From contig DUBV01000051.1 of the NCBI GenBank assembly GCA_012960105.1, positions 15,898 to 79,897 on the forward strand: DNA of 64,000 nt. The letters are read 5' to 3'. This document shows positions 1-64,000 of the stretch, one piece after another. Position 1 is the stretch's first letter. Every line of letters starts with the position of its first letter. The translations under genes and the position numbers were made by a program. The notes under the pieces are model-generated. The model made no database searches, was not told the origin of the DNA, and worked only from the letters and a program-made list of their open reading frames with translations. This DNA comes from Thiotrichaceae bacterium (GTDB lineage: Bacteria > Pseudomonadota > Gammaproteobacteria > Eutrophobiales > Eutrophobiaceae).

Positions 1-577
1 CTTCGGTTGCATTACCATGATGATAATCCCAATCAATAATCAATATTTTTTTGAAACCATATTGTTTTTGCGCATAGCGTGCAGCTATCGCTATGGTGTT
101 GTAATAACAAAAACCCTCTTCCCTACCGGTATTCAAAGCATGGTGCCCAGGTGGACGACTAAGACAAAATGCATTATTTATTTGTTTGCTCGCTACTCGA
201 TCAACGGCAGCAAGGCAGCCTCGCACACATGCTATTGCTACTTTATGTGCGATAGGTGTATTTTTCTTAATTGAGGCAATATGACCTTCGGTATGTAGCG
301 TTTTTATCCATTCTTCCACATCACCGATTTTTAACCCAATCTTGCTTACTTGCTGCAATACCCCTGATTCTTTCAGGGTATTTTGGATGTAGCTTATTCT
401 TTTAGGAGTTTCAGGATGTCCGGTAGCGATATGATGCTGTAAAAAGACAGAATCACTGATTAATCCTGTTTTATTTGTATATTTGGCCATATTCGCCGCC
501 TCTACTGCTATGATTCGTGTTTGAAATGACAACAGTAAAGTCGATAAAACACCTGAAATAAAGTCTCTTCGATTCAT
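1..577 (-). CDS. Histone deacetylase (HDAC)/acetoin-utilization family amidohydrolase with predicted twin-arginine (Tat) signal peptide; 3' end lies beyond window start
   Basis: Translating the reverse complement from the ATG at 575-577 gives MNRRDFISGVLSTLLLSFQTRIIAVEAANMAKY..HPETPKR..LSRPPGHHA..GFCYYN..ILIIDWDYHHGNATE. This carries the HDAC signature motifs (HPExPxR, PPGHHA with the catalytic His pair, DxDxHHGNG-like). RRDFI is a Tat motif followed by a hydrophobic stretch and AxA. The ORF track omitted this ORF because it runs off the window edge. Confidence 0.7.
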   Translation of the reverse strand, partial: MNRRDFISGVLSTLLLSFQTRIIAVEAANMAKYTNKTGLISDSVFLQHHIATGHPETPKRISYIQNTLKESGVLQQVSKIGLKIGDVEEWIKTLHTEGHIASIKKNTPIAHKVAIACVRGCLAAVDRVASKQINNAFCLSRPPGHHALNTGREEGFCYYNTIAIAARYAQKQYGFKKILIIDWDYHHGNATE

Positions 578-900
578 TTTTTTAATAAATAGTCTATTTA
601 TTGATTAGTACATGGTTGAGAGTAACGAGCCTAATTTTAAAAACCAAATTGATTTTCGAAATAACTACAGAAAAACCAAGAAATGGCGTTAAATATAGCT
701 ATCATGGATATTTGAAATATTATAACAAGGAACATTAACTCGAATAAAAACTACGAAGATAGATGTTATTAAAGTAAGTTTTTATAAAAATATACCCATA
801 AATCAGTAAGATATAGTACTAAACTTGATATTTTACTGTAAGATTGTATATACTTAACCAATCAGCAATATCTATTTTGCAGCAGAGTGGAAAATCATTG

Positions 901-1401
901 ATGAATTTGACTCAAAAAATTAGTCTGTTTTTAATCTTTTGCCCTATATTAGTGCAAGCAGATTGGGGGGTTGTCACTCAAACAGATACTAATAATGCCA
1001 AGACACAGGTTGCCTACACCAAGAACAGTGATGGTTACAGCCTCGAGATATACAAGGATAATGTTGGTGCCATACGTTCGCGTTTCAGTTTGAATGCTGA
1101 GCTCGACATGCTAGCAAAGCGAAGCTGTCCAACTTATCAAATTGACTCAAGACTTATCGATAATCGTTCTATTAATGATGCGCCTTGTTTGACAGACCTG
1201 AGCTGGAGCGAATTCATCCTAGGATATATTGCCGATAATAATACTGCCTCCTCTCGACTTAATGCCTTGATGAATGGTGGCACGATTACATTTCGCTTTA
1301 TGCTGGAAAACGGTAGCTATAAAGAAACAAAATTCTCACTTAGCGGTTCTAAAAAAGCCACATTAAGTGCGTTAGGTACTAACCTGACTATTACACCCTA
1401 G
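901..1401 (+). CDS. Hypothetical secreted protein, probably first gene of the aat-ate-infA operon
   Basis: ORF 844..1401. The internal Met at 901 starts a classical signal peptide, MNLTQKISLFLIFCPILVQA|DWG. No recognisable domain. Stop lies 6 nt before the next gene. Confidence 0.5.
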   Translation: MNLTQKISLFLIFCPILVQADWGVVTQTDTNNAKTQVAYTKNSDGYSLEIYKDNVGAIRSRFSLNAELDMLAKRSCPTYQIDSRLIDNRSINDAPCLTDLSWSEFILGYIADNNTASSRLNALMNGGTITFRFMLENGSYKETKFSLSGSKKATLSALGTNLTITP

Positions 1402-1407
1402 TTTTCT

Positions 1408-2541
1408 ATGTTTGATTGGCGAGTCGTCAACGACCTGCAAACGATATCTTCTGAAAAATGGCAAGCACTCGATTACTCGGATAATCCATTTCTTTCATAT
1501 GCTTTTTTATCCGGGCTTGAAAAATTTAACTGCCTGCAAAATCAACATTGGCACCCTTCTCACATAGTCATAGAAAATAATGATGAATTGATTGGCGTTC
1601 TTCCTTTATATGTTAAATACGATTCTTATGGTGAATTCGTTTTTGACTGGGCATGGGCTGAGGCTTACCAACAAGCAGGAAGAAACTATTATCCGAAACT
1701 CGTTTCTGCAATTCCATTTACACCTGTTGCTGGTTCAAGGTTACTCGTTAACAAAAACTATGACCGTACTATTATTAAAAAAATATTATTAGAAGCGGCT
1801 GTATCGTTAATGCAGGATAAAAATTACTCTTCATTTCATATCCTTTTTCCAGAAAAGAACGATCTAGGTGTAATGATAGAGCATGACGGATTGGAAAGAC
1901 TGACTTGCCAATATCATTGGTTCAATAATGATTATCGTGATTTCCAGGACTTTACCGATTCATTAACATCAAAAAAACGTAAACGATTATTAAAAGAACG
2001 CCGAGAAATTAAAAATTCAAATATCGATATTGAGCGTTTATCTGGCAATGAAATTACGACTGAACAATGGCAAATTTTTTATCGTTTTTATGCGTCAACT
2101 TTTTATAAAAAATGGGGGGAACCTCGTCTTACTCTGGATTTTTTTCAATCACTTGGCAAAGAACTACCAGAACAAACCTTACTTATTCTGGCTAAGAAAA
2201 ATAATGAAACTATTGCCGGTGCTTTCGCTATGCGTGACAAAGAAACATTGTATGGACGTCATTGGGGCTGTAATCAGTATGAGCCCTTTTTGCACTTTGA
2301 ATTGTGCTATTATCAGACTATAGAATATACGATCGAAACTGGATTAAAACGATTAGATGCGGGTGTTCAAGGCGAGCATAAATTGGCTCGAGGCTTTCAA
2401 CCAGTAGCTATGCCTTCTGCTCATTGGATTCGGGATGATGATTTTCGAAATGCTATTGCCAATTATCTGGATAGAGAGGCTGTTGCTATGCAAGAACATA
2501 TTGAAACATTGAAAACACATTTGCCATACAAACTGAATTAG
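1408..2541 (+). CDS. DUF482/COG3146 FemAB-like GNAT-fold N-acyltransferase family protein
   Basis: 377 aa. The N-terminus, MFDWRVV..WQALDYSDNPFLSYAFLSGLE..HPSHIVIEN..LIGVLPLYVKYDSYGEFVFDWAWAEAY, is characteristic of the PF04339 family. It is tightly packed between the secreted ORF and aat. Confidence 0.6.
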   Translation: MFDWRVVNDLQTISSEKWQALDYSDNPFLSYAFLSGLEKFNCLQNQHWHPSHIVIENNDELIGVLPLYVKYDSYGEFVFDWAWAEAYQQAGRNYYPKLVSAIPFTPVAGSRLLVNKNYDRTIIKKILLEAAVSLMQDKNYSSFHILFPEKNDLGVMIEHDGLERLTCQYHWFNNDYRDFQDFTDSLTSKKRKRLLKERREIKNSNIDIERLSGNEITTEQWQIFYRFYASTFYKKWGEPRLTLDFFQSLGKELPEQTLLILAKKNNETIAGAFAMRDKETLYGRHWGCNQYEPFLHFELCYYQTIEYTIETGLKRLDAGVQGEHKLARGFQPVAMPSAHWIRDDDFRNAIANYLDREAVAMQEHIETLKTHLPYKLN

Positions 2542-2545
2542 ACGA

Positions 2546-3298
2546 ATGACACTGGCAGATTTCCAACAAGGTTCTGATCAACTTTTTTGGGTTAAAGATA
2601 ATTTATTAGCCGCAAACTTTCCGACCGTTGATAAAGCCTTGCGTGATCCAGATGGTTTACTTGCTATTGGCGGAGACTTATCAACGCAACGCCTGTTACA
2701 AGCTTATAAAAACGGAATATTCCCCTGGTACAATGAAGGCCAACCCATCATGTGGTGGTCACCTGATCCTCGTTGTGTTTTAGTTCCTAACGAAATTAGA
2801 ATATCTCGCAGCCTTAAAAAACGTTTATTACAAAATAAACTCAAGATCACTTATAACACCGCATTTACCGATGTACTTAATGCCTGTGCTGCTAGCAGAA
2901 AAGGAGTTGGGGACACATGGATAACAAATAAGATAAAAGGAGCCTACTTTAGTTTATTTAAACTAGGCTATGCACACTCTGTTGAATGTTGGCGTGATAA
3001 CAAACTCGTTGGTGGTTTATATGGCCTTGCTATGGGTAAAGTATTTTTTGGCGAATCCATGTTTAGCCGCGAATCTGATGCATCAAAAACAGCGCTAGTT
3101 CACCTTGGCCAACAACTTGATAAAATGAATTTTAGATTGATTGATTGTCAGGTGCACTCTGAACATTTACAAACACTCGGTGCAAAACCTATGCAAAGAG
3201 AACTATTTATTCAGATTCTGAATAATTATTGTAATAATGAGAAACTGATTTTACCTTCATCAGATTTATCCGTAGTGAATCATTCAAGTAATGGATGA
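2546..3298 (+). CDS. aat: Leucyl/phenylalanyl-tRNA--protein transferase
   Basis: 250 aa with conserved L/F-transferase motifs (FPWYNEGQPIMWWSPDPR, GGLYGLAMGKVFFGESMFSRESDASKTALVHL). Its end overlaps the start of ate. Confidence 0.9.
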   Translation: MTLADFQQGSDQLFWVKDNLLAANFPTVDKALRDPDGLLAIGGDLSTQRLLQAYKNGIFPWYNEGQPIMWWSPDPRCVLVPNEIRISRSLKKRLLQNKLKITYNTAFTDVLNACAASRKGVGDTWITNKIKGAYFSLFKLGYAHSVECWRDNKLVGGLYGLAMGKVFFGESMFSRESDASKTALVHLGQQLDKMNFRLIDCQVHSEHLQTLGAKPMQRELFIQILNNYCNNEKLILPSSDLSVVNHSSNG

Positions 3299-4028
3299 CC
3301 AATCAAAAAAACTCCGCTTTTTTATCACTCCGGCAACTTCATGTAATTATCTTGATAATCGTGAAGCGAGTAGTATATTTGCCGATCCAATATTTCCAAA
3401 AAATAGAGCACTTTACTCAACATTGGTTGCCAATGGTTTCAGACGTAGTGGTGAACATCTATATCAACCTTATTGTTCTGGATGTTCTGAATGTATTCCT
3501 ATACGGGTTCCCATTAATAAATTTAAATTTCGGCGCAATCAAAAAAGAACATGGAACAGCAATCAGGATTTAACAGTTAAACAAATAATGGCTGAATTTA
3601 ATGAAGAATATTTTCAACTCTACAGGAAATATCTCTCTGCTCGTCACCCTGATGGCGGCATGGATAATCCTGCTAGAGACGATTACAGTAATTTTCTCTG
3701 GTGTTCCTGGTCAGAAACATATTTATTTGAATTCAGACTTGATAAAAAATTAATTGCCGTCGCTGTCGTTGACCAATTAGAAAATTCCTTTTCCGCGGTT
3801 TATACTTTTTTCGACCCGGATTTACAGAAACGCAGTCTTGGCAAATATGCCGTTTTGTATCTTATCGAGCATAGCAAGCAGATGGGGTTTTCATGGCTAT
3901 ATCTCGGCTATTGGATCGCAAACTGCGGCAAAATGAAATACAAGATCGATTATCAGCCTACTGAATGCTTTATTAGTGATGAATGGAAGGAATTTAGCAC
4001 TTTAGACTTTGCAGTGACGCAAAATTAG
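3291..4028 (+). CDS. bpt: Arginyl-tRNA--protein transferase / Asp/Glu leucyltransferase (Bpt/Ate family)
   Basis: 245 aa. N-terminal Cys-rich motif (CSGCSEC), the FRRSG motif and a C-terminal GNAT-like region (YLGYWIANCGKMKYK) are typical of bacterial Bpt/Ate1. Confidence 0.85.
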   Translation: MDDQSKKLRFFITPATSCNYLDNREASSIFADPIFPKNRALYSTLVANGFRRSGEHLYQPYCSGCSECIPIRVPINKFKFRRNQKRTWNSNQDLTVKQIMAEFNEEYFQLYRKYLSARHPDGGMDNPARDDYSNFLWCSWSETYLFEFRLDKKLIAVAVVDQLENSFSAVYTFFDPDLQKRSLGKYAVLYLIEHSKQMGFSWLYLGYWIANCGKMKYKIDYQPTECFISDEWKEFSTLDFAVTQN

Positions 4029-4064
4029 TGCAGAATTCGCCCTTTTTCAGGAAACGAGGGATGT

Positions 4065-4283
4065 ATGGCAAAAGAAGACCAAATCGAAATGGATGGAACC
4101 GTTGTCGAAACACTACCAAACACTATGTTCCGTGTTGAATTAGAGAATGGCCATATCATTACTGCTCATATCTCAGGAAAAATGCGTAAACATTATATCC
4201 GCATCCTTACTGGGGACACGGTTACTGTCGAAATGACACCTTATGATTTAAGCAAAGGCCGAATTACTTATAGAGCTAGATAA
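4065..4283 (+). CDS. infA: Translation initiation factor IF-1
   Basis: 72 aa, [72 protein letters not shown]. Near-canonical IF-1. Confidence 0.97.
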
Positions 4284-4291
4284 TCTTTTAC

Positions 4292-4314
4292 ATAGCAAGT
4301 CTTAGCCTTGCTAT
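4292..4314. terminator. Putative bidirectional terminator hairpin between convergent infA and kdsB
   Basis: Stem atagcaag/cttgctat with a 7-nt loop, followed by a T-rich tract on the + strand. Confidence 0.35.
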
Positions 4315-4318
4315 TCTC

Positions 4319-5053
4319 CTATTTTCTTGCGAGTTCCAGATCTTCAACGGTATCGATGCCCAGGCCCGCATCATCTACTGCAATTTCCACATGAATTTTT
4401 CCGCCATTATAAAGAACGCGTAATTGCTCAAGCGCTTCTGTTTGTTCTAATACGCAGACTGGTAAATGAGTAAATTCCTGTAAGTAACCCGCTCGATAAG
4501 CATAAAGACCAATATGTCGATAAACATCTTTAGGTAGATCACCGACTCTATTTGCAGGGATGGGAGAACGACTGAAATAAAGCGCGGTATTATTTATATC
4601 AAATATCACTTTTACAATATTAGGATTATTGTAATCATCTATTGTTAAAATCTCTTCACATAAAGTCGCAAGCTGTTTATTCGGATTATTAAATAAATTC
4701 GATGCTACCTGTTCAACTAATGATACAGGCAAACCATATTCATCACCTTGAAGGTTGACAATAATTTCATCATCATCCATATCAAGATTACTAACGACTT
4801 CCGCTATTCTATCTGTTCCCGACTCGTGCTTATCGGAAGTCATCACAACAGTTGCACCAAATGAATCGGCAATACTCGCTATCTCATCATTGTCCGTAGC
4901 AATATAAATATTTTTTGCTTGTGTGTTTGATGCTGTCTCGAACACATGTTGTATTAAAGGTTTACCTTTAATATCTAATAAAGATTTTCCTGGCAAACGA
5001 GTAGAAGCATAACGTGCGGGTATAACAATACTGAATGGTACTGGCATTGACAT
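4319..5053 (-). CDS. kdsB: 3-deoxy-manno-octulosonate cytidylyltransferase (CMP-KDO synthetase)
   Basis: Strong colinear similarity to E. coli KdsB (IPARYASTRLPGK, NLQGDEY, HIGLYAYRAGYL, EQLRVL..GKIHV). The true start is probably 2 codons in. Confidence 0.93.
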   Translation of the reverse strand: MSMPVPFSIVIPARYASTRLPGKSLLDIKGKPLIQHVFETASNTQAKNIYIATDNDEIASIADSFGATVVMTSDKHESGTDRIAEVVSNLDMDDDEIIVNLQGDEYGLPVSLVEQVASNLFNNPNKQLATLCEEILTIDDYNNPNIVKVIFDINNTALYFSRSPIPANRVGDLPKDVYRHIGLYAYRAGYLQEFTHLPVCVLEQTEALEQLRVLYNGGKIHVEIAVDDAGLGIDTVEDLELARK

Positions 5054-5066
5054 AATTGATACGGCT

Positions 5067-5255
5067 CTACTTTAATTTTTCCAATTCTTCATCACTAATC
5101 GTTCTTGCTTCATCTTCTAGCATAACCGGAATATCATCGCGTATCGGATAAGCCAATCTTGCCGATTTGGAAATCAATTCCTGTTTTTGTTTATCATAAT
5201 GTAACGGCCCTTTAGTTACCGGGCACACGAGGATATCGAGTAGTTTTTTATCCAT
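5067..5255 (-). CDS. ycaR: Trm112-like UPF0434 protein YcaR
   Basis: 62 aa, [16 protein letters not shown]...[10 protein letters not shown]. Sits between lpxK and kdsB as in enterobacteria and Pseudomonas. Confidence 0.85.
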
Positions 5256-6243
5256 TCATAATTTCCTTCATTAAAGCATCGAGTCTAAAAGTAAATGATT
5301 CTGGTAATGTTGCCGCAATCGGCAAATACCAATGATATTTGGTTGCATGTTCTACACATTTTACCGCATCTTTCTCCGTCATAACCACTGTCAAACCATC
5401 ATTAAAATTAATATCCTCGGCCTCAAAGGAATGATGATCCGGAAACTCATGCTGCATTAAATTAATTTTTTGATTACGCAAATAAGAAAAATATCTATCT
5501 GGATTACCTATACCTGCTATCGCATGTACACTTTGTCCATTAAGCTTTGAAACCGGCATCGTTTTTTCAGGATCCGTTAACGAGACCAAATCTCCATAGC
5601 TGTACTCCATTTTGTATTCATGTCTACCGGCAATATATTTACTAACAATAAAGTCTACTGTTTTTAATCGACTAATAGGTTCACGCAATGGACCTGCGGG
5701 CAAACAATGCTTATTGCCAAAACGACGTTGGCCATCAATCACGGCTATTTCCATATCTCTAGCTAATGAATAATGTTGCATACCATCATCACAAAGAATT
5801 AAATCACAATCACAATATTCAATTAATTCTTCAGCCGCTCTTCTTCTTTGTGTTGCTATCGCCACAGGGCAGTTTGTTTTTTTCGCTATTAAGACTGGTT
5901 CATCACCTACCAACAAAGGATCGCTGTCGGGTCTTACTTGCTGAGTCTTCCCGGAAAAATTTCCACCGTAACCACGGCTGACAATTCCCGGTTTAAAACC
6001 TTTGTTATGGAAATATTCAGCTAGCCAGATAACCAGTGGCGTTTTTCCTGTTCCACCAACCGTTATATTACCCACGATTATGACCGGCACATCAATTTGA
6101 CTGACTGCGATCAAACCTGATTGATAACACAAACGTCTTAATACAATAATTAATGTATATATCCAGCTTAATGGTAATAGAAGAACACCAAGCGGATGCT
6201 TGGTATACCAGATGTTTTCAATTAATTCTTTAGATAACAGCAT
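5248..6243 (-). CDS. lpxK: Tetraacyldisaccharide 4'-kinase
   Basis: [12 protein letters not shown]-loop [19 protein letters not shown], and colinear with E. coli LpxK. Confidence 0.92.
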
Positions 6244-6322
6244 AAGACTCTATCTACTAAGTCCAGTTATAGAATTTATATTCCGATAGAATAATTCGCG
6301 AAAAAAGATATTTTCGTTACAT

Positions 6323-6742
6323 TCATTCGTCATTAGACCCTTGCGTCGCAAAAGTAATCTTCACCAAACCCAACTGGCGAGCTGCATCCATAACCCGAAC
6401 AACTGATTGATGAGAAGCATTGGCATCGGCACTAATAATAACTGGCGGTTCATTTAAACCAACTAAGGCATCCGATAACGCGCCCTTAATTGTTTCTATC
6501 TGTGCATTTACCAGCGCTTTTTCATTAATATAAACATTACCATCTGAATCAAGTCCAACATTGACAGCATCAGGTTTGGCTTCTGTCGCCTCTTTTGAAG
6601 AGCTTGGTAAGGTAATATTGATTTCGTAATTTTGCTCAAATGTTGTTGAGACCATAAAAAATATCAATAACAAAAACACCACGTCGATTAATGGTGTGAT
6701 ATCTAGATCCACTTCATCGCGTCTTCTTGGTCGAAAATCCAT
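6323..6742 (-). CDS. exbD: ExbD/TolR family biopolymer transport protein
   Basis: 139 aa. ITPLIDVVFLLLIFFMVST TM segment, then the ExbD/TolR periplasmic domain. Confidence 0.8.
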   Translation of the reverse strand: MDFRPRRRDEVDLDITPLIDVVFLLLIFFMVSTTFEQNYEINITLPSSSKEATEAKPDAVNVGLDSDGNVYINEKALVNAQIETIKGALSDALVGLNEPPVIISADANASHQSVVRVMDAARQLGLVKITFATQGSNDE

Positions 6743-6746
6743 ATTA

Positions 6747-7373
6747 TTATCCAGTTGAATCGTCGTGTTCGCGCTGGCCGTGCATTACTTCTACCATTTT
6801 CAATGATTCTTGTTCCATGGTGACAATCAAACCGTCAATTCTTCCACGAAAATAGCGATGAAACATTAAGCTTGGAATAGCAACGGATAATCCTGCAGCG
6901 GTAGTCAATAGTGCTTCTGAAATGCCTTCAGATAAAATACTTGGGTCACCGACCCCCATAGAAGTAATGACAGTAAATACCTTAATCATGCCGATAACCG
7001 TACCCAACAAACCAAGTAAAGGTGATATCGAAGCTATGGTTCCCAGAGCATTAAGAAAACGCTCAAGATCATGAGCGACATGTCGACCCACTTCTTCGAT
7101 GCTTTCTTTCATGATTTCACGCGAATGCTTGCGATTGACTAATCCCGCCGCCAGAATCATTCCCAGTGGAGAGCTATTGCGCAAATCTCGAATTCGACTT
7201 CCATCGAGATGCCCTACTTTCTGCCATTGCCAGACTTTGGCAACCAGATTTTCTGGCGCAACTTTGGATTCTCTTAAAGACCAAAATCGTTCTGCAACAA
7301 TGGCCATCGTTATAATAGAACACAATATAATCGGCCACATAAGTAAACCACCGGCCTTGATCAATTCAAGCAC
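6747..7373 (-). CDS. exbB: MotA/TolQ/ExbB proton-channel family protein
   Basis: 208 aa with three TM segments and the conserved LGLLGTVIGMI motif. Paired with exbD upstream of lpxK as in Pseudomonas PA2983-PA2981. Confidence 0.8.
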   Translation of the reverse strand: MLELIKAGGLLMWPIILCSIITMAIVAERFWSLRESKVAPENLVAKVWQWQKVGHLDGSRIRDLRNSSPLGMILAAGLVNRKHSREIMKESIEEVGRHVAHDLERFLNALGTIASISPLLGLLGTVIGMIKVFTVITSMGVGDPSILSEGISEALLTTAAGLSVAIPSLMFHRYFRGRIDGLIVTMEQESLKMVEVMHGQREHDDSTG

Positions 7374-7426
7374 GTAATCTCACTCCAATATTATTTTACG
7401 AATTATTATTTTATAACTATATGGTC

Positions 7427-9721
7427 TTAATGATGCCAGAAATGTCGATTTTTTGTTCGAAATTCATCGATTTGCAAACCTTCATCACGAAACTTTGCTG
7501 ATAATTCCCCCGTTTCAAAGCTAACCCGCGTCTTTACACCATGAGCTTCATACCGAGCTATTATATCTTGTTTCGGCAAGCCAAATCGATTCCTATATCC
7601 TGCAGCAATGAACGCATGTTCGGATGCTACAGCGGCTATAAATGCCTTCGTTGATGAAGTTTTGCTACCATGATGAGGAACCAGCAGAATATCAACATGT
7701 AACTCATCCTTATATTGCTCTACCAATCTATTTTCAGCCTTTTTTTCGATATCCCCCGTTAGCAGCACCGACCCCCAGATAGAAGAAACTTTTAGTACGC
7801 ATGAGGCATTGTTTCCACTAAGCAATTTTTGTTTTTGCGGATGCAGTATTTCAAATTCAACATCATCCCATGTCCATTTTTGACCTGCATAGCAGTGTTC
7901 AGTATATAACTCGTCAAATTTCTCAGGAACACTAGTTAAGATTTTACTAATTTTAAAATTCTTAATTAGCGCTTTAGCACCGCCAATATGATCATTGTCA
8001 CCATGGCTAACCAGCAATATAGATATTTCATTAATTCCTTTATCTCTCAAATAAGGCTTAATAACCGCATCGCCAATATTAAAACGTTCAGAAAATTGAG
8101 CGCCAGTATCATAAATAAGCACATGTTCTTTCGTGCGTATTACTGCAGCTAATCCCTGCCCGGCATCTAGCAGATTAAAATCAAACTCGCCTTGCTTTAA
8201 TTTTTCAGTTTCTGGAAATAATAATGGTAAAATAAAAAATATGCCCAGCCACCTTGCTGGTAAACCTTTAGGCATTAATAAAATTAACACACCAACAATG
8301 GCTAAGATGAGTACGAATAAACTTGGCGTTGCAATGGGGATGACCGCATAATTTTGTTGCGACAAAAATTCAAGATAAGCCCATTGTTGTTGGTAAATTT
8401 TCTCAACTAACGAATACAAGGCGAGTGCCGCTTTCGGCATCGGTAACAATAAAATTAATGCAATTAATATTAACGGCACAACAACAAAACCAATAACTGG
8501 AATCGCGATTAAATTAGCTAATACACTATAAAGCGGAACTTGTTTAAACCAGAATATTAATATCGGAAACAAGGCAAAACTCAACATGCATTGCAAACGA
8601 ATCCAACGTGTTAAAGCTGTATGTTCACTTATTCTAAAACGGGTGATATACAAAATAAAAATAACTGCTATAAACGACAAATAAAAATCTACCGCAATGA
8701 TGGCAAATGGGTCTAAAACTAATACTAAAACCACAGCGACGCAGATAACATGGCTTATTAATATTTGCCGCGCTGAAAACAAGGCTACTAAGAAGACCGC
8801 GATCATAATTAATGCTCGTTGCGCAGGAAGCGCAAACCCGGCAAGCATCGCGTAGAAAAAAGCTGCTATAAACGCCATAACTGATGCAAATACTGGTGCG
8901 GGTAATCGTTGCGTTAAATAGTAGAATTGACTCCAGAAAAAACTCGCTAAAAAATAAACCAAACCTGCTATTAAACTCAGGTGCAAACCTGATATCGCAA
9001 TTAAATGATTCGTCCCTGTATAGCTTAATATTTTCCATTGCTCAGCATCAAGCTGACTACGATCACCCAAGCTCAAAGCAAGTACCAATCCGAGCAAAGG
9101 CTTATCCAGACTTTGCTTTAATTGTTGAGCCAATTTATAGCGAATATTTTGAATAAAGTAAGCGTGACTGATACCTAGCTTTTTATTTTCAGGAGAAATC
9201 TTTACATAACCTGTCGCCTTTATACCCAGTCTTAGCATCCAGGCTTCATAATCAAAACCACCCGAGTTCATGAAACCATATATGCGCTTCAACTTTACTT
9301 TAAATTGCCATGTTTCACCGGACGCAGGTAAATTTCGAGTTCTATACCAACTTAAGCGAATTGTTCCAGGATATGAGTAACGCTGTTCTTTAGAATCAAT
9401 CACCTCTTTGGTATCAAGCAAAAAACGAATATGGTCATCGTAAGTTTCAGGGATTGAAACAATAGTGCCCTTGATAAGAACTTCATTATTTTCAATACCG
9501 ATATCCAGGGTATGTTCTAGTGCCAATCCAGCACGGAACAATGCCCAGAAAAATCCGAGAGAAAAGAATAAAATAATGCGAAACCCAGAGAAATATCGAG
9601 TCAGTATGAGTAATAAAGGTATTGAGACAGCGATCCAGACTGATGGCAACCAATGTAGTTGCATCAAACAATAGATACCGAGAACAAATGCCAGCGTCCT
9701 TGCGAGCATAAAACTATTCAA
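7427..9721 (-). CDS. comEC: DNA internalization-related competence protein ComEC/Rec2 (metallo-beta-lactamase C-terminal domain)
   Basis: 764 aa. N-terminal DUF4131-like TM region, the polytopic competence domain and a C-terminal MBL motif (LVSHGDNDHIGG ... HHGS). Confidence 0.85.
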   Translation of the reverse strand: MNSFMLARTLAFVLGIYCLMQLHWLPSVWIAVSIPLLLILTRYFSGFRIILFFSLGFFWALFRAGLALEHTLDIGIENNEVLIKGTIVSIPETYDDHIRFLLDTKEVIDSKEQRYSYPGTIRLSWYRTRNLPASGETWQFKVKLKRIYGFMNSGGFDYEAWMLRLGIKATGYVKISPENKKLGISHAYFIQNIRYKLAQQLKQSLDKPLLGLVLALSLGDRSQLDAEQWKILSYTGTNHLIAISGLHLSLIAGLVYFLASFFWSQFYYLTQRLPAPVFASVMAFIAAFFYAMLAGFALPAQRALIMIAVFLVALFSARQILISHVICVAVVLVLVLDPFAIIAVDFYLSFIAVIFILYITRFRISEHTALTRWIRLQCMLSFALFPILIFWFKQVPLYSVLANLIAIPVIGFVVVPLILIALILLLPMPKAALALYSLVEKIYQQQWAYLEFLSQQNYAVIPIATPSLFVLILAIVGVLILLMPKGLPARWLGIFFILPLLFPETEKLKQGEFDFNLLDAGQGLAAVIRTKEHVLIYDTGAQFSERFNIGDAVIKPYLRDKGINEISILLVSHGDNDHIGGAKALIKNFKISKILTSVPEKFDELYTEHCYAGQKWTWDDVEFEILHPQKQKLLSGNNASCVLKVSSIWGSVLLTGDIEKKAENRLVEQYKDELHVDILLVPHHGSKTSSTKAFIAAVASEHAFIAAGYRNRFGLPKQDIIARYEAHGVKTRVSFETGELSAKFRDEGLQIDEFRTKNRHFWHH

Positions 9722-9794
9722 CTCCCTGCATTTTGGGGTAACTTAAGTATATAATACCGCGCTTTTTACAAGTGACACAAAATATTTAGGAATA

Positions 9795-10310
9795 ATGAGT
9801 CTACGAAACCTGTTTAAACGCTACCTGCCGCATAAAGAACATATGCAGAAACATGGCAGCTTGCACCTCTTTTCTGACTATTTGCATGATCCAAATATTT
9901 GGCATGTACATCGACGTTCATCTGCTGGTGGTGCCGCTATCGGAATGTTCTGCGCTTTTATCCCTTTGCCTGTACAAACCCTAAGCACGGCAGCACTGGC
10001 CATTATATTTCGAATGAATCTGCCTATCGCCGTCGTATTTTCACTCTTTAGCAATCCGGTCACTATTCCACCTATATTCTTTTTTGCCTATCAAACTGGC
10101 GCAAAGTTACTCGGGGAACAGGAGATTAAAGTTGATTTTACATTTAACTGGGATTGGGCCAGTGAGACATTAATACATATATGGGAACCCTTGTTACTGG
10201 GTTGTTTTATTCTAGGGGCGGTCAGTTCGATGCTGACCTATATAATAATCCGATTGATATGGCGTTTCACAGCTATTGCCAAATGGGGAAAAAGGCGAAA
10301 TCGTAAATAA
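9795..10310 (+). CDS. DUF2062 family membrane protein
   Basis: 171 aa. HRRSSAGGAAIGMFCAFIPLPVQT..FSNPVTIPPIFFFAYQTG is typical of DUF2062. A conserved neighbour of comEC/lolCD in pseudomonads. Confidence 0.7.
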   Translation: MSLRNLFKRYLPHKEHMQKHGSLHLFSDYLHDPNIWHVHRRSSAGGAAIGMFCAFIPLPVQTLSTAALAIIFRMNLPIAVVFSLFSNPVTIPPIFFFAYQTGAKLLGEQEIKVDFTFNWDWASETLIHIWEPLLLGCFILGAVSSMLTYIIIRLIWRFTAIAKWGKRRNRK

Positions 10311-10329
10311 AATTATTGCCCGCCCTTAT

Positions 10330-11010
10330 TTAATCTTCAATCAATACGCCTTCTTTTAATTCGACAACTCGATCTACTCGTTTAGAAAGCTCCAGATTAT
10401 GTGTCACCATAATCAAGCTCGTGCCCAAGCTTTGATTTAACTCTAATATCAAATCAAATACTTGATCGGCGGTTTTTTCATCCAGATTACCTGTCGGTTC
10501 ATCGGCAAGAATACAAGCAGGCTCTGTTACCAAGGCTCTGGCTATCGCGGCTCGTTGTCGTTCACCACCCGATAGTTCTCCCGGACGATGTTGTACTCGG
10601 TCTGACAGGCCAACTTTTTCTAACAAAGCAGCAGCCTTATCCAAAGCTTCATTCGGGTTGTCACGTCTGATTAATAAAGGCATTGCCACATTTTCTAATG
10701 CAGAAAATTCTGGTAACAAATGATGAAATTGATAAATAAAGCCAAGATGTTTATTGCGCATTTCACCGCGTTGCTCATCATTTAAACTGATCATACTTTT
10801 ATTATTAATCAGCACATCACCTTTATCCGGAATATCAAGACCACCTAACAGATGTAACAAGGTGCTTTTACCCGAACCTGAAGCACCAATGATTGCTACG
10901 CTTTCATTTTTTCTAATACTAAAGTTGACGCCATTCAAAACATCAACACGCATTTCGCCTTCACTAAAATGCTTTCCAAGCTCTTTTGTTTCTAACAATA
11001 CATCACTCAT
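10330..11010 (-). CDS. lolD: Lipoprotein-releasing system ATP-binding protein LolD
   Basis: ABC ATPase with Walker [18 protein letters not shown], Walker [12 protein letters not shown] and the LolD-type motif. The ORF track has the start at 11046. Alignment to E. coli LolD favours the internal Met ([15 protein letters not shown]) at 11010, giving an 8-nt overlap with lolC. Confidence 0.88.
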
Positions 11011-12286
11011 AGCGTAACGCCTCAGCAGGTTGTGTATCCGCTGCACGCAACGCAGGATAAATTGTGGCTAATAGACACAATGTAAAAGAGATAATGCTGA
11101 TAATAATCACATCGTTCCAATGCATATCCGAAGGAAGGTCACTAATGTAATAAACATCAGCCGATAGAAATTTTTGGCCCATCATTGATTCAATTGCAGG
11201 AATAATTGTTTCAATATTCGAGGCGAGGCAAATCCCCCCTATTACCCCCAAGAAGATACCTACCAAGCCAATAATTGTTCCTTGTAGCATAAAGATTTTA
11301 AGAATACTTCCCGGACTGGCTCCGAGAGTTCTTAATACGGCGATATCAGCTTGTTTATCCGACACCATCATGACTAGCGTTGAAATAATATTAAATGCAG
11401 CAACCGCAACAATAAGTGTCAAGATAACAAACATGACTGTCTTTTCAGTTTTTAATGCACGGAAAAAATTTGCATGGCGTTGCGTCCAATCGACAACCCA
11501 ATAACGACCGGGTAATTGACTAACAATCTCTCTGCTTATAACGGGTGCTCGCAAAATATTACTGGTTTTAAGTCTCAGACCTGTAGGCGATGTTTTACGA
11601 AATAATTTCATGGCATCATCCATATGAATTAATGCTAATGCACTATCAAATTCATGCATGCCTACCTCAAAAATACCCACTAAGGTAAATCGCTTAAGTC
11701 TTGGTAAAATCCCCGCAGGAGTTACATTGGCTTGTGGCGCAACCAAAGTAACTTTATCTCCTACAATAACGCCGAGTTTTCGAGCAAGCTCTTTACCTAA
11801 AACAATATTAAACGCACCGGTCTGTAAATCATTCAAATCACCGTGGATCATTTTCTCAGTGACGATGGCAACTTTGGGTTCTTCTGTTGGCAAAATACCG
11901 CGAATGATTGCGCCATTAACTTGTTTATCTTTCACCAACATGCCTTCAGCATGAATATAGGGCGCAACACCGACTATCTCAGGGTGATGCACAACTTCTT
12001 CAGCAATAGGTTGCCAATCCTTTAAGGTATCCCCATTACCAACAATGGTCGCATGAGATGCCATGCCTAAAATCCGCTCTTTTAGTTCTTTTTCAAAGCC
12101 GTTCATTACCGAAAGCACGGTAATTAATGCCATCACACCCAATGCCAAACCCAGCATTGAGGTCATGGATATAAAGGATATGAAATGATTACGACGGCGT
12201 GCTCTAACATAGCGCAAGCCGATCATGATTTCGAATGAATTAAACATGGCACGCATTATAGGTGTCTTATGCAAAGCTTGAAACAA
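11003..12286 (-). CDS. lolC: Lipoprotein-releasing system permease LolC/LolE (single-copy LolF-type)
   Basis: 427 aa, FtsX-family topology with a large periplasmic loop. Only one permease gene is present, directly upstream of lolD. Confidence 0.85.
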
Positions 12287-12369
12287 AATTAATTTTAATT
12301 AAATTGATTGTATTTAGCTGAACATGTATTTTCACCACATAAACTAAACTATTAAAGCAACTCTGTTAA

Positions 12370-13047
12370 ATGAAAATACTGGCAATAGATACAGCAACCG
12401 AAGCTTGTTCTGCGGCACTTGATATTAATGATAGTTGTAGTCAGCGTTTTGAAGTTGCTCCAAGACAACATACTGCTTTAATTCTACCAATGGTCGATGA
12501 ATTACTCAGTGAAGCTGGTATTCAAATAAATGAGCTTGATGCGATAGCCTTTGGACAAGGACCCGGTGCATTTACCGGTGTTCGTATCGCCATAGGTGTT
12601 GTTCAGGGGTTAGCTTTTGCCCATGACCTTCCGGTAATACCCATTTCAACACTAGCAGCATTGGCACAACACTTTGCCAAAGATCAAAACTGTGTGGCGA
12701 CAGCTATTGATGCTCGTATGCAGGAAATTTATTGGGGACTCTATAAAAAGAATGATTCCGGATTAATGCGACTCATTATTGAAGAAAGCGTTTGTGATCC
12801 GAGTGAAGCGATTATTCCTGCGGAGGGAGACTGGTTTGGTGCTGGTAGCGGCTGGAAAACATATTCAGAAGAACTGCAAACCAGATTGTCTAATAAATTT
12901 CTGGGCTTTAACGGTGATATTCTACCCACTGCTGAAGATATTATGACGTTAGCAAAGGCAGATTTACGAGCAGATAAGGCAATTTCAGTTGAACAGGCAA
13001 TGCCAACATACCTAAGGAATAAAGTTGCGATTAAATCACATAAATAA
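12370..13047 (+). CDS. tsaB: tRNA threonylcarbamoyladenosine biosynthesis protein TsaB (YeaZ)
   Basis: 225 aa, MKILAIDTATEACSAAL ... GQGPGAFTGVRIAIGVVQGLA. Confidence 0.9.
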   Translation: MKILAIDTATEACSAALDINDSCSQRFEVAPRQHTALILPMVDELLSEAGIQINELDAIAFGQGPGAFTGVRIAIGVVQGLAFAHDLPVIPISTLAALAQHFAKDQNCVATAIDARMQEIYWGLYKKNDSGLMRLIIEESVCDPSEAIIPAEGDWFGAGSGWKTYSEELQTRLSNKFLGFNGDILPTAEDIMTLAKADLRADKAISVEQAMPTYLRNKVAIKSHK

Positions 13048-13095
13048 GCAATTAATTCAATAGTTTACTATATTAATATAATCTATATCATAGGT

Positions 13096-13905
13096 TTATT
13101 CGAGCACATATACGACTTCCGTTTTTATATTTCCATCCTCTAGAAGCTCTAATTTTCTATATGCCGGTGGTTTATCATCTACGGCATAGACATCGCTTTC
13201 TGGCTTAAACTGTAAACACGTCGATGGTGTACCCAATAAGCGTACATTATTTCTCAACAATTCAAATTCTTGATGAATATGTCCCCATACAAGGGCACGA
13301 ACATGGTCAAATTTATCGATAATACTTAATAATTCCTTTGTGTTTGTTAACGACATTGCATCCATCCACGGGCTATTAATTGGTACAGGATGGTGATGCA
13401 GTGCTATTAAACAATGAGTATTGGCATGCGATGCGAGTGTCGTCTCTAAAAACTCAAGTTCGGAATTCGATAACTCACCACGATGCTCACCTTTGACACA
13501 AGTGTCTAATAGAATAATTAACCACTGCCCTGCTTTAATGACTTTACCGAGACCATATCCATTCATTGTCATGATCTCATTCAATATCTCAGGATCATCA
13601 TGATTACCTGGCAAACAAAAAACAGGAATACTTAAAGTCGATAGATGTTCAGATAATTTATGATAAGAGGTTTTTGTTGCTTCGTGAATCAAATCGCCCG
13701 TTAATAAAATCAAATCAGCATCGGATTCGTTTTCTCTTATATTGTCTATGACTTGAAGCAAACTAACAGAAGTATCAAAACCACTGAATAACGGAGCATC
13801 ATCATCAATAATGTGCGTATCGGTTATTTGAATTATTTTAATGGAACCGCCAGGCTTTATTAAAACTACAGTTCCCTTTTCATTCTTTTCTTTAGAATCA
13901 AACAT
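13096..13905 (-). CDS. cpdA: 3',5'-cyclic-nucleotide (cAMP) phosphodiesterase, class III metallophosphoesterase
   Basis: Colinear with E. coli CpdA/Icc: QITDTH, TGDL, LPGNHD, GELS..LEFLE, LHHHP, GHIHQE, LGTPSTCLQFKP, TEV. Confidence 0.9.
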   Translation of the reverse strand: MFDSKEKNEKGTVVLIKPGGSIKIIQITDTHIIDDDAPLFSGFDTSVSLLQVIDNIRENESDADLILLTGDLIHEATKTSYHKLSEHLSTLSIPVFCLPGNHDDPEILNEIMTMNGYGLGKVIKAGQWLIILLDTCVKGEHRGELSNSELEFLETTLASHANTHCLIALHHHPVPINSPWMDAMSLTNTKELLSIIDKFDHVRALVWGHIHQEFELLRNNVRLLGTPSTCLQFKPESDVYAVDDKPPAYRKLELLEDGNIKTEVVYVLE

Positions 13906-13973
13906 GAACTTCGATTGGTTTATTAAATTTGCCGAATAGAGATAGCTGAGGATAAAAAAGTTTTTTAATGCAC

Positions 13974-14852
13974 TTAACTATTGTATTGAAATATGGAATG
14001 CATTTCATCGGCAAAGCCTTTTAATTTACGTTTGCCCATGTAAGTATATTTTCCAGAATCAGTTTCTTTAATTACTTCGCTCATACTTTTCGTTAGCAAA
14101 CAACGGTTACGGTTTTTTAATTTTTTAATATATTTCCCAGGAACTTCAATATCACGAACCTGTGTTTTTTCTATTCGTGCAGCACGACAAATAGGTATGC
14201 CGGCTCGATCATGTCCATGACTAGGATGAGTTATGCCTGAATCAATTGCGATACGTATATTCGCAGGAAAAAGGTTCTCATTACTGCTTGCTTGCCAATC
14301 TAACAATCTTTTAACTGCTGAAACAGTCGGCACACAGGAATCAAAAACAGCAAGGTAACCATCGCCCATATGTTTTAATAACAATAATTTTTCCTGATCA
14401 TGGCCAATGATATTTGTACGCAACATTTGTGAAATATGATTGATTTCTTCGATATCTCTTTCCATCGAATCACAAATATCAACCAGGCAAACGCCATGAC
14501 TCATGCTGAGCTCATTATTCATTCCATGAAAAGTTTTTAAGGACTTGTCTTCGAAAAGCAGACCTTCTTTATCGCAGGGAGAAATCCAGAGCATCATGTC
14601 AGATAAAAGCACGCAGGTTTTCTCCTGCAGAGGAAGTTCCTGATTTTTAATTACTTTATTATGTAAAACGGTGCCATTAGAACTGCCTGTATCAATGAGA
14701 TCAATTTTACAATGTCTGCGTGATACACAATTACTTGAGCTACGTAAATCATTATCAGGATGTCGGCCAATATGAAAAGGTAAATGAACTTCTGTAAGCC
14801 ACATTGACCAGCCCATATCAAATTCCAACAAGGCTAACCGACGATTTGACAT
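13974..14852 (-). CDS. FHA domain protein fused to a class III adenylyl/guanylyl (nucleotidyl) cyclase-like domain
   Basis: 292 aa. The N-terminus is an FHA core (GRHPDNDL..VSRRHCKI..GSSNGTVLHNKVI). The C-terminus has CHD-like motifs: VCLVDICDSM (beta1, metal Asp), KHMGDGYLAVFDS (metal Asp), IRIAIDSGITH and GIPICRAARIEK (N-x-A-x-R-like). Confidence 0.6.
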   Translation of the reverse strand: MSNRRLALLEFDMGWSMWLTEVHLPFHIGRHPDNDLRSSSNCVSRRHCKIDLIDTGSSNGTVLHNKVIKNQELPLQEKTCVLLSDMMLWISPCDKEGLLFEDKSLKTFHGMNNELSMSHGVCLVDICDSMERDIEEINHISQMLRTNIIGHDQEKLLLLKHMGDGYLAVFDSCVPTVSAVKRLLDWQASSNENLFPANIRIAIDSGITHPSHGHDRAGIPICRAARIEKTQVRDIEVPGKYIKKLKNRNRCLLTKSMSEVIKETDSGKYTYMGKRKLKGFADEMHSIFQYNS

Positions 14853-15078
14853 TAACTGCTCCTGTACTTCCCAAAAAAATAAAAGGAATAAAGATTATTC
14901 TATTTTTATAATTATTTTATAAGATTAAGCATAGTTCATAAACCTATGCATAGCAGTTAAACTATCTTCTAAACAATTATTAATCAAGTCTTATTATTCA
15001 GTACCTTACAAGATTTATTTAAAAATAATGTCACCTATTAAATACATGTCTCTTATAGATGATATTTAAATAGATGTA

Positions 15079-16983
15079 CTAGTGGAAGAAGTTATACACA
15101 TCCTCTATATCATGTGTAATAGGCATTGCAGGTAAGGCATTGATCAATCGTTTTCCATAAGCTTTACTAACAATACGTTTATCACAAATAACACAAACAC
15201 CTCTATCGTTTACATCACGAATTAAACGCCCTATTCCTTGTTTCAAAGCTATGGCCGCTTGTGGCACTTGATAATCCATAAAAGCATTGCCGCCCTGTTT
15301 AGAAAAATAATTTAAACGAGCCTGTAATACAGGATCATCGGGACTAGCAAAAGGTAGTTTATCGATAATAACCAAAGACAAAGCCTCGCCTTTAACATCT
15401 ACTCCCTCCCAAAAACTACTCGTGCCTAATAGTACTGCGTGTTTGGTTTGTCGAAATTGACTTAACAATTCAGATCGCGGTGCACGACCTTGAATAAAAA
15501 TAGGATAGTCAATTGCTTCAGATAACGCTTTTGCGGCCTTATTCAACGCAGCGTGACTGGTAAATAGAACAAAGGCATGGCCTTCGCTGTGAGATAATAG
15601 TTTTATAGTTCTGTCTATAAACGCATCAAAAAAAGTTGGCTGATTCGGCTCGGGTAAATCAACAGGAAGATACAAACAAGTTTGCGTCTGATAATTAAAC
15701 GGACTACTCCATACTTCTGTTAAACATTCTTCAAGACCTAGCTGTCGATTAAAATGATCAAAACTATTGTTAATTGCCAGACTTGCCGAAGTAAAAATAC
15801 TTGTCGCATCATATTCCTTGAGTCTTTGTTGAAATGTTTCTGCGATATTAACTGGCGTTTTATTAAGATAAATATGATTACCGCGTATTTCTAACCAACG
15901 TATTGAATCTTCATTCTTTGTTTCCATATAAGAATCAATATAATTGTAATGCGCTTTTGCACGTTGCCAACAATTATCCAATAATTTTCCACGTTCACTT
16001 GTCGTCTCCAAAATATCTAGTACGACTTGATAAGCTTCTAATAATTTTGGCAACTCAGTTGATAAATTTGTTTTCTCCCAGGTTTCTTTCCAGTTCAGTC
16101 TCTGATCTCTACGACCAAACACTAAACGAACATCGCGTATCGTTTTTTCAAACTTAGCCGATGCTTCGATTAAACCTTGTATGTCTTTCGCTTCTTCACG
16201 AATCGCCGTTTTAATATCGGAAATCAATTCAAGTAACTGACGCGTACCCATGCTCTTACTAAAGTAGGTTGAAGCTAATTCTGGGATCTGATGCGCTTCA
16301 TCAAAAATAATAATATCTGCCAAAGGTAGTACTTCACCAAAACCACTTTCTCGTAAACCCATATCTGCCATCAACATGTGATGATTGGTAATCACCAAAT
16401 CAGATTCTAATGCTTTTTTTCTATTCTTAAATACAAAACAGGCATCAAATTCAGGACAACTTTGTCCTAAACAATTTTCTGTTGTCGAGGTGATTGTTGG
16501 CCGAATAACAGAGTTATCTTCAATCATTCCTAGTTCATTAATATCACCTGTTTTCGTTGACGACGACCATTGCACAACTTCTTGCAAGTCGGACATGTTT
16601 TGATAGCTTAAACCTTTACTATCATTAATTGCCGCATCTAGTCGTTGCAAGCATAGATAATTTGAACGACCTTTCAAAACCATGGTTGTAGCAGGCGAAG
16701 CTAAAGCTTCAAGCACCAGTGGCAAATCTTTTTGATAAAGTTGATCTTGTAAATGACGTGTGCCGGTAGAAACAATAACTTTTTGTCTTGATAACAATGC
16801 GGGCACCAGATAAGCCATGGTTTTGCCCGTACCTGTTCCTGCTTCACAAACCAGACTTTGTCCTTGATTAACGGCAGATAATATTTTCTCCGCCATATCT
16901 TGCTGTTCAGGACGGTGCTGATAACCTTCTATTAATTCGGACAATGCACCGCTATCAGAAAATACTTCTGCAACTGTTTTCAT
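15079..16983 (-). CDS. dinG: ATP-dependent DNA helicase, DinG/YoaA family (Rad3-like Fe-S helicase)
   Basis: 634 aa. Walker A (EAGTGTGKT), DEAH box (FDEAHQ), Fe-S Cys cluster region (CLGQSCPEFDAC), C-terminal helicase motifs. Its size matches YoaA. Confidence 0.8.
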   Translation of the reverse strand: MKTVAEVFSDSGALSELIEGYQHRPEQQDMAEKILSAVNQGQSLVCEAGTGTGKTMAYLVPALLSRQKVIVSTGTRHLQDQLYQKDLPLVLEALASPATTMVLKGRSNYLCLQRLDAAINDSKGLSYQNMSDLQEVVQWSSSTKTGDINELGMIEDNSVIRPTITSTTENCLGQSCPEFDACFVFKNRKKALESDLVITNHHMLMADMGLRESGFGEVLPLADIIIFDEAHQIPELASTYFSKSMGTRQLLELISDIKTAIREEAKDIQGLIEASAKFEKTIRDVRLVFGRRDQRLNWKETWEKTNLSTELPKLLEAYQVVLDILETTSERGKLLDNCWQRAKAHYNYIDSYMETKNEDSIRWLEIRGNHIYLNKTPVNIAETFQQRLKEYDATSIFTSASLAINNSFDHFNRQLGLEECLTEVWSSPFNYQTQTCLYLPVDLPEPNQPTFFDAFIDRTIKLLSHSEGHAFVLFTSHAALNKAAKALSEAIDYPIFIQGRAPRSELLSQFRQTKHAVLLGTSSFWEGVDVKGEALSLVIIDKLPFASPDDPVLQARLNYFSKQGGNAFMDYQVPQAAIALKQGIGRLIRDVNDRGVCVICDKRIVSKAYGKRLINALPAMPITHDIEDVYNFFH

Positions 16984-17063
16984 AGAGTGTAATTAAATAT
17001 AAATAAACGATGCATGAATTAATAAAATGAAATACGAGCGTACTTCATTAATTGAGTATGGAT

Positions 17064-17258
17064 TTAATTAGTTTTGTTTGACCAGATTTCATCCTGTTCC
17101 AGGCCGTTTTGATCTGTCCACAGTAAATCTGATATTAATTTAAACTTAGCCAATGTCATCGCACCTTTTTTATTATTTTTCTTTTTTTCTTCCAGTTCAT
17201 CCAGAATAATATCTCTTTTAGCCATGTAAATTTCTTCCGGCATAAAATCAGCATTCAT
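17064..17258 (-). CDS. Hypothetical small protein (possibly C-terminal part of a frameshifted gene)
   Basis: 64 aa. Its reading frame stays open upstream as far as 17384, overlapping the end of the preceding ORF in another frame. Confidence 0.3.
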   Translation of the reverse strand: MNADFMPEEIYMAKRDIILDELEEKKKNNKKGAMTLAKFKLISDLLWTDQNGLEQDEIWSNKTN

Positions 17259-17296
17259 AATAACCAGAATAATGGCATCCCATTCCTGTTCGGTTT

Positions 17297-17560
17297 TTAA
17301 TTGTCCAAGTCGATGCCCTTGTTTCTTCTCATTAAAATAGCTCGACCTTTGATCTGAACTTTTAAATGCTCGCCATCTTTTTCAAAAACAGCATCATAAC
17401 CGGGAATATTTTCATCATTAGGAAGTAACTTAAGAATAGAAATAGCATCCTGTATCGCTATTTCAGGCGTAACAGGCAATGTTTTACCAATGGCAAGACG
17501 ATATTCTTTAGCAATACGACGGGTCTCAGCAATTAGCTTATCAACTGAATAAATACCCAT
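17297..17560 (-). CDS. Hypothetical small protein
   Basis: 87 aa ORF immediately downstream of epmA on the same strand. No recognisable motif. Confidence 0.35.
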   Translation of the reverse strand: MGIYSVDKLIAETRRIAKEYRLAIGKTLPVTPEIAIQDAISILKLLPNDENIPGYDAVFEKDGEHLKVQIKGRAILMRRNKGIDLDN

Positions 17561-17585
17561 TTTTATAAGTCCTTAGTTAGTATCC

Positions 17586-18545
17586 CTAGTTATTGTCCAA
17601 GGTGAACGTAATCACCTCTTTTATATCATCTTTTCCGGATAAAACCATCAATAAACGATCTATCCCGACAGCAATACCAGCAGTTTTCGGCAAGCCTGAC
17701 TCTAATGCCGCCAAAAAATTGATATCTATCGGAAACTCAAGCAAACCTTTGTCTTTCCTTGTTTTTAATTCAGTTTCAAAACGTTGTTGTTGCTCGTTAG
17801 CATCACATAGTTCATTAAAGCCATTGGCAATCTCCACACCGCCAATAAATAATTCAAAACGTTCTGCAATATAAGGAGGCTCTGGTTTTATTGTCGCTAA
17901 AGCAGCCATACATTGAGGGTAATCATAAATAATAAGCGGCTGACACTCATTGTTTATTTTCTTAATAACCGCTTCTGAAAAAATATAATCAAGTAATGCA
18001 TGTCGATCTTCTGAATCACTACCCCAGCCATATTCTCCGCCTATATCCTGAAGCTGATTTAAAGTTGCCGTATGCGGGTCAATTCGTAGCGATTCTAAAA
18101 ATACCTCAGCGTAGCTCATTTTATCTGGTTTCGGTAAACCAATATCAAGCAATAACTCCGCTAACTCATCCATTAATTGATAATAATCGAACTCCAATCG
18201 ATACCATTCAAGCATACTGAATTCAGCATTATGTCTTTTACCGGAATCTTCATCACGAAACACATGAGTAATTTGATAAATTGATCCTAATTCTGCGGCT
18301 AATAGACGTTTCATACAGAACTCTGGAGAAGTATGCAGATAGAGTGGAACTTCTTTGTGCGCCAGATTATTCGTAAGCATACTTTCTACATAAGGATCGC
18401 TATTGGCATAGTGACTCAACACTGGCGTATCGACTTCAAGTATATGACGACGCATCATAAAGCTACGGATTTGTTGCAACAACGAGGCACGCTGTTTAAT
18501 AAGTTCGAGGCTAGCTGTTGGTCGCCATGAAAGTTCAGAGGTCAT
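17586..18545 (-). CDS. epmA: Elongation factor P--(R)-beta-lysine ligase (PoxA/GenX)
   Basis: 319 aa truncated class II LysRS paralog without an anticodon-binding domain. Motifs FRDEDSGKRHNAEFSMLEWY and the GIAVGIDRLLM motif 3. Confidence 0.9.
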   Translation of the reverse strand: MTSELSWRPTASLELIKQRASLLQQIRSFMMRRHILEVDTPVLSHYANSDPYVESMLTNNLAHKEVPLYLHTSPEFCMKRLLAAELGSIYQITHVFRDEDSGKRHNAEFSMLEWYRLEFDYYQLMDELAELLLDIGLPKPDKMSYAEVFLESLRIDPHTATLNQLQDIGGEYGWGSDSEDRHALLDYIFSEAVIKKINNECQPLIIYDYPQCMAALATIKPEPPYIAERFELFIGGVEIANGFNELCDANEQQQRFETELKTRKDKGLLEFPIDINFLAALESGLPKTAGIAVGIDRLLMVLSGKDDIKEVITFTLDNN

Positions 18546-18614
18546 GGCAAGCGATATTAAGGACTAGCGTATTAAACTACCAGTCATTAATAAACTAGTA
18601 CTGAAGAAAAAGTC

Positions 18615-18848
18615 TTAAGCTCGTAAACGAGTATCTAACTGATCAATAAGTTCTGACCAATCAGAATCTTCAGACAAGGCCTCATGAATAAATTGAGTCT
18701 GTCCGGTATTCCAGAATGATGCTTTTTCAAGAGATAATTCATCGGCAATAGGACGATGCTGATGAATAAACTTATCAACATCAATATCGGCATTAGCTAA
18801 TCCTAATTGAGCGAATAAATCACTCATCGTATGTTCAAAATTTTCCAT
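18615..18848 (-). CDS. DUF2789 family protein
   Basis: 77 aa, LFAQLGL...IDKFIHQHRPI...ASFWNTGQTQFIHEAL.EDSDWSELIDQLDTRLR. Confidence 0.6.
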   Translation of the reverse strand: MENFEHTMSDLFAQLGLANADIDVDKFIHQHRPIADELSLEKASFWNTGQTQFIHEALSEDSDWSELIDQLDTRLRA

Positions 18849-18995
18849 ATTTTTACCCCTTACTCTTAACTTAAATAATAGTAAAAAATAATTAATTTAC
18901 AGAAATTAGACCTGTATTAAATGCAAAAATTCCTTAAAAAAGAACGAATTCAAACAAATATTTGAATCAAATGTATTAAGCTTAAAAGAACTCAA

Positions 18996-19562
18996 TCAAT
19001 CTTTTGCGCGACCGACGTATTCCCCAGTTCGCGTATCGATCTTTACCAGTTCAGATTCAACAAATAGTGGCACTTTTATCACAGCACCCGTTTCCAGGGT
19101 TGCCGGTTTTGTACCACCTTGGGCGGTATCACCGCGAACACCGGGATCCGTATCAGAAATTTGCAGGATAACGAAATTAGGTGCTGCAACGGATAAAGGC
19201 ACATTATTCCATAGCGTGACAATGCACATTTCTTCACCCTTTATCCATTGTTTCGCATCAGCCATGGCGTTTTCATCTGCCTCAAACTGCTCAAAAGTGT
19301 TTTTATCCATGAAATACCACATATCACCATCACTGTAGAGATACTGCATATCCAATTCAATGACATCCGCACCTTCAACAGACTCACCCGATTTATAGGT
19401 TTTTTCCAAAACACGGCCGGTTTTCAAATTACGTAGTTTTACGCGATTAAATGCCTGACCTTTTCCTGGTTTAACAATGTCATTTTCGATAATGGTACAA
19501 GGGGCATTATCAATCATAAGTTTAAGACCTTGTTTAAATTGGTTCGTACTGTAAGTCGCCAT
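18996..19562 (-). CDS. efp: Elongation factor P
   Basis: 188 aa. The KPGKGQAF loop carries the conserved Lys34 that is beta-lysylated. Three OB domains. Confidence 0.95.
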
Positions 19563-19774
19563 TTTTACCTCTTTACAATATAGTGATGTATGAAAACTAT
19601 TACGCTTGCTTATGCGAAGTCAACAAATGCCAAACTATGCGTGGCTGGAAAGCAGCAAATAATAATAAACTGCGCTATTTCACCAGTTTTTGCCTCGCCT
19701 AAGCTACGTTCATAACGTTTTCAACGTTTATAGTTCTAAAAAATCGCAACATCATACATGGAACCAAGTTAAGA

Positions 19775-20755
19775 ATGCAGTCTTTATCCTGGCAAGAACA
19801 ACTGGCACAGGCTATACGCCAACCAAATGACTTACTCGACTATGTGGGTCTTATGGCTGACAGTATTGGTTACAGTCAACAATCTATAGAACAGTTCCCT
19901 GTTCGTGTCCCTTATGCTTTTGCCGACCGCATACAACGAAATAATCCAGACGATCCCCTTTTACGTCAGGTATTTCCGTATATAGATGAAGAGGATGATT
20001 GTGAAGGTTATGTTAATGACCCTTTGGCAGAAGCCAACGTACAGCCAGTACAAGGACTGTTGCATAAATATAATAGCCGCGTCCTGTCTATATCGACAGG
20101 CGCCTGTGCTATCCATTGCCGTTATTGCTTCCGTCGGCACTTTCCCTATCAAGAATCATCCACAAATGGGAAGCACCTAGAACAAAGTTTAGACTACATC
20201 CGATCAGACGAAACGATCAAAGAAGTGATTCTTAGCGGCGGCGACCCTTTGACATTGTCTGATCGACGTTTAATCGAACTATGTCAGGCTCTTTCGCAGA
20301 TCGATCATATAAAACGTATCCGTTTTCACACTCGCATCCCTGTCGTACTGCCTGCTCGTCTCTCAGAAGAGTTAATCAAGCAAATTGCGAATATAGGAAA
20401 AACACTAATTTTCGTCTTGCATATCAATCATGCTAATGAAATTGATGATGCTGTTATCAATAATATTAAACTATTACGTCGTTTTAATATTCTGGTACTT
20501 AATCAATCAGTGTTATTAAAAGGGATAAATGACTCGACGGAATCTTTAATCGCACTTTCCGAACGTCTGGTTGAGAACCAAGTAACGCCCTATTATTTAC
20601 ACCTGTTAGATCCCGTAACTGGCACCGCTCATTTCAATGTAGACGAACAAGTCGCCAAAATTCTTATCCAGAAAATGCATGAATCTGTATCGGGCTATCT
20701 TGTTCCCAGGCTAGTAAAAGAAGAAGTAGGTAAAGCAGGTAAAACCCGAGTTTAA
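19775..20755 (+). CDS. epmB: EF-P beta-lysylation protein EpmB (lysine 2,3-aminomutase-like radical SAM)
   Basis: 326 aa with the CAIHCRYCFRR radical-SAM cluster motif. Divergent from efp as in E. coli (yjeK-efp). Confidence 0.9.
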   Translation: MQSLSWQEQLAQAIRQPNDLLDYVGLMADSIGYSQQSIEQFPVRVPYAFADRIQRNNPDDPLLRQVFPYIDEEDDCEGYVNDPLAEANVQPVQGLLHKYNSRVLSISTGACAIHCRYCFRRHFPYQESSTNGKHLEQSLDYIRSDETIKEVILSGGDPLTLSDRRLIELCQALSQIDHIKRIRFHTRIPVVLPARLSEELIKQIANIGKTLIFVLHINHANEIDDAVINNIKLLRRFNILVLNQSVLLKGINDSTESLIALSERLVENQVTPYYLHLLDPVTGTAHFNVDEQVAKILIQKMHESVSGYLVPRLVKEEVGKAGKTRV

Positions 20756-20844
20756 ATTAAGCTAAAGTTATTTCGAAATATACCGATAACCCAATTAAGA
20801 ACGGGTTCACCCCTCCTTCCCCCAAGAATTCGTTCAAAATACTC

Positions 20845-20875
20845 AAGCCGGGCGTTATGACCCCGGCTTTTTTTA
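20845..20875 (+). terminator. Rho-independent terminator downstream of epmB
   Basis: agccggg-(cgttatgac)-cccggct followed by a run of 8 T. Confidence 0.75.
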
Positions 20876-21028
20876 TATCCATGGATGGATAGTTATGTCG
20901 CGAGAAGGCAGGACGCCTGAAACGATGATTTACACGGATGTACGGTATCTTAGAATATTTAAATTAAATCTAACAATCGCTCACTGATAAACCTGTATAT
21001 GCGATTTTCTGCATAAGTAGATTAATTT

Positions 21029-23281
21029 CTACGGCTCAGGTTTAATTCTAATTACGTTTCTGTAACCTCGAGTCAACATATTTCCTCGTCGACCACGTTC
21101 ACCAATATAATACTCTTGATCTGCTGATTTCAGCGTCACATGCTTTTTACCCGAGTAAACAACTAACTTATCAGTTTCCCCCATTGCCGTTATAGCAATA
21201 ACATATTCCTCACGTGTTTTAAATTTTGCTGGTGGTATTTGAATGATTTTCAGACCTTTTCCTTTTGGTAATAAAGTCAATTCACTAATTGGAAACATCA
21301 ACATACGTCCTATTGACGTTACTGCTGCGACCCAATCATTTTTAATATCATTAACTTTGCTTGGAGCTAAAACTTTTCCGCCTTTCGGTACGGATATAAT
21401 TGACTTACCATTTCTATTTTTTGTATAAATATCTTCAAGCTTAACCATAAAGCCATAACCCGCATCTGAAGCAACAAGATATATAGTATCAGGATCGCCG
21501 GCCATAACACCTTCAAAAGTAACACCATCCGGCGGTGTTAAACGAGCAGAGATCGGCTCACCTAAACTTCGTGCTGAAGGTAAAGAATGTGCCGGCAACG
21601 AATAACAGCGTCCACTTGAATCAACAAAGACAGCAAGCTGATTACTTCTGCCTAAGCTTGCCTGTTTAAAACTATCACCACTTTTATAATTTAATGTTTC
21701 TGGATCAACTTCATGTCCTTTAGCCGCCCTCACCCAACCTTTGTCTGAAAGTACAATTGTGACCGGCTCTGTTGGAACAAGACTAGTCTCATCGATAGCT
21801 TTCGCTTCTACGCCTTCTTTTAATGGTGACTTGCGAGCATCACCGTACTCTTTCGCATCAGCTTCGATTTCTTTTCTTACTAAAGTTTTTAAGCGTTGAT
21901 TAGAACCTAAAATTTTATCTAGCTCTTTACGTTCTTTACTTAACTCAGCTAGTTCACCTTTGATCTTGATCTCTTCAAGTTTAGCTAACTTACGTAATTT
22001 TAAATCAAGAACTGCATCAGCCTGAATATCACTTAACTTAAAGCGTTTCATTAATACCGCTTTCGGTTTATCTTGTTCACGAATGATTTGAATTACTTCA
22101 TCAATATTCAGATAAGCAATCATCAAACCTTCGAGCATATGAATTTGCGCAAGAATCTTATCTAAACGGAATTGTAATCTTCTACGTACCGTTTCTGTTC
22201 TGTACTCCAACCATTCTTTCAAGATACCCCTTAGATCTTTAACTTGAGGACGACCATTCAAACCAATGATATTTAAATTAACGCGATAACTGCGTTCAAG
22301 ATCAGTAGTTGCGAATAAGTGCAACATCACCTCTTGAAGATTAATACGATTAGAACGAGGAATAAGAATGAGTCGAATTGGATTTTCATGATCGGATTCA
22401 TCACGCAAATCTTCCAACATGGGTAATTTTTTCGCCTGCATCTGTGCGGCAATTTGTTCTAGTATTTTGCTCCCGGAACTTTGATGCGGCAGCGCAGTGA
22501 CAACAATATTGCCATCTTCCTTTTCCCAAATAGCACGCATTTTGATCGAACCGTGTCCAGTTTCATACATTTCTTGTATGGCTGACTTGGGTGTAATAAT
22601 TTCAGCCTTCGTCGGATAATCTGGTCCTTTAATATGTTTGCAGAGTTCTTTAACAGTGCTCTTGGGAGATTCCAGTAAACGAATACAAGCACTAGCAACT
22701 TCTTTGAGATTATGCGGTGGAATATCGGTTGCCATTCCAACAGCAATACCCGTAGTTCCATTTAGGAGAATATTCGGTAAACGTGCAGGTAATATTTTTG
22801 GCTCTTCTAATGTCCCATCAAAATTTGGAGTCCAATCAACGGTGCCCTGACTCACTTCACCAAGTAAAACATCAGCATAAGGTGTGAGTTTTGATTCGGT
22901 GTATCTCATGGCAGCAAAGGACTTAGGATCATCCATCGAACCCCAGTTGCCTTGACCGTCGATCAAAGGATAACGATAGGAAAAATCCTGTGCCATCAAG
23001 ACCATGGCTTCATAACAGGCAGAATCACCATGCGGGTGAAATTTACCCAATACATCACCGATAGTACGAGCAGATTTTTTATACTTCGCTGTTGCTTTTA
23101 AACCCAATTCCGACATGGCATAAACAATTCGTCGTTGCACCGGTTTCAGACCATCACCGATATGCGGTAAAGCACGGTCGAGAATGACGTACATTGAATA
23201 ATCCAGATAAGCCTTCTCGGTAAATTCCTGTAACGGTTGTTGTTCGTTTTGCTCGAAGTCAAAACTCATTGAATCTGGCAC
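21029..23281 (-). CDS. parC: DNA topoisomerase IV subunit A
   Basis: 750 aa GyrA/ParC family with the catalytic Tyr region (AAMRYTE). Its size and lack of a GyrA box, plus the adjacent parE, favour ParC. Confidence 0.88.
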
Positions 23282-23377
23282 TAAAATTTCCTCTAATTAA
23301 TATTATTTTATTAATATAATATATTGATACCTATATGATTTTACTTTTAATATATGGTAATAATCATTCTTTTCAAT

Positions 23378-25282
<1,905 letters not shown>

Positions 25283-25489
25283 CTAATTAATAATTCACGA
25301 TAGGATAACTCATGTGATTTTCACAATGTAGCATTGATTTTATCCAAAATTTCATTCCTTTTCTCAAAGCACTATATAAACAAAAGCTAAAAAGATGCTC
25401 TGGCGGCTGGTAATGAGCCTAAGTGATGCTAATATATGCGCCCTTTTCAAGGTCGTTCTTTATTTAGACCCAACGTATTAGAGGCTTTT

Positions 25490-25735
25490 GTGCCAAAAAA
25501 AACAAACTCAATCAACTTCGAAAAAACATTAGCTGAGCTTGAACAGCTCGTGGCAAAAATGGAAAAAGGCGATTTATCACTGGAAGAATCCCTGAAATAT
25601 TTCGAACGAGGCATTTTATTAACAAAAGCATGTCAGCAAGCTTTAAGTGAAGCAGAACAGAAAGTCAGCATATTACTGGACAAAGACGGTAAATCTGAAC
25701 TTGAACCTTTTGACCAAAACAGCAATAACGAATAA
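25490..25735 (+). CDS. xseB: Exodeoxyribonuclease VII small subunit
   Basis: FEKTLAELEQLVAKMEKGDLSLEESLKYFERGILLTKACQQAL. The ORF track starts at 25436. A GTG at 25490 with an upstream GAGG SD gives the typical ~80 aa XseB. Confidence 0.85.
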   Translation: MPKKTNSINFEKTLAELEQLVAKMEKGDLSLEESLKYFERGILLTKACQQALSEAEQKVSILLDKDGKSELEPFDQNSNNE

Positions 25736-25739
25736 ATAA

Positions 25740-26633
25740 ATGTCCGATTTTTCAGAACGATTACATGTTTATCAAAAATCTGTAGAAAAAGCGCTAGGTC
25801 ACTGGTTACCCGATACGTCGATACAGCCAGAAAAATTGCATGAGGCTATGCGCTATTCCGTATTAAGCGAAGGCAAGCGAATCCGTCCTGTTTTAGTTTA
25901 TGCGACAGGTCAAGCGTTTGGCGTGAAATTAGAAGCACTTGATGGACCAGCTTGTGCCGTTGAAATCATTCATGCTTATTCTCTCATCCATGATGATTTA
26001 CCTGCTATGGATGACGATGATTTACGTCGAGGCCGACCTACTTGCCATAAGAAATATGATGATGCGACAGCAATATTGGCCGGAGATGCGCTACAAGCAC
26101 TCTCCTTTCATATCTTAGCGCATGATCCAAAGATTCAGGTTAATAGCCAACAACGCTTATCTATGATTGATACCTTAGCCATTGCCAGCGGCTCTAGAGG
26201 TATGGCAGGCGGACAAGCTATCGATTTAGCCGCGGTTGGACAATCACTGAATATTACTGAACTTGAAAATATGCACATCCATAAAACCGGTGCTCTCATT
26301 AAGGCAAGTACTGAATTAGGCGCGCTGTCTGTTGAAAATGTTGACCTCGATTTATTTTCTCGTGTTTCACAGTATGCGAAATGTATAGGCCTTGCCTTCC
26401 AAATAAAAGACGACATACTTGATATAGAGAGTGATACCGAAACTTTAGGTAAGCCACAAGGTTCGGATAGAGAAATGAATAAACCGACTTATCCTGAATT
26501 ACTCGGTCTTAATGGCGCCAAAGAAGCAGCCGGCGAACTGCACAGCAAAGCAATTAAATGCCTTGATGTTTTCGATGAACAAGCCGATACATTAAGAGCG
26601 ATAGCGGATTACATCGTTAAACGCGATAAATAA
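25740..26633 (+). CDS. ispA: (2E,6E)-farnesyl diphosphate synthase
   Basis: 297 aa with FARM (LIHDDLPAMDDDDLRRG) and SARM (FQIKDDILD) motifs. Directly after xseB as in E. coli. Confidence 0.9.
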   Translation: MSDFSERLHVYQKSVEKALGHWLPDTSIQPEKLHEAMRYSVLSEGKRIRPVLVYATGQAFGVKLEALDGPACAVEIIHAYSLIHDDLPAMDDDDLRRGRPTCHKKYDDATAILAGDALQALSFHILAHDPKIQVNSQQRLSMIDTLAIASGSRGMAGGQAIDLAAVGQSLNITELENMHIHKTGALIKASTELGALSVENVDLDLFSRVSQYAKCIGLAFQIKDDILDIESDTETLGKPQGSDREMNKPTYPELLGLNGAKEAAGELHSKAIKCLDVFDEQADTLRAIADYIVKRDK

Positions 26634-26756
26634 TTTTTACTATTTATAACCATCTACTCTCAACCAAGCTGGATGTGAATTTAAATGACGAAGCGTCATA
26701 CAACGTAAAATTTCTGGCCGAATTTTTACTACACTAAACTTAACTTAACTCAGTTA

Positions 26757-27578
26757 TTGGAATTAAAGCTAATGAGCAAATCAGTACCTACAACCGAAAT
26801 ACCTGACACTCAGAATACTGTGGACACAAGAAATATTGCTATCGACAAAGTCGGTATAAAAAATATTAAACATCCTATCGTAGTCAGCGACAGATCTGGC
26901 CGCGAGCAACATACTGTTGCGAATTTCAATATGTACGTAAATTTGCCTGAAGAATATAAAGGCACTCATATGTCACGCTTTATTGAAATTCTCAATCATC
27001 ATGAATATGAAATTACCGTGCAATCTTTCAAACGCATGATTGAAGAAATGACTGAACGACTTAATGCAGAATCAGGCGATATCGAAATGAACTTCCCTTA
27101 TTTTGTAAATAAGAAGGCACCTGTTTCAGGTGTCATGAGTTTGATGGATTATGAAGTGACTTTTATCGGGCAAATCAGAAACAATAAACCTGAGGTTCTG
27201 GTTAAAGTTCTGGTCCCTGTCACTACCCTTTGCCCATGCTCAAAAAGCATATCTAATTATGGTGCTCATAATCAGCGCTCTCATATCACCGCTTGTGTAA
27301 GCATGCGTGATTTTATCTGGATTGAAGAACTTATCGATATCATTGAAAAAGTCGCCTCTTGTGAACTCTATGGTTTATTAAAACGTCCTGATGAGAAATA
27401 TGTAACTGAACGGGCTTATGATAACCCTAAGTTTGTTGAAGACATCGTACGAGATGTCGCCGTCGAATTTAATAAAGACGACCGAATTTCTAAATATGTC
27501 GTAGAGTCAGAGAATTTCGAGTCTATTCACAATCATTCCGCTTATGCCATGCTGGAATACGATAAAGACGCTGAATAA
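26757..27578 (+). CDS. folE2: GTP cyclohydrolase FolE2/MptA family (type IB)
   Basis: 273 aa with the GTHMSRF motif and the conserved Cys (TLCPCSK) of FolE2/DUF198. Confidence 0.8.
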
Positions 27579-27770
27579 GATAGTTTGTAGGAAAACATCT
27601 ATACTTTGCTAAAGTGGCAATTTTACGTCAACAGTCAAATTTTCGCCGTTTAGTAACAGATTAAGTAAGTAGCTAACCTTGTAAGCTATTGATTTTAAAA
27701 TATTGCAACTAGTTGGTGTAAGTTATGCGGTGATATAGTTGTAATATATCTCCTCCCCCCCTTGAGATAT

Positions 27771-27799
27771 GGGTGCAAGTGATTGCACCCATTTTTTTT
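27771..27799 (+). terminator. Strong rho-independent terminator (orphan, ~190 nt after folE2)
   Basis: gggtgcaa-(gtga)-ttgcaccc followed by 8 T. Preceded by a poly-C/CT tract (tctcctcccccccttgag). Confidence 0.7.
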
Positions 27800-27863
27800 A
27801 CGCCCAACGTTGAACCAATTCCTTTAACTTCGCTCAAACTAGACAATAAATAGAAGCGATACC

Positions 27864-28169
27864 ATGAAAAAAACCATACTCCTCCTCTTAGTTCTCATTT
27901 ATGGTTCTCTGGCTAGTCAGCTAGCCTCTGCTGATGCTATCAATATGCGAGATTACACCTTGCTAAGGAATACTATATCGGAAGCAGAGGTACTTTATAA
28001 ATTCGGAATTTCAGATCACGAAACGATCCGTAGTGATTATCATCACAACATACTCAGTAAAACCTGGTTTTATATACCAAAGAAAAACAGCACTAACAAA
28101 TGGATTACTGAATTCAGGTTCAATAGTAACGGCAAATTAATTGCAAAAGACAGGTATCGGGTTTTCTAA
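27864..28169 (+). CDS. Hypothetical small secreted protein
   Basis: 101 aa with signal peptide MKKTILLLLVLIYGSLASQLASA|DA. No known domain recognised. Confidence 0.5.
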   Translation: MKKTILLLLVLIYGSLASQLASADAINMRDYTLLRNTISEAEVLYKFGISDHETIRSDYHHNILSKTWFYIPKKNSTNKWITEFRFNSNGKLIAKDRYRVF

Positions 28170-28180
28170 TTAATTTGGCT

Positions 28181-28984
28181 TTAATTTAGCTTTAATTTGG
28201 CTTCATCCCAGAGTGCATCCATCTCCTCCAATGTCGCATCATCAAGTGATTTATTTTGTTTAATTAACGATGCTTCAATGTAATTAAAACGTCGGATAAA
28301 TTTATCATTAGTTCCTTGAAGAGCAAGTTCAGAATCTATCTGATAGTGTCGCGCCAGATTAATACAACAAAACATAAGATCGCCCAACTCTTCGGCTATG
28401 TGATCTAGATTATCGGATTTATCCATAGCCTCACTAACTTCTAACAATTCTTCTTTCATTTTATCGAGAATATCTTTGCTCTCAGACCAATCAAAGCCAA
28501 TACTGGCAGCCCGTTTTTGTAATCTAGCTGCTGTTTGAATCGCAGGCATGTGTTTAGCAACATCATCTAGTAATCTTTTCTCTTTTTTATTTTTATTATT
28601 ATTTGATGCGTTTTTACGTTCTTGCTTTTTTATTTGCTCCCATAATTCTTTAACTTGTTTTTTATTATCAAGCTGTGTATCAGAAAAAACATGCGGGTGA
28701 CGACGCTCGAGTTTCTGATTGAGCTGTTTCACAACATCCTCAAAGTTAAACTGTTTATCCTCATCGGCCATTTCAGAATAAAAAATAATATGGAAAAGTA
28801 AGTCACCCAATTCATCTCTAATGCCATCCATATCATTACTTTTTATGGCATCAACCAGCTCATAAGCTTCTTCAATGGTATAACCTTTGATTGAATCTAT
28901 GGTCTGCTCTCTATCCCATGGACAGCCATTCACAGGATCACGTAGAGATTTCATAATTAATAGTAATTTATCGAGTTCTTTCAT
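28181..28984 (-). CDS. mazG: Nucleoside triphosphate pyrophosphohydrolase MazG (tandem MazG domains)
   Basis: 267 aa. Two EExxE/D-containing MazG repeats (EEAYELVDAI.., EELGDLLFHIIF; EELLEVSEA.., EELGDLMFCCINLAR). Confidence 0.88.
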   Translation of the reverse strand: MKELDKLLLIMKSLRDPVNGCPWDREQTIDSIKGYTIEEAYELVDAIKSNDMDGIRDELGDLLFHIIFYSEMADEDKQFNFEDVVKQLNQKLERRHPHVFSDTQLDNKKQVKELWEQIKKQERKNASNNNKNKKEKRLLDDVAKHMPAIQTAARLQKRAASIGFDWSESKDILDKMKEELLEVSEAMDKSDNLDHIAEELGDLMFCCINLARHYQIDSELALQGTNDKFIRRFNYIEASLIKQNKSLDDATLEEMDALWDEAKLKLN

Positions 28985-29244
28985 CTATTGTAATATCCAT
29001 GATAATTGTAAATACGTGTTCAGAGTGCGTCAGTTTTTATTTAGGGCAAGACGCGACAATCCGCATGGCTGCCCCCTGCAAAGAGGAGCAACGTCGCCAT
29101 GGATTAAAACCGACGTGCTAAGAAAATGCATTTACAATTATCATGGATATCTATCAAACTTGACCTTATTAAGGTTTCGCATAAAACTAGGGGCATATTC
29201 TAAGGCAAAAGGCGTTACAAGACTCTAAACAACGATGAATTGAC

Positions 29245-29817
29245 ATGACACCATTAATTTTACGACTTGATATTGCAGGCTCGCCAATAAGGTGGATTCC
29301 ATGGCAAAATGCCGTAAATCTGTATGCTCGTGAAATGATAGCCTGGACCGCGGGTGATAGCCTATTTACCTTTCATGGTGGAACTAGCCGGTTATCCGGC
29401 GAACGTTCCATAGTCAAAATAAATTCCATTATCGCAGTCAAACGCTCTACTCGCATTAAGCATGGCAAACGCACTATTCCACCATTAACCAATAGAGAAT
29501 TGTTTCTACGTGATGCTTATTTATGCATGTATTGTGGTAGTGAGTTTCACAAGAATTTATTAACCCGTGACCATGTCATTCCCATCTCAAAGGGTGGAAT
29601 AGACAGATGGTCAAATGTCGTCACCGCATGTCGTTATTGCAATACCAAAAAAGCAAATCGCAACCCTGAAAAAGCGCATATGCCACTACTAGCGGTTCCT
29701 TTTGTACCTAATTGGGCTGAATATCTTGCTTTATCAAACAGAAGAATCCTTGCGGATCAAATGGAATTCCTGAAAAATCAATTTTCAGGTCGAAGCATGT
29801 TGTTGCTTAGCAATTAA
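29245..29817 (+). CDS. HNH endonuclease family protein
   Basis: 190 aa. C-terminal HNH motif CMYCGSEFHKNLLTRDHVIPISKGGIDRWSNVVTACRYCNTKK (CxxC..H..H..CxxC). Confidence 0.7.
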   Translation: MTPLILRLDIAGSPIRWIPWQNAVNLYAREMIAWTAGDSLFTFHGGTSRLSGERSIVKINSIIAVKRSTRIKHGKRTIPPLTNRELFLRDAYLCMYCGSEFHKNLLTRDHVIPISKGGIDRWSNVVTACRYCNTKKANRNPEKAHMPLLAVPFVPNWAEYLALSNRRILADQMEFLKNQFSGRSMLLLSN

Positions 29818-29886
29818 TAATTTATATCTACTCCCGCAAACCATCAAATATAAATAAACACATCTCTATGTTGTTTACAGTCTCAT

Positions 29887-31089
29887 TTGCGTTATTTAAA
29901 TACCATGCAAAATAAATCTTATAATCCCAGCCAACGTATGGGTGAGATACAATCCCCCATCATTCCTATCATTGCCAATATGATCAATGAAACACCCGGC
30001 ACTATTTCATTAGGACAAGGTGTTGTTTATTTTACACCACCACAGTCTGCATTAGACAGAGCATCTCAAGTCGACTCACAGCACAGTTATCATTTATATT
30101 CTGCCGTTGAAGGACTTGATGAACTGAGAGAGCGTATTTCAAATAAGCTAAAAAATGAAAACAACATTCATCTAGAACAACATCAACAAAAAATTGTTGT
30201 TACTGCTGGCGCCAATATGGCATTTATGAATGCCATGATGGCTATTACTGATCCCGATGATGAAATTATTTTATTGCGTCCTTATTATTTCAATCATGAA
30301 ATGGCAATCAATATGGTTAGTTGCAAGGCAGTCATTGTCGAAACGGATAATAATTATCAACCGATACTAGACAACATCGCCTCTGCTATTACCGAAAAAA
30401 CCAGAGCGATTGTCACTGTTTCGCCCAATAACCCCTCTGGCGCGGTTTACCCCGAATCAATATTGAAACAGATAAACAAATTATGTAGAGAAAAATGGAT
30501 TTATCATATTTCAGATGAGGCATATGAATACTTCACTTATAACGGCACCAAACATTATTCCGTTGCCAGTAGCCCCGATTCTAGTGAGCACACTATTTCT
30601 CTGTATTCTTTATCTAAAGCCTATGGTTTTGCCAGTTGGCGCATCGGCTATATGATAATTCCAGAACATCTGTCTTTGTCGGTAAAAAAAGTTCAGGATA
30701 CCAATCTTATTTGCCCAGCTCGCATAACACAGGAAGCTGCCATAGCTGCTTTGGAAGAAGGACAGAACTATACCTTATCTCACTTAAAACAAATTAATGC
30801 TGTTCGTGATGAACTTTATGCTGCATTGCAAAATATCAAGACAATATGTACAACAGCGAATACTATGGGTGCGTTTTATTTTTTGGTAAAATTAAATACA
30901 TCACTCACGGGAATGCAAATTGTCAAAAGATTAATAAAAGAACATAAAATAGCAGTGATACCAGGTGAAACATTCGGTATGAATGATGGCTGTTATGTAC
31001 GTATCGCTTATGGTGCACTGGATAAAAAAACGTCATCTATGGGAATTCAACGCTTAATTGCAGGTCTCACAGATATTATCAGAGAATAA
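29887..31089 (+). CDS. PLP-dependent aminotransferase, class I/II (aspartate/aromatic aminotransferase-like)
   Basis: 400 aa with the fold-type I pattern. The PLP lysine context is SLSKAYGFASWRIGY and the C-terminal motif is YVRIAYG. The true start is possibly the Met at 29905. Confidence 0.75.
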   Translation: MRYLNTMQNKSYNPSQRMGEIQSPIIPIIANMINETPGTISLGQGVVYFTPPQSALDRASQVDSQHSYHLYSAVEGLDELRERISNKLKNENNIHLEQHQQKIVVTAGANMAFMNAMMAITDPDDEIILLRPYYFNHEMAINMVSCKAVIVETDNNYQPILDNIASAITEKTRAIVTVSPNNPSGAVYPESILKQINKLCREKWIYHISDEAYEYFTYNGTKHYSVASSPDSSEHTISLYSLSKAYGFASWRIGYMIIPEHLSLSVKKVQDTNLICPARITQEAAIAALEEGQNYTLSHLKQINAVRDELYAALQNIKTICTTANTMGAFYFLVKLNTSLTGMQIVKRLIKEHKIAVIPGETFGMNDGCYVRIAYGALDKKTSSMGIQRLIAGLTDIIRE

Positions 31090-31128
31090 ATACACAATAA
31101 ATTAAATTAAATTAAAGAGGAAGTAACA

Positions 31129-31497
31129 ATGAAGTCATTAATCATCGCTTTAGTCTTGGTACTAACATCATCATCAACCTTCGCTATTGATAGTAAAGGC
31201 AATTATGCCGTATGGGGACTAGGCAAAAAATCCTGTTTTGGATACACCCAGGCAATTGCTGGCGGAGATATCGAAAATTTCAAACATTATATCAAGGGTT
31301 TCTTAACCGCCTATAATATGTTTACCGAGAAAACCTACAGCATTGCCCGAAAAATGAATATAAATGAGATTGCTGAATCGCTAGAAGATTATTGTGCTGA
31401 AAACCCAATGTCTGGCTTTGAAACCGCCCTACTTAATTTCACGTTTGACCGTTATGATAGTCGCTTGAAAAGGTCTGGTAATTCTGTCGGACGTTAA
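31129..31497 (+). CDS. Hypothetical secreted protein
   Basis: 122 aa with signal peptide MKSLIIALVLVLTSSSTFA|ID and two Cys. No known domain recognised. Confidence 0.5.
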   Translation: MKSLIIALVLVLTSSSTFAIDSKGNYAVWGLGKKSCFGYTQAIAGGDIENFKHYIKGFLTAYNMFTEKTYSIARKMNINEIAESLEDYCAENPMSGFETALLNFTFDRYDSRLKRSGNSVGR

Positions 31498-31679
31498 AAT
31501 CATAAGTCGAATACTATTAATAAGTTACTTGTGAAGTCCTAGAATTAGATTTAGTCATTTTTTTACCTATTTTATAGGTATAAAAATTGATTAACACTTT
31601 GAAATAGGTCATCATTGTCTGACCATAATCGGAGAACTGGGGACGACCTCAGCATTATTAGTTTAACTGGAGAACAAAC

Positions 31680-31958
31680 ATGCAAAAAATTATTAAAGTT
31701 TCTATTCTTGCTCTATCACTTGCTATGCTTGGTGGTTGTGCAGATATGACTCAAATCAACGAAGCTAAAGCATCTGCTGCTGCTGCAATGTCAAAAGCAA
31801 CTGACGCTTATAACCTAGCTACAATCGGACATGGAATTGCTTCTGAAGCTGCATATGCCGCTCAACAAGCACAATCTACTGCTGATGCTGCATTAGAATG
31901 TTGTAGTGCAAATTCTCAAAAGCTTGATCGCATGTTTGAAAAAGCAATGATGAAGTAA
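31680..31958 (+). CDS. lpp: Braun (murein) lipoprotein-like Lpp homolog with C-terminal Lys
   Basis: 92 aa. Lipobox LAMLGG|C, an Ala-rich coiled-coil, and a C-terminus (NSQKLDRMFEKAMMK) resembling E. coli Lpp (ANQRLDNMATKYRK) with the terminal Lys used for peptidoglycan attachment. Strong terminator follows. Confidence 0.65.
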   Translation: MQKIIKVSILALSLAMLGGCADMTQINEAKASAAAAMSKATDAYNLATIGHGIASEAAYAAQQAQSTADAALECCSANSQKLDRMFEKAMMK

Positions 31959-31987
31959 GAACTAGAAATTTATTTCTAAGTTTTTAA

Positions 31988-32022
31988 AGCCCTTATTCGA
32001 AAGAATCAGGGGCTTTTTTTTA
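31988..32022 (+). terminator. Rho-independent terminator of lpp-like gene
   Basis: agcccttattc-(gaaa)-gaatcaggggct followed by 8 T. Confidence 0.8.
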
Positions 32023-32039
32023 TTTACAGGGACCGTAAT

Positions 32040-32340
32040 GTATATCTTTTATGCACGACTGCATGGATGCAGGAGATAGAGCGACACAGGAGTCAAAGCC
32101 GAGGAGTACACAAAAGATGATGTCCTTGGATGGACTGTCATGATTATTGTTCCTAACTAATCATAAGTGCCTGCGTCCATGCAGGCAATGTAGTGAGAGG
32201 ACACGACTGCATGGAAGCAGGAGTTAGAACAATGTCGGGAACATTTGCCGGGGAGTCCGAAGCAACGATGACCACAGGGAAGTAGGCGGTAGACACCAAC
32301 TGTAGGCACTTCAGACGGCGTCGGAAACAAGCTGTCGAAA
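32040..32340 (+). ncRNA. Candidate structured non-coding RNA, GGA-motif-rich (CsrB/RsmY/RsmZ-like CsrA-titrating sRNA candidate)
   Basis: GC-rich patch in an AT-rich genome with no credible ORF. At least 12 GGA triplets lie on the + strand in about 260 nt, several in hairpin loops (ctgca-UGGA-ugcag) and CAGGAG/ACAGGAG contexts. Boundaries are approximate and no clear 3' terminator was found. Confidence 0.35.
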
Positions 32341-32426
32341 ATGCTAAGTCACACTGGATAATTAAATAAAGTAGCGAATTTAATAAAAGATAAAAATCTA
32401 AGCAGTAGACACCAGTTGTAAGCACG
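32053..32426. repeat. Local imperfect direct and inverted repeats of palindromic motifs
   Basis: cacgactgcatggatgcaggag (32053-32074) is repeated as cacgactgcatggaagcaggag (32203-32224). An inverted copy, cctgcgtccatgcagg, lies at 32170-32185. gtagacaccaactgtaggcac (32289-32309) is repeated as gtagacaccagttgtaagcac (32406-32426). Confidence 0.7.
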
Positions 32427-32515
32427 TAAAAGTAAAACGACGGTTGTCGATAAGAGATGAAGTTACAGGATATTTAATAAAGTAATTCTTAATAAGAGAA
32501 GAACTTCAAATACTT

Positions 32516-33760
32516 TTATTTCTTCAAATCAGAATCCATACGTAACTGTAAATTAACTTTCTCTGCCTGAGTAAGTTCTTTATTCAATTTTTCAGCTACT
32601 TTTGCCTGTAGGTCATCATTTAATTTTTTGGTCGCTTTTGAATGTAGGGCATCACTTAGTTCTCCATCCACTTTAACCTGAAGACTTTCAGTTAGTTTCC
32701 CGATCACTTTTACCTGAGACTTATGGCTTGATTTTTTAGCCACTTTTAGCGGAGACTTCTGAGTTTCTTTTTTAACCGTTTTTACCTGAGCATTATCAAT
32801 AAATACGTCATCCAATTTTGCTTGTATAACTTCAGGGATATACATACCTATCGCAACAGGCAGTCCACTAGGACTATTGATTGCTCCATATGCTGCTGAC
32901 CAATCTAGTTCATAATTTTGTCCTTTTGACAGATCAATAATCAAGCTAATCACACTGGTTAAATTATTCTCATATTGCTCTGAATCTTCGACCATAAAAG
33001 GATGGGCTTCAATATAGATAACGCTATTTTTCACTCCGATTTTATAAGGCTGATTAATAATATTGACGGGCGTTTTAATCGCAACTTCGGCAAAAAGCGC
33101 TTCGATATCTTCAGGATATAAACGTATACAGCCATGGCTTATACGCATACCTAAGCCATAAGGCTTATTTGTTCCATGAATCAGATAGTCCGGCCGACCT
33201 AAACGCATTGCAAAAAAACCTAATGGGTTATCTGGTCCTGACATCACTACTTTTGGAAGAGGATCACCCTTTTCTTCATGCTCTTTTCTAATCGATGCAG
33301 GCGGGTACCAATTAGGATTTTCTTTTTTCTCAGCAATGTAGGTTTTTATATAAGGTGTATTCCAACCTTCACGACCAACACCAAGAGGATAAGTAAGAAC
33401 CTCTTGCGGTTTTCCCTTTTCTTTCGGCAAATAATAATACAAGCGCATTTCAGGGATATTTAGGACAATACCTTCCTGAGGAGCAACCGGTAAAATGAAT
33501 TGCCCCGGTAAAATTACTTCCTGCCCTTCTCCTGGTAACCAAGTATCAACGTCAGGGTTAATCAGCTTCATATCTTGATAACCAAAACCATGTCGGCGAG
33601 CGATATCAAGCAGGGTATCGCGCTCATCCGCCAAAATAATTTTCGTTTCGCCAATAACGGTGTCTTTTGTACTACTCAAGACATAACGATTCGCATACGC
33701 ATTCGAAATACTACATAGCGCAAGAAAGATTAAGCTTAGGGATTTAACTGTTATTTTCAT
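32516..33760 (-). CDS. L,D-transpeptidase (LysM + YkuD domains) with C-terminal repeat/coiled-coil extension
   Basis: 414 aa with signal peptide. LysM-like segment (DTLLDIARRHGFGYQDMKLINP), YkuD catalytic region (HGTNKPYGLGMRISHGCIRL, catalytic Cys). The C-terminal ~70 aa consist of repeated LQ[AV]KV..KKLN units. Confidence 0.8.
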   Translation of the reverse strand: MKITVKSLSLIFLALCSISNAYANRYVLSSTKDTVIGETKIILADERDTLLDIARRHGFGYQDMKLINPDVDTWLPGEGQEVILPGQFILPVAPQEGIVLNIPEMRLYYYLPKEKGKPQEVLTYPLGVGREGWNTPYIKTYIAEKKENPNWYPPASIRKEHEEKGDPLPKVVMSGPDNPLGFFAMRLGRPDYLIHGTNKPYGLGMRISHGCIRLYPEDIEALFAEVAIKTPVNIINQPYKIGVKNSVIYIEAHPFMVEDSEQYENNLTSVISLIIDLSKGQNYELDWSAAYGAINSPSGLPVAIGMYIPEVIQAKLDDVFIDNAQVKTVKKETQKSPLKVAKKSSHKSQVKVIGKLTESLQVKVDGELSDALHSKATKKLNDDLQAKVAEKLNKELTQAEKVNLQLRMDSDLKK

Positions 33761-33886
33761 AAAAAAGACTGTGTTTCTGTATTCTTATATTCATTCTTTT
33801 ATTTTTTCATATTAATAGAATCAGCTGCAATAGAAAAATCATTAATTGCGAACTGTTTCCTTAATATAGTCCTATTTAATTATATC

Positions 33887-36800
33887 CTAGGCAGTTGCAA
33901 GTCTTTTAGACTCACCAATACGCAACAAACTAGGCAATAATATTAATGTAAAAAAGGTACTCACCAACATACCCCCGACTATGACTCCAGCTAAACCTCG
34001 ATATAGTTCAGTTCCTGCACCAGAAATCAATAATAACGGCAACATACCGAAAATACTGGTTAGGGTACTCATCATTATAGGCCGTAAACGCAACAATATG
34101 GCTTCCTCTACCGCATCTTTTCGTGAAAGCCCTTCTCTCTCGGCCACCCTAGCCTGATGCACCAGTAAAATAGCATTATTTACCACCAAACCAAGTAAAA
34201 TAATAAAACCAATCATGGTTAATAAATCCATCGTCTGAAAACTGACCAGATTGATTAAATATAATGCCAGTACACCGCCAAAGGTAGCTAGTGGAATTGA
34301 TAACATGACTAACAGGCTATCTTTAAATGAACGAAACATCGCACTCATCAATAAATAGAGAATGGTAATTGCTAATAAAAAACTACCAATCATATTACTC
34401 AATGCCGTTGTTAGCTTATCCGCCGTTCCTCCATATTGAATATCACCATCTTCAGGTAATAATTCAAGTATTTGAGGTTCGATATCATTCTTAATAATTT
34501 CTAATGCTTCCTCCAGAGATACCGTTGCTGGCGGCGATACTTCAAGCGTTACCGTTCTTCTGCGATTAATACGTCTGATTTCTTCTGGCCCAGCAGTACG
34601 AACAACATCAACTAGTTCACTTAAAGGCAGTACTCCGGCATTCGCTGTCATTACCGGTGTCCCTTCTAATTCTTCCGGCGTATTCCAATGTTTCGCGCGC
34701 AAAATAATATCCAGTGTTTCTTCGCCATTAAAATAATCACCAATAAAACGACCGTCACCCAATGTTTGTGCAAATGCGGCAACGATAGAACGGTCCCAAC
34801 CTGCTTCGGATATACGCCGCTCATTAGGTATTAACCTCAATTCCGGTTGTGCTAGTTCAAGCCCGGGACGAGGACGCGTATTTGGATATATTGCAGCAAT
34901 TGGAATATAAGCCTGTAATGCCGCATCCATTAATTTTGATAAATCTTTCGATTGAATATTGATATCAATAGTACGCCCCGAACCAAAACCACGAAATAAT
35001 GATGCCTGTTTAGCAAAAGCTAATGTATCGGGGAAACCTTGCACGACTGAATTAATCAACGGCACTAGTCTTTTTACATCCTCATTCTTTTCAGCACGTG
35101 CGCCCATAAACACACCTCTGGAAAAAGCCACGAAAAAATAATGTTTAATATGTGGCTCGACTTCACCATCTACATGCGGTTGCATACGACTTGCGACAAT
35201 CTGGCCCATTTCTTTTTCGATGGTTTCGATATTCGTGCCCGGTGGCGGCAATATAAATGCGAAAGCTAAATTCTGATTTCCATCTGGCAAATAATCTGCC
35301 TTCGGTTTCAATATCATCATCACCGCTATAGGAATAGAAATTAATATTACTATCCATAAAGCACGACGAATAGGTGTATTCGTTAACGTCATAATAAAAT
35401 GACAAAGTACTTTCCATAATTTGCTATAAGGATCAACAAATGTTTTTCGAGATAAAAATGTTTTCGCCGCAGTCGGCACAACGGTTATTGCAGTTATTAA
35501 TGAAATCGCAATGGCAGCAGTGATGGTTATAGCAAGATCAGAAAATAATTGACCCACTTCATCTCGAAGAAAAACTATCGGCAAAAAAATAGCAATCGTC
35601 GTTACAGTTGATGCGAGTAACGCACCCCATACCTGACTTGTGCCTTGCATTGATGCATCTTCTGCAGACAAACCTTTTTCACGTAAGCGCACTATATTTT
35701 CAAGAATAACTATGGAAGCATCGAGCACCATGCCCGCAGAAAAGGCAAGCCCTGCAAGAGAAATGATATTCAGAGTGCGCCCCGTCATATCCATAACACT
35801 AAAGCTGGCAATTAAGCAGATGGGAATTGATGCAGCAACGACTAAAGTAGCAGGGAATTTCAATAAGAATAAAAACAGTATGCCTATTGCAAGCGCCACA
35901 CCCAAAGCCAGATTACTCCGCAACATTTTTATAGAACGATGAATATAAATAGTTTCATCATAAACTTGCTCTATCGATAAATTAGCGCGCTTTAATGGGC
36001 CGGTATTTAATTCATCCAGGGCTTCATGCAAACCAGACATGACTTCGAGCACGTTAACGCCGGTTTCACGTTGCGCGTTTATCGCTATGGATGTCGAGCC
36101 TTTCGTTAATACAAAACTATTTTTATCGGTAAGACGTTCTTCAATAGTAGCAACGTCTCGCAAATAGATAGGCCTGCCATCACGCCATTCCAGAATCATT
36201 TCACCAAGATCAGTCGCCGCATATTTCCCGGCAAAACGAATACTGTATTCACGCTTACCTACATCAGCAAAACCGGCCGATATATCTTTACTGGTACCCG
36301 CCAGTTTCATTACTTTATCAAGTTGTATGCCGAGGTTAGCGACTTTGTAAGGGTCAAAGGTAATACGTAATTCCTTATCGCTACCGCCGTATATAGCCGC
36401 ACGAGCTACGCCAGGAACACGTTCGAACCTTGACTGCACAACTTCCTCAACAAAGTCTTTATAAGACTCGATTGGTCTTTCGTTACCGTCATCTGTTTTA
36501 ATAATGAACCAACCAATAGCACGTGCATCCTGACCTACGCTACTTATGGATGGTTCATCCGCATCGTCCGGATAATCCGGCACTTGATTTAAACGATTCA
36601 TCACTTCAACTAATGCTCGTCGCATATCCATTTCAACATTAAAAGTCAGGTTTATTTCACCTCGACCTTCAAATGCATTAGCGCGAATTTCAGTTAAACC
36701 AGGCAGGCCTCTTAATACATCTTCTTGTGGTTCAATAATTTCTGCTTCAACTTCGTTTGGCGCGGCGGCACGCCAAGCAGTTGCAATGGTGATTTCGGGT

Positions 36801-36925
36801 TCTTCTAACTCAGGCGTTAGCTGAATAGGTAGTCGCGATAAACTGATCGTACCGAAGATGACTAAAAGAATAATCGCTACAAGTACCGCAACCGGATTAT
36901 CCATGCTTGAACGCGTTATATTCAC
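33887..36925 (-). CDS. RND family efflux transporter permease (AcrB/HAE1-like)
   Basis: 1012 aa, 12-TM architecture with two large periplasmic loops. Characteristic AcrB-family N-terminus (PVAVLVAIILLVIFGTISLSRLPIQLTPE). Confidence 0.85.
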   Translation of the reverse strand: MNITRSSMDNPVAVLVAIILLVIFGTISLSRLPIQLTPELEEPEITIATAWRAAAPNEVEAEIIEPQEDVLRGLPGLTEIRANAFEGRGEINLTFNVEMDMRRALVEVMNRLNQVPDYPDDADEPSISSVGQDARAIGWFIIKTDDGNERPIESYKDFVEEVVQSRFERVPGVARAAIYGGSDKELRITFDPYKVANLGIQLDKVMKLAGTSKDISAGFADVGKREYSIRFAGKYAATDLGEMILEWRDGRPIYLRDVATIEERLTDKNSFVLTKGSTSIAINAQRETGVNVLEVMSGLHEALDELNTGPLKRANLSIEQVYDETIYIHRSIKMLRSNLALGVALAIGILFLFLLKFPATLVVAASIPICLIASFSVMDMTGRTLNIISLAGLAFSAGMVLDASIVILENIVRLREKGLSAEDASMQGTSQVWGALLASTVTTIAIFLPIVFLRDEVGQLFSDLAITITAAIAISLITAITVVPTAAKTFLSRKTFVDPYSKLWKVLCHFIMTLTNTPIRRALWIVILISIPIAVMMILKPKADYLPDGNQNLAFAFILPPPGTNIETIEKEMGQIVASRMQPHVDGEVEPHIKHYFFVAFSRGVFMGARAEKNEDVKRLVPLINSVVQGFPDTLAFAKQASLFRGFGSGRTIDINIQSKDLSKLMDAALQAYIPIAAIYPNTRPRPGLELAQPELRLIPNERRISEAGWDRSIVAAFAQTLGDGRFIGDYFNGEETLDIILRAKHWNTPEELEGTPVMTANAGVLPLSELVDVVRTAGPEEIRRINRRRTVTLEVSPPATVSLEEALEIIKNDIEPQILELLPEDGDIQYGGTADKLTTALSNMIGSFLLAITILYLLMSAMFRSFKDSLLVMLSIPLATFGGVLALYLINLVSFQTMDLLTMIGFIILLGLVVNNAILLVHQARVAEREGLSRKDAVEEAILLRLRPIMMSTLTSIFGMLPLLLISGAGTELYRGLAGVIVGGMLVSTFFTLILLPSLLRIGESKRLATA

Positions 36926-36928
36926 TTA

Positions 36929-38026
36929 TTATTTTTTTCCATTAATACTGCTAATTACTTGCACCTTTTGTCCGGGACGTAATCGTTCATTACCACGAAC
37001 GACTATTTTATCATTTTCGTTTACATCACCTATAACCTGAATATGCGTCGTATTAGCAACACCTGTTTTGACCGGAACAAGTTCAGCCTGATTCTCATTA
37101 TTTATTCGGTAAATAACGACGCCTGAACGACGTATGACGAGAGCATCACGAGGAACGGCAATAACCTTTTGATTCTTATTCACCGGAGTCGCTACTTGCA
37201 CGGCAGTTCCTACCGACCAGTCTTCCCTATTGAACTCTATTCGCATTTCATGCAACCTTGAAACATCGTCACCAACAGGAATAACTGTTCTAACAATGCC
37301 ACCAACTTCAGATTCAGGTCCTGCAATAGTTAGTGTGTCCCCTGCTTTTATATGTGCAAATGATTTTTGCTGAATTCGAAGCTGAATCTCAAGCTTATCT
37401 GTATTAATTAAACGCACTATTTGTTCGCCCGTATCTACCCTTTCACCTGCCGCCTTAAAACGTTCTACAATGACACCAGAAAAAGGAGCCCGTACTATCG
37501 TGCGATTTAGATCATCATCTGCCATTGCTAGTTTTGCTTTTACTATTCCGATTCTAGCGAGCGCTTCATCACGATTTGCCTGTGTTTGATCAAGTTGATT
37601 TCTGGCGGCATTATTATTCTTGGCTAATTTTCCCAGTCTTTCCGCTTCGAGATGATGAAATTCAACCATAGCCTCAATAGGGGCAATTGCAGCTTTAATT
37701 TCATCTCTAATAAGTCGATAGGTTTTATCATCAACTTTCGCGATAACATCATTTTTATTAACCCTGTCACCAACTTCGAGAACATTGTTTAATACACCTT
37801 CGACTTCAGCAGCAATTTTTGAATCAAATCGACCGATTACAGTTCCAGATACCCATATGAAGGGAGCAATTTCTATATCGATAGCACCTTCAACCTGCAC
37901 AATTGCTGGTGGAGGACCGCCCGCAAACACTGATGTAGTAAAAGCAGCCAGACAAAGTACAAAAAGGCTGGATATTTTGTTTATCATATTATTCTTGTTT
38001 TCCAGAAGACTAAGGTAATATTCCAT
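36929..38026 (-). CDS. RND efflux periplasmic adaptor (membrane fusion protein, HlyD/AcrA family)
   Basis: 365 aa with signal/anchor, coiled-coil hairpin and beta-barrel domains. Stop lies 4 nt from the start of the RND permease. Confidence 0.8.
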   Translation of the reverse strand: MEYYLSLLENKNNMINKISSLFVLCLAAFTTSVFAGGPPPAIVQVEGAIDIEIAPFIWVSGTVIGRFDSKIAAEVEGVLNNVLEVGDRVNKNDVIAKVDDKTYRLIRDEIKAAIAPIEAMVEFHHLEAERLGKLAKNNNAARNQLDQTQANRDEALARIGIVKAKLAMADDDLNRTIVRAPFSGVIVERFKAAGERVDTGEQIVRLINTDKLEIQLRIQQKSFAHIKAGDTLTIAGPESEVGGIVRTVIPVGDDVSRLHEMRIEFNREDWSVGTAVQVATPVNKNQKVIAVPRDALVIRRSGVVIYRINNENQAELVPVKTGVANTTHIQVIGDVNENDKIVVRGNERLRPGQKVQVISSINGKK

Positions 38027-38031
38027 ATTAT

Positions 38032-39078
38032 ATGATTATAATATTTTCAAATAATTCACAGCATTATATGATGTTATTCAAGTATTGGGACAGAAATTTT
38101 CTCTTGTTTCTCTGTCTAGTCTATTCCAGTTTTCTTACTGCGGAACAATCTATCGGCAATCCGCTAACTTTAACTCCAACGCAATTACAACATTATGAAC
38201 AAAATAATTTTAAAATTTTAGGGGCAATTCAAATTGATTCTAATGCAGACCCCGATTATCGATTAATAGAGCTTTCCGGCATAGCCTGGGATCAAGATCA
38301 AGAAGAATTAATTATCCTGTCCGACCGTGGTTTTATTATTCATACGAAACCACTATTCAACAAAGCTGAGTTAATCGATGTTGAATTACTTTCTTATCAT
38401 AAACTTAAAGATACTAGAGATAAAAAATTAAAATATTCTTATAGCGACAGTGAAGGACTAGCGTTAATAAACTCAAACAACAATATTAAAAATGATACTG
38501 AGTTATTAATTAGCTTCGAACGCAAACCTCGCGTGATTCGTTACACTGGCAAAGGAAAATTTGTTTCGAATGAAATCCTGCCTAATATTCTGAAAGGCAT
38601 TAATAACTATGCAGCAGCAAACAAAGCTCTGGAAGCGATTACCGTACATAAGCAATTTAATATTATTACTGGGCCCGAACGACCTTTAGACAAGAATGGT
38701 AATGTATTATCACTGCATAATTTAAACGATAAAGAATGGCCTATCGAAGCTAATAATGACCACTATGGTTCTCTAGTTGGCCTTACTACTTTGCCAAATA
38801 ATAAAATAATTGCATTGGAAAGAAGTTTCCCTAGTGTATTTGCTGGCATCACCAATGTCATACATTTAATTACACTGGAAGAAAATTCACTGAGACAAGA
38901 AGTTTTACTCAAGCTAAAACCTATCGACGGTTATTTCAACGAAAATTTTGAGGGTATTACTTGGCACGAGAAAAATCGTTTTTTTATGATCAGTGATGAT
39001 AACGATAATATTTTTCAACGCACCATATTAATTTACTTTGAAATTCCTGGTCTGAAAACTTCAGGGAACGAACAGTAA
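38032..39078 (+). CDS. Secreted phytase-like esterase family protein (PF13449-like)
   Basis: 348 aa. The likely signal peptide starts at an internal Met (MMLFKYWDRNFLLFLCLVYSSFLTA). LSGIAWDQDQEELIILSDRGFIIH is typical of the esterase-like phytase family. Confidence 0.5.
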   Translation: MIIIFSNNSQHYMMLFKYWDRNFLLFLCLVYSSFLTAEQSIGNPLTLTPTQLQHYEQNNFKILGAIQIDSNADPDYRLIELSGIAWDQDQEELIILSDRGFIIHTKPLFNKAELIDVELLSYHKLKDTRDKKLKYSYSDSEGLALINSNNNIKNDTELLISFERKPRVIRYTGKGKFVSNEILPNILKGINNYAAANKALEAITVHKQFNIITGPERPLDKNGNVLSLHNLNDKEWPIEANNDHYGSLVGLTTLPNNKIIALERSFPSVFAGITNVIHLITLEENSLRQEVLLKLKPIDGYFNENFEGITWHEKNRFFMISDDNDNIFQRTILIYFEIPGLKTSGNEQ

Positions 39079-39081
39079 TAA

Positions 39082-39612
39082 TTACTTCTCTCTTAGTCTC
39101 GGCATCAACTCAACTAAATTACATGGACGAGTTCGATAATCCAATTGTAAGCGTATCAATTCATCCCAAGCCGTAGCACACGCGCCCATAGAACCCGGCA
39201 TGCTAAATATATAGGTTCCATTAGCAACGCCAGCGATAGCACGAGATTGTATGGTTGATGTTTTAATCTGTTGGTAAGATATTGCGCGGAAGGTTTCTCC
39301 AAAACCATCAATTGTTTTATCAAAAAGAATACTTACTGCTTCTGGCGTACCGTCTCTACCTGTCACACCGGTTCCACCTGTCGTTAAAACAACCTGCACT
39401 TCTTCATTGGCGATCCATTTAGAGACTTCTGCGCGAATCTGATAAATATCATCTGGTACAATTTTCTTTTCATAAAGCATGTGACATTGTTGTTCCAGCA
39501 AATCAACTAAACGCTTGCCTGACTTATCCGTTTCTTCATTTCTTGAGTCAGAAACAGTCAAAACAGCAATATTGAGAGGAATAAACTCTCTTTCATTTTT
39601 ATTTTCAGTCAT
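39082..39612 (-). CDS. mogA: Molybdenum cofactor biosynthesis protein MogA/MoaB family
   Basis: 176 aa with GGTG motif (VLTTGGTGVTGRDGTPEAV) and the C-terminal MogA/MoaB fold. Confidence 0.75.
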   Translation of the reverse strand: MTENKNEREFIPLNIAVLTVSDSRNEETDKSGKRLVDLLEQQCHMLYEKKIVPDDIYQIRAEVSKWIANEEVQVVLTTGGTGVTGRDGTPEAVSILFDKTIDGFGETFRAISYQQIKTSTIQSRAIAGVANGTYIFSMPGSMGACATAWDELIRLQLDYRTRPCNLVELMPRLREK

Positions 39613-39688
39613 AATCTTTATTCCAAATAATTAGATCTAATGATAATGCAGGAAATTGAGATTGGCTAGGACAGGCACACTTTACACA

Positions 39689-40087
39689 ATGCGACTTGAT
39701 AAATGGCTTTGGTGTTCGCGTTTTTATAAAACGCGTGCTCAGGCAGCCGCCGCCATCAAGGGAAATAAAATACGCGTAAATGGCCTTCCCGTAAAAGCAG
39801 CAAAAATTGTTCGTGTTGATGATGAAATTAAATTAAAGAAAACACCTTATCAATACACCTTTACAATTCTTAAATTATCGAAGAATCGACTCTCCGCTAG
39901 CTTAGCTGCTCATCTTTACAAGGAAAACAAAGACAGTATTCAGGCAAGAGAAGAACTCAGCGTGCAGATTAAAGCTGAAAATGCGTCCTATCCGAGAACC
40001 ATAGGACGACCGACGAAACGTAATAGACGTGAAATCATTCGATTTACCCGGATTGTTAGAGAGGATGGCGAATCTAATAACAGCTAA
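39689..40087 (+). CDS. hslR: Ribosome-associated heat shock protein Hsp15 (S4 domain)
   Basis: MRLDKWLWCSRFYKTRAQAAAAIKGNKIRVNGLPVKAAKIV is an S4 RNA-binding domain with a basic C-terminal tail. The ORF track starts at 39656. The Met at 39689 matches Hsp15. Confidence 0.8.
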   Translation: MRLDKWLWCSRFYKTRAQAAAAIKGNKIRVNGLPVKAAKIVRVDDEIKLKKTPYQYTFTILKLSKNRLSASLAAHLYKENKDSIQAREELSVQIKAENASYPRTIGRPTKRNRREIIRFTRIVREDGESNNS

Positions 40088-41418
40088 ATGCTTATAAACC
40101 CCTGATTGCGTTCAATCAAATAATAGTAAATACCTAAAGTAACACCACGTATGGCAATAAATAACGTGAACGCCAACCATAAACCATGATTACCCAAGTA
40201 TTGAAACACGTACCAAAGCGGCAAAAAGAAAACAAAAGTACAAATCAACATCGAGTTTCTCATTTCAGGACCACGTGTTGCACCGATAAAAATACCGTCT
40301 AGTAAAAAGCACCAGACTGAAATCAAAGGCAAGACCACCATCCACGGCAAATAAAGCAAGGCAACTTCCCGAACAGGTTCAATATTAGTTAACAAATTAA
40401 TCATGCCTTCACCGAGCAACCAGTAAAACAGGGTAAAACACATGCCAAATACAAATGACCATTTTAACGTTAGCGATACCGCTTGATTAAACATATTTTT
40501 ATTTTTCTGCCCTATTGCTTTGCCGACCAAGGCCTCTGCTGCATGATTAAATCCATCTAGTGCTAAAGCCATTAATAGATAAAATTTCAGTAATATAGAA
40601 TTTGCAGCTAATACTAAATCACCTTGCTTCGCCCCTTCACGTGTAAAAAAAGCAAAAACAAAAATCAAACAAATTGTTCTAATAAAAATATCATGATTTA
40701 AACTTAAGAAATTTCGCAGTTTCTTAATGTTTAATATTTTTTCTAGCGACCACTCACCATATTGCCCTGATGGCTGCACGGACAATTGTTTATTAATAAC
40801 AATAAACGCCATCAACACGCCGCTATATTGAGAAATGACTGTTGCTAATGCCACACCACGTACATCCATATCCATATAAACAACAAAGACGACATCAAGA
40901 ATAATATTAATCACATTAACGACAATACCAATACGCAGCACCGCCATCGCATTTTGCATTCCTAGCAACCAACCATTGACAGAAAACAAAATCATTAACG
41001 CCGGCATACCCCAAATCAACCATTGGCAATATACCAAAGCATAATGTTTAACTTCCGAACTACCTTCTAAAAAAGAAAGACCAATATTAAAAACAGGTTT
41101 TTGAAACAGAAGAAATATAAATGCTATACCTAATCCAACAAGTATCGACTGCATTAAAATAGTACGCACTTCTGTCGCATCATTTTTGCCATGCGCTTGA
41201 GCAACAATACCTGTCGTGCCCATCCGCAAAAATCCCATGCCCCAATAAAGGAAATCAAATATTATCGTGCCCACAGCAACGCCACCTAAATAGACAGCGG
41301 TATCCAGATGCCCGATAACAGCCGTATCGACAAGACCTAATAAGGCCATGCTGATATTGCCAATGATCATTGGTCCGGCTAGCAGCCAGAATGCGCGATG
41401 TTGACTCTTATCCATCAT
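40084..41418 (-). CDS. MATE family efflux transporter
   Basis: 444 aa, 12 TM, DinF/NorM-like N-terminal motif (LLAGPMIIGNISMALLGLVDTAVIGHL). Confidence 0.8.
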   Translation of the reverse strand: MMDKSQHRAFWLLAGPMIIGNISMALLGLVDTAVIGHLDTAVYLGGVAVGTIIFDFLYWGMGFLRMGTTGIVAQAHGKNDATEVRTILMQSILVGLGIAFIFLLFQKPVFNIGLSFLEGSSEVKHYALVYCQWLIWGMPALMILFSVNGWLLGMQNAMAVLRIGIVVNVINIILDVVFVVYMDMDVRGVALATVISQYSGVLMAFIVINKQLSVQPSGQYGEWSLEKILNIKKLRNFLSLNHDIFIRTICLIFVFAFFTREGAKQGDLVLAANSILLKFYLLMALALDGFNHAAEALVGKAIGQKNKNMFNQAVSLTLKWSFVFGMCFTLFYWLLGEGMINLLTNIEPVREVALLYLPWMVVLPLISVWCFLLDGIFIGATRGPEMRNSMLICTFVFFLPLWYVFQYLGNHGLWLAFTLFIAIRGVTLGIYYYLIERNQGFISI

Positions 41419-41473
41419 AACGAAGTGAAGAATTAAAGAAGTTTTTATTCTATGGGTTTATTTGATCGGAGTA

Positions 41474-42073
41474 TTAGATTGGAGTATTCCAGTTTCCATC
41501 AAAGAAATTATCGCCAAGTGAATTTCGCGCGCGCTCATTATATTCACGTTCTTTCATATCCTCAGGAATATCACTTTCAGCTAATTGATAACCTACCGTC
41601 ATCATCGCCATCAGTTCATACTGCTCCGGTATCTCAAATGCTTCTCTGGTCATATCAACATCAAAGCCACCCATTTGATGCACCATTAATCCTAATGAAG
41701 CCGCTTGTAGACATAAGTTTTCTGAAGCCGCACCCGTATCATATTGTCCCCAGCGATTAGGGCTGCCATTTTTCGACACCTTCGAATCAGCACACGCCAA
41801 AAACAATAAAGGGGCATACTTAGCCCAGGATAGATTACCTGCAACTAAACACGACATCGCTTTTTCCCAAGCAGAAACATTCGTCGCTTTATCAAAAACA
41901 ATAAATCGCCAAGGTTGATCGCCAAAACAGGAAGGTGCCCAACGTGCGGCTTCCATAAGTGAAACTATATCTTCACGGGCAACAAGCTTCTCAGCATCAT
42001 AAGCCCGACCACTCCAACGAGAAGCGATTAATTCATTAATAGTGGTTTTTGTCTCAATTTTCTTATTAAACAT
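41474..42073 (-). CDS. Nitroreductase family protein (YdjA-like)
   Basis: 199 aa, RWSGRAY..PSCFGDQPWRF motif of the NAD(P)H nitroreductase fold. Confidence 0.75.
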   Translation of the reverse strand: MFNKKIETKTTINELIASRWSGRAYDAEKLVAREDIVSLMEAARWAPSCFGDQPWRFIVFDKATNVSAWEKAMSCLVAGNLSWAKYAPLLFLACADSKVSKNGSPNRWGQYDTGAASENLCLQAASLGLMVHQMGGFDVDMTREAFEIPEQYELMAMMTVGYQLAESDIPEDMKEREYNERARNSLGDNFFDGNWNTPI

Positions 42074-42148
42074 GTGTTATCAAACTCCCGTTTTGCTACT
42101 CTTAATGCAATGAATATAACAACTAATAAATAAAATATTTTATATATC

Positions 42149-43081
42149 ATGTCAGACATAGAAATATATCAAAAACTCTCTGCCAATATTGAAAAAGTAA
42201 TACAGGGACAGTCTATATCGATTAGAAAACTCCTGGCCGCATTCTTTAGCAATGGGCATGTCTTGCTTGAAGATGTTCCCGGCACCGGTAAAACGACGCT
42301 GGCAAAGGCGCTAGCAAAATCTATCGATATCGAATTCCAGCGTATACAGTTTACACCCGATTTATTGCCTACCGATATTCTTGGGGTATCTATTTTCAAT
42401 CAACGTGACCATGATTTTGAGTTTCATCAAGGTCCCATATTCAGCAATATACTACTGGCAGATGAAATCAATCGTGCTTCGCCACGCACACAATCAGCGT
42501 TACTAGAAGCCATGGGCGAACGTCAGGTCAGTATTGAACGCAATCAATATCAGCTAGATGAGTTATTTTTTGTTATTGCCACACAAAATCCGATTGAATA
42601 TCACGGCACCTATCCTCTACCCGAGGCACAAATGGATCGTTTTGCTATGCGATTTGGACTTGGCTATGTCAATCCGGAAGAAGAAATTGCCATACTCGAT
42701 AATCAAAGCAGTCATCACCCTATTGATGATCTAACACCCTGCATTAGTAAAACCGATGTTATTCACCTAAAACAACACGTTACTAAAATTAACATCAGTG
42801 ATGAAGTTAAACATTACATGGTTAACCTTGTACGAGCGACCCGAGAAACAGAAGGAATTATCAATGGTGCCAGCCCACGTGCCTCACTATCGTTAATGAA
42901 AGCAGCGCAAGCACTAGCCTTGTTTGATGGCCTGGATTATGTCACGCCTGATCATGTGCAGGAAATAGCCATTCCTATCATGTCACATCGTATCATGATG
43001 GATTCACAAGCGCGTTTCTCTGGCAATAGCAGCGATCAAATTATTGAAGCGATCCTGTCCAACATAGCTGTTCCCACTTAG
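42149..43081 (+). CDS. MoxR family AAA+ ATPase
   Basis: 310 aa with Walker A GVPGTGKTT, Walker B LLADEINRASPRTQSALLEAM and sensor motifs. Confidence 0.88.
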   Translation: MSDIEIYQKLSANIEKVIQGQSISIRKLLAAFFSNGHVLLEDVPGTGKTTLAKALAKSIDIEFQRIQFTPDLLPTDILGVSIFNQRDHDFEFHQGPIFSNILLADEINRASPRTQSALLEAMGERQVSIERNQYQLDELFFVIATQNPIEYHGTYPLPEAQMDRFAMRFGLGYVNPEEEIAILDNQSSHHPIDDLTPCISKTDVIHLKQHVTKINISDEVKHYMVNLVRATRETEGIINGASPRASLSLMKAAQALALFDGLDYVTPDHVQEIAIPIMSHRIMMDSQARFSGNSSDQIIEAILSNIAVPT

Positions 43082-43097
43082 GACAGAGATTAAAAGC

Positions 43098-44441
43098 ATG
43101 TTACGTAGACTGCTGTTTGCAAACTTCAAACTGGTTTACAAACTAAGTCAATGGATGCGACAACGTTTTACCGCTGCCGGCATGTTAATCCTTTTAACCA
43201 TGCCTGTTGCTGGCGTGTTTGGCTTTGATACGCGCTCGACACTTTCCTTCCAAATATTCTCTATTACCTTAATACTTTTAATTACCTCAATTAGTTTTTC
43301 ATTATTATTTCGAGGAAAGTTTTCTATCGATAGAAAATTACCCGACTACGGCACAGTCGGCACAGCTTTGTATTATTCTTGCGCAATTAAAAATAATAAT
43401 AAAAAACCACGTAAAGGTTTGGTGTTGATTGATGATTTAAATAGTCCGTTTCCGACATTGGATGAATTTATTCATGCAAAAGATCCACTAGATAAGATTC
43501 GCAATCGTGTCGATCGAATTATGGGTTACCCGCGATTAATGAACACCATAAGAAAACTACGCGGCGCTGCCATAGCGCCCGTGTCAATTGACTATATTGC
43601 TGAAAATAGCGAAACAGAAGAAAACATTAAACTAATCCCCTTGCGTAGAGGCTATCTTTATTTCGAAAAAATCAGGTTAGCCCAAGCTGACCCATTGGGT
43701 TTATTTCAAGCACAAAAAATATTTAAGAAAAAAGATAAATTATTAATACTGCCTAAATTATATAAAACGCCTACTCTAAACACGCATGGTAAACGCACCT
43801 ATCAACAAGGTGGCATCAATAACGCGTCATCAATCGGCGATTCACAAGAGTTTATTTCTCTACGCGATTATCGACCCGGCGATCCTATTCGTTCTATACA
43901 TTGGAAAAGCTTTGCCAAAACAAACCACCTTGTTGTTAAAGAATATAATGATGAATTCTTTATCCGTTATGGCCTAATCCTCGATACTTGGCTTGACGAT
44001 AAATCAGAAGACATATTCGAAGATGCCATTTCTATAGCAGCATCATTTATGACCGCACAAAAAGAACAAGATGCCCTGTTAGATTTAATGTTTATAGGTA
44101 ACAACACCTATCGATTTACATCAGGTCGTGGCTTAGGCGGGACAGAGAACATCATGGAAGTACTTGCTTGTATAAAGCCTGTCTATGAAAGCAATATAAA
44201 AAGCATGGAAGTCATGCTGAACGAGTATATGCATGAATGTAGTGCCTTAATATGCATTTTGCTGGATCTTGACAAACCCCGCCAACGATTATTAAGAACC
44301 CTTGCTAGCTATAACGTACCTATAAAAGTATTAATCATTAGCGATACTGAAAAATTAGAAATAGTATACATCCCGCACTTAACTGATATCAATGTCATTC
44401 ATCATGATCGCTTACAACAAGATCTCGATGTCCTGTCGTAA
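43098..44441 (+). CDS. DUF58 domain protein (vWA-like, MoxR partner)
   Basis: 447 aa with N-terminal TM segments and a DUF58 core (DYRPGDPIRSIHWKSFAKTNHLVVKEY). Confidence 0.75.
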   Translation: MLRRLLFANFKLVYKLSQWMRQRFTAAGMLILLTMPVAGVFGFDTRSTLSFQIFSITLILLITSISFSLLFRGKFSIDRKLPDYGTVGTALYYSCAIKNNNKKPRKGLVLIDDLNSPFPTLDEFIHAKDPLDKIRNRVDRIMGYPRLMNTIRKLRGAAIAPVSIDYIAENSETEENIKLIPLRRGYLYFEKIRLAQADPLGLFQAQKIFKKKDKLLILPKLYKTPTLNTHGKRTYQQGGINNASSIGDSQEFISLRDYRPGDPIRSIHWKSFAKTNHLVVKEYNDEFFIRYGLILDTWLDDKSEDIFEDAISIAASFMTAQKEQDALLDLMFIGNNTYRFTSGRGLGGTENIMEVLACIKPVYESNIKSMEVMLNEYMHECSALICILLDLDKPRQRLLRTLASYNVPIKVLIISDTEKLEIVYIPHLTDINVIHHDRLQQDLDVLS

Positions 44442-44444
44442 GCT

Positions 44445-46439
44445 ATGAATAATATAAATATAAATATAAAAACAGTTAAAAATCGCTTAAAAGCAGCACC
44501 TCTGGGTTTAACCTTAGCAAGCTTACTACTATGGGGATGGCAAACAGACTATCTGTTTTATGCCATTATTATGGGTGTATTGCTAGAACTGCCCTACTTT
44601 ATAAAATGGCGAATTGAATTTAGTGAAAAGGATATCAATCAACTCGCCGATCTCAGCGGCATCCTATTTTTTATTGTTACTGTTTATGTCTTCGTAAACT
44701 ATTCATTTCAAGGAATATATAAAATCCTTGAATTGCTTCCATTTGCTTTAGTTATACTCATGCTTGCGCAAAATTACAGTATGCAAAATGGGATCAGAAC
44801 TTCAGCCTTGTTTATCAGTATCCGCCGTATGGGTAACAAAGCCGACTCTGATATTCTTTATGACACCAATATCAGCCTGCCTTATATTTTTCTTTGCTTG
44901 ATCTCAGCTAGCTCCGGCAATAAATATAACGAAGTGTTTTTCTTTTCTAGCTCTTTCATCATTGTATGGACACTCTGGGGATTAAGAGCAAAACACCATT
45001 CCATTATTTCCTGGCTTACACCGATAGCCATTGTCATATCCATATCATTCTTAACTCAACAAGGCTTACAGACTTTACAAAATAACGCAGAAATTTTCTT
45101 TCTCGATCTATTCGAGCAATATGGTTTTTCCAGTCGCGATCCAGATCGCGCCAGAACCACAATAGGTTCATTAGGACGATTAAAATTATCTGATCGTATT
45201 GTTTTAAGAATAAAATCAGACCATGAGCTAGACACGCCGCTCTATTTTCGAGAAACATCATACAGTCGCTATCACCACGGGACATGGAGCAATCCTCAAG
45301 TTGAATTCGATATCATAGAAAAAACTCCTGCAAAAAAAGAATGGCGTTTAAATAAACAATTAAATGACACTGGGAATTTTGATATCGCAATCTACTTGCA
45401 AGATCAGTCATCTATACTTCCCGTGCCAGATAATATAAACACATTATCCGGAAAAGATTTAATTCAGGTGGAAACTAGCATCTATGGTTCAACAAGAATC
45501 GAAGCACGTGAAGGCTGGATTAGTTATCGACTAGGATATTCTGACAAAGATTTTGTTGAAGTTGAACCTACGGCAGATGACTTAGTAATCCAACTCAACT
45601 ATCAAAATGATTTTAAACTAGTCGCAGAAGAATTAGAACTCTATACAAAATCACCAGAACAAATCATTAATACTGTAAAACAATATTTTAAAGATAACTT
45701 TTATTATTCGATCACACAAAATCAACGCTACACAAGAGGACAGTATTTAACAAAGTTTTTATTTAAAGATAAAAAAGGACACTGCGAATATTTTGCCACA
45801 GCCACCGCCCTACTTCTACGCGAAGCCGGCATACCTACACGCTATACCATAGGTTATTCAGTACAAGAATACAGCGCATGGCAAAAGATGTACTTAGTGC
45901 GTGCACGCCATGCACATTCATGGCTTAAATATTATATCAACGGAAAATGGCATAAGATGGATACAACACCATCAATATGGGCACCAATGGAAGCTGCAGA
46001 CAGAACCATAATGGAACCGTTCTTCGATCTACTTTCATATTTGCGCTATAAAATAACCGGCAGTGAAATTGAATCAAATACCGAGTCAAATGATTGGCTT
46101 ATATGGCTACTCATACCATTAATGGCATATTTAGTATGGCGCTTTTATAATAAACAACGAGTAGATACGAAAAAGACTCGCAACGATAATTTTGACACTA
46201 AACTAAAACGATTTGGTATGGACTCCCCTATTTATCCGCTATTACAAAATCTGGAACAAGAGGCAGCGACAAGACTACAGGGAGAAACATTAAGCAAATG
46301 GATAAAACGAATATTGCCAATAACAGAGGCAGAAAAATATCTCCAGTTGATTAAGTTACATAATCGTTATCGGTTTAATCCTGTTAGTAATAAGCGTCAT
46401 GACAAACAATCAATAAAAGAGCTATTAGATCGCGTCTAA
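44445..46439 (+). CDS. Transglutaminase-like membrane protein (DUF3488 + transglutaminase core, TgpA-like)
   Basis: 664 aa. Multi-TM N-terminus, Cys protease-like core (GHCEYFATATALLLREAGIPTRYTIGY, later H/D) and a C-terminal TM. Confidence 0.8.
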   Translation: MNNININIKTVKNRLKAAPLGLTLASLLLWGWQTDYLFYAIIMGVLLELPYFIKWRIEFSEKDINQLADLSGILFFIVTVYVFVNYSFQGIYKILELLPFALVILMLAQNYSMQNGIRTSALFISIRRMGNKADSDILYDTNISLPYIFLCLISASSGNKYNEVFFFSSSFIIVWTLWGLRAKHHSIISWLTPIAIVISISFLTQQGLQTLQNNAEIFFLDLFEQYGFSSRDPDRARTTIGSLGRLKLSDRIVLRIKSDHELDTPLYFRETSYSRYHHGTWSNPQVEFDIIEKTPAKKEWRLNKQLNDTGNFDIAIYLQDQSSILPVPDNINTLSGKDLIQVETSIYGSTRIEAREGWISYRLGYSDKDFVEVEPTADDLVIQLNYQNDFKLVAEELELYTKSPEQIINTVKQYFKDNFYYSITQNQRYTRGQYLTKFLFKDKKGHCEYFATATALLLREAGIPTRYTIGYSVQEYSAWQKMYLVRARHAHSWLKYYINGKWHKMDTTPSIWAPMEAADRTIMEPFFDLLSYLRYKITGSEIESNTESNDWLIWLLIPLMAYLVWRFYNKQRVDTKKTRNDNFDTKLKRFGMDSPIYPLLQNLEQEAATRLQGETLSKWIKRILPITEAEKYLQLIKLHNRYRFNPVSNKRHDKQSIKELLDRV

Positions 46440-46459
46440 TTTTTTAGTTAAATTTTAAT

Positions 46460-47116
46460 CTATGAATAGACGAACAAATAGTTACCTTCGATTTTATATT
46501 TAATTTTAGTAAGCGGCTGTTGATTCCCATTTTCTATACATTCACCATTCTCTAGGTTGAACTTCCAGTGATGCATTGGGCACTCCAGTGTCATTCCATC
46601 GATTGCATCACCGGGAATATTTGAGGCCTTATGTGGACAGATACTATCGAAGACTATAAAGTCATCACCGTCTCTTGAGACAAAACAAGCTTGCTTGCCA
46701 TATTCAAAGCGTGACGCACCTTCTTTTATATCAGTAATCTCAATTAACTTATGCCATTGTTTTTTTTTAGTTTGAACTGCCTTGGTCTGTTCTATCTTAC
46801 CCAATTTTTCCGGATCAAATTCAGGAAGTTCCATTTTCAGGATTATGTCTACCGCCCAGATGATTTTGCTTAGTCCTAATGTCGGCATACAAACCAACAT
46901 GGCATCTAATATTTCATCGGCACTATTACCTTCTTTTAATGCCCTCTTTAAATATTGTTTTAAACCGGCTTCTGTTTGCGCATTAACTTTGGTTATTACT
47001 GATAATAAAAATCGGGTTTTATCATCAAGATGTTTACCTCCCTCTTTTAAAAATTTAAAATAAGGTTGTATCGCGTCTTTTCTAACGTCTAATAAATAAT
47101 CCAGTGCATCACTCAT
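46460..47116 (-). CDS. Fusion protein: carboxymuconolactone decarboxylase (CMD/AhpD-like) domain + Rieske [2Fe-2S] domain
   Basis: C-terminal Rieske boxes CPH...(17)...CPMH (CPHKASNIPGDAIDGMTLECPMHHWKF). The N-terminal ~110 aa have a CMD-like helical pattern (ILDAMLVCMPTLGLSKIIWA). The track ORF starts at 47152. The Met at 47116 avoids the overlap, leaving the upstream stop 2 nt before this ATG. Confidence 0.6.
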   Translation of the reverse strand: MSDALDYLLDVRKDAIQPYFKFLKEGGKHLDDKTRFLLSVITKVNAQTEAGLKQYLKRALKEGNSADEILDAMLVCMPTLGLSKIIWAVDIILKMELPEFDPEKLGKIEQTKAVQTKKKQWHKLIEITDIKEGASRFEYGKQACFVSRDGDDFIVFDSICPHKASNIPGDAIDGMTLECPMHHWKFNLENGECIENGNQQPLTKIKYKIEGNYLFVYS

Positions 47117-47615
47117 TTGTATATTGTACCTCTTCTTGTTCTTCTTCTGCATCTTCCCATGCTATAGGTGGCATTTTTACAGTAACTTCACCGATTTTAT
47201 TTGCATAGATATCGTCCATTAAGAAAGTCCTGGTCGGATTATCGTAATTCTGATGCAGTAACATAATATTTAATTTCGGATCAGTTGTTTTTATTATTTC
47301 TTCTTCCATTTCAAATAATATCGTTTTCTTAATAACCTGGCGCACAGGGATATGCACCGAAACAATACCGACACGATGGCTATCTCTTCGAGTACATGCA
47401 TTGGTATTATGTTTTTGAAAACAACGTACACCTACTTCCATAACAGGCGATCCCGTATCTGCATTCACTGTACGAAAACGTAACTCGACAAAGTCCAGCC
47501 TTACATCCAGTTTCGTACCGAATAACGCAAAATAATCTGCAGTAACAAAAGAAGCTGATATAAATATAAAAAATGAAACTACATATATTGCTATCCTAAC
47601 TGCTTTTTTATTCAT
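47109..47615 (-). CDS. Hypothetical membrane-anchored protein with acidic C-terminus
   Basis: 168 aa with N-terminal TM (IAIYVVSFFIFISASFVTA) and an EEEQEEVQYTNE tail. Translationally coupled between the antiporter and the CMD-Rieske gene. Confidence 0.5.
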   Translation of the reverse strand: MNKKAVRIAIYVVSFFIFISASFVTADYFALFGTKLDVRLDFVELRFRTVNADTGSPVMEVGVRCFQKHNTNACTRRDSHRVGIVSVHIPVRQVIKKTILFEMEEEIIKTTDPKLNIMLLHQNYDNPTRTFLMDDIYANKIGEVTVKMPPIAWEDAEEEQEEVQYTNE

Positions 47616-47620
47616 TCCAT

Positions 47621-48790
47621 TTAGTCTCTACGTAGTCGATCAGTTACTGAAATTGGCGTCGGGTATCGCATTACAATAATGTATGACGATACTGCGAAAG
47701 TAAGTAATGTTGCTAATTGAATTAAGTAAGACGTTTTATCGTCGATAAAACCTGATTCAACAGCAAGAACAGCTATTAATAAAGAAAACTCACTGATCTG
47801 CCCTAACCTGAATCCTGTTTCATATGAAACGTATTTTTTCTCGCCTTGTTTTAGTAATAGCCAGCCAAAGACTAGCGGTTTGAATATCAACACCATCGCC
47901 GCTAGCAAGATTGCCGGAATATATATTTCATTAATGACTGACATATTAAATCCCGCACCTAGTGAAAAGAAAAATATAATTAAAAAGAAATCTCGCAACG
48001 GCTTTAAACTCTCAGTAATAAAAAGTGCAATGGGACAAGACGCTAGAGTGACACCCGCGACTAAAGCACCTATTTCAGGAGACAAACCGATATAATTTGC
48101 TAATTCGGCAATACCAAGACACCATGCGATTGCTAATAAAAATATATACTCATGTATTTGATCAAAACGTTGAATTAACTTTACCAATACATATTTTTCT
48201 AATACGTAAGCAATACCGATTAACATAGGCAGATAAACTAATTGCAGAGCAATATCTGAAACCAGGTTTCCACCTTTGCCATAACCTTGTAGCAATAACA
48301 AAATAACAATAGCGATTAAATCCTGTATCAATAAAACACTGATAATAATCTGCCCGGTATGACGATGATGTAATATTGTCGTCGGCAATAATTTCAAACC
48401 AATAATGGTACTTGAGAACATCATAACCGCACCGATTAACATCGCTTGTAACAGTTCGTATCCAAATACAAATCCTATAAGAAAACCAAACACGCAAAAG
48501 ATCGCTGAACTGGCAAAGGTAACTACTATCGCTTCTCTTAACATTTTCCATAATTGCTGTGGAAGTAAATCCAGACCTAATAAATACAGGAGAAAAATAA
48601 TACCTATATTAGAAATATCGCTGATCAATTCAGCATCATTTACAAAGCCCAGTCCCCAAGGGCCCAGTATTAAACCAAGTGCGATGTAAGCAATTATCAT
48701 TGCCTGTCGTGCATACAAGGCAATCGTCGCGAACACTGCTGCGCCGGTAAATATTAAAAATATTGAAAATTCTATTGATTGCTCAGCCAT
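47621..48790 (-). CDS. Monovalent cation:proton antiporter, CPA2/Kef-type membrane domain (no KTN domain)
   Basis: 389 aa polytopic membrane protein. The Na+/H+-exchanger family N-terminus (GLILGPWGLGFV, IFLLYLLGLDL) resembles the KefB/KefC membrane domain. Confidence 0.75.
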   Translation of the reverse strand: MAEQSIEFSIFLIFTGAAVFATIALYARQAMIIAYIALGLILGPWGLGFVNDAELISDISNIGIIFLLYLLGLDLLPQQLWKMLREAIVVTFASSAIFCVFGFLIGFVFGYELLQAMLIGAVMMFSSTIIGLKLLPTTILHHRHTGQIIISVLLIQDLIAIVILLLLQGYGKGGNLVSDIALQLVYLPMLIGIAYVLEKYVLVKLIQRFDQIHEYIFLLAIAWCLGIAELANYIGLSPEIGALVAGVTLASCPIALFITESLKPLRDFFLIIFFFSLGAGFNMSVINEIYIPAILLAAMVLIFKPLVFGWLLLKQGEKKYVSYETGFRLGQISEFSLLIAVLAVESGFIDDKTSYLIQLATLLTFAVSSYIIVMRYPTPISVTDRLRRD

Positions 48791-48805
48791 ATTTATCTCA
48801 GGTCA

Positions 48806-51800
48806 TCATTCCATTTGTTGATACTGCTGCCACATTCTATCCATGCGTTTCATTGAAACGGGGACATTCGTTTTTAATTCTTGTGTAAACAAGGATATTC
48901 GTAATTCTTCAATTAGCCAACGGTAATCATATAAGGATGTCGTAAAACACTCTGTTTCATAGGCATTATCTACTAATTTCTTGATTCGATTCCAGTGTTC
49001 GCTAATAAGCAAGGTATTTTGTCTATCTTTCTCAAGCCCACCAGTCAGTTTTTCGAGACGTTTTAATATGGAATCCAGATATCTTGGATACTGGATAAGA
49101 TATTTATAAGGAATATCATCAATAAAACCAGCAAAGATTAAATACTCCATCTGACCTTCAATATCGGCAACCGTATTACCATGCTTTAAAATATCGGCAT
49201 CAGAAAGTCGGGCCAATACGCTAATCTGTTTTTGTAATATCGTTTCTAACAAAATACATACTTTTTCAGAATTCATTAATAAATTCTGTTTATCCTGAGA
49301 CAGGCTTGCATAGAAATGGTCCTTTTTTCTAATCGGTTCCTGCTTATACAAAAAAGTTTCGTCTAATGTCAGGTTGACTATTTCACCTATTAACTCGTCT
49401 CTCGTCCCTATATTGCTATACATCAACGCTAGCTTTTCAATGCCACGAAGATTTTTGCGCATATATTTAATTTCTTTTGCCAGTTCCTTCTTGAATAAAC
49501 CTCTTAGGCCATATCTTAAATAATATTCTGCGCTACCCTGATTATCGAATGCGTGGCGATAGACTTTACCCTCTTCCTCTATCAATGAGGGATAAACTGT
49601 AATGCTATTGCCATCGGTTTCTATTTCCTGTTTTATCGGTAACTCGTCAAAATCCCACGAGGATATTTCTTCTGTGCCATAAACATCATCGTATAATTCG
49701 ATAAAGGCATTATCTGCTTTGTCCGAAAATGATTCCTTTAATACGCTAATATCTTTTCCTGAACCTAGCACCGCATTTTCTGCATCAAGAATTCGATAAT
49801 TTATTTTTAAATGTTCTGGTAATGATGTATCAGACCAATCATTTTCTTTTATTTCTATGGAACGTGTTCTCAATATATAGGCGGATATATTTTTCTTTAA
49901 AGACACGCCGCGGTTATTAATATTGCGCGCACATTCCTTAGCAACATCCGGGATAGGTACTATTTTTGTTCTGATAGACTTAGGCAACGATCGTAATAGC
50001 AACACAATCTTTTCTTCTAACAAGCCAGGCACCAGATAATCCATCTGCTTATCATTAAATTGATTTAATACAGCAACAGGAATATCTATGCTTAAACCAT
50101 CTTCGCTTTGACCTGGTTCGAACTTATATTCAAGCGGCATACTGATGCCTTTAGATTGAATATAATCTGGGTATGATATTTCAGTAACGTCACTTGCCTC
50201 ATGACTCATGATTTGTTCTTTATCAAAAAACAACGCTTGTTTTTGTTCTTGACTAAGCTTCTTCGTCCACACGGCAAATGATTGGCCATCATAAACATCC
50301 GCTGGCAACGCTTTATGATAGAAACTATATATAGCTTCCTCATCAATTATATCTGGACGACGCGATTTAATTTCTAATTCACGAATCTCATTAATGACTT
50401 GATTATTATGTTTAAAAAATTTCGCACTGGATTCCAGATCTCCATCAACAAGTGCATTCCTTATAAATAATATTTTCGATTCAACAGGATTGACACGGCC
50501 ATAGTTAACTCTTTTTCCGGCAACCAACGTCATACCGTATAAACTAATTTTTTGTAACGCGACCACACTCGAACTTTTACTTTCCCAATGTGCACCGGAA
50601 TAATCGTACTTTAATAAATGTTTTGCGCTGCTTATTAACCAATTTGATTCTATCTTGGCAACATTGCGCGCATACAGTCGTGAAGTCTCAACCAAATCCG
50701 CGGCAACGATCCACTTCGGTTTATTATTAAACTGTGCCGATGCAGGAAATATATTTAACTTAATATCTCTAGCACCGGTGTATTCATGTTTATCAGATAA
50801 GAAAGCAACATGACTCGGCATGCCGGTTAATATTGCACAGTGCACATTTTGATACGTAGCCGGCTCTGTATTAATAGAAAACTTCATCTCAGTACAGACA
50901 TGGCGTAACTGTCGATGAATATCGGCCCATTCACGCATACGCATATACGATAAAAAGTTTTGCTGGCATAACTTTCTTAATTTATTTTGCGATAACTTTT
51001 TTGTTTGTTTCTGATAAAAATACCAGAGATTAACAAACCATAAAAAATCTGAATTCTCATCATCAAACTGTTGATGCGATTCGTCTGATTTTTGTTGCTT
51101 ATCTATAGGTCGCTCTCTCGGACTTTGGATACTTAAAACGCCAACAATAATTAACATTTCATTCAAACAATTAAATTCATTCGCCGCGAGTAATAATCTT
51201 GCGTGTCTCGGATCTAATGGAAACCGCGCTACTCTTCTACCAATAGACGTCAGATTATCTTGTTTATCCAGCGCGTTAATTTCTTGTAACACACGCATGC
51301 CATCACTGATTAACTTTTTCTCTGGCGGGTCGATGAAAGGAAATTTTTCTATCTCACCAATATTCAGAGCCTTCATTTGTAAAATTACCGAAGCGAGATT
51401 AGTACGCAATATTTCTGGCTGCGTATATTCACTACGAGCGTTGAAATCTTCTTCGCTATACAAACGAATGCAAATTCCTTCGCTGGTACGACCGCAACGT
51501 CCCTTACGTTGATTTGCCGCCGCCATTGATATTCTTTCTATGGGCAAACGTTGTACTTTACTTTTATAGCTATAACGACTGATGCGCGCCATACCGCTAT
51601 CAATAACGTAACGGATACCGGGAATGGTCAATGATGTCTCGGCAAGATTTGTTGCCAACACCACATGACGGCGCTTATGCGGTGCAAAGATTTTGTTTTG
51701 TCGCGACGAACTTAAACGTGCATACAGCGGCAGAATATCGGTATCGGGCAGATTTTGCTTGCGCAATAACTTGTCTGTTTCGTGTATCTCGCCCTCGCCT

Positions 51801-52702
51801 TCTAAAAATATGAGTATGTCACCCATATCAAAGCTAGCGAGTTCATTAATGGCATCCAGTATTGCGCCTTCGCGGCCGCGTGATTCCTCATCACTTTCGT
51901 CGATATCTTCCTCTATAGGTCGGTATAAAACGTCAACAGGCCAGCTTCGTCCAGAAACTTCGATTACTGGTGCATTATTGAAGTGATCGGAAAAACGCGT
52001 TACATCAATAGTTGCCGAAGTAATAATAACTTTCAGATCCGGCCGTTTCGGCAACAATTGTTTTAAATAACCGAGGATAAAATCTATATTCAGACTGCGC
52101 TCATGAGCTTCATCTATAATTATCGTATCATATTGATTTAAATAGCGATTTTGTTGCAATTCGGCTAATAAAATTCCGTCTGTCATCAATTTGATATAAG
52201 AATCTTTATTGGTGTTGTCCTGATGACGTATTTTATAACCAACGTGTGTTCCTAGCTCAGAATCCAGTTCATCGGCAATGCGCTTAGCTACGGTTCTTGC
52301 GGCGAGTCTTCTCGGCTGAGTATGAGCAATATATCCTTCAATTCCTCGGCCTAGAGTCAAACAAAGCTTGGGAAGCTGTGTTGTTTTACCTGATCCAGTC
52401 TCACCACAAATAATAACCACCTGATTATTTTGTATTGCTTCAGAAATAGCCTGCGCATGCTGATTAATAGGTAAATTTTTATCAAATTGGCAATTTGGCA
52501 GGTTTGCTTGCCGATCTAGTTTGGTTTGGATTGAATTTTCAATATTTCGACTTAGAACATCCCAATCAGACTGCTTAAGCTCCGTTCGCTTGCGTAATTG
52601 CTCAAATTTGCACGTAAGATTATGGCGCTCAGAAGCCCATACCTCGGCTAATCGAGCACGTAATTTGTCGCTTATATCGGACTTTTTATTTGTTTTATTC
52701 AC
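48806..52702 (-). CDS. hrpA: ATP-dependent RNA helicase HrpA (DEAH-box)
   Basis: 1298 aa with GETGSGKTTQLP, DEAH (IIDEAHERS), helicase C, HA2/OB domains and a long HrpA-specific C-terminal extension. Confidence 0.92.
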   Translation of the reverse strand: MNKTNKKSDISDKLRARLAEVWASERHNLTCKFEQLRKRTELKQSDWDVLSRNIENSIQTKLDRQANLPNCQFDKNLPINQHAQAISEAIQNNQVVIICGETGSGKTTQLPKLCLTLGRGIEGYIAHTQPRRLAARTVAKRIADELDSELGTHVGYKIRHQDNTNKDSYIKLMTDGILLAELQQNRYLNQYDTIIIDEAHERSLNIDFILGYLKQLLPKRPDLKVIITSATIDVTRFSDHFNNAPVIEVSGRSWPVDVLYRPIEEDIDESDEESRGREGAILDAINELASFDMGDILIFLEGEGEIHETDKLLRKQNLPDTDILPLYARLSSSRQNKIFAPHKRRHVVLATNLAETSLTIPGIRYVIDSGMARISRYSYKSKVQRLPIERISMAAANQRKGRCGRTSEGICIRLYSEEDFNARSEYTQPEILRTNLASVILQMKALNIGEIEKFPFIDPPEKKLISDGMRVLQEINALDKQDNLTSIGRRVARFPLDPRHARLLLAANEFNCLNEMLIIVGVLSIQSPRERPIDKQQKSDESHQQFDDENSDFLWFVNLWYFYQKQTKKLSQNKLRKLCQQNFLSYMRMREWADIHRQLRHVCTEMKFSINTEPATYQNVHCAILTGMPSHVAFLSDKHEYTGARDIKLNIFPASAQFNNKPKWIVAADLVETSRLYARNVAKIESNWLISSAKHLLKYDYSGAHWESKSSSVVALQKISLYGMTLVAGKRVNYGRVNPVESKILFIRNALVDGDLESSAKFFKHNNQVINEIRELEIKSRRPDIIDEEAIYSFYHKALPADVYDGQSFAVWTKKLSQEQKQALFFDKEQIMSHEASDVTEISYPDYIQSKGISMPLEYKFEPGQSEDGLSIDIPVAVLNQFNDKQMDYLVPGLLEEKIVLLLRSLPKSIRTKIVPIPDVAKECARNINNRGVSLKKNISAYILRTRSIEIKENDWSDTSLPEHLKINYRILDAENAVLGSGKDISVLKESFSDKADNAFIELYDDVYGTEEISSWDFDELPIKQEIETDGNSITVYPSLIEEEGKVYRHAFDNQGSAEYYLRYGLRGLFKKELAKEIKYMRKNLRGIEKLALMYSNIGTRDELIGEIVNLTLDETFLYKQEPIRKKDHFYASLSQDKQNLLMNSEKVCILLETILQKQISVLARLSDADILKHGNTVADIEGQMEYLIFAGFIDDIPYKYLIQYPRYLDSILKRLEKLTGGLEKDRQNTLLISEHWNRIKKLVDNAYETECFTTSLYDYRWLIEELRISLFTQELKTNVPVSMKRMDRMWQQYQQME

Positions 52703-52928
52703 TATGAAAGCACTAAAAGTGTTAATTATTCTTATTTAAGCAAGCTAATCTATTGATTTTAATAAAGTATTTGTTTGTAATTTATTGATAGACTGATAGG
52801 ATAATCAAATCTAAAATATAAATTTTACATGAGAAATATTTTCTACGTTAAGCAGTAATTAATAATAAATAATATCAATAATTTAAACTACTTTTCTCGA
52901 ACTATTCGAAATGGAGATTTCTTAACGT

Positions 52929-54857
52929 ATGTCACTTGAATTTGAATTAGCTGGCTCACAAATTGATGGTGCTAGAGACTATCAAGAAGATGCGTTTCTT
53001 ATTACTCATCTAACCGATGCCGATGGTAAACCTAGCGCGCTGGTCATTATAGCTGATGGTATGGGTGGTCACGCTGCCGGTAATGTCGCTAGTAATATGG
53101 CTGTTCAAGCTTTCAATAAGCACGTATCCGCTAATTATCCCTCGAAAAGTATTCCCGACATACTCGAACAAGCTGTCGTTAAAGCAAATAATTCGATAAA
53201 AGAAACCGTTGCCGAAACCCCTGCTCTATCTGGCATGGGTTGTACCATGGTTGCCGCCATACTTGAAGAAGGAAAAATGTGGTGGGTCAGCGTTGGTGAC
53301 AGCCATTGTTACCTTATTAGAAATAAAGAATTAGCCAAGAAAAATGCGGATCATAGTTATGGTGGCTTTCTGGATCGTATGGAAGCAGAAGGCACACCGT
53401 TAGAAGCAGAACCAGGTTTGTCTCGTAATATGCTAATGAGTGCGGTTACTGGTGAAGACATCAATGAGATTGATGTTTCAGAAGAACCTTTTGAATTACA
53501 CGATGGTGATAAAGTACTTTTGTGCAGTGATGGTTTAGATACTTTAAGCGCTGGTAAAATTATTCAATATTCGGATTGGTCTGAATCTCCCAAAGAATGT
53601 GCTGACGCATTAATGACCGCAGTTGAAGAAGCTGACATGCCGCGCCAGGATAATACAACTGCGGTTGTAGTGAGCGTATTAAATAATGCAGTAACCCCAA
53701 CTCCCGTCGTTGAAAAACCAGAAGAAATTGGTGAAGCCACGGATGAAATTTCCCTAGAGGAAGTTACTACCGTTGAAGAATCATTAGCTGAAGCAATACA
53801 AAATGCAGCAGATCAAGAGGCTATTGATGACTTTGAAGAGCCCAAAAGTAAAACAGGTTTAATTATTGGTATTGTTGCCGTACTACTTATTGCTGGTGCA
53901 GGTGCCTTTTTCATGATGGGAGGAAAATCCTCGCAACCATCAGAACCTATGGTTGCTGACGTTGAAATGGAAGTTGTAGAAGATGAGGCTATTGAGGAAG
54001 AGGAAGAAGAAGTAGCTGAATCTAAAACAGAAGAAGTGAGCAAAGTTGTTGCTGAAGAAGAAAAGAAAGAACCTGTTGCAGCGATAGTAGAAACTAAAGC
54101 AGAAGTTAAAGAGTCTGAAGAAACATCAGGTAAAACAATTCAAGACGCTTTGAAATCTGGCGGAAAAGGTCCTGTGATGGTCATTATCCCGGCAGGTAAA
54201 TTCAATATGGGCAGTAAGAGCTCTAGAAATTCGGATCAACGCCCTCGTCATGAAGTAACTGTGGCTAAATTTGCTATTAGCCAACATGAAATCACTTTCG
54301 CTGAATATGATGTTTTTGCTAAAACGAAAGGCAAAAAGATTCCTGATTCACTTTATATGGATAGAGCTACATCTCCTGTAATTTATGTTCCTTGGGATAA
54401 CGCGTATGCATATACCAAATGGTTGTCTAAAGAAACAGGCAAAAAATACAGATTAGCTAGTGAAGCAGAATGGGAATACATGGCATCAACAGGTAAAAAG
54501 AGTCCGTTCTGGTGGGGTTATAAAGAAGAGCCTAACCGAGCTCACTGCTTTGGTTGCGGCACAGGTTTAAACCCCCGTAAACCAACTAAGGTGGGTAGTT
54601 TTGAGCCTAATGAATTTGGCGTATTTGATACTGCAGGCAATGTTAGCGAATGGGTTTATGATTGCTGGCACAAAAATTACAAGGACGCACCAACAGAAGC
54701 TGAAGTATGGGAAGGTGGTGATTGTACTTTTCGTGCTGTCAGAGGTGGCGCCTACAGTACTCCGCCACAATCTATTCAGCATATAAAACGCGACAAGTTT
54801 AAATCCGATAAAGCCTACGACCATATCGGTATTCGTGTCCTTAGAGAGATTCCTTAG
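52929..54857 (+). CDS. Membrane-spanning PP2C-family Ser/Thr phosphatase fused to a C-terminal FGE-sulfatase (SUMF1/formylglycine-generating-enzyme-like) domain
   Basis: 642 aa. Residues 1-250 are PP2C (ADGMGGHAAGNVAS, VSVGDSHCYL, LLCSDGL, NTTAVVV). An acidic linker contains one TM segment (GLIIGIVAVLLIAGAGAFFMMGG). Residues 400-642 are the FGE-sulfatase domain (YRLASEAEWEYMA, GNVSEWVYDCW, RAVRGGAY). Confidence 0.8.
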   Translation: MSLEFELAGSQIDGARDYQEDAFLITHLTDADGKPSALVIIADGMGGHAAGNVASNMAVQAFNKHVSANYPSKSIPDILEQAVVKANNSIKETVAETPALSGMGCTMVAAILEEGKMWWVSVGDSHCYLIRNKELAKKNADHSYGGFLDRMEAEGTPLEAEPGLSRNMLMSAVTGEDINEIDVSEEPFELHDGDKVLLCSDGLDTLSAGKIIQYSDWSESPKECADALMTAVEEADMPRQDNTTAVVVSVLNNAVTPTPVVEKPEEIGEATDEISLEEVTTVEESLAEAIQNAADQEAIDDFEEPKSKTGLIIGIVAVLLIAGAGAFFMMGGKSSQPSEPMVADVEMEVVEDEAIEEEEEEVAESKTEEVSKVVAEEEKKEPVAAIVETKAEVKESEETSGKTIQDALKSGGKGPVMVIIPAGKFNMGSKSSRNSDQRPRHEVTVAKFAISQHEITFAEYDVFAKTKGKKIPDSLYMDRATSPVIYVPWDNAYAYTKWLSKETGKKYRLASEAEWEYMASTGKKSPFWWGYKEEPNRAHCFGCGTGLNPRKPTKVGSFEPNEFGVFDTAGNVSEWVYDCWHKNYKDAPTEAEVWEGGDCTFRAVRGGAYSTPPQSIQHIKRDKFKSDKAYDHIGIRVLREIP

Positions 54858-54878
54858 GTTTTAACTTCGTCCTAAAAT

Positions 54879-54918
54879 TTAAGAGTATCTATAAAGTAAT
54901 ATTATTAGATGCTCTTAA
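54879..54918. terminator. Putative bidirectional terminator hairpin between convergent genes
   Basis: 12-bp imperfect stem ttaagagtatct/agatgctcttaa with an AT loop. Overlaps the stop codon of the Rdx gene. The flanking T-run is weak. Confidence 0.35.
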
Positions 54919-55202
54919 GCCTCGCTATGCCCTAGAGGCATATCTGGCTCTATTCTGTCGCGGATCAATTGCTTTAATTCTTTAGATTCAGGAAATCTTT
55001 CCTGTTCTTTCCGTGAGAAAATTTCTTCGCCGTCAACTAACACAGTGAATACACCACCTGATGACGGAACTAAGGCTAATTCCCCTATCTTATCGGTAAA
55101 CGTCATTAATAATTCCTGAGCCAGCCAGTTTGCTCTGAGAATAAAACGACACTTAGTACAATAATGAATTTCTATACGTGGTGAATTAATTTTTGCAACC
55201 AT
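54915..55202 (-). CDS. SelT/SelW/Rdx family protein (CxxC, non-selenocysteine form)
   Basis: 95 aa. RIEIHYCTKCRF (CxxC redox motif in the Rdx fold) and C-terminal QLIRDRI. Confidence 0.7.
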   Translation of the reverse strand: MVAKINSPRIEIHYCTKCRFILRANWLAQELLMTFTDKIGELALVPSSGGVFTVLVDGEEIFSRKEQERFPESKELKQLIRDRIEPDMPLGHSEA

Positions 55203-55241
55203 TTCTATTTTACCCCCTCTAAACCGATAAGTTTATAATAA

Positions 55242-55634
55242 TTGGAGACAAGCATGTCATCAACGATAAAAAAAATACTGTGTTTAACTTCACTCTTATT
55301 ATTTTTTCCCATGAGTGCATTTGCCGAAATAAAAATTATACTAGGCATTCCGGCTTATAACTACAGCCATAATTACTCGAATCATCACTCAAACAATCAT
55401 TACTATAAAAAAAATAAATATAACAAATATAATTACCCTCCCTATTCATACCGCAACTATAATTATAAATATACTAATCCGCATAAAAAGTATTTTTCTA
55501 AAAACCACCGTAGCTATAGTAGTTACAACCCTTACTCAAATTATAATCATTTCCAACGTAATAGAGATGCTTACAAACGGGGTTATAAAGCTGGACTTCA
55601 CAAAAGCAAACATCATTATAAATTCGGACATTAA
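55242..55634 (+). CDS. Secreted low-complexity Tyr/Asn/His/Lys-rich protein
   Basis: 130 aa with signal peptide (ILCLTSLLLFFPMSAFA|EIK). The mature ~105 aa are about 20% Tyr with many N/H/K (YNYSHNYSNHHSNNHYYKKNKYNKYNYPPYSYRNYNYKY...). Confidence 0.55.
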   Translation: METSMSSTIKKILCLTSLLLFFPMSAFAEIKIILGIPAYNYSHNYSNHHSNNHYYKKNKYNKYNYPPYSYRNYNYKYTNPHKKYFSKNHRSYSSYNPYSNYNHFQRNRDAYKRGYKAGLHKSKHHYKFGH

Positions 55635-55717
55635 ACGACATCATTAACCAGTAGATTAATATTTATCTTTAAATCGAGTAAACTAGACACACATACTTTA
55701 TAAATATTAATTAACGA

Positions 55718-57250
55718 ATGAAGAATTGGCAGGATAGTTTTCGGGCATTCCTACACCCGCGCGTTATTACCATGCTGTTTTTTGGTTTATCTGCGGGTAT
55801 TCCGATATTACTTATTTTTTCTTCTTTAGGACTTTGGCTACGTGAAGCAGGACTTGAACGGTCTACCGTCACTTTCTTTAGCTGGGCGGCATTAGGTTAT
55901 TCCTTTAAATTTGTTTGGGCACCAATAGTCGATTGCATGCCTATTCCCTATTTAACACAATGGCTAGGGCGCAGGAGAGCCTGGATACTTGTTTCCCAGT
56001 TCGCCATCATTACTGCCATCTTGTTGATGGCAATGACCGATCCAGCATCAGGAATCACTCAGTTAAAGATCATGGCTTTAGCCGCCATCATGCTCGGCTT
56101 CTCATCTGCGACACAAGATATCGTTATCGATGCTTATCGAATTGAATCAGCCTCTTCTGACCTTCAAGCACTCATGGCTTCAACCTATATTGCCGGCTAT
56201 CGTATTGGTATGCTCATCGCTGGCGCAGGAAGTTTATACATAGCTAGTTTATTAGGCTCTGAAATGGGGGCCTATAGTTATCATGCTTGGCAAAATACTT
56301 ACGCTAGCATGGCCGCCGTCATGCTTATCGGAGTAATCACCACTCTTATCATCAACGAACCCGAAAGCAATCGTGAAAAGAAAAATAAATACTCAAGTAA
56401 GGTATATATTAAATTCTTTATGATTTTCCTAGTTGCCGTTACTGGTTTTGTTATTTCATTTTCATTGAGTGCCGACATAGCCTCGATGTGGAAAAACGAA
56501 CTTACCGGTCTGATTCATAACAAGGCGATTTCCAGTTTTTGTATAGAACTAATACGACTTAGTTTAGGCATAACAATCGCTTTATTTATTACTTTCGCAT
56601 TCATTAAAACCAAATTCATTGATCGGCAAGTCATTATGGAAAGTTATGCCTCGCCTATTATTGATTTTTTTCAGCGCTACGGCATTAAACTCGCAATACT
56701 ATTATTAGCATTAATCGGTTTATATAGAATATCTGATATCGTCCTCGGCGTGATTTCCAATATATTTTATCAAGACATTGGTTATAGCAAGATAGAAATT
56801 GCTTCCATCGTAAAAACGTTTGGCTTATTTATGACCTTACTTGGTGGTTTCTTAGGCGGTGTTTTATCTGTTCGTTTTGGCGTAATGAAAATATTATTTG
56901 TTGGTGCGTTATTAACCGTATTGACCAACCTGTTATTTATGTTGCTAGCAATTAAAGGTTATGACATTACCTTGCTCTACCTGGTAATCTCAGCTGATAA
57001 CTTATCGGCAGGAATCGCTAGCGCTGCTTTTGTTGCATTTCTATCTCGTCTGGTTAATGTTTCTTTCACCGCTATGCAGTTTGCGATATTTACTTCTCTG
57101 ATGACACTCATTCCAAAACTAATCGGCGGCTATTCAGGTTCCATTGTTGAGAACATCGGTTACACGCAATTCTTTTTAGTCGCATCCTTAATTGGCGTAC
57201 CCGTGTTATGGATTATTTATCTAGCTAATAAGCATTTAAAATTTGAATAA
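55718..57250 (+). CDS. ampG: Muropeptide MFS permease AmpG
   Basis: 510 aa MFS. AmpG family pattern (LGFSSATQDIVIDAYRIE) and a central loop insertion. Confidence 0.8.
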   Translation: MKNWQDSFRAFLHPRVITMLFFGLSAGIPILLIFSSLGLWLREAGLERSTVTFFSWAALGYSFKFVWAPIVDCMPIPYLTQWLGRRRAWILVSQFAIITAILLMAMTDPASGITQLKIMALAAIMLGFSSATQDIVIDAYRIESASSDLQALMASTYIAGYRIGMLIAGAGSLYIASLLGSEMGAYSYHAWQNTYASMAAVMLIGVITTLIINEPESNREKKNKYSSKVYIKFFMIFLVAVTGFVISFSLSADIASMWKNELTGLIHNKAISSFCIELIRLSLGITIALFITFAFIKTKFIDRQVIMESYASPIIDFFQRYGIKLAILLLALIGLYRISDIVLGVISNIFYQDIGYSKIEIASIVKTFGLFMTLLGGFLGGVLSVRFGVMKILFVGALLTVLTNLLFMLLAIKGYDITLLYLVISADNLSAGIASAAFVAFLSRLVNVSFTAMQFAIFTSLMTLIPKLIGGYSGSIVENIGYTQFFLVASLIGVPVLWIIYLANKHLKFE

Positions 57251-57252
57251 CC

Positions 57253-57720
57253 ATGCCTACAGAAATTGAACGAAAGTTTTTACTTAAAAATGATAGTTGG
57301 CGTAAAGGTGCTGACGAAGGTATGCATATGGTACAAGCCTATATGGGTAGCAATAACAAAAGTTCTATTCGGATTCGAATTCACGGTGATTCCGCAAATC
57401 TCAATATCAAAAGCAAGACCTTAGGCATACAGCGTAGTGAATATGAGTACCCTATTCCTTTGGATGAAGCCAAAGAAATGCTTGAATCACTTTGCGACAA
57501 ACCCTATATAGAAAAGACTCGTTTTCATGTAATACACGATGGTCATGAATGGGAAATCGATGTTTTTACTGGAGAAAATACTGGTTTAATCGTCGCTGAG
57601 CTGGAACTAGAATCTGTCGATGAGACTTTTACCAAACCCGATTGGCTAGGTAAAGAGGTCTCTGATGACCCTCGTTATTACAATATTTGTCTAGTGAATC
57701 ATCCATACAAAAATTGGTAA
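57253..57720 (+). CDS. CYTH domain protein (triphosphate tunnel metalloenzyme; CyaB/ThTPase-like)
   Basis: 155 aa starting MPTEIERKFLL (the EIERKFL signature of CYTH), with later acidic residues for metal binding. Confidence 0.75.
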   Translation: MPTEIERKFLLKNDSWRKGADEGMHMVQAYMGSNNKSSIRIRIHGDSANLNIKSKTLGIQRSEYEYPIPLDEAKEMLESLCDKPYIEKTRFHVIHDGHEWEIDVFTGENTGLIVAELELESVDETFTKPDWLGKEVSDDPRYYNICLVNHPYKNW

Positions 57721-57874
57721 TACATAAATATAACGATACCCACTAGACTTAACGTAAGTCACTGATATTTATATATAATTAAAGATGCCTTTACGATACA
57801 ATTAATAGTGTTTCCTTTCATGAAATGCACACGCTAAAATACAAGCATTACTAATTTTATAATTAATTGGATAA

Positions 57875-58888
57875 ATGGACGCAAGTAAAAACAATTCAGA
57901 AGAAGTCTTGATCGATAAATTTAATCGTGTCGTCGATTATGTGCGTATTTCCGTTACTGATCGTTGCGACTTTCGTTGTGTTTATTGCATGGATGAAGAA
58001 ATGCATTTCGTCCCTCGCGCGCAACTATTAACGCTGGAAGAAATATCAAGAATAGCTCAAGCTTTTACCGAACTTGGTGTTAAAAAAATACGTATTACCG
58101 GTGGTGAACCATTGATACGTCGTAACGTCCTTAAGTTATTTGAAGATATAGGCCAATTATCTGGCTTAGATGAACTCGTTTTAACCACAAATGGCTCACA
58201 ACTCACCAAACTGGCACAGCCATTAAAAGATGCCGGCGTTAAACGTATAAATATTAGTCTTGATTCTCTCGATGCGGAAAAATTTAAACGCATTACACGT
58301 GTAGGTGATTTAAATAATGTTTTGGCAGGAATAGATACTGCATTAGCCACTGGTTTTGAAAAAATAAAATTAAATGCGGTTATCTTGAAAAACCGTAACC
58401 ACGATGAAGTGATTGAACTGGTTAGTTATGCTGGCGAACGTGGTATGGACATCAGTTTTATTGAAGAAATGCCATTAGGAGTCATTGCTAATCATGACCG
58501 TGCCGAAGCCTATTATTCGAGTGATGAGATTAAAAGTGACTTGGAACAAGCCTTCGAATTAATACCAACAACCGAAACAACCAATGGTCCTTCTAAATAC
58601 TATAAAGTGAAAAACACGGGAACACGTGTTGGTTTTATATCTCCACACAGTCATAATTTTTGTGATGACTGTAACCGCGTCCGACTTACCTGCGAAGGCC
58701 GTTTATTATTATGTTTAGGTCAGGAACATTCAGTAGATCTACGCAAGACACTTCGCGCTTATCCAGAAGACAATGAAAAATTAAAACAAGCAATTCGTGA
58801 TTCTATGGCAATCAAACCCAAAGGGCATGAATTTGATTTAACAGGAAAGCCTCTCATCTTCCGACATATGAATGTAACTGGAGGTTGA
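57875..58888 (+). CDS. moaA: GTP 3',8-cyclase MoaA (radical SAM)
   Basis: 337 aa with CDFRCVYC (CxxxCxxC), GGEPL and C-terminal double-Gly. Confidence 0.92.
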   Translation: MDASKNNSEEVLIDKFNRVVDYVRISVTDRCDFRCVYCMDEEMHFVPRAQLLTLEEISRIAQAFTELGVKKIRITGGEPLIRRNVLKLFEDIGQLSGLDELVLTTNGSQLTKLAQPLKDAGVKRINISLDSLDAEKFKRITRVGDLNNVLAGIDTALATGFEKIKLNAVILKNRNHDEVIELVSYAGERGMDISFIEEMPLGVIANHDRAEAYYSSDEIKSDLEQAFELIPTTETTNGPSKYYKVKNTGTRVGFISPHSHNFCDDCNRVRLTCEGRLLLCLGQEHSVDLRKTLRAYPEDNEKLKQAIRDSMAIKPKGHEFDLTGKPLIFRHMNVTGG

Positions 58889-59748
58889 GTATGTCCAGTA
58901 ACTATCGTCCGGAAATGACGAATTCCGGGCTCTCTCCTACATGTGCAGTTTTAGCAACTGATGAATATCAAAACACACGTGAATTACATATCGCTGAAGA
59001 ACGCCCGTTAACAATTTATATTGATAGTTATGAGATAGTGACGTTGATGACGCTCGGTACTCAACCAGAAATATTGGCATTGGGATATATTAAAAACCAG
59101 GGCTTAGTCAGCGATTTAAAAGAAATAAAATCTGTGCAAGTTGACTGGGATGTTAATGCCGTAGCTATCACCAGTTTTAGTGGTCGCGATGACTGGACAG
59201 ATAAGTTGGGACCACGAATCGTAACCACTGGCTGTGGCCAAGGCACGGTCTTCGGTAACATAATGGAAGAATTAGATGAACTTGATATACAAGGATTTGA
59301 TATTAAACAATCTGACCTATATGCATTGTTAAGGAACCTCAGTAGTAATAATGAAGTTTATAAAAATGCCGGTGCTGTCCACGGCTGTGCTTTATGTCAT
59401 GAAACTGAATCGTTAATCTTCATAGAAGATGTCGGGCGCCATAATGCCGTTGATGCCATAGCTGGAAAGATGTGGTTAGAAAATATATCCGGCGATGATA
59501 AAATATTTTATACCACCGGACGGCTTACTTCTGAGATGGTAATAAAGGTTGCTCAGATGAAAATACCTGTGCTGCTGTCTCGGTCTGGTCTGACGCAAAT
59601 GGGATTAAACCTGGCTCGCGATTTAAACATCACCTTATTATCCAGAGCAAAGAACAAACACTTTCTAATCTACAACGGCAAAGAAAATATTGTATTTGAT
59701 ACCGAACTTCCACCAAAACTGGAAGTGGCTAATATCAAAAAAGATTAA
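58885..59748 (+). CDS. fdhD: Sulfurtransferase FdhD (formate dehydrogenase accessory protein)
   Basis: 287 aa with EDVGRHNAVDAIAGKM and the SRSGLTQ/TGR motifs. Confidence 0.85.
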   Translation: MSMSSNYRPEMTNSGLSPTCAVLATDEYQNTRELHIAEERPLTIYIDSYEIVTLMTLGTQPEILALGYIKNQGLVSDLKEIKSVQVDWDVNAVAITSFSGRDDWTDKLGPRIVTTGCGQGTVFGNIMEELDELDIQGFDIKQSDLYALLRNLSSNNEVYKNAGAVHGCALCHETESLIFIEDVGRHNAVDAIAGKMWLENISGDDKIFYTTGRLTSEMVIKVAQMKIPVLLSRSGLTQMGLNLARDLNITLLSRAKNKHFLIYNGKENIVFDTELPPKLEVANIKKD

Positions 59749-59773
59749 TTTAACTTCGCAGAATAAATTCAGA

Positions 59774-60373
59774 ATGCCAAATATTAGCAGCAATGACATT
59801 ACCGGCGTTATATTAGCGGGCGGACAAGCACGTCGAATGCAAGGTCAGGACAAAGGTTTAGTTTTATTAAATAACAAACCCATGATCGAATATGTTATCG
59901 ATATTTTAAATCCACAAGTTGCTACACTTTTAATCAATGCGAATCGAAATCATAAAAAATATTCAGAATATGGTTTTGATATAGTCTCTGATGAACTAAG
60001 TGGTTATTGCGGTCCATTAGCCGGTATGGCCAGTGCCTTAAATAACACGAACACGTCATATATGATAACCGCGCCTTGTGACTCACCTTTTATTCCTGAT
60101 GACCTTGTGCAACGACTAACTACAGCATTAGCCTCAGAAGAGGCTGACATTAGCGTTGCGCATAATGGTGAGCGATTGCAACCGGTTTTTTGTCTAATGA
60201 AGAAAGACTTAATGTCTTCAATGAACGAATTCTTAAGTAATGACGAAAGAAAAATCGATAAATGGTTTAATCAACATAAGTTAGCTATCGCTGATTTTTC
60301 TGATATTCCCCAAACCTTTGATAATTTAAACACCTTTGAAGATATCAAAGTGATAGAAGCAGCGAATGACTAA
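59774..60373 (+). CDS. mobA: Molybdenum cofactor guanylyltransferase MobA
   Basis: ITGVILAGGQARRMQGQDKGLV and PCDSPF. The track ORF starts at 59690. The Met at 59774 fits MobA's ~200 aa length and removes the long overlap with fdhD. Confidence 0.88.
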   Translation: MPNISSNDITGVILAGGQARRMQGQDKGLVLLNNKPMIEYVIDILNPQVATLLINANRNHKKYSEYGFDIVSDELSGYCGPLAGMASALNNTNTSYMITAPCDSPFIPDDLVQRLTTALASEEADISVAHNGERLQPVFCLMKKDLMSSMNEFLSNDERKIDKWFNQHKLAIADFSDIPQTFDNLNTFEDIKVIEAAND

Positions 60374-60896
60374 GATCAAAGCAAAAGTCCCCATAATTGG
60401 TTTCTCTGCATACAGCGGCACAGGAAAAACCACTTTATTATTAAAAATAATTCCTTTACTAAAAAAACGTGGCTTTGAAGTTGGTGTTATCAAACATGCT
60501 CACCATACTTTTGAAATTGATCAACCCGGTAAAGATAGTTTTGAAATAAGAAAAGCCGGCGCCAGCCAAATGTTAATTAGCTCAAAAACACGTTGGGCAT
60601 TAATGGTAGAACAAGAGAAAGAAAAACAGGAAAAACGCCTGGAAGAATATATCGCGCAACTTGATCAAGATAAACTCGATATTATTTTAGTTGAGGGTTT
60701 TAAATCGGAAGCAATTCCAAAAATTGAATTGCATCGCCCTAGCCTGAATCACCCTTTAATTTATGAAGACGATGATAGCGTTATAGCTGTAGCAACAGAT
60801 GCACCACTAAATAATAAAACTACACTGCCTATACTGGATTTAAATAATCATAAAGCGATTACAGATTTTATTATTGAAATAATAAATAAGAAATAG
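60366..60896 (+). CDS. mobB: Molybdopterin-guanine dinucleotide biosynthesis adapter protein MobB
   Basis: 176 aa with P-loop GFSAYSGTGKTTL and the MobB fold. Confidence 0.85.
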   Translation: MTKIKAKVPIIGFSAYSGTGKTTLLLKIIPLLKKRGFEVGVIKHAHHTFEIDQPGKDSFEIRKAGASQMLISSKTRWALMVEQEKEKQEKRLEEYIAQLDQDKLDIILVEGFKSEAIPKIELHRPSLNHPLIYEDDDSVIAVATDAPLNNKTTLPILDLNNHKAITDFIIEIINKK

Positions 60897-60931
60897 TCTA
60901 TTCTTTTATAGAAAATAATAGGAAACATCGA

Positions 60932-62197
60932 ATGTCCGAAACAATACCTCACAATGCCAGCTGCAAAGACGATTACGATCCAAATTCAATCTCACCTGAA
61001 CAGGCATTAGAGAATATTTTCCAAACTATCACTCCGGTCAAGACAACTAAATCTGTCCCTATCCGAGAAGCATTAGGAAAGATCCTTGCAACAGACATCA
61101 TTTCGCAGATCAATGTTCCTACTGAAAGAAATTCAGCTATGGATGGTTATGCCATCAAGGGTCGAGATATACCTGACGAAGGAATTCATAACCTGACCCT
61201 CATTGGCTGTTGCCTCGCTGGCACCCCTTTTAATGAGCATGTGAAATCGGGGGAATGTGTACGCATTATGACGGGTGCTGTTATGCCAGATGGTACGGAT
61301 ACCGTCATCATGCAGGAACATGTCATCTCTGCAGCAAGTACTATCAGCATAAATAATGATACTAAACCGGGTGAAAATGTACGTGAAGCCGGTGAAGATA
61401 TTTCCGTAGGCGACTTAGTTCTTTCGAAAGGTATGAAATTAACTCCAGCAGATATTGGCTTGTTAGCTTCATTAGGCTTTTCAGAAGTTACAATATATCG
61501 AAATATAAAAGTCGCCTTTTTCTCTACTGGCGATGAGCTACGCTCTGTAGGCGAAGAATTAGATAATGGCGCTATATACGATAGTAATCGTTATACCTTA
61601 TTTGGCATGTTATCGAGACTTGGCGTTGAATTTATCGACATGGGTGTTGTAAAAGATGATAAAGAATTATTAGACCGTGCTTTTATTGAAGCTTCGTTAA
61701 AAGCCGATGTACTAGTCACTTCCGGAGGCGTCTCTGTTGGTGATGCTGATTACATTAAGGACATATTAGAACAACAGGGTGAAGTAAACTTTTGGAAAGT
61801 TGCCATGAAACCTGGGCGCCCGCTTACCTTTGGAAAACTGGACAAGACCTATTTCTTTGGTTTGCCGGGCAACCCTGTATCAGTCATGGTTACCTTCTAT
61901 CAATTCGTACAACCCGCATTAAAAAAACTCATGGGTGAAACCTATTGTTCACCAATCTTGATGAAAGTACCTTGTACTAGTAATTTAAGAAAACGACCCG
62001 GTCGTGTTGAATATCAACGTGGTGTTTTAGAACAAGACGAAGAAGGACACATGGTCGTTCGTAAAACAGGAATGCAAGGTTCAGGAATTTTACGTTCAAT
62101 GGCTGACGCAAATTGTTTTATTATTCTTCCATTAGAAAGCGAAGGAGTGAAATCAGGTGCGATGGTTGATGTACAATTATTTCATGGAATCGTATAA
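60932..62197 (+). CDS. moeA: Molybdopterin molybdenumtransferase MoeA
   Basis: 421 aa with TSGGVSVGDADY and GLPGNPVS motifs. Confidence 0.9.
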   Translation: MSETIPHNASCKDDYDPNSISPEQALENIFQTITPVKTTKSVPIREALGKILATDIISQINVPTERNSAMDGYAIKGRDIPDEGIHNLTLIGCCLAGTPFNEHVKSGECVRIMTGAVMPDGTDTVIMQEHVISAASTISINNDTKPGENVREAGEDISVGDLVLSKGMKLTPADIGLLASLGFSEVTIYRNIKVAFFSTGDELRSVGEELDNGAIYDSNRYTLFGMLSRLGVEFIDMGVVKDDKELLDRAFIEASLKADVLVTSGGVSVGDADYIKDILEQQGEVNFWKVAMKPGRPLTFGKLDKTYFFGLPGNPVSVMVTFYQFVQPALKKLMGETYCSPILMKVPCTSNLRKRPGRVEYQRGVLEQDEEGHMVVRKTGMQGSGILRSMADANCFIILPLESEGVKSGAMVDVQLFHGIV

Positions 62198-62214
62198 AAA
62201 GACTCTGCTAACTA

Positions 62215-63417
62215 TTATCTTATATTCATTTCGCTTACAAGAAGTTCACTAAATGGTAATGCGCAGGTAAATGCTGGAGACACCGCATTTAATACATGAA
62301 ATGATTTATCATCTCCTTCAAATTTAAAATCCATTTCTAGTTCTTTCGTTTTTATATTAATTAACTGAGCACGAATGCCTGGCTTGCCCCATTGTTTAAA
62401 ATCATTCTGATCAATATTCTTTAATAACGTCCCTGCAAGTTTTACCAGTTTCTTTTTTGAGTATTTTTGCATTTCATTAAATGCCAGTTTTCTAAAACCG
62501 AAATTGTTAGCCACAAACAAACTCGCATCAATACCAAGAATATCGATCATCTCTTTTAAATTAAATTGTTCCAACCCAACATAATTTTCTCGCCAGAATG
62601 CGGGAATAGCAGTCGGCCCTATCTTGGTTTTATTTTCTGCAGTTACTGTGAAATGCACACCTAGAAATGGGTTACGCAGATCTGGCACAGGATAAATATT
62701 GGTTTTTAGCTTTAATCCGTCATCATTAGCATAGAGATACAAACCTTTGAAAGGAAGAATTTTAAAATCCTGGGAAAAGCCATAATCTTTTGCAATCTTA
62801 TCTGCATACAAACCTGCTGCATTTATAATATAACCCGCTTCAAACTCACCATTACTTGTAATAACTCTATTATTTACTCTTTCAATATAAGCCGTATCAT
62901 TCAATAAAGATATTCCTGCCTCTGCAATATCTTGCTGAATAGACTGTACAACTTCCATTGGATTAACCGTCGCTGTTGTTGGCGACCAAAGTGCACGTTC
63001 GTATGTATACATTTGCGATTCTATTTCAGCCGCCTGCTTTGCTGAAATCATTTCTAGTTCGACATTATTAATATGACCGCGCTTATATAATTCATCCAGG
63101 CCTTTTAATTCATTTTCATTTCGAGCAATAACCAGTTTTCCACACTGGTTAATTGTTAATTTTTTTTCTTTACAATACTGTCGCCAAGCTAAGTTACCAT
63201 CACGACATAACTGTGCTTTTAGAGAATCGGCTGTGTAATAAAAACCGGCATGGAGCACACCACTGTTTCGACCGCTGGCATGTGCGCCGGGCTGAACTTC
63301 TTTTTCAAGTATAGTAATACTTGAATCAGAGAATTGTTTTTTTAGTTCTAACGCAATTGTAAGACCGACGATGCCGGCCCCGATGATTAGAAAATCAGGG
63401 CATTTATTTAGTGACAT
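62215..63417 (-). CDS. lhgO: L-2-hydroxyglutarate oxidase/dehydrogenase (FAD-dependent)
   Basis: 400 aa with dinucleotide fold DFLIIGAGIVGLTIAL and LhgO/YgaF-like layout. Confidence 0.75.
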   Translation of the reverse strand: MSLNKCPDFLIIGAGIVGLTIALELKKQFSDSSITILEKEVQPGAHASGRNSGVLHAGFYYTADSLKAQLCRDGNLAWRQYCKEKKLTINQCGKLVIARNENELKGLDELYKRGHINNVELEMISAKQAAEIESQMYTYERALWSPTTATVNPMEVVQSIQQDIAEAGISLLNDTAYIERVNNRVITSNGEFEAGYIINAAGLYADKIAKDYGFSQDFKILPFKGLYLYANDDGLKLKTNIYPVPDLRNPFLGVHFTVTAENKTKIGPTAIPAFWRENYVGLEQFNLKEMIDILGIDASLFVANNFGFRKLAFNEMQKYSKKKLVKLAGTLLKNIDQNDFKQWGKPGIRAQLINIKTKELEMDFKFEGDDKSFHVLNAVSPAFTCALPFSELLVSEMNIR

Positions 63418-63428
63418 GAAATAATTAA

Positions 63429-63866
63429 TTAAAAACCAGGAGTGTTTTTCTCAACCCACTTTACACCTGTGGTCGTTTCTTCTTTTTTCCAAAATGGTGC
63501 GCCAGATTTAAGTTGCTCCATTATTACCCGACAACTTTCAAACGCATCTTTACGATGTGCTGACCATGTAGCAACTAAAACGATATCTTCTGCAATTTTT
63601 ATCTTACCAACGCGATGCAAAATTAAGACATCGAGTAGGTTCCATTTTTCTATTGCGCCATTAACTATAGTCTCCAGATGTTTTTCAGTCATGCCGGGGT
63701 AATATTCCAGAGTCAGACTCGTGATATTTTTATCTTCATTGAAATCACGCATAGTTCCAACAAAACTAGCTGTTGCACCATATTGGCCATCGATATCCAG
63801 TTCATCCAGATAATATTGCATTTCTGCATAGGCATTAAATGCTTCTTTTCGTATTTCAATTAACAT
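63429..63866 (-). CDS. moaE: Molybdopterin synthase catalytic subunit MoaE
   Basis: 145 aa, GATASFVGTMRD...HRVGKIKIAEDIVLVATWSAHRKDAFESCRVIMEQLKSGAPFWKKE. Confidence 0.9.
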   Translation of the reverse strand: MLIEIRKEAFNAYAEMQYYLDELDIDGQYGATASFVGTMRDFNEDKNITSLTLEYYPGMTEKHLETIVNGAIEKWNLLDVLILHRVGKIKIAEDIVLVATWSAHRKDAFESCRVIMEQLKSGAPFWKKEETTTGVKWVEKNTPGF

Positions 63867-63876
63867 GACTGATGCC

Positions 63877-64000
63877 TAGCCCCCGGTAACTGGTGGAAAA
63901 AAAGCCACTTCATCACCGGATTTAAGTTGATGTTCTGACTTCACATATTCCATATTGACCGCCATCATGACGTTATCAAACACAACTTTCTTGCTTTCAA
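63877..64000 (-). CDS. moaD: Molybdopterin synthase sulfur-carrier subunit MoaD (C-terminal part; 5' end beyond window)
   Basis: Manual translation of the reverse strand gives ...FDNVMMAVNMEYVKSEHQLKSGDEVAFFPPVTGG*, with the diagnostic C-terminal Gly-Gly. Not in the ORF track because it runs off the window edge. Confidence 0.8.

Follow-up and report, generated by a model that had tools for sequence, protein, structure and literature searches.

The FHA-cyclase gene occupies positions 13974-14852 on the minus strand of the 64-kb stretch of DNA analysed here (the window; all coordinates are positions within it). According to the open reading frame list, it encodes a protein of 292 residues, with the ATG at 14852-14850 and the TAA at 13976-13974. 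A ribosome-binding site, AGGAG (14859-14863, minus strand), can be read in the sequence 6 nt 5' of the ATG, and the N-terminus MSNRRLALLEF is common to 40 homologue clusters of the FHA-cyclase in the homologue alignment. The next gene on the same strand is cpdA (13096-13905), encoding a 3',5'-cAMP phosphodiesterase of 269 residues, and the two genes are separated by a spacer of 68 nt between the cyclase stop and the cpdA start (13906-13973, minus strand). Both reading frames are as they were given in an earlier first-pass annotation of this DNA, which also named the neighbour CpdA. The latter assignment agrees with the match to the NCBIfam equivalog NF008359 (244.7 bits, cut-off 225), the match to PF00149 (66 bits), and the presence of all five metallophosphoesterase motifs (DTH29, GD70, GNHD100, HHH170, and GHIH208). 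Judged from its sequence, the neighbour is a bona fide CpdA, a class III phosphodiesterase. It shares the equivalog and the motifs with CpdA/Icc of the E. coli type, and differs in that its gene follows one for a class III cyclase. In E. coli, cpdA adjoins parE; parE and parC are found ~8-10 kb from cpdA in the window. The terminator scan called nothing in the 68-nt spacer; in relatives, a CATAAT-like element is conserved there.

On the other side, the cyclase gene is preceded by an AT-rich region of 226 nt (14853-15078, minus strand), presumed to hold a promoter, in which the promoter scan made no minus-strand call. The promoter and terminator scan carried little information: it found 8 promoter-like sites where 11 were expected, and its sole terminator-like site is inside the coding sequence. 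Upstream lies yoaA, a DinG-family helicase gene (15079-16983, minus strand; NF053712, 837.6 bits), and beyond cpdA lies tsaB (12370-13047, plus strand; TIGR03725, 206.9 bits). The surrounding housekeeping block reads efp-epmA-yoaA-X-tsaB-lolCD, where X is the cyclase gene. A frameshifted gene is located nearby, at 17064-17560. A tRNA scan of the 64-kb window found none.

The FHA domain and its shortened hairpin

Residues 1-100 (14553-14852, minus strand) form the FHA domain, as indicated by PF00498, the family profile, and a residue census. In the Pfam scan, PF00498 matched residues 27-79 with 31.7 bits (cut-off 20.7), and the family profile reached the FHA domains of GarA/OdhI with an E-value of 6e-7. 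The model of an intact homologue, P0013, matched the GarA FHA domain in Foldseek with a TM of 0.78 and an rmsd of 2.0, and the EmbR FHA domain was also matched. A single-sequence PDB search with the 292-residue protein returned FHA domains only. The FHA signature (G29-R30, S44-x-x-H47, and N59-G60) is present in the window allele. The census covered 36 family members, down to 30% identity; G29, R30, S44, H47, and G60 are found in all 36, and N59 in 35. The domain is followed by a linker of residues 101-117 (14502-14552, minus strand), which is variable and disordered (pLDDT below 50 in both models). It contains Thr107, a residue found in 15 of the 16 closest relatives listed in the census, amid variable flanking positions.

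The clear FHA core described previously stands as far as the Pfam match and the signature are concerned, but the core departs from the canonical form in this allele. In the alignment, the window allele lacks 7 residues that every homologue of 295-308 residues has at its beta5-beta6 hairpin tip. The missing residues read RDNELCI in P0013, in whose model the hairpin strands comprise residues 48-53 and 56-61, and the deletion takes most of beta6. It is an in-frame deletion of 21 nt with its junction at L52/I53 (14694-14699, minus strand), and the missing 21 nt are bordered by AT[TC]GAT direct repeats in relatives. We consider the window allele to be real, as the exact protein is encoded on 12 contigs; a 99% identical variant was also found, and outside the deletion the ORF shows no damage.

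The cyclase homology domain and its active site

The C-terminal residues 118-292 (13977-14501, minus strand) constitute a class III cyclase homology domain, assigned from Foldseek, profiles, and residue mapping. The domain comprises ~175 residues, not the ~150 estimated previously, which is the usual size for domains of the Ma1120/Rv1900c type. With the model of the window protein, the top 50 Foldseek matches in the PDB were all class III cyclase domains, among them Ma1120 (4wp9) with an E-value of 3.4e-9; the target-normalised TM was 0.74-0.79. The same outcome was obtained with the P0013 model (pLDDT 89.9, pTM 0.86), and over both models the E-values went down to 1e-9 with a target TM of 0.74-0.80. 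Together with PF00498, these matches bear out the fusion of FHA and class III cyclase domains proposed in the first-pass annotation.

The profile search that had been suggested as a check gave a divided answer: the FHA model passes, but there is no direct match to the cyclase model PF00211. Pfam and NCBIfam scans of the 292-residue protein reported no cyclase model at E≤1, PF00211 included, and PF00211 was reached by 3 of 20 family members scanned singly (best E 0.014). The cyclase homology is instead shown transitively, since the family profile leads to intermediates that carry PF00211 and a joint profile leads to solved cyclases. The profile built from the family only matched Ma1120 with an E-value of 8e-4. 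It retrieved 194 proteins at E≤1e-3, including intermediates at 1e-17 to 1e-5; PF00211 was detected in 27 of 55 proteins sampled from these 194 (E≤0.001, best 2.4e-14), and several intermediates individually exceed its cut-off of 21.9 bits. The joint profile reached Ma1120 at 3.7e-25 and Rv1900c at 3e-18, and also the mammalian cyclases AC5/8/9. In databases, the ~40 protein clusters of the family are named 'FHA domain-containing protein' only. The FHA-cyclase is an unannotated member of a known FHA-cyclase kind; its gene is a single-locus one, inherited vertically in a small lineage of uncultured Gammaproteobacteria, to which it is so far confined. A wider clade of like cyclase domains, joined to TPR, HEAT, kinase, and receiver modules, is likewise only half recognised.

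Active-site positions were mapped by comparing the sequence of wild-type Ma1120 with that of its KDA-to-EGY mutant, and from the published description (PMC4215837). K101, D157, A164, A167, and R168 of Ma1120 correspond to K160, D215, C222, A225, and R226 of the window protein, with identical spacing. The metal-binding D125 aligns with the Asp of 'TDIEEST' in Ma1120, and D164 with the Asp of 'GDG', so both metal-binding Asp residues noticed earlier are confirmed. D125, K160, D164, R200, and R226 are invariant in the 36 members of the census, the position of D215 is occupied by Asp in 33 and by Glu in 3, and K278 is also listed among the key residues of the domain. The Asn/Arg transition-state motif was found in part: the Arg is R226, but the canonical Asn is replaced by Cys222. 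At this position the family has Cys in 22 members, Asn in 7, Ser in 2, Val in 2, and otherwise Tyr, Thr, or His. A further cysteine, Cys127, is located two residues past the first metal-binding Asp, D125, and is present in 36/36.

The transition-state Asn is essential in mammalian cyclases (cited in PMC4215837). Ma1120 is active with Ala at this position, where the A164N substitution lowers activity (PMC4215837), and Rv1900c has His there in the profile alignment. Loss of the Asn therefore excludes neither class membership nor activity. As Ma1120, the nearest solved relative, is active with Ala, cyclase activity is by analogy still likely despite Cys222. The alignment to class III structures, which had been recommended for reading the substrate-specifying residues, identifies K160 and D215 as the ATP-specifying Lys/Asp pair, and ATP is therefore the predicted substrate.

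Gene order and rival explanations

The order of the cyclase gene followed by cpdA was found only in the closest subclade, at 69% identity or above, which is represented by 6 MAGs. All six are syntenic on a global scale, and their neighbouring genes are 62-94% identical, so that together they represent one event. At 55% and 50% identity, relatives show the order yoaA-cyclase-tsaB without cpdA, and yoaA precedes the cyclase gene in relatives with as little as 50% identity. Four relatives that are 44-49% identical have the cyclase gene at a different locus, between pntB or yccA and serS, again without cpdA. The two genes are thus apart in 6 more distant contexts, and their adjacency is not kept across independent lineages. 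The ancestral downstream neighbour is tsaB, and cpdA intervenes only in the subclade of the window. Because cpdA is missing at this position in the relatives at 50-55% and 44-49% identity, the pairing of cyclase and cpdA is a single derived, lineage-specific rearrangement, a recent accident of gene order.

The window was also searched for other parts of a signalling pathway. Pfam scans of the 64 kb and a search seeded with multi-domain relatives, including kinase fusions, revealed no Hanks-type kinase; the kinase search pointed to a PP2C phosphatase ORF at 52929-54857, which speaks for Ser/Thr signalling in the genome. The 64-kb window likewise showed no cAMP receptor. A scan for CRP boxes (TGTGA-N6-TCACA with ≤2 mismatches) gave 17 matches against 29.6 expected, none of them intergenic, and so provides no evidence of cAMP-CRP feedback. 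PADLOC returned no match for the cyclase, whose immediate neighbours, yoaA, cpdA, and tsaB, include no effector.

The gene order bears directly on the view, put forward in the first-pass annotation, that the cyclase and its phosphodiesterase form a self-contained cyclic-nucleotide module. Such a module would be co-transcribed for synthesis and degradation and would generate phosphorylation-gated, self-limiting cAMP pulses. The genes are indeed on one strand, 68 nt apart, with no terminator predicted between them, they are adjacent in all 6 MAGs of the subclade, and cpdA is a true equivalog; its insertion exactly behind the cyclase gene in the same orientation could have been selected. However, the six MAGs amount to one event, the relatives at 55% and 50% identity and the four at 44-49% do without cpdA, and the conserved CATAAT-like element in the spacer of relatives could be a promoter of cpdA itself. 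The module is therefore not supported, and we consider it unlikely. Another reading, specific to the window lineage, is that the 7-residue deletion has disabled the FHA domain, leaving a deregulated cyclase (constitutive or dead-regulated) or a decaying gene. Most of beta6, as delimited in the P0013 model, is lost, and in the AlphaFold model of the window protein the pLDDT falls to 34-45 across residues 30-58, a drop that is not seen in the P0013 model; this low confidence suggests that the deletion could disable the domain. The neighbouring gene at 17064-17560 is also frameshifted. On the other hand, the deletion is in frame and affects a hairpin tip opposite the binding loops, all signature residues are kept, PF00498 still passes its threshold, and the allele recurs on 12 contigs and as a 99% identical variant with an otherwise intact ORF. 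A disabled domain is thus distinctly unlikely in our assessment; as the shortened hairpin does not lie at the binding loops, the deletion may change regulation but probably leaves it in place.

Two further alternatives concern the cyclase domain itself. It might be a dead pseudo-cyclase that serves an FHA adaptor as a nucleotide-binding or dimerisation scaffold, which would be compatible with the replacement of the canonical Asn by Cys in 22 of 36 members and by Ser, Val, Tyr, Thr, or His in 7 others, with a divergence too great for PF00211, and with the database name that mentions only the FHA domain. Against this, both metal-binding Asp, the Lys, two Arg, and the Asp/Glu are kept in 36/36 members down to 30% identity, which is the pattern expected of an active site under selection, and Ma1120, the closest structure, has activity despite lacking the Asn (PMC4215837). 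We regard a dead domain as quite improbable. The product might also be something other than cAMP, namely cGMP, cCMP or cUMP (as made by PycC of Pycsar systems), or the product of a GGDEF-type diguanylate cyclase such as DgcB. The profile matches include, weakly, a uridylate cyclase of known structure (8jsz, 4.4e-5), full-length DgcB is among the Foldseek matches, and PDB entries of Ma1120 include crystals with GTP as well as ATP. With the joint profile, however, adenylyl cyclases lead every other kind of match by many orders of magnitude, and Lys160/Asp215 is the ATP-specifying pair. The Pycsar, or defence, reading raised in the first-pass annotation was rejected on this Lys/Asp pair, the missing PADLOC match, and the lack of an adjacent effector. 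A GGDEF diguanylate cyclase was likewise rejected: there is no GG[DE]EF motif, the hairpin reads M-G-D-G-Y, Pfam gives no GGDEF match (PF00990-type), and in sequence searches the GGDEF chains 6hc1 and 6hbz align through the FHA part only (profile positions 27-76). A product other than cAMP is accordingly very improbable.

Proposed function and known systems

We propose that the gene product is probably a soluble class III adenylyl cyclase that is regulated by its FHA domain and belongs to the Ma1120/Rv1900c-like subgroup. The cyclase domain would act as a head-to-tail homodimer that makes cAMP, and the FHA domain would bind phosphothreonine and thereby probably control dimerisation or activity. 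The phosphothreonine could be provided by a partner protein or, by analogy with DgcB, by Thr107 in the linker of the protein itself. The cyclase and CpdA would share one cAMP pool without being evolutionarily coupled as a module.

A more far-reaching version, to which we give little credence, holds that the family is a mechanistically distinct class III branch with a cysteine-lined active site, combining redox- or soft-metal-dependent cAMP synthesis with phosphothreonine gating by the FHA domain. In a head-to-tail dimer, Cys222 would face the same active site as Cys127, and cAMP synthesis could then depend on the redox state of the thiols or need a softer metal ion. Phosphothreonine gating, possibly through Thr107 of the linker, would be added on top. 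Should this be true, the enzyme could be a main source of cAMP, under dual redox and phosphorylation control, in small-genome uncultured Gammaproteobacteria.

The assignment of the cyclase domain fills an annotation gap, as ~40 clusters with a conserved cyclase catalytic core have been overlooked by Pfam and NCBIfam. If active, the protein would tie Ser/Thr phosphorylation to cAMP in uncultured Gammaproteobacteria, and it would be a second natural cyclase, after Ma1120, to function without the 'essential' Asn. The locus also shows the risk of inferring function from one instance of adjacent genes, as the pairing of cyclase and phosphodiesterase is gone at 50-55% identity.

Ma1120 of Mycobacterium avium and Rv1900c/LipJ of M. 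tuberculosis are the best fold and profile matches to the domain. They share with it a length of ~165-175 residues, the D-I-x-x-S-T motif of the first metal site, the GDG hairpin, and the K...D...x...A-R spacing, and in neither is the canonical Asn present (Ala in Ma1120, His in Rv1900c), although both have been described as adenylyl cyclases. The identity is only 15-18%, and the window family differs by a Cys in place of the Asn and by the invariant Cys127 where Ma1120 has Glu. The regulatory partner also differs, being an FHA domain in the window protein, whereas the solved Rv1900c chains carry the name of an alpha/beta-hydrolase-family protein.

Metagenomic proteins of ~320 residues with FHA and class III cyclase domains (such as P0097, P0191, and P0193) have the same domain order and a similar size, and their FHA domains pass Pfam. 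The cyclase domains of these proteins belong to the same divergent 'D-x-C-x-S-T' clade; they are recognised by PF00211, mostly have Asn or His at the transition-state position, and are ~20-27% identical to the window cyclase domain. A literature search for a characterised FHA-class III cyclase found no paper stating that architecture. Cya1 (slr1991) of Synechocystis presumably combines an FHA domain with a cyclase. Cya1 has been shown to be an adenylyl cyclase and to control motility (PMC4284465).

DgcB of Bdellovibrio bacteriovorus (6hbz) resembles the window protein in having an N-terminal FHA domain joined to a palm-fold nucleotide cyclase that requires dimerisation, and its whole chain ranked third in the Foldseek search with the homologue model. 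DgcB is activated when its FHA domain binds its own phosphorylated segment or tail (PMC6733907). It differs in its GGDEF catalytic domain, which makes c-di-GMP from two GTP, and its global superposition is poor (rmsd ~15 Å, TM ~0.3).

Cyclase fold of the FHA protein

The FHA-cyclase gene is located at 13974-14852 on the minus strand and encodes 292 residues, with a ribosome-binding site (AGGAG) 6 nt 5' of the ATG and an AT-rich stretch of 226 nt upstream. The first-pass annotation had described its product as a fusion of FHA and cyclase domains. The FHA domain is recognized directly by Pfam (residues 27-79, 31.7 bits versus a cut-off of 20.7), but no cyclase model was found in the Pfam scan, even at E<=1, or in the NCBIfam scan, and the cyclase part is identified by fold and profile. 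The AlphaFold model, based on an alignment of 28 homologues, is confident in the cyclase domain (residues 119-290, pLDDT about 85-90). All 50 top Foldseek PDB matches of this model are class III cyclase domains; the mycobacterial adenylyl cyclases Ma1120 (M. avium, E 3.4e-9) and Rv1900c (M. tuberculosis) head the list, and the target-normalised TM is 0.74-0.79. The model of P0013, a 73%-identical homologue, is better (pLDDT 89.9, pTM 0.86) and gives the same class III cyclase outcome. It also matches the FHA domains of GarA and EmbR (TM 0.78, rmsd 2.0), and full-length DgcB, an FHA-GGDEF diguanylate cyclase of Bdellovibrio bacteriovorus, is among its Foldseek matches.

Profile searches gave the same picture. 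A profile of the C-terminal domain only reaches Ma1120 (E 8e-4), and an exhaustive search of 1.84 billion representatives returned 194 proteins at E<=1e-3, from which 55 were sampled outside roughly 17 close representatives. PF00211 matches 27 of the sampled relatives (best 2.4e-14), and the sampled set carries FHA, TPR, HEAT, receiver or protein-kinase modules. A joint profile of the family and these intermediates, whose alignment spans the entire domain, matches Ma1120 (3.7e-25), Silicibacter 3mr7 (1.6e-21), Rv1900c (3e-18) and also mammalian AC5, AC8 and AC9. With four lines of evidence in agreement, the cyclase homology domain is real. We note that in a wide divergent cyclase clade outside the window (P0059-P0188), the first-metal motif reads D-x-C-x-S-T, N-R-I-L occurs as a further motif, and the cyclase domains are joined to TPR, HEAT, protein-kinase, receiver or FHA modules; PF00211 recognizes only about half of this clade.

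Active site and substrate

In the joint-profile alignment, D125 is aligned to the first metal Asp (Ma1120 'TDIEEST') and D164 to the Asp of 'GDG'. The specificity positions were located from the differences between wild-type Ma1120 and its KDA->EGY triple mutant, both of which appear in this alignment output. In Ma1120, the specificity residues are K101, D157 and A167, the Asn position is A164, and the transition-state Arg is R168 (PMC4215837). In the order K101, D157, A167, A164 and R168, they correspond to K160, D215, A225, C222 and R226 of our protein, with identical spacing. The first-pass annotation had pointed to such residues as the key to the substrate; the alignment to Ma1120 finds the Lys/Asp pair, and K160/D215 would thus be read as specifying ATP. 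In 36 family members, with identities as low as 30%, the residues D125, C127, K160, D164, R200 and R226 are invariant, and residue 215 is Asp in 33 and Glu in 3, so that five of the six canonical catalytic residues are conserved.

The N/R motif claimed earlier is half present: the Arg (R226) is there, but the Asn is replaced by Cys. The family has Cys (22), Asn (7), Ser (2), Val (2), or a single Tyr, Thr or His at this position. This replacement is not strongly against cyclase activity, because Ma1120, which has Ala there, is active as an adenylyl cyclase, and restoring the Asn by A164N drastically reduces its activity (PMC4215837). Rv1900c has His at the same position in the C-terminal-domain profile alignment. 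Except for the Asn and a match to a curated HMM, the protein has the structural and residue features of a class III cyclase.

The least ordinary feature of the protein is its pair of active-site cysteines, Cys127 (14472-14474, minus strand), which lies two residues past the first metal Asp and is also common in the wider clade, and Cys222 (14187-14189, minus strand) at the catalytic Asn position. Judging from sequence, this pair might be a sign of redox- or metal-dependent control. Further invariant cysteines of the family are C48, C80, C122 and C251.

FHA domain and possible control

The FHA signature (G-R, S-x-x-H, N-G) is present, and its residues are kept in 35-36 of 36 members. Seven residues found in all other homologues in the alignment are missing from the window protein and its 99%-identical variant. 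In the P0013 model, the turn of the beta5-beta6 hairpin (strands 48-53 and 56-61) and most of its strand beta6 consist of these residues, and their loss therefore makes the hairpin shorter on the side opposite the binding loops. In relatives, AT[TC]GAT direct repeats lie on both sides of the 21 nt that are absent here, a pattern that fits a deletion by slippage. As the exact window allele is present on 12 contigs, the deletion is not an assembly artefact. The window protein's own FHA domain is poorly modelled (AlphaFold confidence 34-45 at residues 30-58).

We infer that a homodimer would make cAMP from ATP, that the FHA domain may control the cyclase by binding a phosphothreonine either in a partner protein or within the disordered linker of the protein itself, and that the product would be broken down by CpdA. 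A model for linker control is DgcB, in which the FHA domain binds a phosphorylated part of the same protein (PMC6733907). The disordered linker between the FHA and cyclase domains contains Thr107 (14532-14534, minus strand), which 15 of the 16 closest relatives shown retain between variable flanks; it could serve as a site of self-phosphorylation or as a ligand of the FHA domain.

Within the 64-kb window, our search found no Hanks-type kinase. A 642-aa protein (52929-54857, plus strand) has a PP2C-type Ser/Thr phosphatase (PF13672, 50 bits; PF07228; PF00481) at its N-terminus and an FGE-sulfatase domain (PF03781, 162 bits) at its C-terminus. It shows that Ser/Thr phospho-signalling exists in the genome and may be relevant to the FHA domain. 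The same ORF is matched at 3.6e-11 by P0119, a 650-aa member of the wider cyclase clade. A 155-aa CYTH-domain protein (57253-57720, plus strand; PF01928, 54 bits) is a possible second cyclase candidate; the CYTH superfamily contains CyaB-type class IV adenylyl cyclases and triphosphatases. The intergenic regions contained no CRP-like box in our scan, and the cyclase matches none of the PADLOC models.

Gene neighbourhood and known relatives

The adjacent 269-aa ORF (13096-13905, minus strand) is separated from the cyclase gene by 68 nt, for which terminator prediction was negative. It belongs to the CpdA equivalog NF008359 (244.7 bits versus a cut-off of 225), with all five metallophosphoesterase motifs. 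yoaA (NF053712, 837.6 bits) adjoins the cyclase gene upstream, tsaB lies downstream of the pair on the opposite strand, and the surroundings are housekeeping genes (aat, bpt, kdsB, lpxK, exbBD, lolCD, epmA, efp, parC and parE). The first-pass annotation had suggested that the cyclase and cpdA would form a signalling module. Six MAGs with proteins 69-75% identical keep the order epmA-yoaA-cyclase-cpdA-tsaB-lolC (one contig, L011, ends within the cyclase gene), but all their neighbours are 62-94% identical, so the MAGs are globally syntenic and count as one observation. cpdA is absent from the P0031 locus (55% identity; epmA-yoaA-cyclase-tsaB-lolC-lolD) and the P0033 locus (50%; efp-epmA-yoaA-cyclase-methyltransferase-tsaB), and the genes of P0036, P0037, P0039 and P0040 (44-49%) lie between pntB or yccA and serS. 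These gene orders indicate a single event, in the window's subclade, that put cpdA between the cyclase gene and tsaB; the cyclase gene and cpdA do not form an evolutionarily coupled unit.

The element CAG(T/C)CATAAT(T/C)AG is common to the cyclase-cpdA spacers of five related contigs (L004, L006, L007, L009 and L010) and could be a -10 box for cpdA; the window's spacer has diverged at this place. parC and parE (21029-25267, minus strand) are about 8-10 kb from cpdA, and E. coli cpdA adjoins parE, so cpdA may still be near its ancestral neighbourhood.

Elsewhere in the window, two ORFs of 87 and 64 aa (17064-17560, minus strand) are halves, in different frames, of a conserved hypothetical gene (159 aa) with an intact copy at L004:3364-3843 (76-79% identical). 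The frameshift reflects a pseudogene or an error in sequencing. A stand-alone HNH endonuclease of 190 aa (29245-29817, plus strand) lies between MazG-family and aminotransferase genes. The stretch 42149-46439 (plus strand) encodes, in this order, a MoxR-type AAA_3 ATPase, a protein of 447 aa for which the Pfam scan gave no match, and a 664-aa transglutaminase-core protein.

The family is carried entirely by uncultured Gammaproteobacteria MAGs, one of them labelled Thiotrichaceae. Source databases name the protein 'FHA domain-containing protein', and JGI once uses 'class 3 adenylate cyclase'. JGI labels P0016, a 71%-identical member, 'L-fucose mutarotase/ribose pyranase (RbsD/FucU family)', apparently in error. 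The window protein is new, divergent and unannotated, and its FHA-cyclase architecture is already known: it is common to the metagenomic FHA and PF00211 proteins P0097, P0191 and P0193 (about 320 aa), and Synechocystis Cya1 probably has the same architecture.

Follow-up and report, generated by a model that had tools for sequence, protein, structure and literature searches.

What is the nature of the non-coding, GGA-dense DNA that lies between a lipoprotein gene and a convergent L,D-transpeptidase gene in the window, i.e. the complete stretch of 64,000 nucleotides that was analysed? The first of these genes (lpp, 31680-31958, + strand) encodes an OprI/Lpp-type lipoprotein with an Alanine_zipper domain (Pfam PF11839, E = 1.4e-8), the other (ykuD, 32516-33760, - strand) a YkuD L,D-transpeptidase (Pfam PF03734, E = 3.7e-21), and the intergenic region (IGR) runs from 31959 to 32515. 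The intrinsic terminator of lpp, read from the sequence, is present at 31988-32022 (+ strand) and consists of an extended hairpin that is GC-clamped and capped by a GAAA loop, followed by an 8-U tract. This type of terminator is common to all orthologous IGRs, whether or not they contain the element, and it is apparently strong (a stem of 9-10 bp and 6-8 U). The element itself extends from 32024 to 32455 and is bounded by ykuD. In the initial annotation two readings were offered: a CsrB/RsmY/RsmZ-like sponge RNA, or an array of operator sites for a dimeric regulator of the two flanking envelope genes.

The G + C content of the region (0.43-0.49 for 32000-32400) was higher than that of the flanks (0.30-0.39). 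The IGR contains just two open reading frames, of 90 and 57 amino acids, both on the - strand. Neither had a Pfam match, and no reading frame is conserved in the elements of relatives, which are separated by indels and rearrangements. This bears out the earlier description of a stretch of about 400 nt that lacks a credible ORF and is richer in G + C than its surroundings. The GGA triplets, repeats and hairpins described at the same time were all found as well, with coordinates differing by at most 1-2 nt. A group IIC intron, for which the position after terminators is a known insertion site, was rejected, as there was no match to the Rfam intron and ribozyme models, the element is far too short and a GUGYG 5' end is lacking. 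An integron attC site was also considered; again, the Rfam intron and ribozyme models gave no match and the element is far too short. Inspection by eye led to rejection of GTAATGTATATC as a dif/Xer site (arm matches of 6/11 and 3/11). Upstream of the element, the palindrome CTAGAAATTTATTTCTAAG (31962-31980) was rejected as a GacA/LetA box, since similar TTTCTTAG-containing 3'UTRs are present in element-free species and loose matches to the LetA box occurred only at background rate. A promoter inside the terminator "loop" was rejected because the conserved AATC is the 3' arm, which pairs with GATT.

All parts of the element are described for the + strand. It starts 1 nt past the U-tract with the first GGA-loop hairpin, H1 (UUAC-AGGGACC-GUAA, 32024-32038). 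Next is a long hairpin (32044-32118, with arms at 32044-32056 and 32106-32118), recognised as an inverted repeat and in the local fold, which encloses the first copy of a 27-nt direct repeat (32054-32080) as well as the motifs ACAGGAG and CGAGGAG. In the relative L012 the outer hairpin closes straight onto a GCAGGAGC loop, and the window copy thus has an insertion of ~50 nt in the loop. A conserved core of three hairpins follows at 32122-32187 (RNAalifold on the window, L008 and L041; folding z-score -2.86), which are GUCC-UUGGAU-GGAC (32122-32135), hp2 with the sequence AUGAUUA-UUGUUCCUAAC-UAAUCAU (32140-32164) and hp3 with the sequence UGCCUGCG-UCCA-UGCAGGCA (32168-32187). The last of these corresponds to the inverted copy of the palindrome noted previously, located at 32170-32184. 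The second copy of the 27-nt repeat (32202-32228, CACGAC-CUGC-AUGGAA-GCAG-GAGUUAGA) is 93% identical to the first, and the hairpins within the two copies are CTGCA-TGGA-TGCAG (32059-32072) and CTGC-ATGGAA-GCAG (32207-32220). The segment 32231-32293 contains further GGA hairpins (AAUGU-CGGGA-ACAUU at 32231-32245) and a degenerate third copy of this repeat (32267-32293). Positions 32283-32340 comprise the first copy of a second repeat (32283-32309) and the HC hairpin GACGGC-GUCGGAAACAA-GCUGUC (32314-32336), and were matched by covariance model R1 (32269-32340, E = 2e-5). The hp2 loop (UUGUUCC) may form a kissing pair with the HC loop (GGAACAA). Finally, a decayed duplicate of 32283-32340 (32399-32455, 81% repeat), which has drifted towards AT and lost its GGA, and in which the remnant CGACGGTTGTCGA can be read, forms the 3' limit of the element. 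The two copies of the second repeat (32283-32309 and 32399-32425) are spaced by 116 nt. The palindromic motif in two direct and one inverted copy and the second direct pair, reported as about 115 nt apart, were both confirmed. Neither the palindromic motif nor the second repeat recurred beyond chance elsewhere in the 64-kb window when up to 3 mismatches were allowed.

Between 32040 and 32340, GGA is present 13 times on the + strand versus 4 times on the - strand. The element contains the GGA maximum of the whole 64 kb, with 14 per 300 nt versus a mean of 2.5 (sd 1.6), which is ~7 sd above the mean; the next-best stretches of 300 nt in the window contain 8-10. The excess becomes a modest one when the local, purine-rich composition is taken as the reference, as shuffled sequences give 7.9 (p about 0.01-0.03). 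The earlier estimate that about 4 GGA would be expected by chance is therefore reasonable as a genome-wide background, but does not apply to the local composition. A GGA-density scan over all loci was uninformative because unrelated high-GC loci dominated. In the 23 orthologous IGRs together, 94 GGA were counted on the + strand versus 27 on the - strand, and 64 of 193 simple hairpins on the + strand versus 11 of 220 on the - strand had GGA in the loop. The loop contexts CUACAAGGAUGU and GUACAGGAUGUAC appear close to RUACARGGAUGU, the CsrA SELEX consensus reportedly obtained by Dubey and co-workers in 2005, and several hairpins almost match it, in line with the resemblance to CsrA/RsmA sites that had been noted before.

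Local folds place the GGA in loops. In the whole-element fold of the window copy, however, only 6 of the 14 GGA are open, and the unpaired fraction (0.46) is no better than that of shuffled sequences (0.49); the inverted copy at 32170-32184 is able to pair with the GGAs of this copy. The proposed location of the GGAs in apical loops of short hairpins is borne out by the local folds and the simple hairpins, but not by the whole-element fold of the window copy. In relatives the GGA were more often unpaired than in shuffles: for L012, L048 and L035 none of 60 shuffles each was as high, and for L038 the value was 0.74 versus 0.63.

The lpp/ykuD pair is retained in related uncultured marine gammaproteobacterial MAGs, and its convergent synteny was present in every relative examined. 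A homologous modular element is located directly 3' of the lpp terminator in ~15 of 23 species. It is absent or degenerate in the other ~8, showing that it is dispensable, and its presence, absence and size differ between close relatives. The array grows, shrinks and decays via duplication, inversion, nesting and loss of modules of ~25-50 nt. The element is found at the same position in species in which the identity of YkuD is just 58-74%, which argues for vertical retention under selection.

Support for the helices was obtained from a small number of species with non-independent pair cells, and should be read as such: in H1, 97% of the pair cells were paired over nine aligned orthologues, 2 of 4 pairs showed double compensatory changes and the covariation score was reached by 0 of 500 shuffles; the outer stem of the two-tier M2 hairpin has 3 doubly compensated pairs; and 7 of the 21 pairs of the core, including hp2 and hp3, have compensatory double changes (RNAalifold; window, L008 and L041). 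The HC helix was 95% paired over 14 copies; A-U to G.U was its sole variation, and only the + strand is compatible with this change. When all helices were taken together, G.U exceeded A.C by 27 to 6 on the lpp-sense strand (p = 3e-4), a bias that would equally be given, as G.T, by a hairpin of single-stranded DNA. Stem sequences vary across species; pairing and the loop GGA persist.

The best reading of the locus is a lineage-specific modular array of short GGA-loop RNA hairpins on the lpp-sense strand, directly behind the lpp terminator. For its role we assign a rough probability of 0.45 to a CsrA-binding 3' extension or sponge, built from duplicating modules and made by read-through of the terminator. 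Polymerase reading through the lpp terminator would transcribe the array. The covarying left arm of H1 starts 1-5 nt past the lpp U-tract in every species, leaving no room for an own promoter. The 3' extension, either entire or after processing to a fragment, could then offer many CsrA/RsmA-type sites, judging from motif similarity: the array has ~14 GGA in the window, a number that rises to 17 in a relative, and there are pairs of sites spaced by ~25 nt, which would suit a CsrA dimer. Such an RNA would be expected to titrate CsrA in proportion to lpp transcription, in the manner of RsmW, which derives from a 3'UTR, or of RrA/B/F, which follow the first terminator of the E. coli rrn operons. 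Several observations are at odds with this reading. The lpp terminator looks strong, and no defined 3' end of an element transcript was found in the sequence. By tblastn, neither csrA nor uvrY was found in the 64-kb window or in the other loci searched. In addition, a second copy of the element is located behind a radical-SAM gene, for which high expression is unlikely, and modules elsewhere run antisense to their neighbours (both flanking genes in L050, the acrA/acrB operon in L009).

These copies at other loci raise the possibility, less likely but the main alternative, of a REP/BIME- or MITE-like intergenic repeat, selfish or neutral, that lodges 3' of intrinsic terminators and has accumulated in the lpp/ykuD gap; its own recognition as single-stranded DNA, and not CsrA, would then account for the GGA loops and the strand bias. 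The second, small copy in the window (20847-20945, + strand; identified by blastn with the element library, by sequence and by fold) follows the terminator of the radical-SAM gene and contains the hairpins UAUCC-AUGGAU-GGAUA, GGC-AGGAC-GCC and UACA-CGGA-UGUA. By eye, its start is much like those of the elements in the lpp IGRs of L043 and L011. Behind aceA, L048 also carries a module of the repeat-copy-2 type, whose stem is compensated (CUACA/UGUAG). A module is present before a protease-like gene in L046, and modules are nested in another repeat in L049 and L050. The modules at unrelated loci come from lineages of differing G + C content. One module precedes a Tox-PAAR-like gene (type VI secretion) by ~55 nt, immediately ahead of its CAGGAG Shine-Dalgarno sequence, a layout that resembles a CsrA-regulated leader and favours the CsrA-binding reading. 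In L009, an insertion that separates acrA from acrB includes related modules; its inverted termini comprise 56 nt (imperfect) and 17 nt (perfect), and the window has ~6 nt at this site. Long inverted termini, unlike anything at 32024-32455, were seen at 28993-29150 and at L009:602-855. The left junction, a U-tract followed by AU(G/U)UAC, is shared behind three different terminators (lpp, the radical-SAM gene and aceA). Furthermore, direct and inverted copies are adjacent, as in BIMEs, the element varies among close relatives as described above, and the contigs L012, L046 and L049 break inside such elements, which hints at multiple copies per genome.

Other observations do not fit a selfish or neutral repeat. 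Only 1-2 extra copies were found in ~264 kb of related sequence by model R1 and blastn with a library of all elements, and plasmid records, viral contigs and E. coli genomes gave no match to the modules. Terminal inverted repeats or a target duplication were not found for 32024-32455, the only inverted match being 15 nt long, 87% and AT-rich, and a search of the window for IS200/RAYT-like genes, which was a weak test, was negative. The GTAG of a REP-type head is present in some modules (GGUAGAC) but is not constant. The short stems (4-7 bp) vary from copy to copy around an invariant loop GGA, the opposite of the pattern expected for copy-and-paste repeats, and the lpp copy is orthologous over a deep divergence, with compensatory changes. 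Within the window the exact palindromes are confined to the lpp IGR, but related modules do exist at other loci, so that the dispersed repeat, named earlier as an objection to the sponge reading, is seen in part. The array therefore also belongs to a repeat family of low copy number. No literature linking CsrA to REP or MITE elements was found. In a further reading, which seems rather improbable, the GGA modules would be duplicative, possibly mobile cassettes that place CsrA-binding platforms behind terminators and in leaders across several gammaproteobacterial lineages, and that at lpp have grown into a promoterless sponge, fed by read-through and tying CsrA activity to the rate of transcription of the major envelope lipoprotein.

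Less probable still is an independent sRNA gene of the Csr/Rsm type beside lpp, acting as a classical sponge from an own, unrecognised promoter and with Rho-dependent or distant termination. CsrB and RsmZ have a range of size and GGA density that includes 300-430 nt and 4-5 GGA per 100 nt, the values of the element, and the evidence from GGA, hairpins and covariation serves this explanation as well as it does a read-through product. The Rfam search that had been suggested for CsrB, CsrC, RsmX, RsmY and RsmZ was negative: there was no match in the whole window at gathering score, and at E <= 10 the elements of the window, L047 and L048 matched none of these models nor TwoAYGGAY, giving only terminator-driven noise. 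With the H1 arm so close to the U-tract, transcription would have to start inside the terminator, and no -10/-35 pair fits. No promoter-like site was seen between the lpp terminator and H1, in a consensus scan that was uninformative and also missed the lpp terminator. No GacA/UvrY/LetA box with up to 3 mismatches was present at a plausible position (loose LetA-like matches occurred at the background rate, 78 per 64 kb), and the copies behind lpp, aceA and the radical-SAM gene share no upstream sequence apart from the U-tract. An intrinsic terminator was found neither on the + strand between 32340 and the ykuD stop codon nor at the 3' side of the elements of L008, L009, L012 and L038. Given the lack of an Rfam match, of room for a promoter, of a GacA/LetA box and of a 3' terminator, together with the loss in about one third of the species, the element is not a canonical CsrB/Rsm gene. 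What stands of the sponge proposal is the conserved + strand array of GGA hairpins; the searches for an Rfam match, a promoter and box and a 3' terminator, and the whole-element fold of the window copy, do not support it.

It is very unlikely that the - strand is the functional one, as a structured 3'UTR of ykuD or as a UCC-loop antisense RNA reaching to a bidirectional terminator. In element-free species a single hairpin is the terminator of both convergent genes, and hence, in species with the element, transcripts of ykuD have to run through it. Moreover, hp2 and hp3 have no GGA in their + strand loops, hp3 of L041 has GGGA on the - strand, and one SNP in L003 is wobble-tolerated on the - strand only. 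The excess of G.U over A.C and of GGA-loop hairpins favours the + strand, however; the terminator U-tract on the - strand is poor in the window (UUUAAAAAC), and in L048 the terminator is unidirectional. An operator array controlling the lpp-like and L,D-transpeptidase genes, to which the three 15-nt palindrome copies between two functionally linked envelope genes had pointed, is highly improbable, as half-sites are not conserved (orthologous stems being GUAC, GUCC/GGAC, UUAC/GUAA, CGCCUAC/GUAGGCG and CUGCA/UGCAG) while pairing and the central loop GGA persist, the opposite of what a DNA half-site would show, and as the element is located at the 3' ends of both genes, away from their promoters, and many relatives keep both genes without it.

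Most of the known CsrA sponge RNAs come from cultured Enterobacteria, Vibrio, Pseudomonas and Legionella, in which they were found via Gac-dependent promoters and terminators. If the preferred reading of a read-through CsrA-binding extension is confirmed, uncultured marine Gammaproteobacteria build CsrA decoys differently, as a promoterless 3' appendage that follows the terminator of an mRNA of very high abundance and is made from small modules that duplicate and move. This would widen the search image for CsrA sponge RNAs, provide a testable link between expression of an envelope lipoprotein and global post-transcriptional control, and imply that repeat elements may be able to rewire a CsrA regulon. 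If the element is merely a repeat family, the finding is an ordinary one.

Compared with known systems, the element shares with CsrB/CsrC and RsmX/RsmY/RsmZ its non-coding nature, a length of 100-400 nt, a repetitive, fast-evolving, modular build and many GGAs on one strand, placed by local folds mostly in the loops of short hairpins and in ANGGA or CAnGGAnG contexts. Unlike these RNAs it has no covariance-model match, no promoter (GacA/UvrY-dependent or other) and no Rho-independent terminator at its 3' end, it is located directly behind the terminator of another gene, it is lost in many close relatives and its modules are present elsewhere. The TwoAYGGAY RNA motif, reportedly described by Weinberg and co-workers in 2010, is said to have hairpins with AYGGAY terminal loops. 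Loops of this kind (AUGGAU, ACGGAU, AUGGAC and ACGGAC) are present in the element, but the motif gave no Rfam match at E <= 10, many of the loops are AGGAU or AAGGAU, and the architecture is different. As with REP/BIME, BOX, ERIC and MITE sequences, the element is extragenic, situated at gene 3' ends and in convergent gaps, present or absent between relatives, and composed of hairpin modules that vary in copy number, are clustered in direct and inverted orientation and are occasionally nested in TIR-bounded insertions. It differs from them in its low copy number in the available sequence, its short, differing stems with a constant loop motif, its orthologous retention with compensatory changes and the lack of a visible RAYT or transposase gene.

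RsmW of Pseudomonas aeruginosa binds RsmA, contains 7 GGA and is transcribed from the promoter of the upstream gene, independently of GacA (PMC4950607). It is located upstream of the terminator of the mRNA, with none between gene and sRNA (PMC4950607), whereas a strong terminator intervenes between lpp and the element. RrA, RrB and RrF of the E. coli rrn operons are CsrA-binding, promoterless read-through RNAs that directly follow the first terminator of a unit with very high transcription; they end at a second terminator (T2), contain 5 GGA and are themselves tRNA-like remnants (PMC8144298). No second terminator was seen for the element, its array is much larger and its second copy is located behind an ordinary radical-SAM gene. 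Like RrA/B/F, it directly follows a first terminator and has no promoter of its own, an arrangement present behind lpp, the radical-SAM gene and aceA, and by analogy CsrA activity would be coupled to the rate at which the upstream unit is transcribed.

The lpp gene, encoding an OprI/Lpp-type 'alanine zipper' lipoprotein (31680-31958, + strand), is convergent with the gene of a YkuD L,D-transpeptidase (32516-33760, - strand), and the two are separated by a gap of 557 nt (31959-32515). The element lies at 32024-32455, behind the lpp terminator (31988-32022). The initial annotation had described a GGA-dense, repeat-bearing, GC-rich region without a credible ORF, and this description was confirmed. 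The two minus-strand ORFs in the gap (90 and 57 aa) have no Pfam match and no reading frame is kept in relatives, while the G + C content is 0.43-0.49 in the element region vs 0.30-0.39 in its flanks. GGA occurs 13 times on the + strand and 4 times on the - strand between 32040 and 32340. In a 300-nt sliding count the element is the extreme of the window, with 14 GGA vs a mean of 2.5 (sd 1.6) and a next best of 8-10; the excess shrinks to a modest one when measured against the purine-rich composition of the region (7.9 in shuffles, p ~0.01-0.03). All of the repeats listed previously are present, and at ≤3 mismatches they were absent elsewhere in the window.

In E. coli, transpeptidases of this type attach Lpp to peptidoglycan, and by this analogy lpp and ykuD, which remain convergent neighbours in every relative, appear to be functionally paired. 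Upstream of lpp there is always a gene (31129-31497) for a conserved 122-aa protein without Pfam match. The YkuD protein is 414 aa long in the window vs 341-378 aa in most relatives; the additional C-terminal residues, repetitive and rich in lysine (KVxxKLxxxLQ-like), are encoded at 32516-32700, adjoining the element. A palindrome, CTAGAAATTTATTTCTAAG (31962-31980), follows the lpp stop codon and precedes the terminator; the related locus L040 has TAAGAAATTTTCTTA in the matching position. As a GacA/LetA-type activator site for the element it was rejected, not being specific to element-bearing species; since related TTTCTTAG sequences are also present in species without the element, it is probably a feature of the lpp 3'UTR.

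Orthologous lpp/ykuD loci were obtained from ~23 related species by a YkuD scan of GTDB representative genomes and look-ups of YkuD homologues. All sampled relatives are uncultured marine or sediment Gammaproteobacteria (YkuD 58-74% identical, G + C content 37-40%). Synteny is constant across these species and the stretch behind the lpp terminator varies. The shortest stretches are 0-22 nt without any GGA (L007, L013-L016 and L044); that of L038 is 340 nt, with 17 GGA on the + strand vs 1 on the - strand, and that of the window is the longest in the set (494 nt, 16 vs 4). Summed over the set, GGA totals 94 on the lpp-sense strand vs 27 on the other. Within the species itself, named 'Thiotrichaceae bacterium' or 'Gammaproteobacteria bacterium' at NCBI, the copies on MAG contigs are identical but for one SNP. 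This sole SNP among seven contigs, T to C at L003:3493 (window 32172), lies in the stem of hairpin hp3; it breaks the + strand pair, and the minus strand would have a wobble pair.

Each element is a mosaic built from a small set of module types. H1 (window 32024-32038), a hairpin of 4-7 bp that opens 1-5 nt past the U-tract of the terminator, has the loop AGGAU, AUGGAU, AAGGAU, ACGGAU or AGGGACC on a stem that varies by species (GUAC/GUAC, GUCC/GGAC, GUUC/GGAC, UUAC/GUAA, CGCCUAC/GUAGGCG). Its pair cells are 97% paired across nine orthologues, 2 of the 4 pairs are doubly compensated, and its covariation score was reached by none of 500 shuffles. M2 is a hairpin in two tiers, having AUGGAU as its apical loop and AGGA at an internal position; its outer stem covaries (GCCGC/GCGGC, GUUGC/GCAAC, CGUCGC/GCGACG, GCCGU/ACGGC) with three pairs doubly compensated. 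HC, GACAGC-GUCGGGAACAA-GCUGUC (in the window at 32314-32336, with GACGGC as left arm), is 95% paired in 14 copies, its sole variation being A-U to G.U. A three-hairpin core (32122-32187) is common to the window, L008 and L041, with 7 compensated pairs in the three species; no segment other than this core (-2.86) gave a significant folding z-score. The 27-nt repeat of the window, CACGAC-CUGCA-UGGA-UGCAG-GAGAUAGA, recurs in L048 with its stem compensated to CUACA/UGUAG. Modules are duplicated (32399-32455 repeats 32283-32340 with a drift towards AT), inverted (the GGA hairpin hp3, 32168-32187), nested in each other's loops (L038, L048 and window 32044-32118) and decaying. The conserved UUGUUCC loop of hp2 (32140-32164) complements the conserved GGAACAA loop of HC (window 32147-32157/32320-32330), over 6-7 nt in L008 and L009; in the window the complementary stretch is 5 nt plus 2 with a bulge. 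Such complementarity could reflect a kissing contact within the molecule or an anti-GGA element.

An A.C mismatch on the + strand is a G.U pair on the opposite strand, which allows the functional strand to be tested. Over all + strand helices tested, G.U pairs numbered 27 vs 6 A.C mismatches (p = 3e-4, with cells that are not independent), and GGA-in-loop hairpins numbered 64/193 on the + strand vs 11/220 on the - strand. The helices therefore appear to be selected in single-stranded, lpp-sense form. RNA is the natural reading; the test also fits single-stranded DNA, the form used by some transposases.

The CsrA consensus that Dubey et al. reportedly obtained by SELEX in 2005 is RUACARGGAUGU, and loops with closing pairs such as CUACAAGGAUGU, CUACAUGGAUGU and GUACAGGAUGUAC are no more than one or two positions off it. 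In H1+HC the GGA-to-GGA spacing is ~25 nt, a distance compatible with bridging by a CsrA dimer. CsrA sites follow a GGA-in-loop rule (PMC8144298). In relatives GGA is left unpaired more often than in shuffled sequence: none of 60 shuffles was as high as L012, L048 or L035, and L038 scored 0.74 vs 0.63 shuffled. The window copy shows no such excess (0.46 vs 0.49 shuffled, 6/14 open), since its two CUGCAUGGAUGCAG modules can be paired by the inverted hairpin. The lpp copy has kept a single orthologous position over deep divergence, and together with its compensatory changes, its fixed loop motif and the strong strand bias this points to selection for a single-stranded (RNA) function of the CsrA-site kind. 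A CsrA-binding array fed by read-through is the leading reading, to which we tentatively assign a probability of about 0.45.

Modules of the element also occur at other loci. A metagenome scan with the HC pattern gave five loci, only one being an lpp locus. L048 (45% G + C) carries a ~400-nt array whose left junction, CUUUUUUAUGUAC, is again the same, between the terminator of the isocitrate lyase gene and a NUDIX gene of the same orientation; L046 (50% G + C) has an array at a contig end. In L049 and L050 a single H1+HC module is nested in another inverted repeat (GTCATTGCGAGGA ... GCAATC), which occurs as inverted pairs in L050 (L050:1240-1500; L049:1-140). In L049 the module precedes by ~55 nt a Tox-PAAR-like (type VI secretion) gene whose ribosome-binding site is CAGGAG. 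Related sequence (~264 kb) was searched with R1, a covariance model of H1+HC, and with a blastn library of all elements. L009 has a ~250-nt insertion (602-855) between acrA and acrB, where the window has ~6 nt, with inverted termini (56 nt imperfect plus 17 nt perfect) and HC-like, hp3-like and GGA modules inside, the GGA strand being antisense to the operon. It is a longer relative of a 158-nt MITE-like element of the same TIR family in the window (28993-29150, between the divergent mazG and HNH genes), the longest inverted repeat there (55-nt arms 78% complementary, perfect 21-nt termini ATATCCATGATAATTGTAAAT). The window has a second post-terminator element with three GGA-loop hairpins (20847-20945). 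A radical-SAM gene (19775-20755), convergent with parC (21029-23281), ends in the terminator that this element immediately follows; the element's 5' part is closer to the lpp elements of L043 and L011 than to the window's own. Contigs end inside the element at L012:7560-7606, L046:4163-4203 and L049:1-85; such ends are typical of assembly breaks at multicopy repeats, which hints at higher copy numbers in these genomes than in the window.

Frequent loss, module shuffling, the copy that follows the terminator of an ordinary gene, the antisense copies and the nesting in a TIR element are awkward for a dedicated sponge and typical of repeat families. A repeat family without a CsrA role is the serious rival, less probable than the CsrA-binding array. 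A classical high-copy REP is a poor match: extra copies are few in the ~264 kb, the short stems vary from one copy to another, and the window contains no IS200-like gene. The two readings can be reconciled by viewing the modules as cassettes that duplicate and that function where they are transcribed.

The element does not qualify as a canonical gene of the Csr/Rsm type. In three species no Rfam family matched, either at gathering score or at E ≤ 10, the left arm of H1, which covaries, leaves no space for a promoter after the U-tract, GacA/UvrY or LetA boxes were not found (loose matches occur at background rate), nor was an intrinsic terminator at the end of the + strand unit, and csrA and uvrY are absent from the 64-kb window. 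An independent sRNA gene with an unrecognised promoter is thus improbable. The only route of + strand transcription fitting this anatomy is read-through of the terminator of lpp, a strong one by its looks. The little probability remaining falls to a non-functional remnant; a minus-strand ykuD 3'UTR is very improbable. The operator array also suggested initially is hardly credible, because stems differ among species while pairing and loop GGA persist.

No description of the element was found in the literature or curated families. If the read-through-fed array is the true reading, it would be a CsrA decoy of unusual post-terminator build, promoterless, modular and possibly mobile. There are precedents for CsrA-type RNAs made by read-through or derived from a 3'UTR: CsrA is bound by RrA/B/F, which lie just past the first terminator of rrn operons (PMC8144298), and RsmW is 3'UTR-derived and GacA-independent (PMC4950607).

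Follow-up and report, generated by a model that had tools for sequence, protein, structure and literature searches.

Among the genes of a Thiotrichaceae bacterium (Gammaproteobacteria; contig DUBV01000051.1 of assembly GCA_012960105.1), one for a CPA2-type cation/proton antiporter is followed by one for a small membrane protein, which we call ORF2, and by one for a protein that joins a carboxymuconolactone decarboxylase (CMD)-like domain to a Rieske [2Fe-2S] domain. We analysed a stretch of 64,000 nucleotides around these genes, referred to here as the window. The question raised by the locus is whether the three proteins form a dedicated redox-gated system for ion flux. With moderate confidence, we read the locus instead as an ordinary stand-alone exchanger that lies beside a separate pair formed by ORF2 and the CMD-Rieske fusion.

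The gene string and its products

With the stop codon of hrpA only 15 nt ahead of the antiporter ATG, four genes and not three make up the co-directional string (Table 1). The preliminary description had placed three coupled genes correctly and is extended here by hrpA; its stop/start spacing of 2-6 nt is right for the antiporter and ORF2, where a 5-nt spacer separates the antiporter stop from the ORF2 ATG, but wrong for ORF2 and the fusion, which overlap by 8 nt (ATGAGTGA). The fusion start was set by the conserved N-terminus MSDAL in the homolog alignment, and the -8 spacing recurs in most ORF2-bearing loci. There was no signal between the genes in searches for promoter-like sites (20 found, 26.2 expected) or terminator-like sites (5 found, 4.8 expected). 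The genes for HrpA, the antiporter, ORF2 and the fusion probably form one compact, co-transcribed string.

Table 1. Coordinates in the window of the genes, domains and motifs of the locus
Feature	Position	Strand	Remarks
hrpA, DEAH-box helicase	48806..52702	-	1298 aa; upstream, co-directional; name read from translation
Antiporter gene	47621..48790	-	389 aa, PF00999; CPA2 without KTN, Kef/KEA-like transport module
Q156-D157 codons, "QD" ion-site motif	48320..48325	-	aligned to Q-D of KefC
ORF2	47109..47615	-	168 aa; N-terminal TM helix and probable transthyretin-like beta-sandwich; unannotated family
ORF2 membrane helix, residues 3-28	47532..47609	-	ends at invariant D27 and near-invariant Y28 (alignment and model)
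ORF2 Cys pair C65...C74	47394..47423	-	flanks predicted beta-hairpin loop
Overlap of ORF2 stop and fusion start	47109..47116	-	8 nt, ATGAGTGA; read from sequence
CMD-like::Rieske fusion	46460..47116	-	218 aa; translation starts from the ATG at 47116
Fusion, longest ORF form	46460..47152	-	230 aa
CMD/AhpD-like helical domain, residues about 24-91	46844..47047	-	PF02627; no conserved CxxC
Rieske [2Fe-2S] ferredoxin-type domain, residues about 120-203	46508..46759	-	PF00355 and fold match; cluster predicted

The antiporter matches the Pfam family Na_H_Exchanger (PF00999, E 3.3e-50) over profile positions 5-367 of 375. The Pfam scan gave no second domain and the protein ends at residue 389, in agreement with its earlier description as a Kef-like antiporter membrane domain that lacks KTN. 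The best NCBIfam model was TIGR00932 (2a37), at 142 bits and thus below its cut-off of 238.3, and the KefB and KefC equivalogs scored 114 bits (cut-off 804) and 111 bits (cut-off 752). An identity as the MagA iron transporter (NF045626) was rejected, with a score of 126 bits that is far under the cut-off of 700. Among solved structures, KefC (8bxg, E 5.6e-30) is the closest by sequence and NapA (4bwz, E 8.3e-25) comes next.

PMC11150392 describes the QD motif of KefC and a K+ site made up of S125, T127, Q155, D156, S336 and K307. These residues align with S126, T128, Q156, D157, S333 and K304 of the antiporter, all of which are invariant. Q156 and D157 are invariant in our alignment A3, and the QD motif is present in 41/41 extracted orthologs. 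The ion site agrees with that of KefC in its QD motif, in the S/T ligands and in the lysine of TM11; from this the protein is predicted to exchange K+ for H+ electroneutrally, as a Kef/KEA-type exchanger, and it may well be active with neither KTN nor an ancillary protein. The 41 orthologs extracted all measure 383-391 aa and end in a common YPTP...LRRD tail, fusion-linked or not; the linked and unlinked proteins differ in only 15 columns, mostly by conservative exchanges. The absence of KTN is the normal state of this orthogroup wherever examined.

ORF2 matched no Pfam family at E<=0.1 and no NCBIfam family, and its own family comprises 94 representative clusters. The structure model (pLDDT 88.8) has a helix at residues 3-28 and strands spanning residues 35-148. 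D27, G33, C65 and C74 are invariant; the two cysteines, which are conserved in 25/25 sequences of alignment A2, lie by strands 62-67 and 75-77 of the model. The best structural match was to the transthyretin-like domain of carboxypeptidase D (5aq0_B, Z 8.7, rmsd 2.7, 82 aligned, residues about 40-153), followed by another carboxypeptidase D domain (1qmu_A, Z 8.4), both at a level of Z that the comparison tool rates as common. The Atlas structure rows gave the CarboxypepD_reg families PF13620 and PF13715 at TM 0.5-0.58, and a Foldseek comparison of the model with the PDB gave no match at E<=1e-3. ORF2 is probably a membrane-anchored, transthyretin-like beta-sandwich that faces the periplasm. 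The net charge favours an N-in, C-out topology; the K+R counts do not discriminate. ORF2 had been described earlier as a 168-aa single-TM protein with a poly-Glu tail, and its size, membrane helix and tail in the window bear this out. The tail is not constant among homologs, however, varying in length and missing in several sequences of A2, and it is modelled with low confidence (pLDDT 54-62).

The description of the third gene as a CMD::Rieske fusion was confirmed by profile search, in which both domains pass their Pfam cut-offs (PF00355 with E 5.7e-14 and 52.2 bits against 20.3, PF02627 with 26.9 bits against 23) and the N-terminal half is CMD-like. The 12 aligned homologs all keep the Rieske ligands C160-x-H162 and C179-x-x-H182, and the domain resembles the ferredoxin of naphthalene dioxygenase in fold (2qpz, Z 13.7) and T4moC in sequence (1vm9, E 6.3e-10). 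For the other half, matches were obtained with 3d7i (Z 7.1; 63 residues at 29% identity) and 2af7 (Z 6.5) of the CMD family, as well as with 2q0t and 1vke; the resemblance is weak, and the model has a pLDDT of only about 58-72 in this half. In the precomputed Pfam annotation, PF02627 is assigned on most, not all, fusion homologs. AhpD-type catalysis relies on a CxxC motif. The CMD half has no CxxC, and its sole cysteine, C76, gives way to S or A in 5/12 aligned homologs. Without a conserved CxxC, AhpD-like disulfide chemistry is unlikely. The fusion would be a cytoplasmic protein in which a Rieske-type ferredoxin domain is attached to a helical AhpD/CMD-like domain whose CxxC has been lost, and it may act as a one-electron redox carrier or sensor.

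In 5 related loci, the fusion gene is followed by a Flavodoxin_2 gene. An identity of this gene as KefF or KefG was rejected, since it scores best as an AzoR-type azoreductase (134.9 bits with the FMN-dependent NADH-azoreductase model, cut-off 188). A homolog of it occurs in the window's genome on another contig. Flavin reductases of this kind (AzoR-type azoreductase, nitroreductase) are often encoded beside relatives of the fusion and could be its source of electrons.

Distribution and neighbourhood across genomes

We searched a sample of about 400 genomes of the class, using a cut-off of E<=1e-50 for antiporter orthologs; the sampled genomes are related and the counts are thus not independent. 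The antiporter orthogroup was found in 183/400 genomes, about 160 of them without the fusion, and the fusion was found in 41/401. ORF2 was found in 15/401, which were 14 fusion-bearing genomes and a fusion-less one with a weak match (E 4e-6), and the ORF2 query had no match in about 160 of the antiporter-bearing genomes. An antiporter ortholog was present in 23/41 fusion genomes (56%) as compared with about 160/359 fusion-less ones (45%), which is no marked enrichment, and was absent at E<=1e-50 from the other 18/41. Among the 23 genomes with both, the antiporter and the fusion are adjacent in 7, on different contigs in 14 and unresolved in 2; the separate contigs were directly confirmed in four genomes, G122 among them. 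ORF2 adjoins the fusion in 13/14 genomes, and at least 5 ORF2-bearing genomes have no antiporter ortholog at E<=1e-50. ORF2, and not the antiporter, travels with the fusion, and the two form the more persistent unit.

The fusion family as a whole comprises 522 clusters at 90% identity, with relatives at no fewer than 579 genome loci. In the window's genus, the antiporter and the fusion are together in 11/11 loci, with ORF2 in 10/11. Among 100 classified loci, 29 carry the full triad, and in 53 the fusion lacks both partners. In these fusion-only loci the fusion has mixed neighbours (TauD, HemN with a Crp-family regulator, cytochrome c, PGI, SDR, DUF302), and no partner is shared among them. 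When the ORF2 profile built from A2 was run on the six-frame ORFs of 103 loci, it recovered only the already-known loci plus one more (L041), and none in the fusion-only loci; the upstream ORFs in those loci are unrelated to ORF2.

The triad is kept in two loci, L020 and L025, in which both flanks differ from those of the window, and occurs also in L073, where the fusion has 51% and the antiporter 70% identity. Partial arrangements are also found. The antiporter and fusion are adjacent without ORF2 in four loci, hrpA is followed by ORF2 and the fusion without the antiporter in three (L093, L094, L099), and an ORF2-fusion pair lies in an unrelated neighbourhood in two (L095, L096). In G122, the antiporter and ORF2 are together and the fusion lies on a separate contig (L100, L101), so ORF2 is not exclusively tied to the fusion.

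These genes occupy one slot of a synteny block that runs from a PP2C-FGE gene and hrpA, through the slot, to convergent transglutaminase, DUF58 and MoxR genes. The C-terminal part of hrpA is directly upstream of the antiporter in 18/80 related loci. hrpA also precedes the antiporter, without ORF2 or the fusion, in 4/20 fusion-less loci that we examined. In three of these (L106, L113, L114) a gene of about 240 aa occupies the slot before the transglutaminase gene; the fourth (L104) stops at a contig edge. The gene of about 240 aa that follows the antiporter in 4 fusion-less loci belongs to no Pfam or NCBIfam family, and a relationship to ORF2 was rejected (best E 0.074 with filters off). The antiporter's neighbours vary in the remaining 16/20 loci. 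The tree of loci was a quick IQ-TREE run with SH-aLRT support and a midpoint root. Since the antiporter, the fusion and the ORF2-fusion pair each occur without the others, the triad is a clade-specific neighbourhood within a conserved synteny block. Its conservation, a point on which the preliminary description depended, holds for the window's clade but not for most antiporter and fusion genomes elsewhere.

Two proposed separable units and the alternatives

In our preferred reading, which draws on the gene structure, domains, distribution and adjacency described above, two functionally separable units would share the slot. The first would be an autonomous KTN-less CPA2 exchanger, whose independent working seems apparent in the many genomes that have the antiporter alone. 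The second would be ORF2 with the CMD-Rieske protein, translationally coupled by the 8-nt overlap, possibly with a redox role and not serving as a gate of the antiporter. Some observations run counter to this reading. The triad is tightly packed at both junctions (5-nt spacer, 8-nt overlap) and is kept in over a quarter of the classified loci (29/100). Its retention in L020 and L025 with changed flanks would also be expected from selection on a functional operon. In addition, ORF2 stays with the antiporter in G122 and is missing from the four antiporter-fusion loci.

In the reading that prompted this work, the CMD-Rieske protein, possibly with ORF2 as its tether, would dock on the KTN-less antiporter and gate K+/H+ exchange by the redox state of the cell, in place of KTN, glutathione adducts and KefF/KefG. 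The coupling of the genes, the conservation of the triad both within the window's clade and at L073, and its retention in L020 and L025 are consistent with such gating. The transport module is KefC-like, and KefF and KefG (PMC7349511, PMC11150392) offer a precedent for separate soluble regulators. We give this gating little credence nonetheless, as the antiporter is KTN-less everywhere examined and mostly occurs without the fusion, 18/41 fusion genomes have no antiporter, and hrpA-ORF2-fusion loci without it exist. The antiporters linked to the fusion are not set apart by their surface or tail, and the adjacency is explained by synteny of the whole block. The same distribution speaks against the suggestion that a Rieske/CMD protein replaces the KTN/KefF regulators: the orthogroup is KTN-less anyway, with or without the fusion. 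It shows the association to be facultative, which is not to say that it is functionless where present, and it seems quite improbable that, in the window's clade, the cytoplasmic CMD-Rieske protein, placed at the membrane together with ORF2, has been co-opted to regulate a KTN-less Kef/KEA-type exchanger in response to redox state. Of the preliminary interpretation, the domains, the clade-level linkage and the novelty of the combination survive, but not the functional inference. A full-text literature search found no description of a CMD and Rieske fusion or of a system of a KTN-less CPA2 protein with a Rieske protein, in keeping with the earlier statement that the combination is undescribed.

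ORF2 could also be a single-TM accessory subunit that packs on the antiporter, with the fusion as a downstream passenger. The arrangement in G122 and the 5-nt spacer that couples ORF2 to the antiporter point in this direction. We consider this very unlikely, however, given that ORF2 adjoins the fusion in nearly all genomes that have both, occurs in at least 5 antiporter-less genomes, has no match in about 160 antiporter-bearing genomes, and is absent from four antiporter-fusion loci. A further explanation is that the locus holds no functional unit: the genes would be unrelated, lying side by side in a block that rearranges slowly, and the ORF2-fusion pairing would be just inherited gene order. 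Every arrangement does exist (antiporter-fusion, ORF2-fusion, antiporter-ORF2 and fusion alone), in more than half of the classified loci the fusion stands without either partner and no ORF2 is detectable by profile, and, if the ORF2 domain is periplasmic and the fusion cytoplasmic, the two would have no contact except through the helix. This explanation is unlikely in view of the conserved 8-nt overlap, the restriction of ORF2 to fusion-bearing genomes (bar the one weak match), and the joint movement of the ORF2-fusion pair in L095 and L096.

If the reading as two separable units is true, the antiporter belongs, as an ordinary member, to a large and little-studied KTN-less group with a KefC-like ion site, present in about 46% of the sampled class genomes, and the regulation of exchangers without a cytoplasmic domain is a question of low urgency. 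The more useful outcome is then the definition of a conserved, unannotated pair with its invariant residues (D27, G33, C65 and C74 of ORF2 and the Rieske ligands of the fusion). The locus would also illustrate how an operon with tightly packed, overlapping genes can be no system but a juxtaposition specific to a clade within a synteny block. Redox gating, if true, would be an iron-sulfur-based gating of a CPA2 protein without described precedent.

Relation to known systems

KefC and KefB of E. coli (8BXG), and by extension the plant KEA proteins, are the nearest relatives in the ion site: the window antiporter has the same QD motif, the aligned K+ positions and the TM11 lysine. Unlike these proteins, which have a C-terminal KTN/RCK domain, it has none, and there is no KefF or KefG gene among the ORFs of the window locus. 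With these absences and the low equivalog scores, gating by glutathione adducts cannot work in the same way.

In some CPA2 systems the KTN domain is on a protein of its own, as in KhtSTU and AmhMT of Bacillus. In the Pfam and NCBIfam searches, neither ORF2 nor the fusion matched a KTN, TrkA or RCK family at E<=0.1. The regulation of CPA2 exchangers by separate soluble proteins is an established principle, as seen with KefF and KefG (PMC7349511, PMC11150392). NapA of Thermus thermophilus (4BWZ, 5BZ2/3) is likewise a KTN-less CPA2 protein, of about 385-394 aa and without a cytoplasmic regulatory domain, and the window antiporter matches it clearly in sequence (E about 8e-25). A KTN-less CPA2 protein is therefore an established architecture. 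NapA differs in its ion site, however, having a DD motif where the window antiporter has QD, and is an electrogenic Na+/H+ antiporter (PMC11150392).

ORF2 probably has the fold of the CarboxypepD_reg/transthyretin-like domains, a seven-stranded beta-sandwich, but does not match them at the level of Pfam sequence profiles, and it is set apart from them by its N-terminal anchor, its ADY...G motif and its Cys pair. The C-terminal half of the fusion resembles the small Rieske ferredoxins of oxygenases (T4moC 1VM9, 2QPZ and CarAc 1VCK), with E 6e-10 to 6e-8 and Z 12.5-13.7. There is no oxygenase or dedicated reductase gene in the fusion locus. Unlike these small ferredoxins, the fusion bears an N-terminal CMD-like domain and, in part of the family, is paired with ORF2.

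Gene structure of the region

We found the three minus-strand open reading frames exactly where the preliminary description of this DNA had placed them. Direct reading of the DNA shows a 5-nt spacer between the antiporter stop codon and the ORF2 ATG, and an 8-nt overlap between the ORF2 stop and an in-frame fusion ATG at 47116 (ATGAGTGA); the stop/start spacing of 2 to 6 nt described earlier thus holds for the first junction and not for the second. Because all 12 aligned homologs of the CMD-Rieske fusion begin with MS(D/E)AL, the real fusion protein has 218 residues and starts at 47116. The hrpA stop lies 15 nt from the antiporter ATG, so that the co-directional string comprises four genes. 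Apart from these small corrections to the fusion start, the overlap and the gene number, the earlier observation is correct. In a consensus scan, neither promoter-like sites (20, 26.2 expected) nor terminator-like sites (5, 4.8 expected) were in excess, and none lay between the genes.

Genes of the region, and the gene filling the slot between the antiporter and the transglutaminase gene in fusion-less relatives
Feature	Coordinates	Strand	Remarks
Antiporter	47621-48790	minus	389 aa; ORF listing
ORF2	47109-47615	minus	168 aa; ORF listing
Fusion, longest ORF	46460-47152	minus	230 aa; ORF listing
hrpA	48806-52702	minus	1298-aa ORF upstream of antiporter; named from translation
MoxR-like ATPase, DUF58-type protein, transglutaminase-like membrane protein	42149-46439	plus	named from translations
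Nitroreductase gene	41474-42073	minus	beyond the trio; named from translation
~240-aa slot gene	L105:1883-2605(-), L106:2143-2859(-), L113:2108-2917(-), L114:4299-5030(+)		predicted soluble; 38-54% mutual identity

The MoxR/DUF58/transglutaminase trio is convergent with the fusion, ends 20 nt from its stop codon, and moves with the block in many relatives. The Pfam scan of the trio and nitroreductase genes covered the relatives' transglutaminase (L099) and nitroreductase (L094).

Distribution of the three genes

The preliminary description raised the conservation of the triad in other genomes. In the window's genus this largely holds: antiporter and fusion occur in 11 of 11 loci and all three genes in 10, with ORF2 missing from L012 and split in L006 into two overlapping frames (L006:991-1480) by either decay or assembly error. 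Beyond the genus the triad is kept in part of the loci. Upstream context was read in the best 80 of at least 579 confirmed fusion loci: the antiporter is directly upstream in 21 (ORF2 between in 18 of these), 52 show no CPA2 gene although their upstream sequence extends for 1.3 kb or more, and a contig end cuts 7. In the 100 loci whose fusion is full-length (93 different proteins in all), we counted 29 with antiporter-ORF2-fusion, 4 with antiporter-fusion, 7 with ORF2-fusion and 1 more at a contig edge, 53 with the fusion alone and 6 with the fusion at a contig edge. The neighbours of the lone fusions are mixed (TauD, HemN with a Crp-family regulator, cytochrome c, PGI, SDR, DUF302 and others), and an ORF2 profile search of these loci found no copy. 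In a quick, midpoint-rooted tree, read for grouping only, the fusion-alone loci formed one group (56 rows, support 94) and the window fell in a 25-row clade of nearly all triad loci (support 98).

Two other neighbourhoods recur. Several loci of Hydrogenophilales, Thiobacillaceae and Gallionellaceae (L045:5729-5986(+), similarly L056, L065 and L087) have, immediately before the fusion, a gene for an 84-85-residue protein that begins MMAEAI and has no Pfam family; it could be a further partner of the fusion in certain lineages. In L037, genes for a Crp/FNR-type regulator and a HemN-like radical SAM protein precede the fusion at a distance of a few genes (2404-3330(-) and 3224-4666(+); the copies scanned with Pfam), and the same clusters recur among L040, L053, L055, L058, L062, L072 and L074 of one betaproteobacterial fusion clade, which hints at oxygen-related regulation.

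In an even sample of about 400 genomes of the class, the fusion (E<=1e-20) was found in 41 of 401, ORF2 (E<=1e-3) in 15 of 401, and an antiporter ortholog (E<=1e-50, mostly 50-85% identity over residues 1-389) in 183 of 400, a tally that includes G063 and G319, flagged unpublished, and leaves out G271. The antiporter was present in 23 of the 41 fusion genomes (56%) and absent from 18, compared with about 160 of 359 fusion-less genomes (45%); since the sampled genomes are related to one another, counts are given without a statistical test. It adjoins the fusion in seven genomes, with ORF2 in G000 (the window's own), G003, G349, G082, G255 and G039 and without it in G034; the two are on separate contigs in 14, with two further genomes left unassigned. 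Fourteen fusion genomes contain ORF2; its one match in a fusion-less genome is weak (E 4e-6, 19% identity).

Comparison of these regions with 20 from fusion-less genomes indicates that the block of PP2C-FGE, hrpA, slot and transglutaminase-DUF58-MoxR is inherited, and that within it the antiporter comes and goes independently of the ORF2-fusion pair. G389, G233 and G118 have hrpA-ORF2-fusion without the antiporter, G118 with the same convergent transglutaminase gene as the window. In G256 and G404, PP2C-FGE is divergent from ORF2-fusion and the antiporter is elsewhere, after an LMF1/DCC1 gene, while G112 and G302 have ORF2-fusion in quite different surroundings (CNNM/CorC, a cytochrome c assembly gene, FlaG). 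Among the 20 fusion-less genomes, hrpA directly precedes the antiporter in four (L104, L106, L113, L114), and a conserved gene of about 240 codons fills the antiporter-transglutaminase slot in L105, L106, L113 and L114. This gene matches neither Pfam nor NCBIfam families, and on comparison it proved unrelated to ORF2. In the remainder the antiporter is flanked by differing genes (AmpD/AmpE-type, peroxiredoxin, MerB and others).

ORF2 and the functional readings

ORF2 matches no Pfam or NCBIfam family. It belongs to a small family, whose 32 clusters are all unnamed or "hypothetical protein", none with a Pfam domain, and 94 representatives were found at E<=1e-3 among 1.84 billion. Among 25 homologs D27, G33, C65 and C74 are invariant and Y28, G55, A73, F101 and H121 nearly so. 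The poly-Glu tail noted earlier is real in the window, but the acidic tail varies among homologs, and the terminal Glu common to many is dictated by the nucleotides shared with the fusion start. The predicted model (pLDDT 88.8) has a helix at 3-28 and a beta-sandwich at 35-148, with C65 and C74 flanking a hairpin loop. Foldseek gave no match at E<=1e-3; the top matches in an exhaustive scan were carboxypeptidase D transthyretin-like domains (Z 8.7 and 8.4, a level common according to the tool), and the Atlas's own model gave TM 0.5-0.58 to CarboxypepD_reg clusters. K+R counts around the helix do not discriminate topology. Net charge in most rows (positive on the N-side of the helix, zero or negative after it), the fold and the cysteine pair suggest that the sandwich is probably periplasmic.

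The preliminary description proposed that the CMD-Rieske protein gates the antiporter in place of KTN regulators. All 41 antiporter orthologs extracted (20 fusion-linked, 21 unlinked) have 383-391 residues, the QD motif and the same YPTP...LRRD tail; absence of KTN is therefore the normal state of this family, fusion present or not. Only 15 alignment columns differ between linked and unlinked copies, mostly by I/L/V or S/T/A exchanges, with no sign of adaptation to a partner. Redox gating in the window's clade would fit the compactness of the triad and its persistence through two rearrangements (L020, L025), but it has no positive evidence in its favour, and any obligate antiporter-fusion link runs counter to the distribution; we consider redox gating improbable. 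That ORF2 is an antiporter subunit is more doubtful still, its one supporting case being G122, in which antiporter-ORF2 is followed by an SH3 gene and the fusion is on another contig, after mazG. ORF2 adjoins the fusion in 13 of the 14 genomes holding both. A string with no functional unit at all seems to us unlikely.

We lean, by a small degree, towards two units side by side: a KTN-less exchanger that would work autonomously with a KefC-like K+/H+ site, and a translationally coupled ORF2/CMD-Rieske pair that would serve some one-electron redox task. Gene order in relatives suggests that a flavin reductase of azoreductase or nitroreductase type could feed the Rieske cluster. An AzoR-type gene directly follows the fusion in five loci of close relatives, as a same-strand Flavodoxin_2 gene (L013:6705-7331(+); also L016, L019, L021, L022) whose best NCBIfam match, below cut-off, is FMN-dependent NADH-azoreductase; a nitroreductase gene follows it in L034 and L094. 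The window's genome has a Flavodoxin_2 homolog (57% identity) on another contig (L124, G000:C53:70233-70838).

Likeness to known proteins

Profile searches bear out both halves of the fusion, Rieske with CxH...CxxH ligands (PF00355, E 5.7e-14) and CMD (PF02627, 26.9 bits, cut-off 23). C160, H162, C179 and H182 are invariant in the 12 aligned homologs, whose CMD half has no conserved CxxC; by reading of the sequence, the N-terminus shows neither a signal peptide nor a twin-arginine motif. The family (522 clusters at 90% identity) spans Gammaproteobacteria and betaproteobacterial lineages, according to record labels. One high-GC family has a long insertion between the halves (L099:3126-4196(-) in G118, and G304); the alignment has 253 columns, and a single-protein search matched residues 1-109 only. 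As the preliminary description supposed, full-text literature searches turned up no paper describing the triad or a CMD-Rieske fusion. The CMD half is predicted poorly (pLDDT 58-72) and weakly resembles CMD-family chains (3d7i, Z 7.1, 29% identity over 63 residues; 2q0t, E 1.6e-4). The Rieske half (pLDDT >90) resembles small Rieske ferredoxins (2qpz, Z 13.7; 1vm9, Z 12.8), and is closest by sequence to T4moC, CarAc and the naphthalene dioxygenase ferredoxin.

The antiporter's sole Pfam match is Na_H_Exchanger (PF00999, E 3.3e-50), with no second domain, in agreement with its description as a KTN-less Kef-like domain. NCBIfam scores are all under cut-off: CPA2 TIGR00932 (142 vs 238 bits), MagA (126 vs 700), KefB (114 vs 804) and KefC (111 vs 752). 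Its nearly invariant cytoplasmic tail, YPTP(I/V/M)(S/A)xxxxLRRD (window 47624-47665), is kept in very different genomes with or without the fusion and may serve the orthogroup as a motif for regulation or sorting. In L021 the antiporter frame ends after 34 codons (L021:4323-4424), from either decay or assembly error. The top structures for an 18-ortholog profile were KefC (8bxg, E 5.6e-30) and then NapA (4bwz, 8.3e-25). The invariant Q156-D157 align with KefC Q155-D156, and S126/T128, S333 and K304 with its S125/T127, S336 and K307. In the KefC study (PMC11150392), S125, T127, Q155, D156, S336 and K307 are exactly the K+ site, and the QD motif, which stands in place of NapA's DD, fits electroneutral exchange.

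Follow-up and report, generated by a model that had tools for sequence, protein, structure and literature searches.

A predicted transmembrane PP2C phosphatase with a periplasmic PvdO-like domain, and its in-place exchange for a Hanks kinase in a sister lineage

Introduction

Signal transfer across the membrane by bacterial Ser/Thr kinases and phosphatases with a single TM helix is, to our knowledge, still poorly understood, and we know of no ligand for the outer domain of PstP, the model receptor phosphatase of Mycobacterium tuberculosis, whose gene is linked to those of kinases in pstP-rodA-pbpA-pknA-pknB. Nor do we know of any ligand for PvdO-like domains apart from their part in pyoverdine maturation. 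PstP is a transmembrane PP2C (PMC12088040). PvdO is needed for the oxidation of dihydropyoverdine and always co-occurs with PvdP, and the purified protein showed neither cofactor nor activity (PMC6206403). PvdO has the fold of the formylglycine-generating enzymes (FGEs), which in Tsi3 is used for binding and not for catalysis (bioRxiv 10.1101/2021.05.21.445229); the same preprint cites a glutamate essential for PvdO function and Cu(I) binding by two Cys in true FGEs. Hanks kinases with an FGE-sulfatase ectodomain are recorded by NCBI under the name [quoted passage not shown].

Here a gene is considered in which a PP2C phosphatase is joined, across a predicted membrane helix, to an outer domain of this fold. 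The literature yielded nothing specific to a PP2C and FGE fusion, and it is absent from a 2025 census of PP2C proteins. The architecture is neither rare nor unrecorded; it forms a large conserved family that has been annotated automatically by JGI and NCBI. The analysis corrects the current annotation, and what appears to be new is a swap of phosphatase for kinase in place, at an orthologous locus.

Gene and domain architecture

The window, by which we mean the whole 64-kb stretch of DNA analysed, carries at 52929-54857 of the forward strand one intact gene with an ATG start, seen in the ORF list and on re-translation. In its 642-aa product a PP2C domain, at the N-terminus, and an FGE-fold domain, at the C-terminus, lie on either side of one TM helix, each joined to the helix by an acidic linker. 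The features of the gene and of its surroundings are as follows.

47621..48790, minus strand: Na+/H+ exchanger gene, upstream anchor of the syntenic slot, context only (Pfam PF00999)
52703..52928, no strand: intergenic region shared with the divergent hrpA, 226 bp, AT-rich (21% GC), presumed promoter region (sequence)
52929..54857, plus strand: whole gene, predicted bitopic PP2C-TM-(PvdO-like FGE-fold) protein, 642 aa and stop (ORF list, ortholog ORFs)
52929..53684, plus strand: predicted cytoplasmic PP2C (PPM) catalytic domain, aa 1-252 (Pfam PF13672/PF07228/PF00481, PDB matches, AF2 pLDDT ~85-95)
53685..53843, plus strand: predicted cytoplasmic acidic variable linker, aa 253-305 (D+E content, family variation, AF2 pLDDT <40)
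53844..53924, plus strand: juxtamembrane KSKTG motif and single predicted TM helix, aa 306-332 (hydropathy, junction alignment, homology boundaries)
53925..54128, plus strand: predicted periplasmic acidic variable linker, aa 333-400 (D+E content, family variation)
54129..54854, plus strand: predicted periplasmic PvdO-like FGE-fold domain, aa 401-642 (Pfam PF03781 E 2.7e-47, PDB profile, AF2, Foldseek)
54543..54557, plus strand: invariant, family-specific H539-C540-F-G-C543 (HCxxC) (family alignment)
54915..55202, minus strand: convergent Rdx/SelW-like gene 57 bp downstream, downstream anchor of the slot, context only (Pfam PF10262)

The gene is monocistronic and set among housekeeping genes. 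A GGAG lies ~13 nt before its ATG, and a consensus promoter scan gave no more matches than shuffled sequences, the scan of promoters and terminators giving fewer. A protein from JGI metagenomes (P0001) is 100% identical. Both domains that the original prediction had named were confirmed by Pfam, with PP2C_2/SpoIIE/PP2C at aa 7-250 and FGE-sulfatase at aa 415-639 (E 2.7e-47), all above gathering cut-offs. The claim of a single 642-aa ORF was likewise borne out: in 73 of the 79 related loci a single uninterrupted ORF of 609-709 aa encodes the parts in this order, three more being cut by contig ends and three showing frame changes, which rules out two genes fused by a frameshift.

The PP2C part scores 50.2 bits with PF13672 (GA 24), 42 with PF07228 (GA 25) and 30.6 with PF00481 (GA 20.3). 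Its best matches are PstP, tPphA and Stp1, of the eSTP type, the partner-switching types not being among the best, and in the PDB it is matched by PstP and tPphA at E ~1e-24. The metal-binding Asp/Gly motifs are complete, as had been claimed, since D21, D43/G44, D124, D201 and D241 align with D18, D34/G35, D119, D193 and D231 of tPphA, and each of them is the same residue in 73-74 of the 74 family members. The domain is thus predicted to be active and Mn2+/Mg2+-dependent. The Stp1/IreP equivalog model (NCBIfam NF033484) is matched at E 6e-45 with 153.5 bits, short of its 230-bit cut-off, and the phosphatase is related to Stp1/IreP without being its equivalog.

The acidic linker and single membrane helix proposed earlier are both found. 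In the cytoplasmic linker D+E make up 31% of residues, and across the family its length runs from 25 to 89 aa at a conservation of 0.35; the periplasmic linker, also variable in length, has 32.5% D+E (aa 333-412) and a conservation of 0.42. These values stand against 0.80 for the PP2C and 0.72 for the outer domain; both of these domains are strongly constrained, and the linkers free to vary. On the Kyte-Doolittle scale a single stretch, aa ~309-331, is strongly hydrophobic (19-residue mean 2.7), and a single central TM helix is predicted in 74 of 74 family members. No N-terminal hydrophobic segment was found in the window protein, by hydropathy, or in the 74 family members, and the window protein has no signal peptide. 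The hydropathy and the missing signal peptide point to an N-in/C-out orientation, which supports the receptor layout originally proposed; the charge bias flanking the TM segment is weak. The full-length AF2 model is poor in the linkers, in the TM helix and in the distal half of the ectodomain, and it shows no helix at the TM segment.

The outer domain and its HCxxC motif

The outer domain was described in the original prediction as SUMF1-like FGE-sulfatase. The fold is as claimed; in function the domain is not SUMF1-like. Its profile matches PvdO in the PDB at E 1.2e-54 and human FGE at 6e-31, with an alignment that runs through the C-terminus. A domain-only AF2 model of the ectodomain (pLDDT 92, pTM 0.90), searched with Foldseek, finds PvdO as the best match (TM 0.87, rmsd 2.6 A, 35% identity), human and bacterial FGEs following at TM 0.75-0.79. 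Alignment to human FGE, the check that had been suggested for the catalytic Cys pair, shows that neither Cys is kept: Cys336 aligns to Thr611, and Cys341 falls in an insertion found in FGEs only. At the position of Cys336 the family has Ser, Thr, Asn or Ala (S47/T17/N6/A2), and 309 related domains were examined without one that has the Cys336/Cys341 pair. With both catalytic Cys missing, the domain is no formylglycine-generating enzyme, and a true FGE was rejected. A PvdO ortholog was rejected as well. The score with the PvdO equivalog model (NCBIfam NF051459, dihydropyoverdine dehydrogenase) is 166.3 bits, far below the cut-off of 500; the Glu of PvdO “WGEPP” is replaced, aligning with the Ser/Thr position of the phosphatase family; and the context is wrong, with no pyoverdine-cluster gene (PvdP, PvdM, PvdN) in the window or the related loci. 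By Pfam, the 64-kb window holds no sulfatase gene.

Many polar residues of the outer domain are invariant, and so are four Cys, which would fit an oxidising compartment. The HCxxC motif has C540 and C543 in 74 of 74 family members and H539 in 72, is kept in the kinase family described below, and is rare elsewhere (8 of 266 other FGE-like domains); in the alignment it is absent from PvdO. Its loop is aligned with what we take, from the residue numbering, to be the Ca-site-1 loop of human FGE. This region has the lowest pLDDT of the ectodomain model (76-88), and the gene context in the window includes no redox or metal genes. The motif may be either a structural disulfide or a redox- or metal-sensitive site.

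A family at a fixed locus and a kinase in the same slot

The PP2C-TM-FGE architecture was found in at least 102 species genomes, a lower bound that counts species representatives only, and always at one locus. Many of the carriers are uncultured marine and freshwater Gammaproteobacteria. Exchanger orthologs flank the phosphatase gene in 44 related loci, and the Rdx/SelW-like gene is conserved beside it. Inheritance of the family is vertical, with its chromosomal position kept.

In a marine sister lineage of low GC, the gene found in this slot encodes a Hanks kinase, a TM helix and an FGE-fold domain. The proteins of this subfamily (P0192, P0271-P0292) have ~604 aa and intact kinase motifs, and their periplasmic linker is down to ~25 aa. 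Their TM helix and sensor are 55-64% identical to those of the phosphatase family and orthologous to them. The junction between phosphatase and kinase is sharp and lies at the juxtamembrane motif, the KSKTG/TM stretch being the N-terminal edge of the module common to the two families. The Rdx/SelW-like gene adjoins the kinase gene as well, and at two loci (L081/L082) the Na+/H+ exchanger flanks it, at 73-74% identity; the flanks shared by phosphatase and kinase loci are 58-76% identical, with extended synteny. In neighbour-joining (NJ) trees with bootstrap, the flanks group the kinase lineage and the window clade together and leave ~20 PP2C-bearing lineages outside (95%), and single markers give the same grouping at 89-100% per excluded taxon; the tree of the ectodomain only was unresolved. 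The synteny and trees show that in one sister lineage a kinase has taken over the position of the phosphatase half, joined to that sensor. The idea that the protein mirrors the kinases with FGE ectodomains is supported in a quite literal sense, since a kinase-TM-FGE protein with an orthologous sensor sits at the orthologous locus. An early reading of P0192, in which a kinase and a phosphatase would form a “push-pull” pair on one sensor in a single genome, was dropped in favour of in-place replacement because both genes were found in the same syntenic slot.

The kinase domain is 57-77% identical to kinases of an operon for a cyclase-FHA protein, a soluble PP2C, a kinase and FGE-proteins, a conserved STK/STP/FHA/FGE operon in which the donor-type kinase resides. 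A rotamase gene stands ahead of the cyclase-FHA gene in its layout. The operon and the phosphatase occur together in one MAG, on contigs CAYGQN010000113 and CAYGQN010000370, a single case of the kind in which binning can err; the operon-bearing assemblies JAANSS, JAZGIG and JBRGMO lie outside the species-representative list of phosphatases. A placement of a phosphatase (P0116) and an operon kinase (P0302) on one ~2.75-Mb chromosome was rejected, as they are on different contigs.

The window itself has no Ser/Thr kinase, as had been stated: no Hanks-kinase catalytic-loop motif occurs in its six frames, and no kinase was found among its ORFs by Pfam and synteny. Of the 55 ORFs of at least 120 aa, 49 were scanned with Pfam; hrpA, moaA, mobB and moeA were assigned by synteny and by Pfam matches of their orthologs, and the last two lie as internal ORFs across scanned genes. 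Pfam finds no Pkinase in the window protein, and neither the window nor the 80 phosphatase loci, read up to 6 kb on each side, show a kinase or substrate gene next to the phosphatase gene. FHA domains read pThr, and one is encoded in the window, by Pfam, in the protein at 13974-14852, which had been put forward as a cyclase fusion and a downstream reader. Sequence searches of Pfam, NCBIfam and the PDB did not find its cyclase half, and beyond the presence of the FHA domain a tie to the phosphatase is not supported. It was also rejected as an ortholog of the operon cyclase-FHA, to which it has no BLAST similarity and relative to which its domain order is reversed.

Proposed function and alternatives

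We propose, with a probability of roughly 0.6, that the protein is a PstP-like receptor phosphatase which opposes Hanks-kinase signalling and is controlled by its sensor through clustering or localisation. Such a protein would have an active Mn2+/Mg2+-dependent PP2C in the cytoplasm and the PvdO-like FGE-fold domain in the periplasm, flexible acidic linkers connecting each of them to the single TM helix. With FGE chemistry lost, the outer domain would most probably bind or sense a peptide, a protein or a small molecule of the periplasm. The phosphatase would strip phosphate from pThr/pSer proteins made by one or more Hanks kinases of the host, for which the kinase of the cyclase-FHA operon would be the best candidate. 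Dephosphorylation may thus be ligand-regulated, as suggested from the start, with the outer domain as putative controller of the phosphatase. Control by ligand-dependent clustering or localisation in the membrane is preferred to a rigid conformational relay because of the length, variability and predicted disorder of both linkers, and because the TM and sensor module also serves a kinase. A further step, possible but on balance doubtful, is that the TM helix and HCxxC-bearing domain form a sensor indifferent to its output, whose sign was reversed in one lineage when a kinase copied from the resident STK operon took the place of the phosphatase. If this is true, the sensor would work by clustering or localisation on ligand binding, its cue would be a defined one in the periplasm, perhaps redox or metal status read through HCxxC or else an FGE-fold protein of the operon, and the phosphatase would share substrates with the operon kinase.

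Several other readings of the outer domain have to be weighed. The near-invariance of H539/C540/C543 (72-74/74), their rarity in other FGE-like domains (8/266), and the survival of HCxxC through the kinase swap would fit a receptor in which the motif, as a thiol/disulfide switch or a Cu/Zn site, sets the activity of the phosphatase or, in the sister lineage, of the kinase. The motif takes the place of the Ca site 1 loop, and the FGE fold is able to host thiolate metal sites, as with Cu(I) in FGEs. However, the simplest view of a periplasmic CxxC is that of a structural disulfide in place of the lost Ca site, the motif region is where the model is weakest (pLDDT 76-88), and no redox or metal genes are nearby, so that this reading looks unlikely. 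The strong conservation of the outer domain (0.72, with HCxxC and many invariant polar residues) would also fit an enzyme, and its closest relative, PvdO, is required for dihydropyoverdine oxidation (PMC6206403). The protein would then be bifunctional, its outer half a periplasmic oxidoreductase or modifying enzyme that is only co-anchored, with no signal between the halves. We consider this quite unlikely, as purified PvdO is inactive and without cofactor (PMC6206403), the position of FGE Cys336, Glu in PvdO, is Ser, Thr, Asn or Ala in the family, the NCBIfam score is 166 against a cut-off of 500, and pyoverdine, siderophore and sulfatase genes were not found nearby. Moreover, the fusion was kept for long and its phosphatase then exchanged for the opposite signalling enzyme, which argues for functional coupling.

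The binding or structural roles of FGE-fold proteins in PorK/GldK and Tsi3, the disordered linkers, which make conformational signalling unlikely, and the monocistronic gene amid housekeeping genes are all consistent with a constitutive housekeeping phosphatase, positioned by an outer domain that anchors it to an envelope protein or a peptidoglycan-associated structure and senses nothing. Its sole difference from the sensor-controlled phosphatase is whether binding is regulated. This reading is very unlikely in our view, since a module that came to carry a kinase instead seems to supply information which a pathway uses with either sign. The match to SpoIIE in Pfam (PF07228, E 1.3e-10) could indicate partner switching of the RsbU/SpoIIE type, with a STAS-domain anti-anti-sigma factor as the target instead of Hanks-kinase substrates. 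But the Stp1/IreP model (6e-45) and PstP/tPphA match better, no STAS, anti-sigma or sigma gene is found in the window or the related loci examined, and what replaced the PP2C is a Hanks kinase and not one of the RsbW type; partner switching is thus highly improbable.

The family allows a natural comparison, since locus, sensor and TM helix stay the same while the enzyme is in most lineages a phosphatase and in one lineage a kinase. This constrains the mechanism by which the sensor would drive the enzyme, as it must suit both enzymes through a floppy linker. The cyclase-FHA operon is indicated as a testable partner system, and a cultured carrier, Methylohalomonas lacus HMT 1, opens the way to experiments.

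Comparison with known systems

PstP (PDB 1TXO, 2CM1) is alike in its N-terminal PP2C, juxtamembrane linker, one TM helix and extracytoplasmic C-terminal domain, and it is the best solved match of the PP2C (E ~1e-24, all metal ligands aligned). It differs in that its outer domain is of another kind, PvdO-like FGE fold being that of the window protein, whose gene lies outside any kinase operon and which is predicted to face a Gram-negative periplasm, with both linkers strongly acidic. In both sequence and structure the outer domain stands nearest to PvdO of Pseudomonas aeruginosa (PDB 5HHA); PvdO too is without the FGE catalytic Cys pair, and the Cys579/Cys599 pair is common to both. However, PvdO is soluble and periplasmic, belongs to a pyoverdine cluster, is without HCxxC and has Glu where the family has Ser/Thr. 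Human SUMF1 and bacterial FGEs share the fold, and the ligands of Ca site 2 are kept as D567/G570/E574, whereas Cys336 has become Thr611, Cys341 lies in the FGE-only insertion and the window has no sulfatase gene. Tsi3 type VI immunity proteins likewise have the FGE fold with the catalytic residues lost, and protein binding is the function of Tsi3; they form a separate clade with no fusion to a signalling enzyme, and the window has no T6SS context. The Hanks kinases with an FGE-sulfatase ectodomain have the same layout of cytoplasmic catalytic domain, TM helix and FGE-fold outer domain, and differ in their opposite catalytic activity, the window protein being without a kinase domain.

Architecture and membrane layout

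The original prediction described a single protein joining a PP2C domain, an acidic linker, one TM helix and a C-terminal FGE-sulfatase domain. The locus is arranged as follows:

48806-52702, hrpA, divergent from the phosphatase gene (intergenic region of 226 bp, 21% GC)
52929-54857 (+), phosphatase gene, 642 aa
57 bp downstream of it, Rdx/SelW-like gene, convergent
55242-55634 (+), 130-aa ORF

The phosphatase gene is a single unbroken ORF starting with ATG, and the coordinates of its sub-features were re-translated. Pfam assigns aa 7-250 to PP2C_2/SpoIIE/PP2C and aa 415-639 to FGE-sulfatase (E 2.7e-47), all over gathering thresholds. A 19-residue hydropathy scan of the protein revealed a lone strongly hydrophobic stretch at aa ~309-331 (mean 2.7) and no N-terminal hydrophobic segment, and the linkers flanking the TM helix contain 31% and 32.5% Asp+Glu, so that the predicted layout is upheld. 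The protein is bitopic and conserved; its predicted orientation places the intact PP2C site in the cytoplasm and the constrained PvdO-like domain on the outer side of the membrane. Since hrpA is divergent and the Rdx/SelW-like gene convergent, the phosphatase gene looks monocistronic; a scan for consensus promoters and terminators around it was uninformative. The N-terminus of the 130-aa ORF resembles a signal peptide, and its low-complexity body is extremely rich in Tyr/Asn/His/Lys (e.g., YNYSHNYSNHHSNNHYYKKNKYNKYNYPPYSYRNYNYKY); the ORF has no family match, is conserved at one related locus only (L080, 68%), and may not be a real gene.

The protein belongs to the PPM/PP2C family. The closest solved relatives of its PP2C domain are PstP and cyanobacterial tPphA (E ~1e-24), and the top NCBIfam model is Stp1/IreP (6e-45, under the equivalog cut-off). 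Residues D21, D43/G44, D124, D201, and D241 align with tPphA D18, D34/G35, D119, D193, and D231 and are invariant in 73-74 of 74 family members, confirming that the metal-binding Asp/Gly motifs are complete. The AF2 model of this domain reaches pLDDT ~85-95. The PP2C half looks enzymatically active.

The outer domain

A profile of the outer domain (aa 401-642), built from 30 sequences, matches PvdO (5HHA, 1.2e-54), ToxD (4e-34), and human FGE (6e-31). An AF2 model of the domain alone, made with a more diverse alignment (pLDDT 92.2, pTM 0.90), has PvdO as its top structural match (TM 0.87, rmsd 2.6 Å), with true FGEs at TM 0.75-0.79. The predicted fold therefore stands, but the catalytic Cys pair of true FGE is absent. 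FGE Cys336 aligns with Thr611 (Ser in 47, Thr in 17, Asn in 6, and Ala in 2 family sequences; Glu in PvdO), and Cys341 lies inside an FGE-only insertion, which rejects a true FGE. With the Ca sites numbered as in the FGE structure papers, the family keeps the site 2 ligands of FGE with little or no variation (D567, G570, and E574). There are four invariant Cys residues; C579 and C599 are common to PvdO, and C540 and C543 form with H539 an HCxxC motif that is absent from PvdO and, among the representatives, occurs in just 8 of 266 further FGE-like domains. On the NCBIfam PvdO equivalog model the protein scores 166, where the cut-off is 500, and no pyoverdine or sulfatase genes lie near the gene in the window. 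The domain is therefore a PvdO-like FGE-fold module. The protein falls outside the FGE, PvdO, and Stp1 equivalog families.

The representative search also returned close sensor relatives lacking a cytoplasmic enzyme (50-54% identity, HCxxC retained), namely P0266 (380 aa), a TM-anchored form, and P0214 (278 aa), apparently stand-alone, which may be a fragment.

Distribution and conservation of the family

Word-indexed searching across 5.8 billion proteins gave >120 clusters at 60-76% identity, every one full length with the identical Pfam set and already named by JGI 'formylglycine-generating enzyme.../serine/threonine protein phosphatase'. Exhaustive HMMER analysis of 1.84 billion 50%-identity representatives found PP2C followed by an FGE-like domain in 45 clusters among the best 150. 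When GTDB was screened with a single genome for each species, relatives were present in at least 102 genomes, almost all of uncultured Gammaproteobacteria, including Ca. Eutrophobius; the sole cultured carrier was Methylohalomonas lacus. The alternative of two genes separated by an unnoticed frameshift is excluded, because 73 of the 79 loci with an extractable gene hold one intact ORF (609-709 aa). Three of the others are truncated by contig ends, and three orthologs (L061, L065, and L066) have frame changes inside the ORF.

Column conservation reaches 0.80 in PP2C, 0.72 in the outer domain, and 0.59 in the TM region, and drops to 0.35 and 0.42 in the linkers, which are floppy and fast-evolving. 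The cytoplasmic linker spans 25-89 aa across the family and the periplasmic one ~66-146 aa in the members to which the delimiting pattern applied. The central TM helix is found in all 74 aligned members, being the only strongly hydrophobic segment in 69. The chromosomal position is conserved as well, with the Na+/H+ exchanger, with or without hrpA, upstream and Rdx, AmpG-like MFS, CYTH, and moaA/fdhD/mobA/mobB/moeA downstream; no signaling genes occur among these neighbors. The PP2C-TM-FGE family is real, old, and vertically inherited.

Two giant variants, P0166 (1737 aa) and P0167 (2026 aa), were seen in the representative search. Their order of two cNMP-binding domains, rhodanese, PP2C, TM helix, very long spacer, and FGE-fold domain would link the same receptor phosphatase with cyclic-nucleotide input.

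A kinase at the phosphatase locus

The phosphatase had been proposed to mirror the architecture of kinases with FGE-like outer domains, and a kinase-TM-FGE gene was indeed found at the same locus in a sister lineage, on a related sensor. Among the representatives, its product P0192 (Pkinase-TM-FGE, 604 aa) belongs to a family of ~23 clusters abundant in marine metagenomes. On the two longest kinase contigs the gene occupies the exact phosphatase slot, in the order Na+/H+ exchanger (-), kinase-TM-FGE gene (+), Rdx (-), 510-aa MFS, moaA, fdhD, mobA, mobB, moeA. Synteny extends to YkuD, AcrB, membrane-fusion protein, MoCF_biosynth, and nitroreductase on one side and MoaE on the other. Compared with the window, flanking proteins are 58-76% and the ectodomain 55-59% identical; the P0192 ectodomain shares 60-64% identity with its counterparts in the window clade and less with remoter phosphatase family members. 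Residues ~3-303 of P0192 share 57-77% identity with kinases without FGE fusion and retain the Gly-loop, VAxK, HSDFKPSN, and DFG motifs. Likeness to the phosphatase family begins at residues ~299-307, at a juxtamembrane [KE]SK[TM]G motif, and continues through the TM helix and an acidic linker, here shortened, to the end of the sensor; in the aligned sequences the kinase/sensor junction is sharp. The sensor module has been reused by evolution with the opposite enzyme.

Some lineages have hrpA at the slot and others lack it. Between MoCF_biosynth/nitroreductase and the exchanger, the window (39656-47615) carries genes additional to those of kinase contig L081 (6004-8443): S4-domain protein, MatE transporter, MoxR AAA_3 ATPase, DUF58, transglutaminase-like membrane protein, CMD+Rieske protein, and a 168-aa ORF without a family match.

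The direction of the exchange was approached with a neighbor-joining tree of concatenated flanks (727 columns, 23 taxa, 500 bootstraps), in which the kinase lineage and window clade group together against six other PP2C-bearing lineages (95%). In single-marker trees with more taxa, the smallest split holding window and kinase loci leaves outside it a median of 21 PP2C-bearing lineages for the exchanger (21 of them in at least 97% of replicates) and 19 for MoaA (14 in at least 89%), and the deepest family members are among the excluded taxa. Compared with the window ectodomain, twenty from the phosphatase family are more distant than the closest one from the kinase family; a tree of ectodomains alone gave no resolution. 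The parsimonious reading of these distance trees, which have no independent outgroup and permit a root on the kinase branch, makes PP2C the ancestral form at the locus and the kinase the derived one.

Ser/Thr signaling genes in relatives and in the window

The closest relatives of the swapped-in kinase domain are members of a conserved operon adjoining mlaA, in the order PpiC-type rotamase (-), ~300-aa guanylate-cyclase+FHA protein, soluble PP2C (~206-266 aa), Hanks kinase (363-849 aa), and one or two large FGE-fold proteins, one of which contains TPR. Copies were found on six contigs of related Gammaproteobacteria:

L083, 4473-10350
L084, 3635-9839
L086, 446-10496
L087, 2920-7341
L088, 833-4686
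L089, 238-5781

Thus, in these bacteria FGE-fold proteins recur in association with Ser/Thr signaling. The C-terminal domain of one operon FGE-fold protein is 35% identical to the window ectodomain. One MAG holds both an operon copy (CAYGQN010000113.1) and a phosphatase locus (CAYGQN010000370.1, L054); therefore, the two systems occur together in at least one genome bin. Other attempts to place them in one genome failed or were uninformative. The operon is a candidate partner system of the phosphatase.

As predicted, no protein kinase is encoded in the 64-kb window. Three other genes are of interest there:

13974-14852 (-), FHA-domain protein, 292 aa (FHA at aa 27-79, Pfam 31.7 bits)
13096-14852 (-), the pair formed by this gene and, directly downstream, a bona fide CpdA 3',5'-cAMP phosphodiesterase (NCBIfam 244.7 bits, cut-off 225)
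29245-29817 (+), stand-alone HNH endonuclease, 190 aa, between mazG and an aminotransferase gene

The first protein had been described as an FHA-cyclase fusion. Its FHA domain is confirmed and implies phosphothreonine signaling in this organism, but the cyclase half was undetected by any profile or PDB search; the C-terminal 200 aa have no family match and contain a class-III-cyclase-like 'GDGYLAVF'. No BLAST-level similarity to the operon cyclase-FHA protein was found. Together with CpdA, the FHA protein may form a phosphothreonine-gated cyclic-nucleotide module. The HNH gene could represent the insertion of a small mobile or selfish element.

Proposed function and alternatives

It is proposed that the protein acts as a PstP-like receptor phosphatase, whose substrates would be those of the Hanks kinase(s) in these bacteria and whose outer domain would bind a periplasmic ligand or partner. 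Control through clustering or localization is preferred to a rigid relay, as it is difficult to see how a relay could work across 50-80 disordered residues for a phosphatase and a kinase alike. The outer domain might instead be a true periplasmic enzyme sharing one polypeptide with the phosphatase; purified PvdO showed neither cofactor nor activity (PMC6206403), and in Tsi3 the fold serves as a pure protein-binding scaffold (bioRxiv 10.1101/2021.05.21.445229). The invariant HCxxC may also be a redox or metal switch. The outer domain could also be a constitutive anchor. A partner-switching phosphatase is poorly supported, the nearest solved PP2C relatives being PstP and tPphA.

Comparison with known systems

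No paper describing a PP2C+FGE fusion was found in the literature, and the fusion is missing from a 2025 census of bacterial PP2C architectures; it is already present and auto-annotated in sequence databases. For specialists, the noteworthy point is the exchange of phosphatase for kinase on one sensor at an orthologous locus, a natural experiment for which a cultured carrier of the phosphatase exists (M. lacus). The architecture combines known kinds: PstP has a layout like that of the window phosphatase, and Hanks kinases with FGE ectodomains have a sensor of the same type.
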